Part shown: in pieces, positions 1-64,000 of the stretch | How positions within the stretch are numbered: position 1 is the stretch's first letter | Layout of the letters: the number at the start of each line of letters is the position of its first letter | The notes under the pieces: model-generated | What the model saw: only the letters and a program-made list of their open reading frames with translations | Told to the model about the DNA's origin: nothing | Databases searched by the model: none | Assembly: GCF_964204645.1 (NCBI RefSeq) | Contig: NC_134033.1 | Span: 6,286,231-6,350,230, forward strand | DNA from: Tubulanus polymorphus | Taxonomy: Eukaryota > Animalia > Nemertea | DNA: 64,000 nt | Direction of reading: 5' to 3' | Made by a program: the position numbers and the translations under genes

Positions 1-298
1 ATAAATGATGCAGCTTTTGGGCAAAAGGGATCTAACTAAATTTCTTTTTAAATCACTGTGGAATGGAATGGATTGACGCCAACGGCATGCAGTAGGCCCC
101 TACATATGGGTCATACTAATTAGCGTCAACCAATTAATCTAAATCGGGCAAACCATTCAACAACTATGAATAAGTTATTTGCTGTGGTGTGATAATAATT
201 AGTTTTTTTTTAAAAAAAATGACATACCAACTATTAGAAAAATGTACCGATTCTTATTTTCAGACTACTACTGAATCTATAAAAGGAGGAGTCATAGA

Positions 299-515
299 TG
301 TGGGCTATGATTGCCACATTAAATGGTCCAGGTTTGAGTAAAATAAGCAAGACCGCCGGATAGGTGAACAACGACCAATATGTTTGGTGTCTAAGTAAAC
401 TCTGATTTATTTATCTACTCGCTACAGCATAAGTTCATGCGGGGCTTACATAGGCGGGGTTACATGAACTGAGGGGAGTGCGTTACTGGTAACTGACATA
501 TAACAATTCCCGACA
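299..515 (-). repeat. 3' LTR of BEL/Pao element
   Basis: TGTGGGC...CCCGACA, matches 6114-6330 at 216/217; on the minus strand it is preceded by the purine-rich CCCGGGAGAA (PPT-like). Confidence 0.95.
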
Positions 516-777
516 TTCTCCCGGGCGACAGAAAATTACTAGATAGATGTAATTAAGAAAAATGTTACTACAACTAAATAATATCGATATTCGAATAAAT
601 GATGCATGTATATTGTTATAAATTTATGATAGTCAGATAAGGAACTACTGACAACTAAAAATGATGTGTATAATTGAAATTAATTCTAAAACTAAGATTA
701 TAAAGTCTACTACATTGCGTTGTGTTTGTTGTTTAGGTCCGAGTGACCTAGCGTTGACCTGAGCGGTTATCAATTAA

Positions 778-3700
778 TTAACTACTACATGTATCAGACA
801 GCACGTTAGCCCATCTACTGATGTTATTTCTAGCCTCGGCAGCTGCCTTTCTCGTCGAATGACGTGTGACGGGTGCAGAATTTACGTTTGAGTCCGGTTT
901 GCACGTGTTCGAGGGATCTGCGGCGCGCACTTCAAGAGGGTAGAGTTTGCTAATTGGTCGATTAGTTCTGCCATTCGAAATTTTGATCTTAGCGGTTCTA
1001 ACTAAGCCGTCGTTCCCCGGAACGAGTTCCTCGACCAGTGCTAGTCTCCATTTCAGACGCGAATTATGATTGTCGTCGTGTACTAACACGACATCACCCT
1101 TTCTGATGGTATTTCCAGTTAATCCGCGACTTTTAAATTGGATGTGTCTTTCGCGTAGGGCTGTTACGTATTCCTCAGCCCAACGTTTCCACAGATGTTG
1201 TTTTAATGAACCGATTCGCACCGAACGTTTTTCAAATTCTGACGGCATATTTCCAAGCGTCGGGTCGGTCAGTTCATCGTAACTTACGAACAGATGCGGT
1301 AAACTCGTGAGAACGCGACCGTGAAGGAAATGTGACGGGGTTAAAGGTTCTGGGTCGTCCACATCAGATGAACAGTACGATATCGGGCGATTATTTACAG
1401 CTTGTTCAGTCTCTGATACGATCGTAATCAATTCCAGCAGGGATATTCGCGCACGCCCCAGAACTTTTTTGATCGCGGTTTTTGTTATTCCAACTAGCCT
1501 TTCGTAAAATCCACCAAACCAGGGGGCTCGACGAGTTATCATGACCCACTCTGATCGGTGTAGGCTGAAGTACTTTCGGGTTTCGATCGATTCGTATATC
1601 TTTTTGATAGCATTGTTACTCGCAATAAAGGTTGATTGGTTGTCCGATATTATTTTCTGTGGTAACGAACGTCTGGCAGCCATTCTCCTCAACGCGTGTA
1701 GGAATGTTGACGTAGTCATGTCCGTTACCACTTCCAGATGGATGGCACGCGTGTTCGCGCAAGTAAACAAGCATATATACGCGAGTGACTCCTCCCCGGA
1801 TTTCGACCGAAGATGTAGTGCACCGGTGAAATCTAAACCACAGACGGTGAAGGGTGGAGCCTCTTTCAAACGCGAAGATTGTAACGGAGCGCAGTTTGGT
1901 AACGAGTACGGTTTACCGGTGATATATTTGCATATGACGCATTTTCTCAACAACTTCCGAGCCACTTGACGAACACGAGTAATCCAATACTTTTGTCGGA
2001 CTACGGTTATAGTAGATTCTGTACCGAGGTGTTTGACCTTATTATGGGAATCCAGTACGATTAATTCACTATATCTACAATGAGGTAACAATATCGGAAA
2101 CTTTGCATCGTATCCGATGGGCGCGTTATGGAGACGGCCTCCAACACGAATGATATCATCTTCTAAAAACAAACGAAGTTTCTTTACAAGTGATGGCCTT
2201 TTCTTAGATTTATGTTCTAAACTAACTTTCACGTCATTGAAGTAACTCGATTGAACACCTTTGTTCCATAGATCTTCGCATTCTGCTATTTCGTTAGCAG
2301 TTATTTCATCCGATTCATGGTTTTCGCGTCTTAACTTTTTAATAAATCGTCGAACTAGCGCGGTTACGCGTAATAGCCTTGTTAACGAAGTGAAATCGTT
2401 CTGATCTATTACGTTACACATTCCGACTTCGTTGTTTTCGCAGATTTTTTCGTCAGGCTGTTTGTCCTCGTCCATTTCGGTTATGAGCAAAACTGCTCGA
2501 TCGATCGTGTCGCAGGTGGGATAATTACCGTTGCTAAGCCAGCTAGGGCCATTCCACCAGAGCGTGCATCGCGTAATTTGTTCGCACGATATTCCTCTGC
2601 TTAACATATCAGCCGGATTGTCACTCGTCGGACAATATTTATAGCGACCGATAGTTGTCACCGATTTAATTTGACGCACGCGATTAGCTACGAAGACGGG
2701 AAGCTTTTTCTCGGAGTTGATCCAGTGTAACACAATCTGGCTATCTGACCAGAGCACGCACTTTGTTATGACTATTTCAGTAATCAGACTGTTTCGAACG
2801 TAATCTGTTAATTTAGCACCAATCAACGCGGCCATTAATTCTAACTGCGGTATCGTATGTTTTTTAACAGGTGCCACACGCGATTTAGACATGACGAGTA
2901 CCGTCTGATCTCCACGTTTTAGATAGACGCAAGCGCCGTATGCCAATTGGCTCGCATCGCAGAAAGTGTGCAATTCGTACTTAGCTTCCGATTTCGCTTC
3001 CGATTTCGAGTAGCGTCGATCAACGCGTATTTCGCTAATTTCACGCAATTCCGTTATCAACGAGATCCACGATTCGACTACGCGCTCGGGTAGGGTTTCG
3101 TCCCACTCATAACCTTCCGTCCACAACTGCTGTACGAACATCTTCGACTTAATATGGACAGGCGAGACGTATCCTAACGGGTCATAAAGGCTCGAGACAG
3201 CCTTAACGATTTCGCGTTTGGTAATCAAGTCAGGATTGGCGAACGCTTGTTTGTTTTTGAATGACAGCGTATCATTCACCGTATCCCATTGGAGTCCGAG
3301 CGCAGAAACAATAGTTTTCTCGTCCGATAAATTATCGGAATCTGCTTTGGCCTTTAGTAACGAAGAGTTAGAAGCATAAGACTGAAGTTTAAATCCGCCG
3401 TTTTTCATTATGCTATTGATATTCGTATAGTATTTCATGAGATCGCTCTCAGATTCACATCCACTAATCGCGTTGTCGACATATATATTTTTAACTAAGT
3501 CACGTGATACATGGTTATTATAATTATTTAGATGAAAACGAACAGTAGCATTCAATATAAAGGGTGAACTCACCACGCCGAACAATATAACCTTGAAGCG
3601 ATAGGTTTTGAGTTCACTTTCTGGATTCTTAGGATCAGTCAACCATAGAAATTTCGTATACTCGCGATCATCATCGTGCAGACCAACTTGAAGAAACGCC

Positions 3701-4806
3701 TTTTCGATATCCGCCGACAATCCGAATTTATGCAACCTGAATCTGATCAGGATTGAACCGAGGTCATTCAGCAGCGTCGGACCGGTCTCCAAACAATCAT
3801 TTAAACTAGGGTTTCCCGCGGTCGATAAAGACGCGTTATAGACGATACGGATAGGGGTTGTTGACGATTCCTTCTTGACCGCGCGATGCGGTAAATAATG
3901 ACCTATGTTTCGGTCATCATCTGTGACTTCTTCGATGAAGTCTCGCGATAATTGATCCATGATAATGTTGTGGTAAACATTTCGAATTTGCGGCGATAGC
4001 CGACGAATCATCGATTGTGTTATGTTTCGAGTAACATAGTAATTTGTCGGAAGGGGGGCGTGTCCACTCTTCCACGGCAACTTCGCAGTATACCGTCCCG
4101 TGTCGGATGTCGTCAGGCTTGATTGACAGTAGTCGAGTAGATTGAATTCTTTTGAAGCCGCATCTGTTGCATCAGTTACGCCTATGGATTCGAGATCCCA
4201 GAATTTTTGGAGGTTGACTTCCTCCGAACGATGTGACGTAACATCCACGTTGTAAACTCGTGCAGTATTTATTGGATCGCAATCACTAAACGGTCCAGAG
4301 AGAAGATACCCTAATTTCGAAGATACTGCCGTGGGTCCATTTCCGCGGATTGTGTGGTTACCGACCACTGACCAATAGAAATCGGCACCGATTAAAATGT
4401 CGATTTCGAAGTGTGATTCGGTAGAAAACGGATGCGCTAATTTCAAACCTGTCAGATACGGTAAATCTTTGATAGATCTGCCGGTTTGGTTTCGCATTGT
4501 CGACGCAATTTGTGGAACAATTAACGCCGTTATCGGTATGTCGGTTTCATCAGAACATAGTGTAAAGTTCGCAACAATCAGTGACCGCGCACTTGATTGT
4601 TTCGCGCCAAATGTGTTGATCGATATAGTTTCGGTTTCTTCACTGTTTATATATAATCTTTCGGCTGTTCTTTGAGTAATAAAACTCCGCTGAGCGCCCT
4701 CGTCGAACAAGATGTTTACGTTAGTCGTTACGCCTTCGCGACTTTTTGCGTTCGCGATAGCTGTTTTTAATAACACTGTTCCATCGGCGGCGCCCAGATA
4801 CTGATG
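778..4806 (-). CDS. pol: BEL/Pao Pol: aspartic protease, RT, RNase H (Pao peptidase A17 region), integrase
   Basis: Uninterrupted ORF: LFDEGAQRSFI (PR), ADIEKAF and YVDN (RT), FCDAS (RH), HHCC plus GLDFTG/SDN/YERLV (INT). The frame stays open back to the gag TGA at 4807-4809. Confidence 0.95.
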   Translation of the reverse strand, partial: HQYLGAADGTVLLKTAIANAKSREGVTTNVNILFDEGAQRSFITQRTAERLYINSEETETISINTFGAKQSSARSLIVANFTLCSDETDIPITALIVPQIASTMRNQTGRSIKDLPYLTGLKLAHPFSTESHFEIDILIGADFYWSVVGNHTIRGNGPTAVSSKLGYLLSGPFSDCDPINTARVYNVDVTSHRSEEVNLQKFWDLESIGVTDATDAASKEFNLLDYCQSSLTTSDTGRYTAKLPWKSGHAPLPTNYYVTRNITQSMIRRLSPQIRNVYHNIIMDQLSRDFIEEVTDDDRNIGHYLPHRAVKKESSTTPIRIVYNASLSTAGNPSLNDCLETGPTLLNDLGSILIRFRLHKFGLSADIEKAFLQVGLHDDDREYTKFLWLTDPKNPESELKTYRFKVILFGVVSSPFILNATVRFHLNNYNNHVSRDLVKNIYVDNAISGCESESDLMKYYTNINSIMKNGGFKLQSYASNSSLLKAKADSDNLSDEKTIVSALGLQWDTVNDTLSFKNKQAFANPDLITKREIVKAVSSLYDPLGYVSPVHIKSKMFVQQLWTEGYEWDETLPERVVESWISLITELREISEIRVDRRYSKSEAKSEAKYELHTFCDASQLAYGACVYLKRGDQTVLVMSKSRVAPVKKHTIPQLELMAALIGAKLTDYVRNSLITEIVITKCVLWSDSQIVLHWINSEKKLPVFVANRVRQIKSVTTIGRYKYCPTSDNPADMLSRGISCEQITRCTLWWNGPSWLSNGNYPTCDTIDRAVLLITEMDEDKQPDEKICENNEVGMCNVIDQNDFTSLTRLLRVTALVRRFIKKLRRENHESDEITANEIAECEDLWNKGVQSSYFNDVKVSLEHKSKKRPSLVKKLRLFLEDDIIRVGGRLHNAPIGYDAKFPILLPHCRYSELIVLDSHNKVKHLGTESTITVVRQKYWITRVRQVARKLLRKCVICKYITGKPYSLPNCAPLQSSRLKEAPPFTVCGLDFTGALHLRSKSGEESLAYICLFTCANTRAIHLEVVTDMTTSTFLHALRRMAARRSLPQKIISDNQSTFIASNNAIKKIYESIETRKYFSLHRSEWVMITRRAPWFGGFYERLVGITKTAIKKVLGRARISLLELITIVSETEQAVNNRPISYCSSDVDDPEPLTPSHFLHGRVLTSLPHLFVSYDELTDPTLGNMPSEFEKRSVRIGSLKQHLWKRWAEEYVTALRERHIQFKSRGLTGNTIRKGDVVLVHDDNHNSRLKWRLALVEELVPGNDGLVRTAKIKISNGRTNRPISKLYPLEVRAADPSNTCKPDSNVNSAPVTRHSTRKAAAEARNNISRWANVLSDTCSS

Positions 4807-6060
4807 TCAATCCCTGTCAGCTTTCTCATCGGTTGATTTTGCGGCCACAGGTGTGGTTGATTTTGCATCTAAATGAACTGATGTGTGATGCTTTTTGCCA
4901 CAGTTTGTAACTCTGCATCTGTTTTTCGATAAGCATTTCGTCGATTTGTGACCGCTCGAGAGACAATTAAAGCATAAATTATCCCTAGCAACAATTTCTC
5001 TGCGTTTTTCAGCATCTGGAAACGTTTTACAGTCCACCGCAACGTGATTGATCTTTTTGCAGAACGCACATTTTCGATCGTTTTCCCGTGAAAAATTATG
5101 TCTGTTTTTCGCCGTAACTGCGAACGCTCCCACGGTCGGCGAATTGGCGGGAAAATCATCCTCTATCGTAAGGCTTTCGATACTAGCCTCGAAGGCCTCA
5201 ATTTCTTTAAGGAGTGACTTTCTTAGATCAGTCAGGCTCCAAGCATTGTTACCGTGGTCTCTGGTAATCTGTTGTTTAGTTCCGCTCGGTAGTTTTTCCA
5301 TTATGATGGGTACTAACAGATCTCCGTACGATTCTTCGGATTTTCCGAGTGAATTTAATCCACGAATATAAGATTCCAGAGAGTCATAGAAATTCCGTAG
5401 TGAGTTGTCGCGATCACTCGGTGGTGAAAGCTCCCACAACGCTTTCATGTATGCGGCCACAATTTTGTGTGGTGTCCCGTACCGGTTTAACAAAAGTTCC
5501 AAAGCTTGATTATAATTTTCGTTTGTTAAACTCAGGTTTTCGATCGTTTTTGCAGCGTCGCCCTTTAGCTGTGCGGACAGATATTGGAACTTTTGGATAT
5601 TCGTTAAGTTCTCATCACTATCAACTGCCGAGAAAAACCCATCGAAGAACGTTTGCCATTTCAGAATATCGCCATCGAATGTTGGCAAAGATAACTTCGG
5701 CAACTGGATCGGTCTTTTCGCAGTTTTTTGATGCTCGGATTTCATGCGCGTTGTCGGTTCGATTTGATTCTTTTTCCGTTCGAGGTATCCGATGAAGGTT
5801 GATAGTTCGATGTTTATTTCGTTCATATAATCATCGGTTTCACATACGAGGTCTTCGAGTTTCCCTAACTCTGCGTTCGCAATCAGTTCCGAATCATATC
5901 CTGCGATAACTTCCAATTTTGTACGTATTCTAGTTATGACGCCAGACAATTTGTCTAGGCTTTCGTCACTTTCCGAATGAAGTAAATCCCTCGCCTGATC
6001 AAAAAGTTTCGTCATCTGTCGAATTTGCGCATTTCGCATTATCTCTTCTTTCGACGGCAT
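4807..6060 (-). CDS. gag: BEL/Pao Gag
   Basis: 417 aa; LPKLSLPTFDGD...WQTF motif typical of Pao gag; three C-terminal CCHC/CCHH knuckles (CAFC..H...C, CFNC...H...C, C....C...HH). Confidence 0.93.
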   Translation of the reverse strand: MPSKEEIMRNAQIRQMTKLFDQARDLLHSESDESLDKLSGVITRIRTKLEVIAGYDSELIANAELGKLEDLVCETDDYMNEINIELSTFIGYLERKKNQIEPTTRMKSEHQKTAKRPIQLPKLSLPTFDGDILKWQTFFDGFFSAVDSDENLTNIQKFQYLSAQLKGDAAKTIENLSLTNENYNQALELLLNRYGTPHKIVAAYMKALWELSPPSDRDNSLRNFYDSLESYIRGLNSLGKSEESYGDLLVPIIMEKLPSGTKQQITRDHGNNAWSLTDLRKSLLKEIEAFEASIESLTIEDDFPANSPTVGAFAVTAKNRHNFSRENDRKCAFCKKINHVAVDCKTFPDAEKRREIVARDNLCFNCLSSGHKSTKCLSKNRCRVTNCGKKHHTSVHLDAKSTTPVAAKSTDEKADRD

Positions 6061-6092
6061 CTTGGCTGAGTTTCTGAATTTACTGCTTGTAT

Positions 6093-6111
6093 ATCCTGGT
6101 CACGGCACCAA
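6093..6111 (-). promoter_or_regulatory. Primer binding site, tRNA-His type
   Basis: Minus strand TGGTGCCGTGACCAGGAT starts 2 nt inside the 5' LTR; complementary to the tRNA-His 3' end (...GTCACGGCACCA). Confidence 0.8.
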
Positions 6112-6113
6112 AA

Positions 6114-6330
6114 TGTGGGCTATGATTGCCACATTAAATGGTCCAGGTTTGAGTAAAATAAGCAAGACCGCCGGAGAGGTGAACAACGACCAATATGTTT
6201 GGTGTCTAAGTAAACTCTGATTTATTTATCTACTCGCTACAGCATAAGTTCATGCGGGGCTTACATAGGCGGGGTTACATGAACTGAGGGGAGTGCGTTA
6301 CTGGTAACTGACATATAACAATTCCCGACA
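6114..6330 (-). repeat. 5' LTR of BEL/Pao element
   Basis: 217-bp copy of 299-515, followed by TSD ATAGA. Confidence 0.95.
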
Positions 6331-7740
6331 ATAGACAAAGTTGATTTGCTTAGCTGGAGACACTTCTTGTCAAGTACATCATCTCAAGTACTGGGTGTTT
6401 TGTAAGTTTAATTTCAGTATTTATTTACTAAGTGCTGTTCCCTCGGACGTCAGTGCTTCAAACTAGGCCCACCCCATAGGCTATATAGTCCAGGGTGTAT
6501 TAGCCACTATTCTTTTATTTCCTACTTAAATGCACCTTCTTCTATTTTTAGACTCAGACTTAGAATGCGCAAATTTTTTGAGATACTGAGAAATCAGCTG
6601 GCACCAGTAAACTTCAACTGCGAAATTTTCAGCAGGATAGCTGAACGACACAATGTTTAAAAATAAAATGGCTATTCGAATGCTATTTCAATAATAACTT
6701 GATTCAACCAGAGAGAAATAAGTCAATTGCGGATGTACAGTACACCCACTTTTCTTCCCTGTTTCCTGGTACCAAATTTTTAGTCTTAAGCTAAGCGATA
6801 TTCTAAGGTATGCTAGTGGATTTCATTAGAATATGAAGCAATGGAACCAGAATTCTAGCCCGAGTTAAGCGAACTTTTGATTCTGATATAATGTAAGAAC
6901 TGATTTCCTTTGTGTACTCTTGCAAAATGTGTTATGTATTATTTCAAGCTGTTAAATAATATAGTTAGACAAACGTCCAATTATTGAATCTTTCTTAGTT
7001 GACTCGTTTAATTTTGTGAGTTTAGAGTTCCAGTCAATCCACAATGTGCAGTGCCTAGCCTTCATCTACACTAAAGCCATGCCTGTGTATGGGAAAATGT
7101 CATTCGACTCCTATAAGCCAGACAAATCAAAGCATGCAATACATTGCAGATAGTAGTCTCTGGCAAGTTGAAAGAGAAAGTAAACCAGGTTTTACCCCGT
7201 ACCCTACCCGGGAACAAAGACACTTAAAAACTCCTTCCTCCTTGTAGAAGTATGGCACCCAATCGTAGCAATGCTAAGTACAGTATACTATGACGGTTGA
7301 ACCTTTATTAACGAATTTCAATGACACCGAAAATAGAATCAAGATACTCATAAGTTCCATGCTAGCACTTTATTTGGGTTATCGGGTTCAGCCTAACTGT
7401 ACTTTCATTCAGCTACAACTTGTATGAGACTTGGCAATGATAAGTTGCAAGAAATCACCAAACATAAGAAAAAATATTTTGAATTAATATTACTGTAATT
7501 AAGAATTTATTCAAATGAAGTGATAACTTCATTGTTAGATCGTACCGATATATGCACATAAAACTATGGCAAAAAACACATCTAACAATCCACGCAATCC
7601 GCAATCGATCAAGTCGAACATGACGACGACCTTAAGGCATGTCTCTGTAACTGAAGGTAGAGCATAAAACACGGTTCAGTACTCGTCAGCGGACACCGGC
7701 CCGGAAAACATTTCAAAACGTGTATTGTCGGTACCTAGCA

Positions 7741-7856
7741 CGATTTCAGCGTTTTTCGGGAATTCCCTGAAATTTCGGCGTTTTTCGGAAATTCCCTGAA
7801 ATTTCAGCGTTTTTATTTCAGCGTTTCAGCTTTTCAGTGTTTCAGCTTTTTCAGCG
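7741..7856. repeat. Short tandem repeats (ATTTCAGCGTTTTTCGGGAATTCCCTGAA-type and TTTCAGC subunits)
   Basis: About two 29-bp units followed by degenerate TTTCAGC repeats. Confidence 0.6.
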
Positions 7857-8259
7857 AAGGTTAGGAACCGGTTCTTGATACATTTTAACCATCTACTCGT
7901 ATTATCATTATTAAATAAGGACTGTTGGTACAAAACCTTGTACATAAAAGAAGAAAGCTTATTATGCTTATTCAACAATTTCCTCCAAAATTTGCTCCAG
8001 AAAAAGAATGTTAGAAAGTGAGGATGAACTTATTACCCCCAGAAACCACTCTCACCTGAAGTGAAGGTACTAAATCTATCGCTCGATCATTTGCCTGTAG
8101 CCCATACAAGAAAAATATTTGAGATGAATTTAAGTTGATCTCATTTTTGATATATATGTCAATACATATATCAACTAATTATATTCTATTTTTAAAATTT
8201 TCTTCAGTTTATTTCGTGTAAAGGAGAACGTAGTATATCATACTTGTTTGAAATCGTGT

Positions 8260-9210
8260 TTATCTCACGGAACTTCTACAGCGGAGTTTCATACAGAAAT
8301 ATTCACGAATTTCTCGTCCCAGTAAAAGATATATGTAAAAATTCACGACATAATTACACATTTGAAACTGTGCAAAAATGTCGTAGAGAATATTTCTCTG
8401 TTCCGATGAGATTGGCAACAATGAAGTTATAGTGTTTGGAAGTGTAAAAGTAGCAAATGCGAGTGAAACTGTTACAAGCATTATTGTTATACGTTTTGAT
8501 TTTGTAGTTTTCTGATCATACGAAACCATTTTTGAACCTCTGAACAATTCAAATATTATAACAGAATTTGATGTTAGAATCACAGATAAAGGCAGAACGA
8601 AAACATGGATGACAAAAACTGCAAAATATGTTATTTGGTCAACTAATTCATAGAAACATCCAACAAACTGGTCAGTAAAACGTATCGACAAAGCAGGTGT
8701 GAGATACAGAACCAGTGCATTCACTGAAGTAATAATCAATGTAGCAAATCTAGCGAATCTCGGTGAACATATCAAACGAGAGGTGAACGGGAAGAGCACA
8801 ATGGCTGCACGTTCTAGAGATATAGCTACTATCAACCATGAACTATTGCTGACCGCAAGTGCCATCAAAAACTCATAAATTTTACAACTAATCAGTGAAT
8901 TCATGATGGATATAGCACCAGTATTTAGATGAAAAAAAACGAACTGTAAAACAGGCATCAGCGTAAAGTTGATACAGAACATAAAGTCACTGAGAGACAA
9001 AACAATTAGATAGTTAGCGTAAGATAAACTGCGGAATCTTCGACTTATCATAATGAGGAAAGTAGCCGAATTTCCAAACGCTCCAAACAGGAATACGACA
9101 GGCAGAAAGATCAGTGACACTGTGCGGTAGATTCCAGACCTGTTCACCACCGACATGAGGATGATGTTACTGCAATACGTACCACCGATCTGCATCTGAG
9201 TAGAATTCAT
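8260..9210 (-). CDS. Intronless rhodopsin-family (class A) GPCR, peptide-receptor-like/chemoreceptor-like, paralog 1
   Basis: Seven hydrophobic segments; GN (TM1), LSLSD (TM2), SLERA (DRY variant), FxxFxLP (TM6), NYVVNFYIY (TM7). ATG at 9210 (MNSTQ) matches the paralog start at 43703. Confidence 0.9.
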   Translation of the reverse strand: MNSTQMQIGGTYCSNIILMSVVNRSGIYRTVSLIFLPVVFLFGAFGNSATFLIMISRRFRSLSYANYLIVLSLSDFMFCINFTLMPVLQFVFFHLNTGAISIMNSLISCKIYEFLMALAVSNSSWLIVAISLERAAIVLFPFTSRLICSPRFARFATLIITSVNALVLYLTPALSIRFTDQFVGCFYELVDQITYFAVFVIHVFVLPLSVILTSNSVIIFELFRGSKMVSYDQKTTKSKRITIMLVTVSLAFATFTLPNTITSLLPISSEQRNILYDIFAQFQMCNYVVNFYIYLLLGREIREYFCMKLRCRSSVR

Positions 9211-9755
9211 GATTTCATAATGATTAGCTGTTGAAGGCGTGGACTGGTGTATCAATAGACGCAAATAATATCTTATTATTGAAGCTCACAATTTATTGTC
9301 CGCATCAAATTAAAAAAAGAAAGTCAACTCTCAGAAACCTTACACAATTCATTCCGATTTTGTGAACGTTTATTATTGTACGACATATAAATGTAACTGA
9401 ATTAGATATCAATATCCATTGTACACGAATTGATCGTAAATGGTCAAATAAGTAAACGGGTTGCGATATATCTATCAGTTCAATACTGAAAACATAGGTC
9501 AAAAAGCGATGGTTTATTATTCAACCACATAGATACCCAGGACAGGAGTTATCAAGGCCAGGGTTCTTATCTTAAAAGAGAATCTTTGTCTGTATTCCAT
9601 TCCAATCTACATGTATAACCAGGCTCAATTTTAGAGGAAGGTAAAAACATGGTGCAACTCGAATTTGTGAATGCTTTATCGAACATGAATTGAGTCAAAC
9701 AAAAATTGTTTATGAATGCAGCACTCGAATAAATGGAATTGACAAATAAATTGGG

Positions 9756-9910
9756 TCATGCTAAAGTACGGAACGACGAAATTACGACATACGAAACGAG
9801 ACGAAGTGCGAAATGAACTTTGAAATGCAAAACGAAATAACGAAATGATTTTTTGTTGCGAGAAATACGAAACAAAATGGTCATATTTCAAACACAACCA
9901 TACTATAGTC
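9756..9910 (+). repeat. Dispersed ACGAAAT-rich repeat family (other copies ~14010-14178 plus, ~14930-15090 minus)
   Basis: Shared GCTAAAGTACG...ACGAAAT...ATGGTCAYATTTCAAACAC...CATACTATRGTC blocks. Confidence 0.7.
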
Positions 9911-10102
9911 GTAATAGGGATAATAGGCTTTCATACCAAAGGTCGAGAGGTCGAGAAATTTTCCAAATGTGAAAATAACAATAATTTCTACTTGAATTAG
10001 TCGCGTACACTCCTAATTCAAGTAGAAATTATTATTATTTTAACATTTGGAAAATTTCTCAACCACTCAAGCTTTGATATGAAAGCCTATTATCCCTATT
10101 AC
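9911..10102. repeat. 192-bp terminal palindrome (90-bp arms, 12-nt loop)
   Basis: Arms 9911-10000 and 10013-10102 are colinear reverse complements (83/90 by eye); loop TCGCGTACACTC. A truncated inverted copy lies at 13132-13267. Confidence 0.92.
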
Positions 10103-10297
10103 TCTTAAAATATTCATATACATAATTAAAATATATATGAATAACATATAAAAGTTATTAGAAAAGTAGGCTTTCAGATCAGAGTACGAGAGTACGAGCT
10201 CTTATAGAATAGATATATAGATATATTTTAAACATTATTTCAATATTTATATTTGTATGAGTTAGATTTTTAAACATTAAAAGTGTGAGTAAAGTGT

Positions 10298-10519
10298 GAG
10301 TGAAATAATTCATATTTAAAACAGTTAATATTTATATTTATATGTGTTAAATTCTTATTTTCAGTATAAAAGTAACGAGTAATTAACGAGTGAAATAATT
10401 CATATTTAAAACAGTTAATATTTATATTTATATGTGTTAAATTCTTATTTTCAGTATAAAAGTAACGAGTAATTAACGAGTGAAATAATTCATATTTAAA
10501 ACAGTGAATATTTATATTT
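10298..10519. repeat. 90-bp tandem repeats inside the left inverted repeat (variant array at ~12640-12965)
   Basis: GAGTGAAATAATTCATATTTAAAACAG recurs at 90-bp spacing (10301, 10391, 10481). Confidence 0.85.
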
Positions 10520-11050
10520 GAATGAGTTTTAATAAAAATTTTGTTATGAAAAATGAAGAAGAACCCAACTTTAAAATCGATGAAACCAATAAATCATTTT
10601 CACAGTTTAACATTAAAAATTATATTTCAGCAACAAATTTAGTGTCCGCAAGACATTATAAAATTGAAAATATTACTGTAATTAATCAAATATTATCAAA
10701 TGAAACATATTTAATTACTAAACTAATTGATACTTTACTAATACTAACTTATTTAACTTATTGTTTTTTTATTTAAATCTTTTTGATTTCTATTCACGCT
10801 ATTGGTTAACAAGAATTGACTAGAATTCAAATAGATTTAACAAGAAATTCAATAACTTGAACTGTTAGTATCACTCTTGTATTATTTCATTGTTTCTCTT
10901 ATTGAATAAGCCAACTAACTAATATCACTCTTGTATTATCCTAGTAATAATTTTGAACCTTTATTATTCTTTAATTTATTCATATATTAGTTGAAAATAA
11001 AAATAAATTGTTTGAAAATTGTATAAAATAATAGTTAATAAAAAAGGGTT

Positions 11051-11143
11051 TTAGGTATTAGGGTACCTAATAGGGTATCTAATAGGGTATCTAATACATA
11101 GGTAGGTATTAGGGTATCTAATAGGGTATCTAATACATAGGTA
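11051..11143. repeat. Cluster of TAGGGTATCTAA 12-mers
   Basis: Five copies of TAGGGTA(T/C)CTAA within ~90 bp of the non-coding centre of the 9911-13267 element. Confidence 0.85.
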
Positions 11144-11293
11144 TATAAATAGTTAGATATATAAATTAGTTTTATAATAATTATAAATATAAATTATTAA
11201 TCTAAATATAGAAATAGTTATAATATTATCTATTTTTTTATTTTCAACCAATTTAACAGTCTTATTCTCAATTTGAATTATGAAATTTCTCAT

Positions 11294-11584
11294 CTAATTC
11301 ATGAATATATTTATTTTCAGAGTTTTTAGAGTTTTTAAACTCTTTAAATTTTTATATCTTTCATTACATACTTCACAGCATTTAATATTATTCAATCTAT
11401 CTGAAATATAATTTATATTTTCTATTAATTCAGTGTATCTAATTTTACAGCAATCATAGAATTCTAACAACTGTTTTATACTATAAATTGAAAAAGAAAA
11501 TAAACCTGTAAGCATAATAATTGATTTAATATTCTGTTGATTGTTATATATTAGATATAATAAGTTTAATATATTTTCACTCAT
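11294..11584 (-). CDS. Small hypothetical protein (hydrophobic stretch, CxxC) of the satellite-like element
   Basis: 96-aa ORF in AT-rich DNA, tandem and co-oriented with its neighbours (20-bp gap to the next ORF). Confidence 0.55.
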   Translation of the reverse strand: MSENILNLLYLIYNNQQNIKSIIMLTGLFSFSIYSIKQLLEFYDCCKIRYTELIENINYISDRLNNIKCCEVCNERYKNLKSLKTLKTLKINIFMN

Positions 11585-11604
11585 TTTTTCATTTAATTAA
11601 TTTA

Positions 11605-11802
11605 CTAATCTGGTTCAATAACTTTTTTATGATTATTTTTTTCTCCATTTAATTTTTTCAATTTCTTGCTCAATTTCATATTTTCATTCATCAAATCCTT
11701 ACTAATATTCTCATAGTATAAATAAAGCGCAGCCAACATTAATCCTCCCGCTACAAGATAATGCTTCAAATCACTTTTCCCAGTTGGGATGAAACCATCC
11801 AT
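11605..11802 (-). CDS. Small single-TM plus basic coiled-coil protein
   Basis: 65 aa, TM YLVAGGLMLAALYLYY; start context AATTTTTTTTAAATAAATG is the same pattern as Maverick gene starts. Confidence 0.65.
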   Translation of the reverse strand: MDGFIPTGKSDLKHYLVAGGLMLAALYLYYENISKDLMNENMKLSKKLKKLNGEKNNHKKVIEPD

Positions 11803-11968
11803 TTATTTAAAAAAAATTATTAAATTGATAAATATTTAATATTTTAGAAATATTTAACTTTTATATGTTTCAAATCTTATAACAATTAAACTTACTACCT
11901 AACAGTTATTCATTAAAATAATTTCTCAATGCTTTAACTACTATACATTTGAAACATACAGCTTAATC

Positions 11969-12607
11969 TTATTTCAATATAGAATTATTATTCATTTCAT
12001 ATTCGATATGTTTAATTGTCTGATAATGTTTTGATTTATGTGATCTTAGATATTTGCCGCCGCAATAACAATACACTTTTTCAATAGGATTGAATTTTCT
12101 AAATTCATCATCTAAATTACATTGAACTGCAATATCTTTAAATGATTTTTCATTATCTAATTCACATTGAATACCAATATTTGATGAATTTTCATTATAG
12201 ATAATTTGTTTATTATCAAAATTGAAATAATATAATTGTCTTTTTTCACTTCTTAAGTTAATCAAATCATTGTAATCTTTAGAAAGTATTATATCACTTT
12301 TTCTTTCATTGAAAAGAGTTTTAAGAATATTAATTATGTTTTCATCTAAAGTTCCTTTAAAATTTAAAACTGTATTGAACATTTTAGGATTTTTAACACC
12401 ATTATAAAAAGTATCAATTAGTTTAGTAATTAAATATGTTTCATTTGATAATATTTGATTAATTACAGTAATATTTTCAATTTTATAATGTCTTGCGGAC
12501 ACTAAATTTGTTGCTGAAATATAATTTTTAATGTTAAACTGTGAAAATGATTTATTGGTTTCATTGATTTCGATTTTAAAGTTGGGTTCTTCTTCTTCTT
12601 TCTTCAT
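11969..12607 (-). CDS. Hypothetical protein with C-terminal zinc finger (CxCGxxY...H.....KH)
   Basis: 212 aa ending CYCGGKYLRSHKSKHYQTIKH, the finger style common in Maverick and large DNA virus proteins. Its 5' part is duplicated in the left IR (10547-10736). Confidence 0.7.
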   Translation of the reverse strand: MKKEEEEPNFKIEINETNKSFSQFNIKNYISATNLVSARHYKIENITVINQILSNETYLITKLIDTFYNGVKNPKMFNTVLNFKGTLDENIINILKTLFNERKSDIILSKDYNDLINLRSEKRQLYYFNFDNKQIIYNENSSNIGIQCELDNEKSFKDIAVQCNLDDEFRKFNPIEKVYCYCGGKYLRSHKSKHYQTIKHIEYEMNNNSILK

Positions 12608-14784
12608 TTTTTATAACAAAATTCTTATTAAAACTCATTCAAATATAAATATTCACTGTTTTAAATATGAATTATTTCACTCGTTAATTACTCGTTACTT
12701 TTATACTGAAATAAGAATTTAACACATACAAATATAAATATTCACTGTTTTAAATATAGATTATTTCACTCACACTTTACTAACACTTTTAATGTTTAAA
12801 AATCAAGAATTTAACACATATAAATATAAATATTCACTGTTTTAAATATAAATTATTTCACTCACACTTTTTATGTTAAAAATCAAGAATTTAACACATA
12901 TAAATATTAACTGTTTTAAATATGAATTATTTCACTCACACTTTACTCACACTTTTAATGTTTAAAAATCTAACTCATACAAATATAAATATTGAAATAA
13001 TGTTTAAAACATATCTATATATCTATTCTATAAGAGCTCGTACTCTCGTACTCTGATCTGAAAGCCTACTTTTCTAATTACTTTTATATGTTATTCATAT
13101 ATATTTTATTCATGTATATGAATATTTTAAGAGTAATAGAGATAATAGGCTTTCATATCAAAGGTTGAGAGGTTGAGAAATTTTCCAAATGTTAAAATAA
13201 TAATAATTTCTACTTGAATTAGGAGTGTACGCGACTAATTCAAGTAGAAATTATTGTTATTTTCACACGATGAAAGATGAAGAACAAAACGGAATCTTGA
13301 CTTTTGAACTTTTTTATGTTAAACGAAAGACTGTTGAAAACGAACAGTACCGTCGTTGAATTAATATTTGCCGGTTTTCTTCTGTTTATTTTGTGTGAAT
13401 CAAACTTAAAATCATTGATCAATCAGGCGCGGATCAAGGGCCATACAGTGACTACAGCACAGTGAAAAAAGGACACCAACTTTGAAAAGGGCCAGTATTA
13501 ATGCCCAGCGAGCGAGTTTGATTGCCATTCATTGGTATCATGCCACTAGATTTGCCTTCACATTCAATATGCTTGTGGCTTTTTTAAATTTTTGGCGAAA
13601 TTTGCTGTCACGAGGGTCCGATAGAGATCTCCAAGACAAAGTTTACAAGACAGTGATATTAATATAACAAAATAAATTTATTTACACAATATAACTGGAA
13701 ATGCTATTACTATGATTTGCGATTACTATGAAGCATATACTGCGTAACGCATGAATACGTAACTTAAAGAACGATAGCTGGTATGCTGGTATCACGGTTA
13801 CGTGCTCTGCATGATATCTCGTATTACGTTCTCTGCATGATATCTGCTTTCAAAGTAATGCCATATTTTGGTGGTGATCGCCCGCCATAGATATCTCTTG
13901 TTATGACGATCATCGAACCGACTGGCGAAGGCAGTGGGGAAAAAACTATAAATTATACAAACAAAATATGTCTTACAAGAAACGACCTAAACGCGGCGTA
14001 AATTATGAGGGTCCTGCTAAAGTACGAAACTACGAAATAACGAAATATGGAGCGAAATTACGAAACGAAATTACGGAACTACGAAATTACGAAATGGAAA
14101 GTGCCAGTAGTGCTAAAATACGAACCGAAATACGAAACGAAATGGTCACATTTCAAACACACGCCCATACTATGGTCAAAGCTAGTTATAACGCTAAATC
14201 GTGCTCTACCACAAGTTACATTGTAACAGTCTAAACACTTACACAGACAATATTGTTGCGTATTTTTGATTTATCTGTTGCCGGCATATCGGGCTACGAC
14301 TTACGCGAGGTATTTTGAATGAAATCAGAAGATTTGGAATTTATAATTGATACGACTTACGTGAAAATACGACTTATAAAGTACGAGTTAGAAGCATTAT
14401 CTTATAAGGTTTAAAGAAGAAAAAAATCGGGACCAAAATAAATATACGAGAGACGTGATGATACGACTAATTCGATGACGACTTATGCGGGGTTGACTGT
14501 AGCAGAAAGGAAAGGCAAGCGCTTCACGCGACACCGAGCTCGTAACCGCGATAGGATTATCCCGTTCTTGGACACGGGCCGACATATCTGAACCTGTATA
14601 GTATCGATCATTTAGCTCAGAAAAAAATTAATGTACAGGGTAGATTAGCGGCCGGTCGGGTCAACTTTTAAGCTCCTCAGCAGAGGAGAAACGAGGTATC
14701 AATTTTTTAGCCTAAACACTGGACGATACATTTTAAGGCACACTTCGTTCTCTAACCCGTAATTTATTAATCGCTACCTTCTAG

Positions 14785-14906
14785 TTGTATATGAGCATGC
14801 GCAGATCATTCTCCCTGATGGCATCGCTAAACTCAGTCGCGGCACGGAACCGTGCCACACTAGACCGGGTGCGCATGTTTAAGCCAACTCCACGAGTCCG
14901 CTGCTA
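14785..14906 (+). repeat. Dispersed repeat (second copy ~42761-42896)
   Basis: Shared TTGTATATGAGCATGCGCAGATCATTCTCCC...TGCCACACTAGACCGGGTGCGC...CCGCTGCTA. Confidence 0.75.
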
Positions 14907-15158
14907 TGGCGCAAAAAAATTACAAAAATTTTCGTTTCGTATTACATTTTATACTTTAGCAGGACCCGCGAAAAATGACCATTTCGTTTCGTAGTTAAGC
15001 ATTTCGTATAGTATTTCGTTTCGTACTTTAGCATTTCTTAATTTCGTTGCATATTTCTTAATTTCGTAGTTTCGTACTTTAGAAGTACCCAAATTATGAT
15101 AAATATTATCAATTATGACAATAATTGAATAAACTAATTGAGAATAATGCTCAATGAA

Positions 15159-15623
15159 TGTTATCAATAGACTAAATCGACATTAATCGCTGAATAGCAA
15201 AATTAATAAATTACACCGACGCTTAAGATAACTAACATATTATCGCACAGTTACCAGTTAACAATTAACCATAATTGACAAGTTATCAGTTATGAATAGA
15301 TGAATTTACATAATTCACTGAATTAACTGCAAATTCTCATCTTATACGTATCTAATACTATATATTCAAACAAGACGTTTTACCTGTTAAATATTCAATG
15401 CTATATTAAATATATGTTATGTATTAGATATGTAGAATAACGGCATACAACTTACCCCGAAGACAGCAAACACGACACACAGATGTTCACTGTGTTACCA
15501 TCGAACGGATAAAGACGTGTGTCTACGCAATGCATGCAACTCGGTTCAATGAAAGAACCCGTGCGCGATTAAATTGAATAACATTTTATAACTAGGCAGG
15601 GATCACTCACCCGACTCGTGACA
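15159..15623 (-). repeat. Putative 3' LTR of the Gmr1-type element (left boundary uncertain)
   Basis: Minus strand GCAGGGGGATT (PPT-like) followed by TGTCACGAG, downstream of the RNase H end; candidate end ...GATAACA. No second copy in the window. Confidence 0.35.
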
Positions 15624-15799
15624 AATCCCCCTGCAAGGGAAAAATTTGCTAAAATTTTTGAAAACCCACGAGACGGTAATTTTAATACCATAATCAATTA
15701 TTAGACTCACAAATACAGCATGAATAATTTTAACAATTAATTCGAGTAGCAAAATATATACCCACCAAATAATATACAATTTTATAACAATTCTTATCA

Positions 15800-15899
15800 G
15801 GATAGACTCTACTCAAATAATCAGCTCCGATATTATCAGACCCTTTTATCGCATGAATCCGAAATCTAAACGGCTGCAGTGATATGATAATGCCCATCG
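15800..15899 (-). pseudogene. C-terminal RNase H remnant of the Gmr1-type element, left of the Maverick
   Basis: Minus strand reads RWAL..SLQPFRFRIHAIKGSDNIGADYLSR, continuing ETDHQPLIYLNRSKVSNV from the right flank (32475-32520) across the TSD. Confidence 0.88.
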
Positions 15900-15905
15900 A
15901 ACGTT

Positions 15906-16025
15906 AGTAATTAGAAAAGTGGGGTTTCAGGCCAGAGGACGAGAGGACGAGACACCACTCATCACCACAAGTAATTTTTTTCCTAACACTCATCACCACA
16001 AGTAATTTTTTTTCCTAATAAATGG
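15906..16025 (+). repeat. Left TIR of Maverick
   Basis: AGTAATTAGAAAAGTGGGG... through the pPolB ATG; contains (AGAGGACG)x2 and a ~31-bp tandem duplication. Confidence 0.95.
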
Positions 16026-19000
16026 GGGAGAATGAACACCAACTAGAAAACAATAATGTCAATAAAAATCAATATTATTGTCAATATTGTAAAAAATACA
16101 TCGATACATCTAATAAAACACGACATGAAAAAACTGCAAATCATATAAAAAATGTAATAGATTTTGAAACTCCAGAAAATTCCAATGAAAGAAAAGAACG
16201 ATTAGAAAATATGAATGTGAATGAAATAAAATGTGAAGTTTGTGATGAATTTATAACAAAAAGGAATTATAATAGACATCTCGAAACAGAAAAACACCAT
16301 CAAAATTTGAGAAATAATGTTTTAGGAATAGATTATTTTGATGATAAACCTCAACAAGTAAAAAAACCAACTTCAAAAACTAAATCCATTTCAAATAAAC
16401 CTTACATGGAAAATGTTAGAAATTATATTGATTCACTAGAAATAAAAGATACAATTGAAATCTTAGAAACATTACATAGTAAAATTGGTCCTGCAGCTAT
16501 TATATTTAGATTTTTTAAAGGTACAACAATAGAAGATTATAGTAAATTTAATGAAATAATAGAAAAAATACTAGATTTGATAACAGATGTTGAATATCCA
16601 AAAATTAGTATCTCTGGGAAAGTAAGTTTTATAAAGTCAGAAGAAAAAATGAATTATAATATTCAAACACACTCTGAAGAAATAATTTCAAAAACACAAA
16701 TAAAAGAGAAGTTAGAAAAAATATTAAATGAATTTAAACGTCATATTGAAGAAAGATATTTTGAGGGTTCTGGTTTAACATTGAATGAAATTATATATTT
16801 AGATTTAAATGTTTATAATACAAAAAGGAATAAAACATCAAAAAGTAATAAAATGTTTAAAAATGATTCAAACTTTACAACAGAAAAGGATATTAAAGCA
16901 TCATCTTATATTAAATTACCATTTACAACAAAAGCAGTAATAAATGTTCAAAATGAAGATAATAAATGTTTTCTATGGTCAATTATTAGTTGCTTACATC
17001 CAACAGAAGAACATGTTTATAGAATAACAGATTACCGGAAATATGAAACATTATATAAAATTGATCAATATCCAGTAACTATAAAAATGATTCCTAAAAT
17101 AGAAAAAGTTAATAATTTAAAAATAAATGTATTCGAATTAATGCAATTACCAAAGACAAAAGGTGAAAATATTAAAGATTATACATTGGAAGCTTTATAT
17201 TTAACAGAATATTATGATAATGAAAATGCTATAGATTTGTTATATTATAAAAAAGATGAAAATGAACATTATATGTGGTTAAAACAAATTGATTTATTCT
17301 TTAGAACAACAGAAAGTGATCATCATCGTAAAATTTATCTATGTAGAAAATGTTTATCTAAATTTATGGCTGAGAATACATTATTAAAACATAAAGAATT
17401 ATGTGATAATAAAGATTTTTGTAAATTAATAATGCCAACAGAAAAAGATTATAAATTGAAATTTACTAATCATAAATTTAAAAATATTGTTCCATTTGTA
17501 ATTTATGGGGATTTTGAATCGCTGAATAAAGAATTAACTGATCAAGATAGAAAAGAAATATATAACAAAAAGCAATTATTAAAATCAATGGATAAAGGAA
17601 ATGAATTAAATGAAGACACAATACAAGACCCACCAATTATAAATACAATTAAAAAAGTTCATCAAAGAGCTGCTGCTTATGGAATTTATATAAAATCAAA
17701 TTATCCCGAATTATATGAAAGTCAATATATTTCTTTTAGAGGTGAAAATGTAGTTAATGATTTTTGTGATAAAATGATTGAATTAGAAAGTGATTTTACA
17801 AAATTATTAAACAAAAATAAAAGAATAGTTATGACAAAAGAAGATGAAATTGATTTTAATTATGCAACTCATTGTTGTTATTGTGAAAAACGTTTTTATT
17901 CATTTGATAAAAGAGTTAGAGATCATGATCATTTGAATTCAAAATATCGTGGAGCTGCTCATGAAGATTGCAATTTACAAGCTAAGAAAGTTAATTTCGT
18001 ACCAATATTATTTCATAATTTATTGGGTTATGATACCCATCTATTTATAAAACAATTATCGGGAAAATTGGGTGCAATTAATCAAGAAATAGAAGAATAT
18101 AATGCTATGAATGAAGCAAATGTAAGAAAATATGATTTTAAACTATTAGCTAAAACATCTGAAAATTATATTTCATTTCAATTTGGTTGCATTAGATTTT
18201 TAGATTCTTATAGATTTCTAGCAAGTTCATTAGATAATTTATCAAAAAGTTTAGTTGATAATGATTTTGTTATAACTCGATATTATTATCCAAATGACCA
18301 AGATTTTAAATTATTGAGATATAAAGGCGCAATTCCTTACTCATTTTATAAAACACACGATGATTTTAATGTAACAGAATTATTAAAAGATCAATTTTAT
18401 GATAAATTAAAAGAGGAGTATGTGAAAGACGAAGTTTTTGATAGAACATTAAATATTTGGAACCATTTTAATATGAAAAATCATGGCGAATTAGTTGATT
18501 TATATTTAAAATCAGATGTTATGATATTAGCTGACATATTTGAAAAATTTAGAGAAGTTAATCTAAACCATTTTAATGTTGACCCTTGTTATTGTTATTC
18601 AAGTCCTGGTTTAACCTGGCAATGTGGTTTAAAATATACAAATGTAGAATTAGATTTATTAAAAGAACCAGATATGGTTTTATTATTTGAAAAATCAATT
18701 AGAGGTGGAATTAGTGGTGTTATGGGAGATAGGTATTTTAAAGCAAATGATGAATATAAATTATTATATATTGACGCCAATAATTTATATGGTTGGGCAA
18801 TGATGCAACCTCAACCATATAAAAATTTTATATTAACAGAAGTTGAAAATGATGATAAAACTAATTGGGAAAGCGCAATTATGAGTTTAGAAGATGAAGC
18901 ACCAATTGGTTATTTCTTTGTAGTTGATTTAGAATATCCTGATAACATAAAGTTTAAAACAAGAAACTTACCTTATTGCCCAGAACATTTAACTGTAGAT

Positions 19001-21088
19001 GATAGTTATTTAAGTGAATACCAGAAGAAAATAAAACCGAAAGATCATGTTTTTACAGAAAAATTAATACTTACTCAAAATAATAAATACAATTATATTG
19101 TTCATTATAGAATGTTAAAATTTTATCTAAAACAAGGAATGAAATTAAAGAAAGTACATAGATATATTGAATTTAATCAATCAAAGTGGTTAGAAAAATA
19201 TATAGATTTCAATACTCAACAGAGAACCATATCAAAAACAGATTTTGAAAAAGATTTCTTCAAATTAATGAACAATAGTTTTTATGGTAAAACATGTGAA
19301 AATATTAGAAATAGAAATGATATTGAATTAGTAAATAATTCTGAACGATTGAGACACCTACAATCAAGTCCTAGACATTTAGGAAATAAAAGATTTGAAG
19401 ATTATTTAACAGCAGTAAAATTAAAAAGAACGTCAATGAAATTTAATAAACCCATTTTCATTGGTTCAACAGTTTTAGAAATATCAAAATTATTAATGTA
19501 TGATTTTTATTACAATGTATTACAACCATTGTTTGGGGAAAAACATATAGAAATTCTATACTTCGATTCTGTAACAGCTGACACCCCAATATTATTAAAA
19601 TACAATAACCAAATATTAATTAGAAGAATTTCAGAAATAATTCCTAATCAAAATAAATCTTATATTTCATATGGTGAAAAAGAACTAATACAAATAAATG
19701 GTTTAATAGATGTTTGGACAAGAAATGGATGGAAAAAATTAAAGAATATTATTAGACATAAAACAAATAAGAAAATCTATAGAGTTAGAACTAAATTAGG
19801 ATTTGTAGATGTTACTGAAGACCACAGTTTAATTAAACGAAATGGTGATGAAATAAAACCAACTGATATAAAAATTGGAGATGAATTATTACATAAAAGA
19901 TTTTTCCCAAGAATGAATCATATGTCATTTGATGAAATAATTGATAATATTTATAATATAGAACCTGAAACATTAGAAGAAAAAGAATATTTTATCAAAG
20001 GATTTTTCATGGGTGACGGTTCAGCAGGTGTGTATAAATATGTTAATCGCACTCAATATCGTTGGTATTTATGCAATCAAGACTTAAAATTATTAGAAAG
20101 AATTAAGAAATTCTGTGAAGAAGTTTATCCAAATAAAACATTTAGAATCATGGATCATATGAAATCATCCGCGGTTTATAGAATATTTGTAAATAATCCT
20201 AAAGATTTTTCCTCAAAATATAATGATGAATTCTATATTCATGCAATAGTGAAAAGTAATACTTCAACTAAAGAAAAGATAGTTCCAGATTATGTATTAA
20301 ATGCAAAAAATAATTTAAGAAAATGGTTCTTCATTGGATTCTATGCAGCAGATGGTTCAAAAAGTTTCCAAAACCGCAAAACAATATCCTTTGCTCAAAA
20401 AGGAAAAGTTGTTATATCAGGATTGAATATATTATGTAGTTCATTAGGATTTAATATGAATATAGAATTAATTAAATCTAAACCAAATTGTTTTAATTTA
20501 AGGCATGTAGAAAAAGAATTAACAGAAGAAGTTAAAGATTTATTTGAAATATATAACCCAACTGACTATGTTTATGATTTATCAACAGATGATGGAACAT
20601 TCAATTCTGGGTTCCCATTAATCCAAAAAAATACTGACAGTTACATACTAAAAATCAAGACAAATGACATAACAAAAGACTTAAAAACATTAAAACATCA
20701 TTTTGATTTTAGCAATTATCCTAAAGATCATGAACTATTTAGCAATGATAATAAAAAGATTCCTGGTAAATTTAAAGATGAATTAGGGGGTGATGAAATG
20801 ATTGAATTTGTTGGGATAAGAAGTAAAATGTATAGTTACAGAACAAAAGATCATGAAGCTAAAAAGTTAAAAGGAATAACAAAACATGTGGTTGATAAAC
20901 ATATAGAATTTCAAGATTATATAAAGTGTTTATATAAATCAATTGTAATGAAACACAAGATGAATTGTTTAAGATCAGAAGATCATGAGATGTACATTAA
21001 TGAAGTTGAAAAAACTAGTTTAAATCCATTTGATGATAAAAGGCATATTTCAGATGATGGTATAAAAACATTACCTTATGGTTATTAA
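16022..21088 (+). CDS. polB: Protein-primed family B DNA polymerase (pPolB) with N-terminal Zn fingers, OTU-like protease region, endonuclease VII-like insertion and an intein
   Basis: ExoI YGDFES, ExoII HNLLGYD, ExoIII YLKSDV, IRGG, motif A YIDANNLYG, motif B KLMNNSFYGK, motif C split YFD/TDS, KMY, KLKGI; 1688 aa, uninterrupted. Confidence 0.96.
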   Translation: MGENEHQLENNNVNKNQYYCQYCKKYIDTSNKTRHEKTANHIKNVIDFETPENSNERKERLENMNVNEIKCEVCDEFITKRNYNRHLETEKHHQNLRNNVLGIDYFDDKPQQVKKPTSKTKSISNKPYMENVRNYIDSLEIKDTIEILETLHSKIGPAAIIFRFFKGTTIEDYSKFNEIIEKILDLITDVEYPKISISGKVSFIKSEEKMNYNIQTHSEEIISKTQIKEKLEKILNEFKRHIEERYFEGSGLTLNEIIYLDLNVYNTKRNKTSKSNKMFKNDSNFTTEKDIKASSYIKLPFTTKAVINVQNEDNKCFLWSIISCLHPTEEHVYRITDYRKYETLYKIDQYPVTIKMIPKIEKVNNLKINVFELMQLPKTKGENIKDYTLEALYLTEYYDNENAIDLLYYKKDENEHYMWLKQIDLFFRTTESDHHRKIYLCRKCLSKFMAENTLLKHKELCDNKDFCKLIMPTEKDYKLKFTNHKFKNIVPFVIYGDFESLNKELTDQDRKEIYNKKQLLKSMDKGNELNEDTIQDPPIINTIKKVHQRAAAYGIYIKSNYPELYESQYISFRGENVVNDFCDKMIELESDFTKLLNKNKRIVMTKEDEIDFNYATHCCYCEKRFYSFDKRVRDHDHLNSKYRGAAHEDCNLQAKKVNFVPILFHNLLGYDTHLFIKQLSGKLGAINQEIEEYNAMNEANVRKYDFKLLAKTSENYISFQFGCIRFLDSYRFLASSLDNLSKSLVDNDFVITRYYYPNDQDFKLLRYKGAIPYSFYKTHDDFNVTELLKDQFYDKLKEEYVKDEVFDRTLNIWNHFNMKNHGELVDLYLKSDVMILADIFEKFREVNLNHFNVDPCYCYSSPGLTWQCGLKYTNVELDLLKEPDMVLLFEKSIRGGISGVMGDRYFKANDEYKLLYIDANNLYGWAMMQPQPYKNFILTEVENDDKTNWESAIMSLEDEAPIGYFFVVDLEYPDNIKFKTRNLPYCPEHLTVDDSYLSEYQKKIKPKDHVFTEKLILTQNNKYNYIVHYRMLKFYLKQGMKLKKVHRYIEFNQSKWLEKYIDFNTQQRTISKTDFEKDFFKLMNNSFYGKTCENIRNRNDIELVNNSERLRHLQSSPRHLGNKRFEDYLTAVKLKRTSMKFNKPIFIGSTVLEISKLLMYDFYYNVLQPLFGEKHIEILYFDSVTADTPILLKYNNQILIRRISEIIPNQNKSYISYGEKELIQINGLIDVWTRNGWKKLKNIIRHKTNKKIYRVRTKLGFVDVTEDHSLIKRNGDEIKPTDIKIGDELLHKRFFPRMNHMSFDEIIDNIYNIEPETLEEKEYFIKGFFMGDGSAGVYKYVNRTQYRWYLCNQDLKLLERIKKFCEEVYPNKTFRIMDHMKSSAVYRIFVNNPKDFSSKYNDEFYIHAIVKSNTSTKEKIVPDYVLNAKNNLRKWFFIGFYAADGSKSFQNRKTISFAQKGKVVISGLNILCSSLGFNMNIELIKSKPNCFNLRHVEKELTEEVKDLFEIYNPTDYVYDLSTDDGTFNSGFPLIQKNTDSYILKIKTNDITKDLKTLKHHFDFSNYPKDHELFSNDNKKIPGKFKDELGGDEMIEFVGIRSKMYSYRTKDHEAKKLKGITKHVVDKHIEFQDYIKCLYKSIVMKHKMNCLRSEDHEMYINEVEKTSLNPFDDKRHISDDGIKTLPYGY
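19568..20632 (+). mobile_element. Intein with LAGLIDADG homing endonuclease in pPolB motif C (residues 1183-1537, 355 aa)
   Basis: Block A SVTADTPI (Ser1), block B VDVTEDHSL (TxxH), block C KGFFMGDGS, block D KIVP, block E IGFYAADGS, block F YVYDLST, block G IQKN followed by +1 Thr. Excision restores YFDTDS. Confidence 0.95.
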
Positions 21089-22383
21089 AATGGATCTATA
21101 TCATCAAACTCGAAATCACTATTGGCTTCTTCATTTTCATTTAATTGTTCAGGTTCTTCTTCCATTCCATTTTTCTCATTTAAATAAAGTTCTATCTTGT
21201 TCCACATTTCATCTCGCTCTCTTTGTTTCTTTTTGTTTGTTAATTCATCAAATGGAATTATAATATCTAGGTTTAAATAATTTACAATCTTATTTAAAAA
21301 GAATTCATAATTTATTGAATCTGTTATTCTATTTTCCAAAAGATACATTAATATTTGTTTAAATATTTTTTTTATATTTTCCATATCTTCTTCTGTTAAT
21401 TTAGGTTTTTCATAATAATCGTTAAATAATAAATATAAATACATTTTCTTTTGTTTTGTGTTAAATGTTGGTGGAATAAATGTTTTTATAATATCTTTTT
21501 TAGTTATTTCACCATTTTTATTTTCTATTATTTTCATTTTTTCAAGCCATTGCATATATTCTGGTGTATGATCTTCTATAGAAAATATTTTAAAAATTTC
21601 ATCTAGATGATTTAATTTTGGTTCTATGAGAAAATCTCTAGTTTTTTCTTCACCCCATAAATTCTTTTGCCATCCACATTCAACACAAAATAACACAGTA
21701 CCTTCTTGCCTTAAGGTCGCATAACTACATTGTGGGCATTTTTGTTTATAATTTCTTGGTAATAGATCTTCATTAAGCTCTTGGTATTTTCTTACGTTTT
21801 CTTTATGTTTTATTGTTCTATTATGTAGATTTGAATTACTTGTTGTAATAATCAATTTACAATATTTACAATAATATGTTTTTCTTGTTAATTCATTATA
21901 TTGTTTTTCTAACTTTTCAACTGTTTCTTTATTATCTGGTAACGTTTTCTCATATTTTATTTTTTCTAATAAATTATTTTTTCTTTCATTGAATTCAGTT
22001 TCAAATTTATTAGAAATTTTATCTATATGTGCTTTACGAAATTGATGATTCTCCCAATCTTCTATATTTTCAGGGCTATATTTTACTTGACAAGGCTCAC
22101 AGAAATGATCTTTTATATTATCCTTATCATAGAATAAGAAAGGTCTTTTCCAAATAACTTCAGGTTCAACTTCAGCAGAATTACTATCAACATTAGCCGT
22201 TGCACCATTAATTCTACACTTCTCTGAATGTTTTTTAACATAATTTCTTGAGAATAATTTATTACATTTTGGACAGTTTATTTTAGGGGGTTTATAATTT
22301 TCATCATGTTTTTTCATATGTCGAGCCATATTACTTTTTCTTAGAAGTTCACCACAAATTTCGCATGCTATCTTCTCATCCAT
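21085..22383 (-). CDS. Multi-zinc-finger protein (C2H2/U1-like fingers plus a C4 ribbon)
   Basis: 432 aa: CEIC..H....H, CPKC..H...C, CEPC..H.....H, CKYC..H.....H, CPQC...CVEC; TAAATG start. Confidence 0.8.
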   Translation of the reverse strand: MDEKIACEICGELLRKSNMARHMKKHDENYKPPKINCPKCNKLFSRNYVKKHSEKCRINGATANVDSNSAEVEPEVIWKRPFLFYDKDNIKDHFCEPCQVKYSPENIEDWENHQFRKAHIDKISNKFETEFNERKNNLLEKIKYEKTLPDNKETVEKLEKQYNELTRKTYYCKYCKLIITTSNSNLHNRTIKHKENVRKYQELNEDLLPRNYKQKCPQCSYATLRQEGTVLFCVECGWQKNLWGEEKTRDFLIEPKLNHLDEIFKIFSIEDHTPEYMQWLEKMKIIENKNGEITKKDIIKTFIPPTFNTKQKKMYLYLLFNDYYEKPKLTEEDMENIKKIFKQILMYLLENRITDSINYEFFLNKIVNYLNLDIIIPFDELTNKKKQRERDEMWNKIELYLNEKNGMEEEPEQLNENEEANSDFEFDDIDPF

Positions 22384-22451
22384 TTATTAAGGAAAAATTT
22401 TATTAAAATTAATTTTTAGTGATGAGCGGTAATTTTTTTATGTTATAAATA

Positions 22452-23210
22452 ATGGTAGAATTAAAAGAAAACAGAATATTTGTTGATTCTAGAAAACTTA
22501 CAAATTATAAATCTCATAATTTATTAGTACAATTAGATAGAGAATTCAAGAATTGTGTAGATTTAAAATTAGTAAATATAAGTTTATGTAATTCTTTTTA
22601 TAATATATCGAATAAAACTATTGAACATAATACTTTTTTAATTCATATTAGAAATATAAATAAATGGTTTCATCTATTTCTAAGACCAGGATTATATAAT
22701 TTAAAAACATTATCTCAAGAAATTAATCGTAGAGCACGGTTGAAAATTAGAAAAGATGATAAATTTTTAATAAGATTTATAAAAAGTGATAGCTCAAATA
22801 GAATTAAAATAAAGGTATTTGATGAAAGTCAACATGCATTTATAGTAAAAAAACCTATAGCTAAATTGCTAGGAATTGAACCAGATGTTGTTACAGTAAA
22901 CGTAGAAGGTATTTCAAATATAATACCTTTTACACATTTTTATATTTATTGCAATTTAATTGACCCAACAAAAACATTTGAAGCAACTAAAGATACAACA
23001 TGTAATTCCAGTATATTAAATATTTTACCATTAAAAAATGTTAAAGAATTTGGAACGCAAATAAATTATAATTTAACAGAATGTGATTTCAAACCATGCA
23101 TTCCTCGTTTTAATAATTTTAGATTAGAAATTAGAAATCATAATGGATACTTAATTGATTTAAATAATTTCCCTGTAATTTATGAATTAGTTATAAGATG
23201 TAAAGAGTAA
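22452..23210 (+). CDS. Probable minor capsid (penton) protein
   Basis: 252 aa, beta-rich; PGLY, LLGI, FYIYCNLI and RLEIRNHNGYLIDLN patterns recalled from Polinton minor capsid proteins. Confidence 0.7.
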   Translation: MVELKENRIFVDSRKLTNYKSHNLLVQLDREFKNCVDLKLVNISLCNSFYNISNKTIEHNTFLIHIRNINKWFHLFLRPGLYNLKTLSQEINRRARLKIRKDDKFLIRFIKSDSSNRIKIKVFDESQHAFIVKKPIAKLLGIEPDVVTVNVEGISNIIPFTHFYIYCNLIDPTKTFEATKDTTCNSSILNILPLKNVKEFGTQINYNLTECDFKPCIPRFNNFRLEIRNHNGYLIDLNNFPVIYELVIRCKE

Positions 23211-23226
23211 TTTTTTCATTATATAA

Positions 23227-23568
23227 ATGAATATAACTGTTGGACCGAGTATATGTTTTGGGTTTGATTTTAAACATGGTAAAGAAATGAGAATTAAACT
23301 AAATGATGTAATTACTGATATAAAAAGTAAATTATTTAACAATGCGTCAATGATTGATAAAGAAAAGTATAATATAGAAAAAGTAATTGATTTAATTAAA
23401 TCACCTTTAGAATATTATGAATTAAATGAAGATGGAATTATTGATGATATTAAAAACATATTAACCAAAATATATGATAATCATAAAAGTAGTAATGAAA
23501 TAAATGTTGAATTAATAATCACTAAGTTAACTAAATATTTTGATGATAGTAATTTTTTTGATAAATAA
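23227..23568 (+). CDS. Hypothetical Maverick protein
   Basis: 113 aa with the conserved AATTTTTT...ATAAATG start; abuts the next ORF. Confidence 0.7.
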   Translation: MNITVGPSICFGFDFKHGKEMRIKLNDVITDIKSKLFNNASMIDKEKYNIEKVIDLIKSPLEYYELNEDGIIDDIKNILTKIYDNHKSSNEINVELIITKLTKYFDDSNFFDK

Positions 23569-23790
23569 ATGAGTGATAATAAGTGGATAATAACTGGATT
23601 ATATAATGGCGCATTACTATCAGTTGGAACTGTTGGTTATTCAATGGTATTAAAAAAAGTATTCAAAATGGGAAGTGTTAATGTTGATAGATTTGATATA
23701 AATGATATTTTAAAGTTAACATTAGCAGTTACTTTATCTAATTTAACTATTGATTATTTAGAAAAACAAAAATATATTCCTCCCATATAA
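23569..23790 (+). CDS. Small hydrophobic Maverick protein
   Basis: 73 aa, two hydrophobic helices, TAAATG start. Confidence 0.7.
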   Translation: MSDNKWIITGLYNGALLSVGTVGYSMVLKKVFKMGSVNVDRFDINDILKLTLAVTLSNLTIDYLEKQKYIPPI

Positions 23791-23814
23791 ATGCATAATT
23801 TTTTTGCTAAATAA

Positions 23815-24242
23815 ATGGCTTCTGCAATTATAACTATTATAGGATCGGCAATTGTTAACGCTTTATTTAGCATTTACTGGTGGTGGTTATTTATTTAAAC
23901 ATATTGATAAAAAATAGTTCATTAGGAGAACAAAGAAGACATAACTTAGCGTTAGAGAAATACAATAAAGCTGCAGAAGAATATAGAGAAAAGAGACAAA
24001 ACTATATGGATTACATCAATAAAGAATTATATGATCAGAAGATTTCACATAGAGATTTTCAATCAGTTGATGATGCAATGAGTTTATATAACGCAGTAAC
24101 AAATAAAGAAAAATTACATCTATACAAACCTAAATTATCAGATTATTATACACCAAGTAAAGAACAACAGAAATATGAAATAATATGGATTTTAGGTGGA
24201 ACTGTTATTGTTATATTTGTTGCTTATAAGTTTACTAATTAG
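23815..24242 (+). pseudogene. Frameshifted Maverick membrane protein (MASAIITIIGSAIVNALAFTGGGYLF...EQRRHNLALEK...TM)
   Basis: True ATG with motif at 23815. Removing a TTTA duplication (~23866) and one A in the run at ~23910 joins it to the 23880-24242 frame. Confidence 0.75.
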
Positions 24243-24261
24243 TAATTTTTATTCTAAATAA

Positions 24262-24696
24262 ATGGAAGATAAAGTTGATAGTATTGATATTATTCCTCAT
24301 GATATAAATAAAACTAAATTAAAAACATATTTAGAAAAACAAATATTAGAATTTGAAAGTGACTTAAAGATAAAAAAGAAAAAATATTTAAAAAGTAAAA
24401 TTATATATTATTTGATTATAAGTGGTTCGGTTACAATTAGTTCTGTAATAACATTTCTAGCAATATTCAGTCCATTAACACCATTAGCTATATCAATTGG
24501 TGTATTAGGATTAAGTTCAAGTGTTTTAACTGGTATAAGTTCAAAATTAAATATAAAAAGTAATAAAGAAAAAATTAAAACTAATATAAAAGAAATTAAT
24601 AAATTAAAGAACACACTAGATTATATAATAAGTTTAAATGGTCATATAACAGTTGAAGAACAAGATAAATTATTAAAAGAATTAATAAATTATTAA
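24262..24696 (+). CDS. Two-TM Maverick protein
   Basis: 144 aa, central hydrophobic hairpin flanked by basic coiled coils; TAAATG start. Confidence 0.75.
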   Translation: MEDKVDSIDIIPHDINKTKLKTYLEKQILEFESDLKIKKKKYLKSKIIYYLIISGSVTISSVITFLAIFSPLTPLAISIGVLGLSSSVLTGISSKLNIKSNKEKIKTNIKEINKLKNTLDYIISLNGHITVEEQDKLLKELINY

Positions 24697-24713
24697 TTTT
24701 TTTAATTATATAA

Positions 24714-26102
24714 ATGGTAGATAGTTTTCCAAAAGCTTTCCAATATAATAAATCAATTAAATATAATATTCCAGCAATAGATTTTAATAAAGATATTACA
24801 TATAGAAATGAAGTTTTAGATTCATTAATTGATTTATATATTTATGTTACTGAAACTAATAATTTTAATGCAAAGATGGAAAATATATTTCATGTATATT
24901 TAATTAATTTTAAAAAATTGAAAGATGAAAAACAATGGTTATTAAAATCTAATATGAAGTATTGGCAGAATCAATTAAATTTTGCTGTTTATTGTGCAAC
25001 AACAGGATGTGGAATTAGTTGGAATGATCATTTGAATAATTCTAAATATAAATTAATTCAAAGTTTATTTAGATTTCATACATACTTTCAAATCAGAATA
25101 ATATTAAATGAATTAGAGTGCGCTTTACCAGGATCTAGGTATTTCAAAGAATTGGATGATAATATTAATTTATCAAAGTTTTATAAAATTTGTAATGAAT
25201 TTAATATAGATATAAATAATTCTGATTTTAGAACAAAAATTGGAACAATAAGATCACTTCCTTGCCCTAGAAAGATTGCAGAATATTGTGCACTTCCCAT
25301 ACCATCTAATAGTTTTTATAATATCTATAATAATAAATTAGGTTATGGTAAAATAGAAACAAAGGATTTAGAAACATTAAATTTCAATAAATTACCAAAA
25401 TTTTATGATCATTTAAAACAAGAAAACAATAATGGTTGGGTATATTTTATTTTAGAGAATAGTGAAGGTTTTACTAAATCAGGTATAGAAAGAATAAATC
25501 AATCTATTAGAACTTATTTGATATGTATTTTAGGTGCGCAAGTTGAAACAAGATCACCGATAATTGGAAATTTGAATACATCATTCGATACACAAAAACA
25601 GTTTAAAGTTTTATTTGAAGATTCCATACATAATGATAAAAATAGATCGATTCCAGAAAACATTATAAGATATCAAAATTATTTAGATAAATCTCATGTA
25701 AGACTTAATTATTGTATAGGCCCTAATCTATTAATTATTTCTGATGATTTAGTACTAAAGATGGGAAATATAATTGGTTATAATAATCTAATTAAAACTG
25801 CAACAATAAATAATTCATTTGGGTTAAATGATATAAATAAAAAGATTATTACTGCTCCAAAATTAATGGAAGGTGAAAAAAATAAAAAACATATTCAATC
25901 AACAGAAACTAAAACTAAGAATATTAAATTGGTTAATGATTCCAAAATAAAAGATTATAATACATCAGAAAATAATAGAACTGATAATATTCAACATGAT
26001 ATAATTAAACTAAATGATGATAATAAATCCCATGAAAATACTAAATTAGCTATAACTTGTATAGGAATTGTAATCGGAGGAATATTATATTTTAAATTTT
26101 AA
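24714..26102 (+). CDS. Maverick hypothetical protein with C-terminal TM
   Basis: 462 aa, WQNQLNFAVYCATTGCGIS motif, C-terminal hydrophobic anchor; TAAATG start. Confidence 0.8.
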   Translation: MVDSFPKAFQYNKSIKYNIPAIDFNKDITYRNEVLDSLIDLYIYVTETNNFNAKMENIFHVYLINFKKLKDEKQWLLKSNMKYWQNQLNFAVYCATTGCGISWNDHLNNSKYKLIQSLFRFHTYFQIRIILNELECALPGSRYFKELDDNINLSKFYKICNEFNIDINNSDFRTKIGTIRSLPCPRKIAEYCALPIPSNSFYNIYNNKLGYGKIETKDLETLNFNKLPKFYDHLKQENNNGWVYFILENSEGFTKSGIERINQSIRTYLICILGAQVETRSPIIGNLNTSFDTQKQFKVLFEDSIHNDKNRSIPENIIRYQNYLDKSHVRLNYCIGPNLLIISDDLVLKMGNIIGYNNLIKTATINNSFGLNDINKKIITAPKLMEGEKNKKHIQSTETKTKNIKLVNDSKIKDYNTSENNRTDNIQHDIIKLNDDNKSHENTKLAITCIGIVIGGILYFKF

Positions 26103-26118
26103 TTTTTTTATTATATAA

Positions 26119-27564
26119 ATGGATGTAGAAGGTGTAGAAGATATTGGAATGGATCCTTTTTATGAACCTGGTATAACTGATGAACAACCACCTGATTTTG
26201 ATGAAACAAGTTTTAATGATGGTAATGAATCAGCATATAATTCTAATTTAGCAAGACCTGATACTAATGAATATGTTAATAAAGCACGTTCAAGATTGGA
26301 CATTGAAAATGAAAATCCAGATTTAATGAAAAAAGAACTAGAATATGACGAATTAACCGATAAATTCAAACCAATATTAGAAAAATCTGGATTCAATATA
26401 ACAAATAAAGGTGTGAATTATTTAGTAAAAGATTTGAAATATTTAAATGGTGATTATTATTGGCATTTGAAAAATGACTATTATTTTAAGATTTCTTCTA
26501 ATAAAAGTCTTGATAAAATAATAACAAAATCAACCTTTATTAAATTAGAACAATCTAGAATTAAGAAAATCATTGATGATGTAATAACTGATGTTACACA
26601 AGAAGAAAGAGATGATAATATAAAAGAATTTAATCGAAGAAATAATGATTTTTTGAAGATAATTAATGAAAATTTAGAACCAGAAACAATTCCTAAAGAA
26701 GATAAAACTTCCAAAACTAGTAGACCTAATTCAAGCGAAGTTCAAACTGAAAAACTTTTACCAAATGGATTACTTGATGCAACAAATCAACAATTAGAAG
26801 ATTTAAATATATTTTCTGATGAAGCAATTAGAGAAATTATTAGTATAAGACTTGCATCTGATAAAATTGCGCATGATAAAAGTATAAGAGATTTTAGGAT
26901 TAGAACTTTAGAAAAAGAATTAACTGATAAAAATAAAGAAATAGAAAAAATAAAGTCTGATTTAGATCATCAAGTAATTGATGAAATAGAATATAGGCAA
27001 AAAGAATTACGTTTAGAAAAAGAAAAAGATGATTTAAAATATAACATAGAATTACAAAAAGAAGAAATTAAATTATTGTTAAAATCATATGATTATAATA
27101 TTAATAGATTAAAAGTTATTTTTAAAGATTTGTTGATTAAACCAAATTCTGAAATATCATTGAAAGATAGAATAAAGTTATCATTTAAATTAGAAGGAAT
27201 AACAATTCTTTCAATTCTAACAGCTGTAACTATGTTATTTACAACAATTGGTTTAGCTATATCAAATGCTTTAAAATCTACTCCTACTCCCACTCCCAAT
27301 AAACCAGATAAACCTCCAGGCAATAATTCTATACAAGATAAAGTTAAGGATGGTTTAAAGAAATTAGCAAAATATTTATGGGAACTATCAAAGAAATCTG
27401 CTGCAGCATTACCAGGAGTTATTGCTTCAATTGTTGGTTTTATATTGAAATCTGCAGGAAACATTATTAACTTTGCTGCTGAACATATTATTTTATTTTT
27501 AATTACAGTTGTAAGTGCTATTATTTTTGGTTTAGTAAATATGATATCAAAAAATATCAAGTAA
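26119..27564 (+). CDS. Coiled-coil protein with C-terminal hydrophobic helices
   Basis: 481 aa: acidic N-terminus, long heptad region, GITILSILTAVTMLF and a terminal TM. Confidence 0.8.
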   Translation: MDVEGVEDIGMDPFYEPGITDEQPPDFDETSFNDGNESAYNSNLARPDTNEYVNKARSRLDIENENPDLMKKELEYDELTDKFKPILEKSGFNITNKGVNYLVKDLKYLNGDYYWHLKNDYYFKISSNKSLDKIITKSTFIKLEQSRIKKIIDDVITDVTQEERDDNIKEFNRRNNDFLKIINENLEPETIPKEDKTSKTSRPNSSEVQTEKLLPNGLLDATNQQLEDLNIFSDEAIREIISIRLASDKIAHDKSIRDFRIRTLEKELTDKNKEIEKIKSDLDHQVIDEIEYRQKELRLEKEKDDLKYNIELQKEEIKLLLKSYDYNINRLKVIFKDLLIKPNSEISLKDRIKLSFKLEGITILSILTAVTMLFTTIGLAISNALKSTPTPTPNKPDKPPGNNSIQDKVKDGLKKLAKYLWELSKKSAAALPGVIASIVGFILKSAGNIINFAAEHIILFLITVVSAIIFGLVNMISKNIK

Positions 27565-27610
27565 ACCATGATATCAAAAAATATCAAGTAAACCATGATA
27601 TCAAAAAATA
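27541..27610. repeat. 27-bp tandem repeat (~2.5 copies) at the end of the 481-aa gene
   Basis: ATGATATCAAAAAATATCAAGTAAACC repeated. Confidence 0.9.
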
Positions 27611-27635
27611 AATAATTAATTTTTTTGTTAAATAA

Positions 27636-28881
27636 ATGAGTGGGAGTTATATAAGCCCTTCCAAGATTTCTAGAATATCTAATGCTATTAAAGCAGAAAG
27701 ATCACATCATATAATTACTCATAACCCTTCAAATATTAATCCCGATGAAACTTTATATGTTAGAATTCCTAGATTAACACAAAATACTTTTTATATTCCA
27801 AATAGTATTTATTTATCAGCTGATATAAAAGTAATCGGTAATAATAATAATTATGTTGTTGATAATGTTGGAAGATATTTGATTAAAAAGTTAACAATAA
27901 AGATTGGTCCAGAAAGTTTTCTCATTAGATGATTATAATTTATTTATGCATTATAAAGATTTATGGTTAACTAAAGAAAATAGAAATAATATGATATTTC
28001 AAGGCATCCAATCAGAAAACCAAAATAAATTAAGATCAGAAGCTAATAGCGCAATATTAACAAATGATGTAGATAAATTGATAAAAAGTATATATGGAAG
28101 CAAATATAAAATTCCATTAGACTTTGAATTGATAAATAATAATGCACCTTTATATAAATACGCAATTCAAGAAGATATTATATTTGAGATAACATTTGCT
28201 CCTGTAAATGAAATTGTATTATCTAGCGTTAATAAAGATATGAGTTATAAATTATCGAATATATGTTTAGAATATGATACAGTAACTGATGAAAATATTT
28301 CAAGTATAATTCAAACTCAATACAATCAAGGGTTTTCATTATTATATGATTATATTGATAAATTTAAAACTGTAACTATTAATGCAAATGATGAAATAAT
28401 TAATGAGAATATTAACTTCCCAAGAAGATCTATTAAAGGTATATTAATATTTTTTACCATTGGAACGTATACTAATGGTGCAATAAATGTTGATAATTAT
28501 TATAATCCCGAAATAACAAAAGTAGAAATAACTATCGAAGGAATAGCGAATAAAATATTTTGTCAAGGAATGAGAATGATTGATCAATGGCCAGAAATTA
28601 GAAAACATTTTATGAATGAAAAAGTAAAATCATCTGAAAATTGTAACATTAATCAAATTGATTATTATACCGGTAATAAATATGCATTATGGTTAGATTT
28701 TAGAACAACTGAAGATAATTCATTACATGGTTCTGGGAAAAAACTACAAAATACAAAAGATGGAATACAATTATTCATGAAAAAGAATAAAGGAATCAAA
28801 AATTTTAAAATGCACATTTATATTATATCTGACGCACAATTAAATATTGTAAATTCTCAATTAGATAGTATTCAATATTAG
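27636..28881 (+). pseudogene. Major capsid protein (double jelly-roll), one frameshift at ~27912-27916
   Basis: The 98-aa and 325-aa ORFs overlap and join into a ~415-aa beta-rich protein (NPSNINPDETLYVRIP, VDNVGR, LSNICLEYD, PRRSIKGIL, LHGSG); position and size fit a Polinton MCP. Confidence 0.75.
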
Positions 28882-28911
28882 AAATATAAAGTTAAAATTA
28901 AGGATATATAA

Positions 28912-30039
28912 ATGAGTGGTAAAAAAACTCCTAATACTAAAGAACAATATTTAAGAAATTTATATTACAACCCTGAGAGTTTGGTTGCTTATTCTTCTAC
29001 TAAAAATATATGGTGTAAAGTAAAACAAGATAAATTAGATAAGATAATCCCACAAAATTTAGTTAAATATAAAGATATAAATGAATTTATGTTAGAACAA
29101 CCAACATATACAACACATAAAAAAATTGTTAGAAAATATAAAACTCGTAAAACTATGGTAAGTTATGTAGATCAACAGTGGCAAGGAGATTTAATTGATA
29201 TGAAAAATCTTAAAAAAGATAATAATGATTATTGGTGGTTATTGAATATAATTGATATTTTTAGACGTTATGTATGGAGTTTCCCACTTTATAGAAAAGA
29301 TGCTGCACAAACATCAAATGTTTTAAGAAAATTTCTTTCAGGTGGTAAACTAAAACCAGAAAAAATACAATTTGATGATGGAAAAGAATTTGATAATTCA
29401 TTAGTTCATGGACTTTTAGATTTTCATAATATTAAATATTTTTCAACAAAATCAGATAAAAAAGCAGCAGTTGTTGAACGATTTAATAGAACATTAAGAA
29501 CAAGAATGTGGAAATATTTTACAGCAAATAATACTTTTAAATGGATTGATATTTTACCAAAATTTATAGAAGGATATAATAATTCTTATCATTCTTCTAT
29601 TGGAATGAAACCTATTAATGCTAGAAAACCTGAAAATGCTGAAATTGTTTGGAATAATTTATATGGAGCATTTCTTATAGATGATTTTGGTGAACCTAAA
29701 TTTAAAGTTGGTCAAAATGTTAGAATTTCTAAGTATAAAAAGATATTTGATAAAGGATACGATCGAAATTTTACTAGGGAAATATATAAAATAAAAAAGG
29801 TAATAACAACAAAACCATATGTCTATAAATTAGAAGATTTAGATGGTGAAGAAGTTGATGGCTACTTTTACGAAGAAGAATTAAGTTTAACTACTGAAAA
29901 TCTAGAACAAGAATATAAAATTGAAAAAGTACTAAAAACAAAAACTGTTAAAAGAAAAAAATATTCTTTAGTAAAATGGGTTGGATGGCCAGATAAATTT
30001 AATGAATGGATATTATCAAGTAAAATTAAAAATATATAA
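28912..30039 (+). CDS. int: Retroviral-like (rve) integrase with C-terminal chromodomain
   Basis: WQGDL, IDIF, FDDGKEF, VERFNRTL (DDE); chromodomain YKIEKVL...LVKWVGWPDKFNEWI. Confidence 0.95.
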   Translation: MSGKKTPNTKEQYLRNLYYNPESLVAYSSTKNIWCKVKQDKLDKIIPQNLVKYKDINEFMLEQPTYTTHKKIVRKYKTRKTMVSYVDQQWQGDLIDMKNLKKDNNDYWWLLNIIDIFRRYVWSFPLYRKDAAQTSNVLRKFLSGGKLKPEKIQFDDGKEFDNSLVHGLLDFHNIKYFSTKSDKKAAVVERFNRTLRTRMWKYFTANNTFKWIDILPKFIEGYNNSYHSSIGMKPINARKPENAEIVWNNLYGAFLIDDFGEPKFKVGQNVRISKYKKIFDKGYDRNFTREIYKIKKVITTKPYVYKLEDLDGEEVDGYFYEEELSLTTENLEQEYKIEKVLKTKTVKRKKYSLVKWVGWPDKFNEWILSSKIKNI

Positions 30040-30648
30040 ATGAATAAGGAATTATTCATATTTGAGCCTCATAATATGTTAATTTCTGGCGTAACAAATT
30101 GTGGAAAAACTTATTTCATATTAAATTTATTAGAAACTGTTTACAAAAACTATTTTGATAATATAGTATTATTTTGTCCAACATATGAATTTAATCTAAC
30201 TTATGATAGAAATATTACTAGGAATAATAAATTTATTATATTAGATCCTAAAACAGTAAAAGAAAATTTAGATAATTGTATAAAAATAGCAATTGATATT
30301 TATAAAGGATCAAATACATTATTTATCATAGATGATTGTGCAAATTTACATGATTCAAAAATTAGAGAAAGTGAGTTATGCTATTTAGCTTTCTCTGGGA
30401 GACATTTTGGGATAACAACTTGGGTTTTAAATCAAAAATATAATTCAATTGTTAAAGACTTTAGAGAAAACATTAGATTTCTAGTTTTATTCTACAATAA
30501 AGATAGAAAATCAATGAAAAATGCACTTGAGGAAAATGATATTATTCCACATGATTTACATAATGAATATATGGATAAGTTGAAAAATATTAAAAGATCA
30601 AAATTACTATTTAGATTACAACACCCATTTAAATATGAATTTATTTAA
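30040..30648 (+). CDS. A32/FtsK-like genome packaging ATPase
   Basis: Walker A GVTNCGKT, Walker B FIIDD, SGRH arginine-finger motif, TTWVLNQ. Confidence 0.92.
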   Translation: MNKELFIFEPHNMLISGVTNCGKTYFILNLLETVYKNYFDNIVLFCPTYEFNLTYDRNITRNNKFIILDPKTVKENLDNCIKIAIDIYKGSNTLFIIDDCANLHDSKIRESELCYLAFSGRHFGITTWVLNQKYNSIVKDFRENIRFLVLFYNKDRKSMKNALEENDIIPHDLHNEYMDKLKNIKRSKLLFRLQHPFKYEFI

Positions 30649-30925
30649 ATTCAACTAGCTTGTTAATCTAATTGAATTCTAGTTGAATTCTAGTTATTGG
30701 TAGTTGTAACAAAAATCAACTAGATTTAACAATATTTTAACTAGCTTGTCAATCTAGTCTAATTCTAGTTACATTCTAGTTGAATTCTAGTTGTTAGTAG
30801 TTGAAACAAAAATCAACTAGATTTAACAAGAAATAAACAAAAACAACAATATTTCAACTAGCTTGTTAATCTAGTTGAATTCTAGTTACATTCTAGTTGA
30901 ATTCTAGTTCAATTCTAGTTGCAAC
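30649..30925. repeat. Intergenic repeat array (about three units built from ATTCTAGTTGA 11-mers)
   Basis: AACTAGCTTGTYAATCTA recurs three times; about ten (T)CTAGTT subunits. Confidence 0.85.
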
Positions 30926-30952
30926 AACACAACTAATTTATTTGTTTTATAA

Positions 30953-31559
30953 ATGGGAGGTGAAAAGAAAATAAAATCTAAAAATGGTGATGTTCCAATT
31001 AAAAAAAACTTTAGATAATTTAGGAATAACAGAAACAAAATTAACTCCAGATGATGGTGTTTTAAATAATGTTACAACAAATAATAATTATGAATATTAT
31101 CTTTATTGCAAACATCAATTAGAAATATTAATAGCATCTGGAAAATGTAAAAAATTTGTTGATAAAAATTTAACTTATAATGAATTAGACACAATGAAAT
31201 CAGTTGAAATTATTAGATTATTTAAGATTTATGAAGCCGCGAGAACAGCTAAAATTAATGACGCGATATCAGAAAATGTAGTAAAAGGTTATAGTAAATT
31301 ATGTAATTATATACTACCAATTGAAGATGAAAATAGATTATATTCCGATTTAAAAAATGATTATTTAGTTATGACTGAATTAAATAAGTGGATTGGATAT
31401 TTATCATTTCAATTAGGTGGATTTATGACATTATTATCAACCGGGGTTATAACATTTTCAAATATTGAAAGTAAAAATATTTCTATAATAAATGAGCGAA
31501 GTGAAAGAAGTGAAGGAATTAACTGTGAAGAAAAAACCGAGAACTCAGAAACAAATTGA
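30953..31559 (+). CDS. Hypothetical Maverick protein (probable +1 frameshift in the A8 run near 31005)
   Basis: The TAAATG start at 30953 goes out of frame at an A-run; the 191-aa ORF 30984-31559 covers the rest. Confidence 0.65.
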
Positions 31560-31860
31560 ATGGTCTCGACAATTAGGAATTAAATCACAAGAATATAAAA
31601 AAGCTGTAAAAGAAAAAATAAGTAATAAAAATGTTAATAAAAATGGTGAAAATATTGTTATTTCTACTCCTTCTGATAGTAGAATATTTGATAAATATCT
31701 ATATTTTACAGTTGGATTTGTAATTGTATTCATTTTGATTGGGTGTAATTGGTATAAGAAATCAGATAAAATTCATGATAGTAATAATTCTGAAACAACT
31801 GCTATCAAAAATGAAAATACTTCTGAAATTCCAAAATTGATAATAAAAAAAATGGATTAA
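31492..31860 (+). CDS. Single-TM Maverick protein
   Basis: 122 aa, TM YLYFTVGFVIVFILIGCNW; TAAATG start. Confidence 0.7.
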   Translation: MSEVKEVKELTVKKKPRTQKQIEWSRQLGIKSQEYKKAVKEKISNKNVNKNGENIVISTPSDSRIFDKYLYFTVGFVIVFILIGCNWYKKSDKIHDSNNSETTAIKNENTSEIPKLIIKKMD

Positions 31861-32023
31861 TATTTTAGAAAAAAAGCAAAAAAAATAATTTTTTTTAATT
31901 AATTGAATATTAATTGAATATCTCACTACTTTTGTCTATCTATGTGGAGCAATTAAATTGTCCAGATAAGTCATTTCGGATTCTAGATATTCATTATTTT
32001 TATTAATTTATTTTTTTTAAAAT

Positions 32024-32350
32024 TTAATCAACAATTTCTAAATCATGATGACCGTCTTCATTTTTCCCATGATATATTATTTTAAATCCTACTAAATCTT
32101 TCAATTCCTCCGTACTCAATGAAACCCATTTATCAGGTAAAAACACTTTAAATTCTCGTGATGTACTAACATTACAGTAGCTTAAATTAGCTGATACTTT
32201 CTCTCCATATTTAGTTTTTATCTTTTCTAATTTCAATATTTTATGTTCAATTTCTTTTGTAACATCAACTAACTTTTTTATTTCAAATTGTTTTTTTGCT
32301 GGTTTTATTCTGTTATTTATTGTTGCTAAGAATGCTTTTCTATCTGCCAT
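32024..32350 (-). CDS. Small basic hypothetical protein whose ATG lies inside the right TIR
   Basis: 108 aa, TKYGEKV...VFLP...IIYHGK; ATG mirrors the pPolB ATG in the left TIR. Confidence 0.75.
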   Translation of the reverse strand: MADRKAFLATINNRIKPAKKQFEIKKLVDVTKEIEHKILKLEKIKTKYGEKVSANLSYCNVSTSREFKVFLPDKWVSLSTEELKDLVGFKIIYHGKNEDGHHDLEIVD

Positions 32351-32468
32351 TTATTAGGAAAAAAAATTACTTGTGGTGATGAGTGTTAGGAAAAAAAAAT
32401 TACTTGTGGTGATGAGTGGTGTCTCGTCCTCTCGTCCTCTGGCCTGAAACCCCACTTTTCTAATTACT
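32347..32468 (-). repeat. Right TIR of Maverick
   Basis: Reverse complement of 15906-16025 with two extra A in one run. Confidence 0.95.
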
Positions 32469-32512
32469 AACGTTACTCACTTTGGATCGGTTAAGATAAA
32501 TTAAAGGCTGAT

Positions 32513-32636
32513 GATCCGTTTCAGGGATAAAATCGGATAACCGTATATATCTTTCGAATTACCTGATAGCCCAGATCCGTTTCAGGGATAAAATCGAATA
32601 ACCGTATATATCTTTCGAATTACCTGATAGCCCAGA
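32513..32636. repeat. 61-bp tandem duplication within the Gypsy RNase H
   Basis: GATCCGTTTCAGGGATAAAATCG...GATAGCCCA twice at 61-bp period. Confidence 0.9.
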
Positions 32637-32696
32637 CAATGGCTAAACATCCTTTTTCAACCACTGCATAATTACGTTCACTTTTCTTTAGTTTCC

Positions 32697-35600
32697 TCCG
32701 AGCGTTACAAACCGGTAACTTTTCCCCCAGCTCTTCCTGTAATAACATAGCACCGAGACCGTTCTCGGAAGCATCTGTGCGCAAAATGAACTCAAGCGAG
32801 AAATCAGGTAGGCGCAGAACAGGACTGGTAGTAAGACAATTCTTCAAAGTCTGGAATGCACGTTCCTGTTCGGGACCCCATTTAATGATATTTGACTCGC
32901 CTTTCTTTGTCAAATCAGTCAAAGGCACAGCTATCACCGAATAGTCAGGAATAAAGCGAGAGTAAAAAGAAACCATTCCTATAAAAGATCTAAGTTGTTT
33001 CTTAGTTCTAGCCGTTCAGCATTCAAGACAGCCTTAACTTTATCGGGATTTGACTCGATGCGATTATCTCCTGCCATAAAACCTAAACACGGCAGTTTTA
33101 CAAAACCGATTTCGCACTTACTTGGCTTTGCAGTTAAACCAGCCTTGCGCAAACGTTGGAATAATTCTGCTATGCTTTCAAGATGATCTTCCCACGTTGT
33201 TTCCGTGTGAATGATAATATTATCAACAATATTACAAACATTTCTCATTCCGTCAATAACTTTCCGTACTAACCTGTTGAAAGTTGCTCCCGCATTTACG
33301 AGACCAAAAGGCATCATTTTGAACTGTTTCAGGCCTTTACTGCTTGCAAAAGCGGTATATTTCTTAGCATTTGGATCGGGACACACTTGCCAGTAACCTT
33401 TCGTCAGATCTATTTGTGTTAGATACTTGGCTCCAGCAAGTTTGGTAAACAGTAACTCCGAATCACTCATTGGTTCCGCATCAAAAACTGTAATACGGTT
33501 GTTTGGACTGAAATCGATACATACCCTATTTGTGCCATCAGGTTTTTTTTACCATAAGAAGGGCAGAACAATAAGGCGAATCTGAGTCCTCAATTATATC
33601 TATCTTTTCCATCTTATCCATTTCTTTTTCAAGGATATTTTGAGAATTAAATGGTTGGATATTGTTTAGTCCGTATGGGTTCATCTGAGGTCACAACAAT
33701 ATTATGTGCTACCAAGTTCGTCTTACCTGGCTTATCAGTCAAAACATCAGTAAACAATTCCAAGACATCACTTGCAGACCTTTTCTGATCGTCGCTGAGT
33801 TCTGGACCGAATAAAACATCATTAATAGTTTCACCAGATGGCTAAGTAGGACAAAGTGACTCATCTAGATTATCACCTACCCCCTCGTCTAGATTATTCT
33901 CCCAGGGAGGAGAATATACAACCCTTACGTTACAAGACACTCTTTCAATGTATTTCTTCAACATATTTATGTGGAATGTTTTAACCTTGTTCCCAACTTT
34001 TATACGATAGCCTAAATTATTCATCTTCTCTGCAACCGAATATGGTCCACTCCATTGAAGGAGTAACTTATTTGGCTTGGTTGGTAAAAGCAATAATACC
34101 TTGTCACCTACATCCAAATTCTGGTTTCTGAAGTCTTTATCTCATTTGTTTTTTCCTGGCCTTAGTGAGATTCTCATGGGCCAATTTTACCGTAGTTTCA
34201 AACCTATCCTTAAGGTCGAGAACATATTGATAAACGGTTTCTACTTCAGGATTAGGCAACTCTTTGGTCCATAATTCTTTAAGTTTAGTTTAAGTTTAAC
34301 TTTAAATTTATTGAAATATACCATCATGGTCCTTAATTTCATACAATAAGTTTCTAATACAGTACTTACAGAATTATACATTACATTTCGGAAAATATAA
34401 AATATAATATGTCCTAACGCCGTTTCTATATCGGCACCCGTCACTTTGTAAAGTTGTAAAGGATATAACAACATTAATCATATACGTGATTGGATTCTTT
34501 TCAGACCTACGAAACAGTATTTACCTAAATTTAGCAATTCGTTCTCGTTCTGTGTACTCAATAATTGAGTAAATTTATGTACTGATGGGTATCTATAATA
34601 ATAACGTTTTATAAATTTCTGTCGTAAATCATGAAATCTAGGGCATTTTAGAATAAAATGGTATTCATCTTCAAGATCAGTTCCGTCGCAAAATCTACAG
34701 TTCCTCCGTTGTCTCTCCAGTGGAGGTCTTTGCCACCTCCCCGTTTCAATTAATAAGATGTGGCTACTCATTCGTATTTTAGCTATACTTTTACGATAAT
34801 TCGTATTAATCAGTCTTAAATATGTTTCTTTTTCAAAAATTGATTTTGCTTCTCTGTAGAATGTAACTTTTCTGTATTCGTTTAGCTTCCCCTGCCAGGT
34901 TTGAATGAACTGATCTTGAAGACGACGTTTTACAGTATTAATAAAGGTTGTCACATTATCTACATAACCATTAATCCATGCGTATTGCAAACCTAAACCA
35001 TACAATATATTTTTAATATTTGATGCCCAGTTATTTTTGTTATTATTTATAACTTCATGCCTCATAATGAGGTAGAGTCGTCTGTTTAAAAAGGAAGTGT
35101 TATTGTCTGTGAGTTTTAGCCAGTATTTTATAGCTCTTAACTGGAAATTTAAATAAAGGGGGAATCTCCCCAGATCACCATATATATATCCTATAGGTGT
35201 ACTTTTCTTTACCCCTAATATCTCTCGACAGAAGTCTAAGTGTATTTTCTCGATCAAAGGTATTTCTTTTGTACCCCATATCTCACACCCATAACTTAAG
35301 ATGGGCACTACTAGTGAGTCAAAAAGATACATAATAGTTTGTATTTTTAGATATCTAAAATTTTCAGTGTATTGTTTTATCGCAAACAGCGCACGCTTTG
35401 CTTTATTAATTACATATTCATGATGTCTCCCAGTTTTACCGTTACTTTGCATGATATAGCCCAAATAGTTGTACTGGGTCACTACTTCTATTTCTTTTCC
35501 ATCGATATGGAATATATCATTTCTGCCGCCTCGCCTCTTAAAAATTACAATTTTGGTTTTCTCAACATTAATTCCCATTTGCCACTTTTTACAATACTCT

Positions 35601-38600
35601 GAAAAGTGGTAAAGACCGTTTTGTAGACCTTCAGCCGAGTCTGCAATAAGCACCGTATCATCGGCGTAAAGTAATACATACAGTTTTAGCATATAATAAC
35701 TAACTCCGTTGTAGCCAGCGTTTATAAGTTCATCTTGTAAATCATTTAAAAACATACTGAAAAGAAATGGCGAAAGGCTCTCTCCTTGCCTTATCCGAGC
35801 GTTACAAACCGGTAACTTTTCCCCTAGCTCTTCCTGTAATAACATAGCACCGAGACCGTTCTCGGAAGCATCTGTGCGCAAAATGAACTCAAGCGAGAAA
35901 TCAGGTAGGCGCAGAACAGGACTGGTAGTAAGACAATTCTTCAAAGTCTGGAATGCACGTTCCTGTTCGGGACCCCATTTAATGATATTTGACTCGCCTT
36001 TCTTTGTCAAATCAGTCAAAGGCACAGCTATCACCGAATAGTCAGGAATAAAGCGAGAGTAAAAAGAAACCATTCCTATAAAAGATCTAAGTTGTTTCTT
36101 AGTTCTAGCCGTTCAGCATTCAAGACAGCCTTAACTTTATCGGGATTTGACTCGATGCGATTATCTCCTGCCATAAAACCTAAACACGGCAGTTTTACAA
36201 AACCGATTTCGCACTTACTTGGCTTTGCAGTTAAACCAGCCTTGCGCAAACGTTGGAATAATTCTGCTATGCTTTCAAGATGATCTTCCCACGTTGTTTC
36301 CGTGTGAATGATAATATTATCAACAATATTACAAACATTTCTCATTCCGTCAATAACTTTCCGTACTAACCTGTTGAAAGTTGCTCCCGCATTTACGAGA
36401 CCAAAAGGCATCATTTTGAACTGTTTCAGGCCTTTACTGCTTGCAAAAGCGGTATATTTCTTAGCATTTGGATCGGGACACACTTGCCAGTAACCTTTCG
36501 TCAGATCTATTTGTGTTAGATACTTGGCTCCAGCAAGTTTGGTAAACAGTAACTCCGAATCACTCATTGGTTCCGCATCAAAAACTGTAATACGGTTGTT
36601 TGGACTGAAATCGATACATACCCTATTTGTGCCATCAGGTTTTTTTTACCATAAGAAGGGCAGAACAATAAGGCGAATCTGAGTCCTCAATTATATCTAT
36701 CTTTTCCATCTTATCCATTTCTTTTTCAAGGATATTTTGAGAATTAAATGGTTGGATATTGTTTAGTCCGTATGGGTTCATCTGAGGTCACAACAATATT
36801 ATGTGCTACCAAGTTCGTCTTACCTGGCTTATCAGTCAAAACATCAGTAAACAATTCCAAGACATCACTTGCAGACCTTTTCTGATCGTCGCTGAGTTCT
36901 GGACCGAATAAAACATCATTAATAGTTTCACCAGATGGCTAAGTAGGACAAAGTGACTCATCTAGATTATCACCTACCCCCTCGTCTAGATTATTCTCCC
37001 AGGGAGGAGAATATACAACCCTTACGTTACAAGACACTCTTTCAATGTATTTCTTCAACATATTTATGTGGAATGTTTTAACCTTGTTCCCAACTTTTAT
37101 ACGATAGCCTAAATTATTCATCTTCTCTGCAACCGAATATGGTCCACTCCATTGAAGGAGTAACTTATTTGGCTTGGTTGGTAAAAGCAATAATACCTTG
37201 TCACCTACATCCAAATTCTGGTTTCTGAAGTCTTTATCTCATTTGTTTTTTCCTGGCCTTAGTGAGATTCTCATGGGCCAATTTTACCGTAGTTTCAAAC
37301 CTATCCTTAAGGTCGAGAACATATTGATAAACGGTTTCTACTTCAGGATTAGGCAACTCTTTGGTCCATAATTCTTTAAGTTTAGTTTAAGTTTAACTTT
37401 AAATTTATTGAAATATACCATCATGGTCCTTAATTTCATACAATAAGTTTCTAATACAGTACTTACAGAATTATACATTACATTTCGGAAAATATAAAAT
37501 ATAATATGTCCTAACGCCGTTTCTATATCGGCACCCGTCACTTTGTAAAGTTGTAAAGGATATAACAACATTAATCATATACGTGATTGGATTCTTTTCA
37601 GACCTACGAAACAGTATTTACCTAAATTTAGCAATTCGTTCTCGTTCTGTGTACTCAATAATTGAGTAAATTTATGTACTGATGGGTATCTATAATAATA
37701 ACGTTTTATAAATTTCTGTCGTAAATCATGAAATCTAGGGCATTTTAGAATAAAATGGTATTCATCTTCAAGATCAGTTCCGTCGCAAAATCTACAGTTC
37801 CTCCGTTGTCTCTCCAGTGGAGGTCTTTGCCACCTCCCCGTTTCAATTAATAAGATGTGGCTACTCATTCGTATTTTAGCTATACTTTTACGATAATTCG
37901 TATTAATCAGTCTTAAATATGTTTCTTTTTCAAAAATTGATTTTGCTTCTCTGTAGAATGTAACTTTTCTGTATTCGTTTAGCTTCCCCTGCCAGGTTTG
38001 AATGAACTGATCTTGAAGACGACGTTTTACAGTATTAATAAAGGTTGTCACATTATCTACATAACCATTAATCCATGCGTATTGCAAACCTAAACCATAC
38101 AATATATTTTTAATATTTGATGCCCAGTTATTTTTGTTATTATTTATAACTTCATGCCTCATAATGAGGTAGAGTCGTCTGTTTAAAAAGGAAGTGTTAT
38201 TGTCTGTGAGTTTTAGCCAGTATTTTATAGCTCTTAACTGGAAATTTAAATAAAGGGGGAATCTCCCCAGATCACCATATATATATCCTATAGGTGTACT
38301 TTTCTTTACCCCTAATATCTCTCGACAGAAGTCTAAGTGTATTTTCTCGATCAAAGGTATTTCTTTTGTACCCCATATCTCACACCCATAACTTAAGATG
38401 GGCACTACTAGTGAGTCAAAAAGATACATAATAGTTTGTATTTTTAGATATCTAAAATTTTCAGTGTATTGTTTTATCGCAAACAGCGCACGCTTTGCTT
38501 TATTAATTACATATTCATGATGTCTCCCAGTTTTACCGTTACTTTGCATGATATAGCCCAAATAGTTGTACTGGGTCACTACTTCTATTTCTTTTCCATC

Positions 38601-38890
38601 GATATGGAATATATCATTTCTGCCGCCTCGCCTCTTAAAAATTACAATTTTGGTTTTCTCAACATTAATTCCCATTTGCCACTTTTTACAATACTCTGAA
38701 AAGTGGTAAAGACCGTTTTGTAGACCTTCAGCCGAGTCTGCAATAAGCACCGTATCATCGGCGTAAAGTAATACATACAGTTTTAGCATATAATAACTAA
38801 CTCCGTTGTAGCCAGCGTTTATAAGTTCATCTTGTAAATCATTTAAAAACATACTGAAAAGAAATGGCGAAAGGCTCTCTCCTTGCCTTA
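32697..38890. repeat. 3,097-bp near-identical tandem duplication (32697-35793, 35794-38890)
   Basis: All ORFs recur at +3097; one substitution noticed (CCCCCAG vs CCCCTAG). Confidence 0.95.
34284..35793 (-). mobile_element. Duplicated 3' part of the RTEX-like LINE
   Basis: Copy of 37381-38890 created by the tandem duplication. Confidence 0.88.
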
Positions 38891-39260
38891 CTCCACTGTT
38901 ACAGATAAAGGGGTTAGAGAAACCATTATGCTTTACTACTGACTTCACTAAAGAATACATACTTCTTAAGTATTTTACCATCTATACCTTATTAATTTAA
39001 ACCATAATGCGTCTCGGTTAATGGCATCAAACGCCTTAGAAAAATCTATATAAGCACAGTACAGTTTCCTGCTGTGGGTAATAAAATTATTAATCACTGA
39101 CTGTAAGGTAAAAATATTGTCCATAGTTCCACACTTGGGTCTAAACCCGGATTGACTATCAGAGAAGACATTGTAAGCTTCAGCCCAAGTTGTCAGCCTG
39201 TTAGTTAGTAATGATGAGAATAGTTTGCCAACAATACTAAGGATGGTTACCCCTCTATAA
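37381..39260 (-). mobile_element. 5'-truncated non-LTR retrotransposon (RTEX-like, clade tentative) inserted in the Gypsy integrase
   Basis: NYRGVTIL, QSGFRP, IDFSKAFD, GVRQG, YADD, C-terminal SSH.L.IETGRW...CxxC...EDEYHF..C; (CTTAAA)-like tail; TTAAG duplicated at 37376-37380 and 39261-39265. Confidence 0.88.
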
Positions 39261-42149
39261 TTAAGAACAGCCAAAGGCCCTCTCACCTTAAACCCGTACA
39301 ACAATTCGAATGGGAGAAAATCCCGTACTTTCTTGCGGGACTTCTCGGTACGCAAACAAAATTGCATCTAAATACCTATCCCAAGAGTTGGGAGTGTCGG
39401 AACAGACTTTACGTAACATAGATTTTAACGTGCCGTTATACCGTTCACAAAGACCGTTCCCCATCGCATGATAAGGAGTCGTAGTTATACCTCGCATCGA
39501 TATAAGTTTCTTACCTCATTCATCATATCAGATGTAAATTGACTGCCTCGGTCAGATAACATTTCACGAGGAATACCCATACGGGAGAAAATACTTAACA
39601 ATGCCTCGGCTACAGGCTCTGTATCTATATGGCGTAAAGCGACTGCCTCGGGATACCTGGTCGCGAAATCAACCAGAGTTAAGATATAACGATTACCTTT
39701 TTCTGTTGCCGGTGCTAAGGGTCCAATTAAGTCAACAGCTACACGTTCGAATGGAGTACCTATTAACGGTAAACTGCCCAATGGAGCCTTAAGAACATTT
39801 CCTTTCGGGAATACACGCTGACAAGAATCGCATAACCTACAGAAGCGACTAACATCGGCATTAACCCCTGGCCAATAAAAAATGTTCGCTGATTCGATCG
39901 TAGGTTCGACCCGCACACATATCACCACTCATGGGTGACTCATGACCGACACTTAATACGTGTTGACGAAAAGACTCTGGTACCACTACCTGACGGAAAA
40001 CATGACCATTCCTTACCTTAGGAGATTTAAACTCACGATAAATAACACCGTTTTTATGCAGGAATAATGTTGTGGAGCCATTCTTTTTACTTACAACGTT
40101 AGCTAACTTAGCAAGACGACAGACATTCGCAAGAGTTTTATCTTTTCCTTGAGGTTCTCTCAATAAAGAAGTTTCCAGTTTCTAGGCGCCATTTTGTGGC
40201 GGTCCCTCGAGGTCCCCATTGTTGCGATAATTTGCGCTCATTTTTAAAACATAAGTTTAGATTGAATATCCTATAGTTCTGCAGTCCCTTGCTCGACGAA
40301 ATCAATTTATACACTATTTTCAAGTAAATGAAATGCAGATATTTGCTGGCGATTCTTGGAATTTTTGAACGCAAAAATTGAGAACAATGACGATGTAAAA
40401 CCAAGGACCGCATATCTTAACCGTTCGTAAAAGAAACCGCAATATCTATTAAGTAGGATATTTACCGCTAGGTTCCACCAATCTTAAGGGTGATAAACCA
40501 CGCTTCTCGCGTAATTTCTGTGCCCTGGTTTGTACCATATTAGCTTTGCCTACCTCCTGCGCTTGCCAAAGAGTGTAAGGATTATCAGGTTGTCTAGCCC
40601 CCGTTACATTTCCTACAATAAGATTGTAACACGGGGTCTCTATGACCCAAGCCTCGCACTTACCTTCGTAATAAGGCGTATCGATGACAATCAAAGCAAT
40701 AGGTGCGTTTATAACACGGCCATCAATACACGATAATTCTTGGAACATTCCCGTAAACTGGTTATTATTAACCAAGGACTGGCGGACTACCACTACACTA
40801 CAACCAGAATCACGGAGGACATCAACTAAATTATCATTAACTTTTCCAGTAACAACTGGCATACTAACTTGGAGCTCTTCGTTATCTGATTGAGAAACCG
40901 GGCTCGAATCAATAATAGGATGAACTCCAGCACCGCCTTGACCCTTATTAGGCTTCAACTCCTGGTGCTTGCGATAACACGTTTCTTCAGTATGACCACG
41001 ACGGTTACAATACTCACATGAAATAGGCTTTGTTTTAGCATAACCTTCCTGGCTTTCTGGAATATTCTTACCCTGACCAGAGTCTCCATATGGTGGTTTA
41101 ACAGAAGATTCTCTACCTGACCGCTGTGAACAAGTACTCTGTTTCGGTTTACCGGTTGGACGAGAAAAACTTGTGGCATCGCCACCCCTTGCTTCACAAA
41201 ACTGGTCGGCAAGTTTCACCATATCAGATAACGATGTAGGTGCTCGTTCCTTTGAAAGCAATTCACGGTTAACAGACTGGATAAACTAGATAAACTAATC
41301 TCTATTCACCAAATCGAATAAAGTTGCATACTTTTTGTCAGTGCCGGGAGCTCTATCCACCTGGATAAGTAATTTTCGAGACGTACGGAAAACTGACTAA
41401 ATGACTCGCCCGTCTCAGGTCGAGCCTACCTGAACTTCTTACGGAAGTCATCTTCAGTAAAAGCAAACCTCTTAAGCAATGCTAACTTCAACTGTTCAAA
41501 ATCATTTATCTCAGTTGAGGGTAAACGAGAATATACTTCTAGAGCCTTACCTGTCAACAGGACACTGAGATGCGTAGACCACATAGCCCTATCCCATCTC
41601 ATACACATAGCATGACGTTCGAATCTTAACAGATAAGCATCTATATCATCTTTCTTAACGTCGAAATTAGGAAGCTTCGGCATTTTAGAGTCTGACTTAG
41701 GAGCTGGTATTTGAGCTTGAGCCTCCAAAACTTAAGCTCGTGTTCACGTCTTAATTGACGCTCTTCACGTTCTATAGCTTGCTGGTTGGTAACATATTTT
41801 TGCAACTCATTACCCTCTAAACTCATTGTCTTTCCGAGTTCAACTAATTTCTGTAAAAGTTCCGCTGTAGACGTTCCGTGAGATAAACACGATTTCAATC
41901 AAGTAAGAGATACTTCGTTCTGCTTTACACGAAATAAACTCAAGAAAATTGTAAAAATAGAATGAAATTAGTTCTCATCTCAGAATATGTAATTGACTAT
42001 AATGGATTTTTCTACAAACGTTAACAATATCTCACAGAAATGTTTAGATTGTAATGATGATATATAAATTGAATAACTGTTACCGGTGAATCACCGGTAA
42101 TAAGGATTTTAGAAGCCTGAACATTATTCGGACTACCCGAAGATGATGA

Positions 42150-42432
42150 CTGACTTCGTGGCCTTTTTTGCTTGCTTCAGCATTGATACCGAGAACATCC
42201 AGGAACGTGCGGGTCAGTTCTTTCGCCCAATCAATACTGATATGTACACCCTTGGTATCAGTAAAGTCGAACATCGATCATACCGCTGATCCATCTGGGC
42301 AGAATATTTTATCATTATCTATGTAATGAGGCCTGCTCTCGTTATCACAAAAGTATCTGTTTACGAGGGATGTCAAAGTCATAGCTGTTTTGCTTTTCCC
42401 CTCCCGAGGCAAGATACTGGATATGTCTATAT
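42150..42432 (-). pseudogene. SGNH/GDSL esterase-like remnant (as in ORF1 of some LINEs)
   Basis: Minus frame PSANIDISSILPR...N...YIDN...*...DTKGVHISIDWAKEL, resembling the SGNH C-terminal half with a Dxx(x)H motif; one internal stop. Confidence 0.45.
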
Positions 42433-43702
42433 TTGCAGAAGGGCTTTAAGAGTTTAAATAGGACTGATGATTTCATTGGCGTTCTGTTGGAGGGTGAGAG
42501 GTGGTATAACGGGAGCTATTAACATACACGACTGACACAAAATGAACTGAGCACAATGATCAAATTCTTGCCCAAAAGAGACTGTCCCAAAGTTTATACA
42601 AAATGGAATTGTGTGATCATTATCTTGTTTCCTCCATGAATCAAACATGATTTACAGCGTAAATCCAAAATGACGGTTTCCATGAAACCAATAAAGAAGC
42701 CTAAACACTCTACTTGGTATATGTTTAAAAGCACACTATTTATCAATCTGTCCCTTCAAATTGTATATGAGCATGCGCAGATCATTCTCCCCCAGCAGGG
42801 AGCCTGATTGTTTCGCTAGCTAGACTCGGCCACGGCACAGAATCCTGCCACACTAGACCGGGTGCGCTCCGGGTGTGCTCCTCGAGACCGCTGCTACCAT
42901 GCAATTTAGAAATTTTGGACGAAAATAGCATAATACGCGTATGCAGAAAAATCGACGAACAACCACTCGCGTGCGCTTTGCGCTTGACTCAACCGGATGC
43001 CCCGCGCGTTTCTATGAAGATATTTTTACGAAAGTAGGGTCAACAAAATCCTCAGATAAAACTCTATCTTCAATGAAAAATTCTACATTGTATCTCAAAA
43101 CATGAAAAAGTTACAGTCAATAACACAAAATCACCAATCTTTTTGAGGCGCTTTCCTCAAAGTGACGTATATTTTTAAACTGCAACTGTATCCGATTGTC
43201 GCAGCCGAGAAAAATAAAATAAACAACATCAGAAAATAGAAATTGTCACCTTTCTAAGGATCTATGACTTAAAATTTTGAAGCAAAAGAGGGATGGACTA
43301 CAATGAATCGCGCTAAAGGTTTTATCACCACCAAATTGGTGGTGATTCCCTGTATCAAAATGATGATATAGAAACCTATTTCCAACCTACGTATGTAGAC
43401 GATTAGTAGGCCTATAAGATATTTCACCATTTGTAATGAATTCTTGCAACACGAATTCATATTCTATTTAACTGTATTTACATTATACATAATAATATAT
43501 TTTCACAGAATCTAAGTTGATTGTAAATAGTGAAGTTCAGATTCCAGAGAATTGATTTCTCATTCACTGTTAGTCTTGCGATTCGCCAAATGAAGCGTAG
43601 CTGTAATAAAAGTTGAATTGATTTTCCAATAAGCGAGAAAACAAATTCAGTTCCAGCACATTCTCAGACAGTCAGCATACTCTCACTTTAATGTATTGAA
43701 TT

Positions 43703-44644
43703 ATGAATTCAACTCAGATGCGAATTGGTCGAACCTATCCTAGTAACATCATTATCATGTCTGTTGTGAACAGGTCTGGAATCCACCGGATTGTTTTATT
43801 GGTGATTCTACCTATTTTGTTCGTGTTAGGAGCCTTCGGAAATTCAGCAACGTTCCTGGTAATGATAGGTCGCAGATTCCGCAGCGTATCTTACGCGAAC
43901 TATCTTATATTTTTGTCTCTCAGTGACTCTATGTACTGTATCAATTACACACTGATGCCTTTGTTACAGTTTATTCTCTTCCATCGTAACACTGGCCCGA
44001 TATTCATCATGGATTCGCTGATCAGTTGTCAAGTCTATGAATTTGTAATGGCGCTTGCGGTAAGCAATAGCGCATGGTTAATAGTAGCTATATCTCTAGA
44101 ACGTGCGGTAGTTGTGCTATTCCCGTTCACATCTCGTTCGATATGTACGCCGAGATTCGCCAGATTCGTTGTATTGATAATTACTGCAGTAAATACACTG
44201 GTTCTTTCTCTTACACCTGTTTTGTCGATACATTTAACCGACCCGTATTTCGGTTGTTACTACGAATTATTTGACCAGATATCATATTACACAAGTATTG
44301 TCGTCCACATTCATATAATACCTTTAACTTTGATTATTACATCAAATGTCGGTATAATCATTCAGTTATTCAGAGGTTCAAAAATGATTTCGTCTGGCCA
44401 GAAAACTACAAAAGCAAAACGTACAACAATAATGCTTGTAACAGTTTCACTCGCATTTGCGCTTTTTAATCTACCGCCTGCTATTACTACAATTTTACCA
44501 ATCTCACCAGAACACAGAGATATTCTATTGGAAATTTTCACTCAGTTTCAAATTTGTAACTACGTAGTCAATTTTTACATATATCTTTTATTAGGACGAG
44601 AAATTCGTGAATACTTTTTGATGAAAATCCGATGTAAGAATTGA
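43703..44644 (+). CDS. Intronless rhodopsin-family GPCR, paralog 2
   Basis: 313 aa, colinear with 8260-9210 (roughly 70% identical by eye), same TM motifs. Confidence 0.9.
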   Translation: MNSTQMRIGRTYPSNIIIMSVVNRSGIHRIVLLVILPILFVLGAFGNSATFLVMIGRRFRSVSYANYLIFLSLSDSMYCINYTLMPLLQFILFHRNTGPIFIMDSLISCQVYEFVMALAVSNSAWLIVAISLERAVVVLFPFTSRSICTPRFARFVVLIITAVNTLVLSLTPVLSIHLTDPYFGCYYELFDQISYYTSIVVHIHIIPLTLIITSNVGIIIQLFRGSKMISSGQKTTKAKRTTIMLVTVSLAFALFNLPPAITTILPISPEHRDILLEIFTQFQICNYVVNFYIYLLLGREIREYFLMKIRCKN

Positions 44645-46664
44645 AACAAATTGCCGATACTTTCAAGTCTTATTTGGAAATATTGTCATTATTCTTATCA
44701 TTTGCTTTATTTTCTGTAAAGCATAACAATGTTATTCGTCATCCTCAAAAACGTGTGATACATGACCTGCTAGACAAAAGAGGAAAAAGACCAAATCAAA
44801 TGATATCATAAGGAACACATTTTCACACAATTCCAGACAATTGCATATTCGGATAAAGAGCAATGTTATACTTTTTGTTAACTTTAAATAGATTTAAGTT
44901 TGATATAAAGATTCCGCCATTACATAACGCGAATAAACTGATCCATTTCTGACCATTTCTATGGTACATAGAGGGAGACTATTAAGTATACAATATTAAC
45001 AATCACGGAAAATATAAACTTGTCGTAATAAAACATAACATAAGTTATTCACAATCATGCATTATTTACAACATGCTAATTATTGGAGGGAACTATATAC
45101 ATCATAATATTTGCACGGATTTCACCTACGTAGTAGGTTGCAGTAAACTTTCATCACCTAAAATATTACAATCGGAACATAATCTATAATTTCTATCTAA
45201 CTGAAGGTTTAACTGAAATTTATTTACAGGCAAAAGATAAGACCCAATTCAAAATTCGAATAAACTTATTACTAAATCTTCAAGTCACTAATATACGTAC
45301 ATTTCTAATTTAATATCATTGTGCCTATAATTATTGTATATCTGATTACTGTGGAAAAGGTATTTTGCAGGTGTTGGTCACGAAGAATCTGTTTAATTCC
45401 CTTACCACGCCCAAAGCGGTTACGCCATCGCGCGGGATTTACGCGAAGCAGCAGAATGCAAACATGGCCACACATTGTATCATTATGTAAAGGATACGGT
45501 TTCAGTGTCAGTTATTTCAGCCGTTATGGTTTCCAGGCGCAATTGAACTTAGTTAATGTGATATGGCGACGTTTATAAATGATATTGCCGTAGTGTAGCT
45601 AGTGAGAAACTGTCCCGATTGAGTGTATAACGGTATAAACATAAGTAACTATTTGCTGAGGATTACAGACGAAACACCAAGCCTTTGTGGTCGTTAAACA
45701 AAAAAATTATAGCTATCACAATTTTAAGGATAGGACCAAGTGATTATTCTGGCCATTTCTTGACAATTTTTTGACTTCTTTACTAATTTGAAATCAGGGC
45801 GAAACGTTTGGTTAATGAGGGGTGGTAGTTGTCATGGTTAACACAAAATTGCAAAAATAATTTCACGGACTCAAACCCAATACCTGAGCCACCAGATCGA
45901 CAAAAAACGACAGCTGAGGCCTCCTCAGTAACTACTGGTGAACGTTCTTAACGAAATCTAGACGGCTTATTTTCGCATCCAAGTATGCATAGCACCTTGC
46001 TTATGACGCCACCAGCACCTTGCTTTTCACCCCAACAGCTAGTTTCGAACCAAATCAGTGGTTGCAATATTCCATCCATCGACGGTGGTGGACGCTAGTT
46101 ATTTTCAAACTACAGTAATCTCTGCCTAAGTCGGTTCTTTATGGATCGCAATTATTTTTAACGAGTCAACCCAATACCGACTCGGAGATCGGGGAATTTT
46201 TAGGACTTTTACGTTAGGGTTGAGAAAATTTGTAATGGAATTTCACCGACGCAGCCGGTTAACCGAAACAACCGGTACCGAGTAGGGCGACGTTTACTGT
46301 ACAGTTACTATGCACCTTCATTTGTCCAAAATTCCATTCCCTAATTTATCATGTTACCTCTCCCTCAATATCTACTTGACTTGGCAATGACCGTTGTAAT
46401 CTGTGCACTGGCCAAAACGCACACGGATCACACTACAACTGATATTACCCCTAGCTACCAACTGCGTTGTTACAACCTTCCAATTATCTAGTGTTTTTCT
46501 CCCTTGAACCCGACGAACGTTGCCAGCAAAACGCGATGTCGATGAGTGCGAGGAGTTTCAGTAATTCGCAGCAGCGGTTTTTAGTTTCAATTTACAAAAA
46601 ACGATGATTACCAACGCGTTGAATATAACACCGACAATGGCGAATAGAAAGATTTGAATTAATC

Positions 46665-46902
46665 AGGCGTGGATTCAGAGAGGGGGTTCAGGGGCCCCCG
46701 GCTCAGCTACCAAAACGTTTTTTGATCGTTTTCTTGAAGGAATGTACGCAAGACAAAGCGGGTGGAGAGAACCACATAATCGGTACCATATCACCTTGTT
46801 TGGCCACACAACATGCCGTATCCCCCTATATTGGAGATTTTAGTCGGCAGTTTGAAATTGAAATTTTTTATGAACCGCTCCTGGACCCCTGGATCCACGC
46901 CT
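46665..46902. mobile_element. Short MITE-like element
   Basis: Inverted ends AGGCGTGGATTCAG / CTGGATCCACGCCT; a related left end occurs at ~13425. Confidence 0.5.
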
Positions 46903-47469
46903 ATGAATATGTAAAGTTTATATCCAGTTGTCAGAATATACTCTGAACAAAAAAAGTTAGGTAACACAAATTTTGACGAACGATACCTTCTTTTCAAACC
47001 AGCATATCTCGTCTATTATTGACGCAAAAACGGTAAAACGCATCTGAAATGGAAAATCCTGACTATGCAAATGATATCAACAATATGTGAATTATTTCAC
47101 GCTTGATTGCACAATCGTCCATGAAAAAGAGTACTCGATTTTTGAAGGCCGCGGGAATTCTGCTACTGAGCGAAAACTTCTAGATCAATTGAATGGAAAT
47201 TCCTTTGAAGAATGATAAAAGATGCAGGTTTGATATTTTGTCAATTTTTTCGTACCATCTGACCTAGGAATGACGTTAATGTAGTCAAAGATACAGGCAA
47301 AATGTGCAAAACGTACACACATAATCCCAATTAACGGTGAGTGCAAAATGTGTAAGACCAAATCATGAAGTACCATTGAAGCACGAAGGTCAACCCATTA
47401 AGAATAAAATCACTATTCATTGAACAGACAATGTCGAAATTTCTCAATCGAAACGCTCTTTCTCACTGA

Positions 47470-48715
47470 ATTATTATTATTATTATTATTCTTTATTTAC
47501 GAATTAAATCACATAAGAAAATTACAGATTACAGATTATGATATGGTAATGTAATATAAGTCGATTGATACCAGAAGTTAAAAACTTGTAACTTGGAAAT
47601 TACACACGCACATGCACGCACACACACGCAAACAACCTTTCACCAAACTATCGCACTTGGACAAGCACACGCATGAAAGTCACGACAAGGCAGTGAAAAA
47701 GTGACACAATAAATTCAGATCAATATACATTAAACAGAAATTAAACATAACTATTGACCCATTAACAGATTATGTTTGAAATTCGTTTTAAAAACGTAGA
47801 TACTCTTCGACTCCTTCCACTGAAAACTTACTTCTTCGCGTTTGAATTCGAGGGATTTCCATATTTTTTATGCTACGACTTCGATTATTGTGAATTTCAT
47901 ATCGAAATTGAAAATAATTATTAAAACAATCAGGTAGCATGGATTTGTTATAATTGAAAATAAAGCATCCTTACTGTAATTTGTTCATTTCTCCGATTCT
48001 TAGTATTTTCAGTCTTTTAAAAAGTGGCTCAGTGTGTTCTAAATAATTTGAATTTGTTATTATTCGAACCGCACGCTTTTGAAGTAGCAATAAGGAATTT
48101 AAGAAAACATTACAATTTTGAGCCCAAACTATGTTGCAATAACTGAGATACGGTTCCACTGAACTGAAATATGATTGAATAAGATTTTTCTCCGGTAAAA
48201 ATCGTTTTAATCTATTCAGCATATTGATACTCCTAGATAATTTACGTTGAACATCTATGATGTAATTAATCCATGATAATTCATCGATATTTATCAATAT
48301 TTATACCCAAAAAGTTTGAACTTGAAATGAACTTGATCGATATTAATTCCGCTAATTTTAATCGAAGTGTTAAGTAGTAGCTTCGATCCCAATACCATGC
48401 CACGAGTTTTAGGCAAATTAAGGATAATTCATTAGCGTGAACCACGTGGCTAGTTTATCAAGTTCGCTAGATAAGGTCGGAACAAGTTGATTAATATCGG
48501 AACCACTCCGCTAAGACATTTGTGTCATCTGCAAAAAGCGTAAATTTGAACATAGTTGCTGACTTAATGCAGTCATTGATGTAGATTATAAAAAGCAATA
48601 GTCCCAAAATTGAACCTTGAAGCACACCAGTGGACATATTCAAAAGTCGTGATATAAAATTACCAATTTGAACTGTTTGTTGTCTATTTTCCAAATAATT
48701 TCTAGACCATTAGTG
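47470..48715 (-). mobile_element. Decayed CR1/L2-group LINE 3' fragment
   Basis: GVLQGSILG, FADDT, YCNIVWA, LQKRAVRII fragments with frameshifts; (TAA)n tail at ~47470. Confidence 0.8.
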
Positions 48716-49124
48716 GTCCCATCAAGTTTAAATACGTCAGGTAAATCTTCCGAATTCGAACCAGCCTGTTGACAACCAGGGTTTGTTACAAGTTACTTTT
48801 TCAGCTTTAGAATTCATGAGTGCCGATTTTGACAAGATACCGATTGTCTTCCCTAAGCGACATCGGGAGAGGCTTATTAAAGGAAGATTTAAAGCGAAAA
48901 AGGAAAGAAATGTTGCTCCTGGTGTTGAGAGTTCTCAGCGGTGAGTTTTTTGTAGCAATGATCAATTTTAACCATGTGTAACCATAATAATTGATATTTC
49001 GTGTAAAGATCTTTCTCCGCTACCAACACAAATTTGGCTACACTAATCTTAATAAAAATGCCCGTAAATTCATTTACAGGCAAGTTTATTTTGCATGACA
49101 ATAATGTATGATTCCAGGGCATTT

Positions 49125-50198
49125 TTAGGACCCAATGGTGCGCCAGCTCAGTTTCCTGATTGCATAAGATATGTGGAAGAGGTTGTAAAGAAACTGGCTA
49201 TGATTCATCGCTCATCGAGGAGAAATGAGCATGGCGCGTCGATGAACTGATGGTCGTGGATCGGTAGATCTTACCAAGCGATACGGACTGTCGTTTTGAA
49301 TTGTGATAGGGTGATGGCCATCACTAACCTGCAACTGCCTGAGTTGAACCAAACTACGATCTCTCGATGGTATGTTTTGTTTTATCCGTGATGATATTTT
49401 GCTCATATTGCACAAAAAACTCAGACTCTTGATGATTTCTAATTTTTCAGGTTTACAAAATACTCCAAAAAACTGGAAGAGAAAGTCTTGCTTCAGGGAA
49501 TATGTTTGCCTGAACCCTTGTTACTGAGCAAATTCCTGCACGACAAAGACCAGAATCATTTGCCGTATCCGCAAGGGGTAAACGTCACGCATTCACCTCT
49601 CCACCAAATACTGCTGGAACATCAAATTTTTTAGGGTCGTCGCTGTGCTACCGCAACACTGTGACTTTACGCGATTTAGCTGTTACTAGGACAAATGCGA
49701 GAATCGATTCTACAGCGGTGTCCGATAGTAGTAACACTATGTCAAATATTTGTGTCTTACAGTCAACTCAAACAGCTTGTGTGAAGCCTGGCACTGTCGA
49801 CGACCATTCACTGCCTTCAGCGTTCATAAGGCATGAAACAGGAGAAAACAGTCGACAGAATTTTGTGCCCATCTTACCTTTCGTTCTTCCACCTTCGTAT
49901 GTACAGTCGATACCGGTCGGTCAAGAACAGATACGCGTTCCGTACAAAACACAGTGGAATAGAGCGAAGCGCAAAAAAAGAGGAGGAAGGCGGTGTAAAA
50001 CGCAGGAAGTATGTGCGAACGAAAGCCATACCAACCTGCCCTCAATGTAAAAGAGATCGGATTCCCCTTTACACCAGCAGTTCCACGGCTATCAGTATTG
50101 TGGGGAAACAAATGAAAAGACATTTGACAATTGGAAAGAGGAAAGGGGTACCGAAAGAAAATGCGACAACTAGCTGCTATATTTTTGAATATTGCTAA
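49125..50198 (+). pseudogene. Decayed intron-containing gene fragment, probably of DNA-transposon origin
   Basis: Fragments GAPAQFPDCIRYVE, LQLPELNQTTISRW(intron)FTK...VLLQG, VPYKTQWNR, CPQC...HQQFHGYQYC. They resemble, from memory, an uncharacterised repeat-borne protein family in animals; not verified. Confidence 0.4.
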
Positions 50199-51000
50199 GT
50201 TGTTTGGATAATTTAGGTCATTCTTATGCATATTGATTTTATTTAAGTTTCATCCTAATCGAGGACCGAATTGTTACCAAGTATTATCTCAGGTATTTAA
50301 GATTATTTTTAGGCTGCCTGTTACATTAAATATACCTGTTAATTTTCTTAAAGTTTCTTTCAGAATTGTTTGATAACTAATCAAATTAAAATTTGTGTGT
50401 ATATCAATTTTGCAAGTATTAACATATTCAAGTATTAATATTGTCAAGTTAAAATAATTAACAAGTATTATCAGTGTCAAGTTTAAGTAATCAGCAATAA
50501 GTATCAACATAACCAAGTTAAAATTTTTTAAATTAAAAGTATTTTAATACTCACGTTTAAAAAAAAATTGTTCATGTTGCCTGTTATATGTAACATATCT
50601 TTGAATTTTTTTTCTTTTTTAATTTTCAAAACTGTTTTACTTGTTGAATTAGTTTTTATATGTTTATTTTTGTAAAAAGTGTTGATTGAACTTTTTTAAA
50701 AGGAACATTAAATGAATATATTTTGATATTAAAACTTAACGTTTTGTGAAAATTAATTTTTCTAATACAAAGGAGTCTCCAAAAAGGACAGGAATTTTAG
50801 TTAGAGAGGACAGAACTTAAGGAAGGAGTAGTAGAAAAAAGACAAAGTTTGATATTGTACATTATTTTTGTTGTTGTTTTATGGGATTCGAACCTCTATG
50901 GTGGGTTTTCCCAAAGGGATTTCGGTGATTTCCTTCTCAGTATGGAGGCCTGTGGTGTACATATTGTGGTCGCTAATTGAGGCACCGGACCTGAGCCCCG

Positions 51001-51076
51001 TGCAGAACTTTTGGCGCAGTGGAAGGGTGCTGGGCCCATAACCCAGAGGTCCGTAGATCGAAACTATGCTTTGCTA
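51001..51076 (+). tRNA. Initiator tRNA-Met(CAT)-derived sequence, likely pseudogene
   Basis: TGGCGCAGTGGAAG (A box), CTGGGCCCATAACCCAG anticodon arm, GATCGAAAC T-loop diagnostic of iMet; ~4-nt insertion and mismatches in the acceptor stem. Confidence 0.8.
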
Positions 51077-52110
51077 TCAATATTTTGCATCGGCGTTACA
51101 GTCTTCTCTGACAATTTTGCTACCAGAGAAAAGATACAGAGGAATCATTACTGCTTTCTATTATTCGAATATCTTGGGTTTCATCAACTGTGGTTCAGAT
51201 ATAATTTACTATATTGTGCAAAATGTGTTCTTGCTTTCATGGCTGATAAATACTATGGATTGTGGTAGTGATGTACGCATCCACGCCATTTGAAATATCA
51301 TTGTTATGATATCCTTAAAACTATAGCGAGTGCGCATGCCACGGAGGTAAAATCTTCGAAAATGACCGTTTCCGATTCATGTGATGGTGATCCATCACCG
51401 CTCCAACCTCTACGGACTCGCTTGCGTACATATTTTATTTATTATGTACATACGCTTATGTAAATAGTTTTATTATTCTATTACTTAGACCAGACTGTTA
51501 TTATGAGATCCGAAGCAAGCAGTCTTCTGTGTATGATGCCATTGCCCAGAAAAGATTTTAAAATCATGACTTGAAGATGACAGAATTCTTTGTTTTTCTC
51601 AGAAATCCCTGTTTATTTTCATTTTTTCATTTCATTTATTTATTTCCTGAATAATTTACATCAATAAATAGATACCAGACAAAATTACAATAGATGATTA
51701 ATTTGGTTCATACAAAATATATATAAACTGATGTAAAATAACAGCAGGGCAACCAGAGGAAAGCAGAGCTTGTAATATCAGGCACCCCAAAAGGAACAAA
51801 TAGAGATGAAATACGCACGATACACACAAACACACACACACGCACACACACTCGCAAGCAAGCAGCACACACGCACACACCAAAACACCCACCACATATA
51901 AGAAAACCACACACATATATTCACACACATTTACAAATAGACACACACACACACAAAAATGTATACATATAAATACATAAAGTTATACCTTGGAGTTTAT
52001 TCCAAGGTTATACATACATCATATGAGCGTAAGTAAGTACCATTTGAGAAGGTCATTGCACCTTATACATGATTATCATTATTATTATTTTCATGAATAA
52101 ACTGTAACGA

Positions 52111-55047
52111 TTAATAATGAGAAAGTAAATGGTTTTTTGTTCGATTGTTGAAACTTTCAATAGAAGGGGAGTTTTTAATTGAATCATTCATAATATTCCA
52201 AATATTTGGACCGTTGACTTTTATTGAGAAACCTTTTAGATTTGATTTGAATGAGTCAGGGCGGATGTTGTTGCTGTTTCTAGTGTTGTATCCAACGTCA
52301 CTCGTCTTAAAAAAATTATTGAACATCTCAGGTAACTTGTTATTGACATATAGATACATGAATTGTCCAATTTGAAAATTGTTTATATCTGCCAATTTAA
52401 GAATTTTTGCAGACTTAAATAATGGTGAGGTATGGGCTCTAAAATCGGTTTTAAAGATAATGCGGACCGCTTTCTTCTGGAGAAGTTCCAGCTTTCTTAA
52501 GTTTGAAGGATAAGTATTACCCCATACAATATTACAATAGGTGAGATGGCAATAAATGAAAGAATAATACAACTGCAGTAAAGTTGTTTTTGACAAAATT
52601 CCATAAAGTCTACCCATTATACCGATGAACCGTGATAGTTTAGTACAGATGCTATTAATGCGTGACTTCCAAGTAAGCTGGTCGTCAACTTGAACGCCTA
52701 GAAATTTTGTTGTCGAGACTTGTGATATAGACATATTGTTGATTTTGATAGAAATTGAGTGTTTATGTTTAGCACGACTGAAAAACATGAAATGAGTCTT
52801 TTTCAAATTCAATGAAAGCCTGTTTGCCCGAAACCAGATATTCAGTTTGTGTAGTTCTGTATTTACTATTATAGTTAACTCATTAATATTGATATGAGAA
52901 GTGAATACATTAGCATCATCAGCAAACATGATAAGATTAAAAATGCTTGATGCGTTTGCAAGGTCATTTATATATAATAAGAAAAGGATCGGCCCCAAAA
53001 TAGATCCTTGAGGCACTCCACAGAATACAGGATAGCTAGTGCTAGTAGTCTCTTTAAAAAGAACAGTCTGAAAACGGTTTGAAAGATAGTTTCTAAACCA
53101 GAGTAATGGCGTACCTCTGATGCCATAATGGCAAAGTTTAGACAATAGAATTTCATGATTCACTGTATCAAATGCACGCGAAAGGTCTAAAAATATTCCT
53201 ATAGTTGATTTGCCATTGTCTAAGTTATTGATAATTTTATCTATGATAACAGTAATAGCCATGTTGGTGGAATGGTCTTTTCTAAATCCAAATTGACATG
53301 GAGATAGTATTTTATACTTGTCCAAAAAACTTATAACTCTTTTGTAAACTACTTTTTCTAAGATCTTGGAAATACATGGGAGTATTGATATTGGTCTGTA
53401 GTTTGAAAAATGTGAAACATCTCCAGATTTGAACAAAGGTAATATCTTAGATATTTTGAAGGATTCAGGTACTTGTCCATTAATCAAACTTAGATTTAAA
53501 ATATGAGCTAACGGCCGAGATATAGCGTCAATTACTCTCTTAAGGATCTTTTGATTGATACCATCATGACCAGTGTTATTACTATTTTTAAATTTTGAAA
53601 CAATATTTTCAATTTCCAAAGAATCTGTGGGAGAGAAAAAGATATTATTTTGTTGTGGCGGACCCAGAAAAGAAAAAAATGTTTTGTTAGTAGGTAAAAT
53701 ATCATTGGCTAGATTTGGACCCGCTTGTGCAAAACACTTATTAAATTCATTGGCTATACTAACATTATTTTTGTACATAACACCATTCTGTTCAAAAACA
53801 TCAGGATATTTAGAATTTGATGATTTTCTATTAATTAGGTCATTAATTATTTTCCAGGTTTCCTTGGGATCTCTCGCATTGTTTAACATAGAGTTATAGT
53901 GAAGCGTTTTAGCCTTTTTGATACAAGTATTAAAAACGTTTCTATATCTATTGTAGATATCTCTATCAGTTTGAAGTTTACTAGACAGGTATCTTCTATA
54001 AAGAGAATCCTTCTTTTTCAAAGAAATCAATAAACCGTTAGAAAACCATCCGTGTTTCTTGTCCCTATATATCGAAAACTTTCTATTGATTATAGGGAAA
54101 CATTCCGTGTAGTATTTATAGAATACATCATAAAAAGAGTTATAGGCAACATTAGCATCATGAATATTAAACACATGAGTCCAATCATGTGCAATTAGCT
54201 TTCGTTTAAATCGAGCGATATCATGATCTGACATTTTTCGATAACTAACTGTCCTAGTTGATGTATGGTTGACTTTGATTTCCGGCATAATTGCAAAAAT
54301 TGGAAAGTGGTCAGATATATCATAGATCAGAATCCCTGAAATTGCATCGAAACTAGAATAACAGTTTGAATATATATTGTCAATAAGAGTAGAAGATCTG
54401 TCGGTTACTCGTGTTGACTTATCTATTAAATTCGTAAAACCAGTTGAAAGCATATTAAAAATAAAATCTCCAGTCGGTTTATGAGAGTCGGCGTTGAAAA
54501 GATTTATATTGAAATCGCCCAAAATGAAGCACTTACGCCCTGTTCTAGTTAAGTTTTCTAAGAGTGGTAGAAAATCAGTATTAAAGTTATTGACACTTGC
54601 ATCAGGCGGTCGATAGATAGTGCCAACAATATGTTTTGACATATTATGTGGTAATTGGATTTCTATATATAAACTTTCGAATGTGTCATTTACACATGTA
54701 AAATCATCCAGTATCCTAAATTTAATGGTGTTGTGGACAAACATCGCTATTCCACCACCACGTGTATCCTGTCTACTTATGAAAATCGACTCATAATCAG
54801 GCAAATTATACATTGACTTGTTGTCATGTTGAAGTTTAGTCCACGTTTCAGTAAAAGCTAAGATCCCAAAATTGAAACAGAGGGAGTGTAAATATAATTG
54901 CAAATTCTCAAAATTCTTATTAAAACTCCTTATATTTAGATGAAACAAGGAGAAGTTTGATAATCCAAACTTTGATAATTGCGTTAAATCCTTATAATAT
55001 TTACTACTTGAACCTACGATAAACTCAGGATGTGCATGACTGGCCAT
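52111..55047 (-). CDS. LINE ORF2: APE endonuclease plus reverse transcriptase
   Basis: HLNIRS, TETW, YRPP, GDFN, SDHFPI (EN); NYRPIS, QFGFR, DLSRAFD, GVPQGSILGP, FADD (RT); 978 aa open. Confidence 0.95.
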   Translation of the reverse strand: MASHAHPEFIVGSSSKYYKDLTQLSKFGLSNFSLFHLNIRSFNKNFENLQLYLHSLCFNFGILAFTETWTKLQHDNKSMYNLPDYESIFISRQDTRGGGIAMFVHNTIKFRILDDFTCVNDTFESLYIEIQLPHNMSKHIVGTIYRPPDASVNNFNTDFLPLLENLTRTGRKCFILGDFNINLFNADSHKPTGDFIFNMLSTGFTNLIDKSTRVTDRSSTLIDNIYSNCYSSFDAISGILIYDISDHFPIFAIMPEIKVNHTSTRTVSYRKMSDHDIARFKRKLIAHDWTHVFNIHDANVAYNSFYDVFYKYYTECFPIINRKFSIYRDKKHGWFSNGLLISLKKKDSLYRRYLSSKLQTDRDIYNRYRNVFNTCIKKAKTLHYNSMLNNARDPKETWKIINDLINRKSSNSKYPDVFEQNGVMYKNNVSIANEFNKCFAQAGPNLANDILPTNKTFFSFLGPPQQNNIFFSPTDSLEIENIVSKFKNSNNTGHDGINQKILKRVIDAISRPLAHILNLSLINGQVPESFKISKILPLFKSGDVSHFSNYRPISILPCISKILEKVVYKRVISFLDKYKILSPCQFGFRKDHSTNMAITVIIDKIINNLDNGKSTIGIFLDLSRAFDTVNHEILLSKLCHYGIRGTPLLWFRNYLSNRFQTVLFKETTSTSYPVFCGVPQGSILGPILFLLYINDLANASSIFNLIMFADDANVFTSHININELTIIVNTELHKLNIWFRANRLSLNLKKTHFMFFSRAKHKHSISIKINNMSISQVSTTKFLGVQVDDQLTWKSRINSICTKLSRFIGIMGRLYGILSKTTLLQLYYSFIYCHLTYCNIVWGNTYPSNLRKLELLQKKAVRIIFKTDFRAHTSPLFKSAKILKLADINNFQIGQFMYLYVNNKLPEMFNNFFKTSDVGYNTRNSNNIRPDSFKSNLKGFSIKVNGPNIWNIMNDSIKNSPSIESFNNRTKNHLLSHY

Positions 55048-55338
55048 CTGCTAGTGGAATTGAAGCGTGATAGTAATACTTCGACGGCACTCACCGTTAC
55101 ATAATAAATTTCGCTCATTATGAACATAGTACGCATATGTATACACAAAAAAATCAATGAAAGCAAAGAAAAATTGACGATGTAGAAAACATGTGATCAC
55201 AGCACATACTATTAGCAATAAACCATACCGAGTAACTAAAGCCATGAGCATATGAAAGGATTAGCTCCTCCTAAATAATTTTAAGATGCTAAATAATAAT
55301 TGTTATCAAGGAATTATGATTTGACAGGATTATTCAAA

Positions 55339-55700
55339 CTAGGATACACGATTCAATATCTCATCAAAATCTGCATAGCCACTAAGATGGTGCTTCATGT
55401 TGTTAATGATGGCCATAATTTTACCGTCATTCGACCATGATGCTGAAACCGCTTGATGTTTGTTCAGGTACTTCAGGAATTGAGCTCTGCCGCGGGTTAA
55501 ATCCTCAGAGATACTAGTTTTGGATCCTTTTAATTTTCTACGCTGCTTGATAACTAGCTCTTTGTCGGTATGACGCACAAATTTGACGATCATTTGTCTC
55601 GGAACACGCGGGTCTCTAGATGGTTTTCCTATTCGATGCGCTCGGTCGATGCCACACGGATTGATATCAATGTTCAGGGAGTCTTTGAAAAATTTCGTAC
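55339..55700 (-). pseudogene. LINE ORF1 C-terminal part (L1/Tnp22-like RRM-CTD)
   Basis: FKDSLNIDINPCGIDRAHRIGKP...MIVKFVRH...SISEDLT...SWSNDGKI. Confidence 0.75.
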
Positions 55701-56639
55701 ATTTTTTTTATGTGTTGAAAATACTATTCAATTTACAAGCAGTTCGTTCATGCAACGAGTTCTTTTTCAAAATGTTTTTGTAGAATTGTTAATGTTTAAA
55801 AGAGTAATTTTGATTATTCTACCGATCTACAATTTTTGAGATATAAACGTGGGTAAAGCCGAACTTGTTATTCGAGTTACTACTACGAGTACTAATGGCT
55901 CGATGCTTATCAAAACTGCGGAAATGGATTTTGATGAGATAAAAAGTTGAATGCCACCACAGAAATTTTAAAAACATTGGCCTGCTCTTATCGCGGCCCA
56001 TTTAGACGAAACCTCCAGCGTCGAGAACTACATTCGGATATAACAGGCACGTTTGGATTTGTTAAGCCATTCACCAGGTATTGTTTCCATTCTGTAAACT
56101 TGTGATAGAAAAGCGACGATCTTACCGAGATCAGGAATGAATGTTTAAGATTTCCAGTAGCATCGACTCTATGTCAATGCGTGTAGTCATCATCTATGTT
56201 GCTTGAAAAGTACAGTAGAATGTAAAGTTTGTGACCAATACAGATTTACCGAGATAGAACCAAAATATTGAGCCACGAATATATGTAGTAGACTAATGTC
56301 GCTTACTCGGGTACAGTTGAGAATGGAAATATTCTTCCTCAAGTTGGGTTGAAATACGAAGGACAAAGTAAGAGTAAGATTTCGAGAAATACGTATACTA
56401 TTTATCGGTAAAGTTAAGGTTGGTAAAAGTCTAACCAGAGTTGGGGTTGAATATAATTTGAGTACAGTGTATCTGTCACTGTTGGTGTCATATACCGAAT
56501 AAGAGTTCGAATAAGAATTACTGTATAGACTCCTTCGTTCACAGGATTTACGTAAAGCTGACTTTGCCTCGTAAAATTCAACACTGATATGAACTCAGAT
56601 GTTTCAGAAATACAGTCGATTCATTTAATTGTGGCTTGC

Positions 56640-56645
56640 TATAAA
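56640..56645 (+). promoter_or_regulatory. Putative TATA box of the secreted-peptide gene
   Basis: TATAAA about 40 bp before a candidate non-coding exon donor (AG|GTTTAG at 56686); acceptor TTCCAG at 56893 precedes the ATG. Confidence 0.45.
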
Positions 56646-56904
56646 CTTCTACCCTGGGCACCTCGATCCAAATATTGAGCGAGAGGTTTAGGAAAACAGT
56701 ATAGGCAGAGACAAGGCAAGTTTGGACCGATCAGTCTGGGTTTGAATCGTATTGTAGTCGTGGAACTGAACCACAGCCAGACACTCTGGCTTGCTTCAAT
56801 GAAGCATTTAGAGGAAATACCTTTTTCAATCAGATCACATATTATCTACTTGCAAAATTAGATTTTCTTTACCTAATTTCTTGATTATTCCAGATAGATT
56901 CAGC

Positions 56905-58059
56905 ATGCGTTGTCACTTCATCCGCTGGGCCCTCGTGCTTGCTTCAATTCTTGCAGTAGGAAATTGCTCACCTGTGGTCAGAGGTGAAATTCGTCTGGGA
57001 TCTATCTCAGTTTCGTCGTATGATTGCTTCAGTTTCTTTCTTTCGATATCTAAATTTAATATGATTCTATCACACTTCCATCTTCAGATTCGTCGCAAGA
57101 TGAATTAACGCCTGCAGAAATGGTAGAGCTGTTTGAAATGGTATATACCTTAATTCCTTATTTTGATAGAAGCCTACATCCATCCATAAATCACCCTGAC
57201 ATCGCATCACTTCAAGTCATGGTGTTATATAGGGATAGATTATTACTTAGAAGCCCCCTATGACATCACCAATTACCGTGCAATACATCCTGTCTGCCTC
57301 CATAAAATCCCCTAAACATCACAACTTTCAACGCTGCTTTAGATGATAAATGGTGATATAAATGAATGGATTATTCGAGAAGGAACTTATGTTCAATTAT
57401 TTGAACCACAAAAATGCCAGATTAAGCAAAGAAAATTCAGGAACCAGTTAAGAACCACATTGAATTTATTTATTTCGTTTAAGTTTCAATGTGCCATTAT
57501 ATGTATTACCAATCAAATAACGGCATTTATACGTAAGTAGAAGGCAGTCACCTCGTAACGCTACTACATTTGATTCAATGAATGTCTTTTTGAACTTTTA
57601 TACTATTCAGGGTAAATCCGATCCTGCTATACAGGGTTACGTATGGAGTGCCGTTAGAAATGCCCTCAAAGTCGGGGTAAGCATTCTTCCTATACTTTCT
57701 AATTTCAATTTAGCCAGACTGTGCAGTGACTCTGAATACAGTTCCACAGTCGTGCAGGTTTCATGAAAATCTGAATCCAGTTTTACAGTTCTGTGTGGAT
57801 TTGATATGACTCCTGGATCCAGTCCCATTTATGTGCGGGTTCAACCCAAGTCCGACAATCTGCAGTTTTGCAATTGGTTTTGATTACTCTTGATCTGGGG
57901 TAATTTACTAATTGCAAGTTGATTCTTATTTTGCAGGTAAGCAGATTCGGTAGCACCGCCATTGGTGCGGCTGGAGCCCTGGCCGGTAAAGACGCGTACG
58001 AATTTGCCAAAAATAAACTCACCGAATCGTTGGAAAGCTACCTGAAGAAACTCCAATGA
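56905..58059 (+). CDS. Four-coding-exon host gene for a 106-aa secreted prepro-peptide (antimicrobial/cytolytic-peptide-like)
   Basis: Exons 56905-56983, 57088-57140, 57611-57676, 57937-58059 with GT-AG introns (phases 1,0,0) splice to an open frame: signal peptide, acidic pro-region, amphipathic Gly/Ala/Lys-rich C-terminus. Confidence 0.8.
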
Positions 58060-58175
58060 TCATTCGTGACAAGAAGAATAACCTAGATAAATCGTAAGTT
58101 AAAGAAACTTCCGTAGAAAAAAACAATTTGGAGACTTGGGTAGCAGCCATAATTTATGAAAAGTTCCATTGTCAA

Positions 58176-59354
58176 AACCTTCAAAATCCATTTGCGTGGT
58201 CGAGCAATAGGCAAAATCTATATTTGCTGGTCTGTATTTCATATTCCACGAACGTTAGTGCGTATCGAGCATCTGCCAAGTATTTTTTACAGTATTTTTG
58301 CATGGATAAATGAACCAACAAAGGATAGATGTGGCTGTAAGTTTATAAAACTTATACAATCTTATTTTCATGTCATACTGTCGGTTGATCTATAATGAAA
58401 TATCTATTTCATCTGGTTTAGCACAATCAAGCAAAAACTCATTTCGACTGCTAATCGAGTTATTTTTGGTACCGTATGAATTTCTTTCATAAGAAATCAA
58501 TATCAAAATCTTTATTTTTTTCATGATTCTGTATTACGAGAGTGCCTCATAGCGACAGACGCTAAGTAGCATTCCAGAGGTTCAAGCGATGAAGACAAAA
58601 TTTGGTAAAGGGCTAGGGAGACCTCCAAAACGAAAGGCTTCATCTGATATAGAATTGCCGACAAAATAAGAAGCGAAAACACAGGCTGGGTTGGTACATA
58701 ACAGATTTTGTGCTGATGAATACGCGTGCTCGTACTTGTAAAACATTAGATTTTTGCATTCAGATTATAATGAACACTGCAGAAGATGAGTATTCTATTG
58801 GATATCACCTGAAAACATTGCAGATAGAGAGCTGCAAGCTTAATCCAAATATGGATCCTGTCAATGAAAAAATGCCTCGCACGGTGAAAGTTCGCTGTGA
58901 TAAATTAGCCGATAAAAACTGCGGATGAACAGATTTTCCCGTGATTGCGGAGACCAAAATAGCGGTGTTGTCATATCGCGGTATCACGGAATCGCGAAAT
59001 TTTCCCAAAAAAAACATGGAATTTCTTCATTTTCACTATAAATAGTAACTGGGGTTAATTTTTCCACTAGGATATCCTTTGTCGGAGAAGGGAAAACGAA
59101 CGAAATCTACGTACGCAATGCATTCTCGTGAAACAGCGCTATCAGCAGTGAATCGTATTGATTAGTCTTACGGTATAAGACATACAACGTATAATACGAT
59201 GTTATACAGCAACCTTCAAAATCCATTTGCGTGGTCGAGCAATAGGCAAAATCTATATTTGCTGGTCTGTATTTCATATTCCACGAACGTTAGTGCGTAT
59301 CGAGCATCTGCCAAGTATTTTTGACAGTATTTTTGCATGGATAAATGAACCAAC
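58176..59354 (+). repeat. 144-bp direct repeat pair (58176-58319, 59211-59354)
   Basis: One mismatch seen; starts 1,035 bp apart. Confidence 0.9.
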
Positions 59355-60474
59355 TACAATGAACGTGTTCCCAGTATAACCATAGGTCTGGAATGGATAT
59401 CATCAACGAGTCAACAAACTGCAAGGAATATTACGCTACGGACCTCTTGTATTCTCAAATTCAAAACAGCATGTAAAAATTCGATTACCAACCTATCACG
59501 ATGAAGGTCATCCAGCGCAGCTTTGATAACACACGCTCCTTTGAATTTGCTACCGATCTGTTAGATCTGTTCGTGTCTTGGTTGAATGACCACTGTGAAT
59601 ACTTCGAATGATTTGGATTTGGTTTCCATAGATAATTGTCTGTCTGATGAAATAAAAACCCACAATATAACCAAAAATAAACTACACATTAGATCAGTTT
59701 TTGAAAATGGCCCGTAGAATTGGATCGAAACTTCAAATTCACTAGTTCCTTTCTATTATAATGTGGGTTTTTACTTCATGATTTGGGTTTATCTTTCGCT
59801 GGAGAACTATACTCGTCAAAGAGCGATTCATTTTGGGCACCCGTTCAACAGTTCTCGGTTTAACAATTTTATTTTCAATGTTTTAACTCGAGTTTTAAAT
59901 CACTTTTCTTATGTTTTATATAGAGTTAAATCATAACCGTGGAATAGGGTTCAAATATATACATGTTTCAACTTTCATTTATCCGCTTATCACGAACCTC
60001 TGATGGAGAACAAATAACATTTACCGATATGGAAATATTAGTTTTATCATCTGCTGTTGGCCTATTTTCCATTAATATTTATACAATACTCGGCGCAGGT
60101 GCCGTTTATAATCGAAATTACGTTTATGTATTATTCTGCGGGACTTGATAATGATCATCATTTTCAATTTCAGACTGCAGAGCCACCGGCGCCGCCGCAA
60201 GTAACCCATCCATAAATCCATTGTCTAATAGCTCGGCGATCGAATAAATTTTTTTTTGTATAAACTGCTACGACCAGTTCGTTGTTATTTGAGTGGAATA
60301 GGGACCTGCAAATTTTGTTCAGTTTAAAACATTCGATGAAGCGCTCTTTCTGTCCGTATTGTAACGATAGTGTAAAATCTCATGAGAAAGAAACATGAGC
60401 CCGCAATGTTTCCTTAAGCAATTATTCGAATGTTAAAAAAATTCTAGTTTAACTTTGTGTCACATCTCGTGTGA

Positions 60475-60568
60475 TAATTAGTCTCTTTGTTCTGGATTGT
60501 ATGTATCTCATAATTTTGTTGTAACTCAAGTATTCTTGTATGTGATTAGGATAAAGTCGAAACGTCGT
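60475..60568 (+). repeat. Diverged inverted copy of the Penelope-like 3' end
   Basis: AATTAGTCTCTTTGT...TGGATTGTAT...ATCTCATAATT...TTAGGATAAAGTCGAAACGT matches the reverse complement of ~61960-62060. Confidence 0.65.
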
Positions 60569-61949
60569 ATTGATTGTTAGCTCTAGGAAACATTTCGTAA
60601 TCATTCTCCTTTTTTCTTTTTTGATATTTATTGTTCGATTTTCATTGGTTGTTAGGCTACCGTATTTTGTTGTTCGATTTTTATTGGTTTGCAGGCTACC
60701 GTGAGACCCTAATTCTTATAGACCCTACACTCAGTGTGTCTGTGTGTGTCTGAGTTTCAGCTACTTAGCATCGTTAATAGTTAGTCGATCTTGATGAAAC
60801 TTAGGTACAATGTTTTAAAGGCCCAGTGTGCGATCTAGCGGCAGAACTAAGCACTGCAATCTCTGTTTTTGAGCGAAATGACCACCTAGAAGAAGACTTC
60901 ATAATCAGAGAACGGGGTTGAAATTCAAAAATTTGGCTTTTGGCCCTAGATACAGCATATTTAAAATGCAATGGGAATTAACTTGAGGTAATTTCGGAGT
61001 TCGAGTTCGAGACTGAGCCCGAGAACCGTTGTCGCTTATGGCTCGTTTGAAAAAAATCGGTCGTTTCCATTTGAAAATAAATTGCGCATTACGCCGTACA
61101 AAATCGCGAAAAGCATATGTACGTATTTACTTAAAACATGTTCTTTGCTTTGCTTACGGGTGATATCATGGAAATGAGCGTTATTCCCAGATTTTAAAAG
61201 CATCTGCTGCGTACGTAGTTAATATATACGGCACGGATAAAGCATTGTTTACTCTCACTGGAATTTTCACTTTATCGACTCAATTTCACTGTAGTTATCA
61301 CGGTAATTAAGGTAAGTTTTACAGCTGTGACACTTACGCAGTAATTCCCACGCTGCACTTTACTCGCAGATTTTGTGAAATCACTGGTGATGATGCAACG
61401 ATATCACGGCTTTAATGCACGTATAGCTGCTCGGCGCCGATGGTGGTGATATGAAAACCTTGCATAAAAAGTCGCCTAAACCAGATCTTGATCTGAAGTC
61501 GTCATGGACTTGCAATTTGCAGTTGAATAACTTGTTATGATGAATAATGAATTACAATAATTATAATGACGAATTACATTCAAAGAAGGTTATACGTGGT
61601 TACATTAAATTGCATTGATATACATTTTTCTAGCTAGCATTTCGTAACCTATGTAACCTATTGTAACACCATCATTTTCTTCGTCGAAATGTTCATGTTA
61701 TAACAGTCCTAGTATGATGTACATTTAATTTGGAAATTGGTCCTACGATAGAACAATTGGTATATCGGTCAACCTTGGAAGTGGGTAGTAGGATGCAGCG
61801 TCAGATTTCACTACAGGGCCATTCCACTCACGTGTTAGAAACTACCAAAGCCAAACTAATTCAACCCCCAACTAGGGGCTTGCCGCATCAGACTGGGGAT
61901 GGGGAGAGAATCCCACAATGATAATAAAAAGTCCGAAAATGAAACTTCG

Positions 61950-62599
61950 AGTAGTTTATTTCAACGTTTCGACTATATCCTAATAGTCATCTTCAGGAAT
62001 AATGAGATACTACAGAAATTATGAGATATATATACAATCCAGAGACAAAGAGACTAATTCAAGTAATCAGAGATGATACAAACTAAAGGAAAATTAACGT
62101 AGAAACAGTTACACGCTAAAATGGATTAAAGGGAAGCAAACTAAGGGGTAATTATAAACAACAATAGTGAGTATAAATATAAATGAAACTTAAAGTCACT
62201 AGTAAAAAGAAAGACAAACTAGGGGGCACTTAAATTAAAACAAAGGTGAATACAAGTTAAGTCAGAGACGAAATTGATGAGAGAACAAATAACAAATAAT
62301 CAAAGGGGAAATCAAGTGTTGAGTTTAACCAGTTTACAGAGGAATTTTGATATAAGTTTATTATGGGGTGAAAAACCGTTGTTAAGGTTTACAACGTTGT
62401 TCGAATTTTCAATAATTAATGCAGATTCCAAAATATGTCTTCTAGTTTTATCGCTGCAAGGGTAAATTAATTCAGCATTAGCAAAATCAAAATTGTGTGA
62501 CGTCTGAAAAACATGACTAGCAACTCCGCTTTCAGGTTTAAAGTTTTTTACATCTAATTTATGCTCTTTTATGCGTTGATTAAGATTCCGACCTGTTTC
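61950..62599 (-). mobile_element. Penelope-like element 3' remnant (GIY-YIG C-terminus plus 3' UTR)
   Basis: Minus frame 62599-62312: ETGRNLNQRIKEHK...VASHV...HNFDF...RHILESALI...NLNNG. Confidence 0.85.
61955..62003 (-). ncRNA. Minimal type I hammerhead ribozyme (PLE-type)
   Basis: CUGAAGA-U-GACUAU[UAGGAU]AUAGUC-GAAACGUU with palindromic ACGU stem III; short, imperfect stem I. Confidence 0.65.
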
Positions 62600-64000
62600 T
62601 CAGACTGGGGAAGATAATTAATAACACGAACCGGAACCAACATTTTAATAATCTTCCGACTATGTCCTTAATTCGATTTCCGATTTCAAAATCAAACCGC
62701 TGATTTGCTCCTGGCAGGGTTGGTAATTTAGTAATTTGGTAACAGGGGTGGTTTATTTGCAAGTTACATAAATTTTCAATCAAATAAAATCGAAATAAGA
62801 GGGAACCTATTTCATTGTCAACGACTCCAAGTATACTCTTCAACTGTGGAACTAGGTCCCTGGTTTTTGTAATAACTGCAGATAAGCTCATATCCACTTA
62901 TATCACACTAATGATGCCTTATCAACGCCAGTATCGGGTCTAATTCACCGTCATAGGAATGCGCATAAAAATTATCGCTTGGTGGTTAATGATCGCATCA
63001 GCGATTTCCCGTGTTTAGTCACCTGACCAATTTCCACAGTCATGGGTTCCACAATCTTGGTGGTCGAAATATGATCAGTTCCAATCAGCCGTACAACGAG
63101 TATAGAAAACCCTGGTTCTGAACGTATGTATCAGAGGGCATTGTTCGTAGGCATACGGTCAGGCTTTGTAAGTGAATATTGAGCTAGTGGGTGAACAAAC
63201 TAATTCTCCGTGAACAACGAAACCCTCGTCAATAAAAGTACCGGTAATAATATGAATTGTCGAATCAATTATTCAAATATAAATAATAGGAATAACGTTA
63301 TATTATCATATAGTTTGCCCATTCCGCGACAGAGACTATAAATAACGAAACGCGACAGAAACTCGTTGTTAACTGTATATCGGAATACATACAATCTTAA
63401 ACCCAAAGAACCAGAGCTACTGTCAACGATTACTTTTCAGGTTTTGGATATTTCTTAAGATTTGCTTATTGTATCGTCTGCGATAAAACAGACGAAAAGG
63501 TCAGCAACATTTTCGGACATCAATTCATTTTGCAGCGGACGAAATGAAAAATGCCTTTTGATGTCTCGTATCGAAATACATGTTTTTGATTTACGCGGAC
63601 ACGGATTACTGCGAGTGATTTGTTGACTAAGGACTATGAGAATAAAAAGTGATGAACAGCGGATGCTTTTAACTACAACTCAGAACTAGTGGCGATGATC
63701 TACGCGATGATCTAAGATTCTTACACTCGGAGAAGATACACGTACATTACAATGGAACTTTGAACACGTGGACCGAAATGTGTTAGTATTTCGGCGTACA
63801 ACATGAAGACTTCATGAAAAAACATTGGAAACTGTATGTATTTCTATGAAGTTTATTGTGTTGTCAAGTTGTTCGCTGCTCCGGCAATGTACCAGCTTCT
63901 GGATGTACCAATCGAACGTGTTCTAAAGGTACCAGTCATACACTATTTTCTAAAGGTCAGTCAAAAAGTGGATTCTGAAGGTACTACTCAAAGACTTCAT

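What the first reader, a model, noticed from the sequence alone, without database searches (positions are those of the whole stretch)
19568..20632. Full-length homing-endonuclease intein in the DNA polymerase of an animal Maverick/Polinton
Seen: the catalytic motif C is split as ILYFD|SVTADTP...IQKN|TDSYI by an in-frame 355-aa insert. It has Ser1, TxxH, block F Asp, terminal Asn and +1 Thr (penultimate Lys instead of His), and both LAGLIDADG helices keep their acidic residues (GFFMGDG, GFYAADG). Known: this is the pol-c insertion site used by archaeal and giant-virus PolB inteins (e.g. Mimivirus), and true inteins are essentially unknown in animal nuclear genes. Inference: an intein crossed from a nucleocytovirus RNA-primed PolB into a protein-primed polymerase and entered an animal germline. 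It could home into intein-free Maverick copies as a gene drive within a transposon family, and polymerase activity would depend on protein splicing. I know of no description of this in animal Mavericks but could not search.
Basis: partly seen in the sequence, partly recalled or inferred. Interest (0 to 1): 0.95.

Follow-up and report, generated by a model that had tools for sequence, protein, structure and literature searches.

The report
Intein inside an animal Maverick polymerase
A self-splicing protein insert carrying its own DNA-cutting enzyme sits in the catalytic centre of the DNA polymerase of a virus-like transposon integrated in a ribbon-worm-like animal genome; animal genomes have been described as lacking such inserts.

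Summary
Window 19568-20632 is an in-frame 355-aa insert in an uninterrupted 1688-aa protein-primed PolB (16022-21088). It splits motif C exactly between D and TDS, which is the pol-c site.

It is a canonical full-length intein. Ser1, block B T/H, block F Asp, terminal Asn, +1 Thr and both LAGLIDADG acids are present. An AlphaFold model (pLDDT 92.6) matches solved homing-endonuclease inteins.

The carrier is a 16.6-kb element with perfect terminal inverted repeats, an integrase and a packaging ATPase. It lies between metazoan retrotransposons and GPCR genes whose only close relatives are in the nemertean Tubulanus polymorphus.

The intein is not unique. At least five other pPolB clusters carry it at the same site. 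Together with the window's intein they form one clade (98.5% NJ bootstrap) among about 170 pol-c inteins of RNA-primed, giant-virus-type PolBs. The window's closest polymerase relatives lack the intein precisely.

In one related multi-copy family, intein-plus and intein-minus copies coexist, and their differences pile up at the insertion site. That pattern is a homing signature.

Splicing, cleavage, germline status and the direction of transfer remain inferred. No prior description was found in the searchable literature.

The parts
15906..32468 (.). Maverick/Polinton-like element, 16,563 bp, about 23% GC against about 37% GC in the flanks
   Evidence: Composition step. Inverted repeats I7 and I14 are 100% complementary. 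Ends were read. The termini AGTAATTAG... and ...CTAATTACT coincide with where similarity to a second small element begins (I17 and D6).
15900..15905 (.). Left copy of the candidate 6-bp target-site duplication AACGTT. It is palindromic, so it cannot be told apart from an extension of the TIR.
32469..32474 (.). Right copy of the candidate 6-bp target-site duplication AACGTT
15906..16025 (+). Left terminal inverted repeat. It overlaps the polymerase start codon.
   Evidence: (I7, I14).
32347..32468 (-). Right terminal inverted repeat
   Evidence: (I7, I14).
16022..21088 (+). [quoted passage not shown]
   Evidence: Relatives.
16022..19567 (+). N-extein, 1182 aa. It holds zf-U1-like zinc fingers, an Endonuclease_7-like His-Me finger, the exonuclease region, polymerase motifs A (DANNLYGW) and B (NNSFYGK), and the first half of motif C (...YFD).
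   Evidence: Pfam DNA_pol_B_2 E 4e-18. Motif positions..
19568..20632 (+). Intein, 355 aa, Ser1 to Asn355
19568..19918 (+). Hint N-terminal splicing lobe (about aa 1-117) with block A Ser1 and block B T83/H86. Domain bounds are approximate and taken from the model's secondary structure.
19919..20521 (+). LAGLIDADG homing-endonuclease domain (about aa 118-318). Motif 1 is at 20000-20020 (D150) and motif 2 at 20336-20356 (D262).
   Evidence: Pfam LAGLIDADG_3. Foldseek to I-DmoI, TMt 0.73-0.76..
20522..20632 (+). Hint C-terminal splicing lobe (about aa 319-355) with block F D337 and block G K354-N355
20633..21088 (+). C-extein, 151 aa plus stop. It begins with Thr+1 (TDS, the second half of motif C).
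28912..30039 (+). Retroviral-type (rve) integrase with a C-terminal chromodomain
   Evidence: Pfam rve E 1.9e-7 (31.7 bits, cut-off 32.6) and Chromo E 2e-4.
30040..30648 (+). A32-like (FtsK/HerA-type) packaging ATPase
   Evidence: Pfam Pox_A32 E 2e-12, above the cut-off.
21085..28881 (.). Block of nine compact ORFs of unknown function: a 432-aa zinc-finger protein on the minus strand and 252-, 113-, 73-, 120-, 144-, 462-, 481- and 325-aa ORFs on the plus strand. These are the candidate virion-module genes, but none was identified.
   Evidence: No informative Pfam or PDB sequence hit.

Best explanation
This is a bona fide, probably active, bifunctional intein of the pol-c allele type living inside the protein-primed DNA polymerase of an integrated Maverick/Polinton-like endogenous virus in a nemertean-like animal genome.

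Proposed mechanism:
1. The polymerase is translated as a 1688-aa precursor whose catalytic motif C is split.
2. The Hint domain (Ser1, Thr83/His86, Asp337, Asn355, Thr+1) excises itself and joins the two exteins. This restores the metal-binding motif, so polymerase activity depends on protein splicing.
3. The excised 355-aa protein is a monomeric two-motif LAGLIDADG endonuclease.
4. That endonuclease is expected to cut intein-free polymerase genes at the motif-C coding sequence.
5. The intein is then copied into the cut gene by repair. This is homing, and it would spread the intein among copies or co-infecting genomes of such elements.

Shown here: the anatomy, the catalytic residues, the fold, the homologous insertion site, precise absence from the closest relatives, a pPolB-specific intein clade, and intein-plus/intein-minus polymorphism with site-centred divergence in a related family.

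Inferred: actual splicing, actual cleavage, homing in this host, and the direction of the original transfer from giant-virus-type PolB genes.
For: Anatomy and residues:
- The ORF is intact and the insert is in frame.
- Across 178 aligned family members the key residues are almost invariant: S1 177/178, T83 175, H86 178, D337 178, N355 177, D150 157 (plus 12 Glu), D262 168. The window has all of them.
- Penultimate Lys occurs in 73 of the 178.

Family and fold:
- Pfam LAGLIDADG_3 and Intein_splicing match.
- PDB phmmer gives PI-PkoII.
- The AlphaFold2 model has pLDDT 92.6 and pTM 0.92.
- Foldseek top hits are TliVMA, PI-PkoII, PhoVMA, PI-PfuI and PI-SceI inteins. The endonuclease domain matches I-DmoI.

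Insertion site:
- The site is D|S...N|TDS, the same as YGD|TDS in about 170 RNA-primed PolB inteins.
- It is the same site as the Mimivirus and archaeal pol-c allele (PMC549080).

Relatives without the intein:
- The closest polymerases, P0285-P0287, are 62-64% identical in the N-extein and 75-80% in the C-extein.
- They run straight across the site and have nearly identical flanks (18/20 and 29/30 residues).

Horizontal spread:
- Intein identity is equal to or higher than N-extein identity in every pair: P0001 63% against 54%, P0002 49% against 41%, P0004 47% against no detectable extein match.
- The six pPolB inteins are monophyletic at 98.5% bootstrap.

Homing signature in the P0002 family:
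- Seven intact intein-plus proteins of 1537-1539 aa coexist with precise intein-minus proteins of 1186-1193 aa.
- 40% of residues differ within 10 aa on each side of the site, against 1.3% or less elsewhere in the N-extein.

Residence time: the intein's GC, GC3 and codon use match the rest of the gene, so it is a long-term resident of this AT-rich lineage.

Animal context:
- BEL/Pao and LINE elements and 7tm_1 GPCR genes flank the element.
- The GPCR's only close relatives are in Tubulanus polymorphus.
Against: No functional evidence of splicing or cleavage exists.

Pfam Intein_splicing is 1.7 bits under its curated cut-off.

The endonuclease domain is less conserved than the Hint lobes (58% against 68-71% identity to P0001). 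That is the usual pattern before endonuclease decay.

Only one copy is visible in the window, and the window's proteins are absent from the 15-billion-protein collection. So intein-plus and intein-minus copies could not be counted in this host.

Capsid and protease genes of a Maverick were not recognised.

The 6-bp duplication is palindromic and therefore ambiguous.

The host species is inferred from paralog-level similarity (63%).
Confidence: 0.85

Rival explanations
1. The intein still splices, which it must if the polymerase is to work, but its endonuclease is no longer active. It would then be inherited only vertically with the element and would not be a gene drive.
For: The endonuclease domain is the least conserved part: 58% identity to P0001 against 68-71% for the Hint lobes. 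No second copy or empty site is present in the window. In the window's own lineage the flanks look native, with no sign of an imported tract at protein level.
Against: Both catalytic Asp residues and the residues around the motifs are kept. The domain folds confidently like I-DmoI and PI-type endonucleases. No shrinkage toward a mini-intein is seen across any of the six pPolB inteins (337-355 aa). The related P0002 family shows site-centred divergence, as expected from endonuclease-driven conversion.
Confidence: 0.25
2. The element is a dead relic: the polymerase precursor is never made or never splices, and the intact ORF reflects only the youth of the insertion.
For: The perfect TIRs and unameliorated 23% GC indicate a very recent insertion. 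Intactness in this one copy is therefore weak evidence of selection in the host.
Against: The intein is 63%, 49%, 47% and 41-42% identical to homologues in other pPolBs, with every catalytic position kept and no stops. That requires long-term purifying selection in the lineage.
Confidence: 0.1
3. The low-GC block is not part of the animal genome. It would be contaminating DNA from a protist, alga or free virus, joined to host sequence by mis-assembly.
For: GC changes sharply at both ends. The closest relatives are on short metagenome-type contigs of 4-13 kb from JGI, ENA and Logan.
Against: Both ends fall exactly at the tips of a perfect inverted repeat, with identical 6-bp AACGTT on each side. 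Host-type repeats and GPCR genes lie on both sides. A second small element with related termini sits 2.8 kb away in the same host DNA. The element encodes its own integrase.
Confidence: 0.05

Closest known systems
[quoted passage not shown]
   Same: The insertion point is the same, between D and TDS of motif C. Ser1 and Thr+1 are shared, and so is the Hint plus two-motif LAGLIDADG architecture. Identity is 30-42% over the full length. The best named structural matches in BFVD are these viral PolB inteins.
   Different: The extein here is a protein-primed PolB (Pfam DNA_pol_B_2), which is not detectably alignable by BLAST to those polymerases outside the motifs. The carrier is an integrating 16.6-kb element in an animal genome rather than a giant virus or an archaeon. 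The pPolB inteins form their own clade.
Unannotated pPolB inteins in public data (P0001, P0002 family, P0004, P0009/P0010, fragments P0149 and P0295)
   Same: They share the site, the architecture and the clade, at 41-63% identity (73% for fragment P0149).
   Different: Their hosts are unknown: they come from metagenome or unlabelled ENA, JGI, NCBI and Logan contigs. Their exteins are 40-59% identical to the window's. P0004 is a different pPolB type with no BLAST-level extein similarity.
HNH and VSR nuclease domains inserted in Polinton pPolB2 (Jeong et al. 2023, PMC10748475), read as traces of 'intein invasions' in PMC11161782
   Same: These are also nuclease modules of homing-endonuclease families inside Polinton polymerases of invertebrates. 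The window's polymerase also has an Endonuclease_7-like His-Me finger.
   Different: Those domains have no Hint splicing domain and sit at other positions. They are fixed domains of the polymerase, not excisable inteins. Here a complete Hint domain with all splicing residues is present.
PI-SceI, PI-PfuI, PI-PkoII and Tli/Pho VMA inteins (solved structures)
   Same: They share the overall two-domain fold (Foldseek probability 1.0, TM 0.55-0.66) and the same catalytic residue set.
   Different: Sequence identity is 11-17%, and they sit in different exteins and at different sites. The extra DNA-recognition region of PI-SceI-type inteins is not evident in this shorter 355-aa intein.

Membership tests
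Intein (Hint-domain protein-splicing element) | Hint fold with blocks A, B, F and G | tested here: met
   Pfam Intein_splicing E 2.8e-8, 34.1 bits against a cut-off of 35.8. phmmer to PI-PkoII E 1.9e-6. AF2 pLDDT 92.6 and Foldseek to solved inteins at E down to 4e-17.
Intein (Hint-domain protein-splicing element) | Nucleophile (Ser/Cys) at position 1 and TxxH in block B | tested here: met
   Ser1, Thr83 and His86 are present. They are conserved in 177, 175 and 178 of 178 relatives.
Intein (Hint-domain protein-splicing element) | C-terminal Asn followed by a Ser/Thr/Cys +1 residue; block F Asp | tested here: met
   Asn355, Thr+1 and Asp337 are present. The penultimate residue is Lys, as in 73 of 178 relatives.
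Intein (Hint-domain protein-splicing element) | In-frame insertion at a conserved site of a host protein whose homologues are contiguous without it | tested here: met
   P0285-P0287 and others align up to the last N-extein residue and continue directly with the first C-extein residue.
Intein (Hint-domain protein-splicing element) | Actual protein splicing | not testable with these tools
   No expression or proteomic data are available here.
LAGLIDADG homing endonuclease (two-motif, monomeric) | Two LAGLIDADG helices, each ending in an acidic residue, in an alpha-beta-beta-alpha-beta-beta-alpha pseudo-dimer fold | tested here: met
   Pfam LAGLIDADG_3 E 7.6e-8, above the cut-off. D150 and D262 are present. 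Foldseek to I-DmoI gives TMt 0.73-0.76.
LAGLIDADG homing endonuclease (two-motif, monomeric) | Site-specific cleavage of the intein-free allele | not testable with these tools
   Only indirect evidence exists: the site-centred divergence between intein-plus and intein-minus copies in the P0002 family.
pol-c intein allele | Insertion between D and T of the YxDTDS motif C of a family B polymerase, and closest similarity to other inteins at that site | tested here: met
   The window has YFD|...|TDS. Nearly all of the 177 full-length relatives sit at YGD|...|TDS. The definition comes from PMC549080.
Maverick/Polinton | [quoted passage not shown] | tested here: met
   Pfam DNA_pol_B_2 E 4e-18. 3696 relatives were found.
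Maverick/Polinton | Retroviral-type (rve) integrase | tested here: met
   rve E 1.9e-7, 0.9 bit under the curated cut-off, plus a chromodomain.
Maverick/Polinton | FtsK/HerA-type (A32-like) packaging ATPase | tested here: met
   Pox_A32 E 2e-12, above the cut-off.
Maverick/Polinton | Terminal inverted repeats and a 6-bp target-site duplication | tested here: met
   The TIRs are 120 nt and 100% complementary. AACGTT lies on both sides, but it is palindromic, so the duplication itself is ambiguous.
Maverick/Polinton | Double jelly-roll major and minor capsid proteins and a Ulp1/adenain-like cysteine protease | tested here: inconclusive
   No Pfam or PDB sequence hit was found for any remaining ORF.

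The most novel reading that the evidence does not exclude
A clade of pol-c inteins has switched from RNA-primed giant-virus polymerases to protein-primed polymerases. It now circulates as an active homing element among Maverick/Polinton genomes, including copies resident in animal chromosomes. It would thus act as a gene drive nested inside a transposon/virus family, make replication of the element depend on protein splicing, and place a working intein in a metazoan genome.
Probability: 0.4. Interest if true: 0.85.

Novelty: new variant of a known kind. Interest (0 to 1): 0.7.

Why it matters
A review of eukaryotic inteins states that inteins are absent from metazoan genomes and uses this to justify intein inhibitors as antimicrobials (PMC5784728). 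Here a complete intein with all catalytic residues sits in DNA integrated in an animal chromosome, although inside an endogenous virus-like element and not in a host gene.

The finding also links two worlds of selfish elements. An intein family typical of giant-virus polymerases has colonised the unrelated-looking protein-primed polymerases of Polintons at the one motif the two enzymes share. That is a concrete case of homing across very distant 'alleles'.

The intein-plus/intein-minus polymorphism in a related multi-copy family offers a natural system for reading intein invasion dynamics from sequence alone.

It also gives substance to the recent suggestion that the nuclease domains seen in Polinton polymerases are remains of intein invasions (PMC11161782).

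Tried and rejected
- **Single-sequence AlphaFold2 of the intein.** It gave pLDDT 38 and was unusable. I replaced it with the alignment-based model.
- **Host identification by look-up.** I inferred the host from a protein search instead.
- **Exact look-up of the window's polymerase, integrase and ATPase.** They are not in the collection, so copies in the host could not be counted.
- **PDB sequence searches with three candidate virion or protease ORFs.** No meaningful hit.
- **A search for an uninterrupted copy of the insertion site in the window.** None was found. Only a 3.1-kb tandem duplication to the right of the element turned up.
- **A test of whether the 212-aa ORF of the small neighbouring element is related to the 432-aa zinc-finger ORF.** Not significant.
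- **Kapitonov and Jurka 2006.** The paper is not held. I have an unverified memory that it mentions an intein in a Polinton polymerase of a non-animal host. If that is right, it lowers the novelty of 'intein in pPolB' but not of the animal context.
- **My first thought that PI-PkoII is the pol-c allele.** From memory it sits at another site of the archaeal polymerase, so I use it only as a fold and sequence relative.

Steps left out on purpose:
- Fetching DNA of related Polinton loci by pattern, accession, look-up or the search for related loci. I could not tell whether these count as viruses of animals.
- Joining the two exteins into a spliced polymerase for modelling or searching. The pieces were always compared apart.
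- Building any consensus.
Full report
**1. The observation**

The window holds a block of about 23% GC from about 15900 to 32470, set in DNA of about 37% GC.
- Its first gene is one uninterrupted ORF of 1688 codons, 16022-21088 on the plus strand.
- The stretch 19568-20632 translates to 355 residues with no stop. It starts SVTADTP and ends LIQKN. It is preceded by ...ILYFD and followed by TDSYI....
- The N-terminal 1182 residues match Pfam DNA_pol_B_2, the protein-primed 'organellar and viral' PolB family, at E 4e-18. They contain polymerase motifs A and B.
- The insert matches LAGLIDADG_3 (E 7.6e-8, above the cut-off) and Intein_splicing (E 2.8e-8, 1.7 bits below the cut-off).

The description at the given coordinates is therefore exact.

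**2. It is a canonical full-length intein**

- *Sequence relatives.* phmmer against PDB sequences finds PI-PkoII at E 1.9e-6. The database searches find 278 relatives in the word-indexed search and 2151 in the exhaustive search, 268 of them at E <= 1e-30.
- *Catalytic residues.* In an alignment of 178 full-length relatives the window keeps every catalytic position:

| Position | Role | Conservation in 178 relatives |
|---|---|---|
| Ser1 | block A nucleophile | 177 |
| Thr83 | block B | 175 |
| His86 | block B | 178 |
| Asp337 | block F | 178 |
| Asn355 | C-terminal | 177 |
| Asp150 | first LAGLIDADG helix | 157 Asp + 12 Glu |
| Asp262 | second LAGLIDADG helix | 168 |

It is Lys in 73 of the 178 and His in 96, so it is a normal state for this family.
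- *Structure.* A single-sequence structure prediction failed (pLDDT 38). With a 31-sequence alignment (A1) AlphaFold2 gave pLDDT 92.6 and pTM 0.92.
- *Fold matches.* Foldseek against the PDB returns homing-endonuclease-associated inteins first: TliVMA 7qsu at E 3.8e-17, then PI-PkoII, PhoVMA, PI-PfuI and PI-SceI. The central domain matches I-DmoI with TM 0.73-0.76 normalised to the target.

**3. The site is the pol-c site**

Nearly all of the 177 full-length relatives sit at YGD|S...N|TDS of polymerases carrying Pfam DNA_pol_B and DNA_pol_B_exo1. Ogata et al. define exactly this position, YGD|TDS, as the pol-c allele shared by Mimivirus and archaeal polymerases (PMC549080). The window has YFD|...|TDS.

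**4. The carrier and its host**

- *Element ends.* Perfect inverted repeats join 15900-16025 to 32347-32474. Read at the ends, the element most likely runs from 15906 (AGTAATTAG...) to 32468 (...CTAATTACT), with AACGTT on both sides. That fits the 6-bp duplication of Mavericks. Because the hexamer is palindromic, it could also be the tip of the repeat. The choice of 15906 and 32468 is supported by a second small element whose related termini (87%) begin at exactly that base (I17 and D6).
- *Genes.* The element encodes an rve integrase with a chromodomain (28912-30039) and an A32-like packaging ATPase (30040-30648). Nine further compact ORFs have no recognisable family. Capsid and protease genes are therefore not demonstrated. 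No gene of the element shows a stop or frameshift that I could recognise.
- *Flanks.* They carry a BEL/Pao retrotransposon (Peptidase_A17, DUF1758, DUF1759, DUF5641), a LINE, gypsy-type RT/RNase H pieces, and two single-exon rhodopsin-family GPCR genes.
- *Host.* The GPCR at 43703-44644 has significant close relatives only in Tubulanus polymorphus, at 63, 46, 45 and 44% identity. The host is therefore a metazoan, most likely this nemertean or a relative.
The window's own proteins are not in the protein collection.

**5. The intein is shared by a set of protein-primed polymerases and moves among them**

Five other clusters of pPolB proteins carry the same intein at the same residue: P0001, the 136-member P0002 cluster, P0004, P0009 and P0010. 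Two fragments also carry it: P0149 (73% identical over the last 161 intein residues and 84.5% over 71 aligned residues at the start of the C-extein) and P0295.

Comparing the pieces apart gives these identities to the window:

| Relative | Intein | N-extein | C-extein |
|---|---|---|---|
| P0001 | 63% | 54% | 59% |
| P0002 | 49% | 41% | 44% |
| P0009 | 42% | 40% | 52% |
| P0004 | 47% | no BLAST match | no BLAST match |

- P0004 is a different pPolB type.
- The window's closest polymerase relatives are P0285-P0287, at 62-64% in the N-extein and 75-80% in the C-extein. They have no intein and run straight across the site. Their flanks agree with the window's at 18/20 and 29/30 residues.
- Among the 120 best pPolB relatives listed, only three carry intein domains.
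- A neighbour-joining tree of the 178 inteins puts the six pPolB inteins in one clade with 98.5% bootstrap, and the window with P0001 at 100%.
- The tree is unrooted and the sister group is unresolved.
- Against predicted viral structures, the best named matches are PolB proteins of an unknown phycodnavirus, Pandoravirus hades and P. inopinatum, Marseillevirus LCMAC103 and Megavirus courdo11.

This pattern points to one crossing between RNA-primed and protein-primed polymerases, followed by spread among pPolB lineages. The direction, from giant-virus-type PolB to pPolB, is inferred only from about 170 against 6 representatives.

**6. A homing signature in a relative**

Of the 136 members of the P0002 cluster, 40 were read and 15 listed, P0002 included. 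All are on ENA contigs of 57 kb to 1 Mb.
- Seven are intact intein-plus proteins of 1537-1539 aa.
- Four are full-length proteins of 1186-1193 aa that lack the intein precisely.
- Two more lack it and are N-terminally shorter.
- Two are short pieces.

Intein-plus and intein-minus copies differ at 40% of residues within 10 residues on each side of the site. Everywhere else in the N-extein they differ at 1.3% or less. In the C-extein they differ at 9-12% over the next 40 residues and about 3% beyond. Within each class the site-adjacent residues are identical.

This is what co-conversion of donor flanks, or endonuclease-resistant empty sites, would produce. A precise deletion would not produce it. 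The evidence comes from a relative of unknown host, not from this window's genome.

**7. Residence time**

The intein's GC (0.25), GC3 (0.14) and codon usage (r = 0.95 with the N-extein) match the rest of the gene. So it is not a fresh arrival from a donor of different composition. The element itself looks recently integrated, given its perfect repeats and a GC far from that of the host.

**8. Mechanism, with status**

- *Shown:* the polymerase can only be made as a precursor with motif C split, and the insert has everything a splicing-competent, cleavage-competent intein has.
- *Inferred from established intein biochemistry:* an N-O acyl shift at Ser1, trans-esterification to Thr+1, Asn355 cyclisation, ligation that restores the motif, and release of a monomeric LAGLIDADG enzyme that cuts intein-free polymerase genes and is copied in by repair.
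- *Inferred:* targets exist, because intein-free relatives with nearly the same flanks occur in public data.

**9. Literature**

- No paper in the searchable library describes a Hint-domain intein in a Polinton/Maverick polymerase or in an animal genome.
- Jeong et al. describe HNH and VSR nuclease domains in nematode and mollusc pPolB2 (PMC10748475).
- A 2024 PNAS paper on double jelly-roll capsid viruses reads these domains as traces of intein invasions (PMC11161782).
- Kapitonov and Jurka 2006 could not be read. I recall, unverified, that it may mention an intein in a non-animal Polinton polymerase.

**11. Verdict**

- It is a new variant of a known kind: a pol-c intein clade adapted to protein-primed polymerases of Polintons, here resident in an animal chromosome.
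- Interest is 0.7.

Noticed in passing
window 9968-13267 (core about 10153-13082): A second low-GC (about 21%) element of about 3 kb. It has long, internally repetitive inverted repeats (370 nt at 98%, plus 90-nt tandem units). Its terminal 46 nt are 87% similar to the Maverick termini, and it has no polymerase or integrase. It looks like a non-autonomous relative, set inside a further inverted repeat.
   Followed up: partly
window 17834-17983 (polymerase aa 605-654): The polymerase also contains an Endonuclease_7-like His-Me finger (DHDH...YRGAAH..CN; Pfam E 4e-4, below the cut-off). Relatives carry the same Pfam domain. It resembles the HNH insert described in nematode and oomycete pPolB2 (PMC10748475).
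   Followed up: partly
window 16070-16162 and 21085-22383 (-): U1-type zinc fingers occur at the polymerase N-terminus and in the divergently transcribed 432-aa ORF (Pfam zf-U1 E 4e-5 and 1e-6). The same kind of finger opens the polymerases P0001 and P0002.
   Followed up: no
window 30667-30920: Tandem and interspersed short direct repeats (units of about 10-12 nt within 75-92-nt repeats) lie in the intergenic region after the ATPase gene. A weak echo (61%) is at 10767-10841 in the small element.
   Followed up: no
window 32697-34500 and 35794-37597: A 3.1-kb-period tandem duplication at 99.9% identity of host retrotransposon sequence (RVT_1, RNase H) lies just to the right of the element.
   Followed up: no
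window 778-6060 (-): A BEL/Pao-type LTR retrotransposon has long open gag-like (417 aa) and pol (1332 aa) frames. BEL/Pao elements are, to my knowledge, restricted to animals.
   Followed up: no
proteins P0003, P0094, P0106, P0107, P0114, P0116: Close relatives of the same intein (29-35% identity, E down to 1e-83) also sit in type II topoisomerase/gyrase-B-like proteins. In the one case whose junction was read (P0116) the site is D|S...N|TDG. The family is therefore not confined to polymerases.
   Followed up: no
protein P0289: A 1054-aa pPolB that is 55% identical to the window's over the searched polymerase region (52% over the whole N-extein) is labelled 'Sulfurimonas sp.' in UniRef. It is most likely a eukaryotic-virus contig mis-binned into a bacterial genome.
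   Followed up: no
proteins P0285-P0293, P0001: The closest polymerase relatives all come from short contigs (4-13 kb) of metagenome-type sources, while more distant ones sit on contigs of 0.1-3 Mb. This hints that the window's lineage also circulates outside chromosomes.
   Followed up: no
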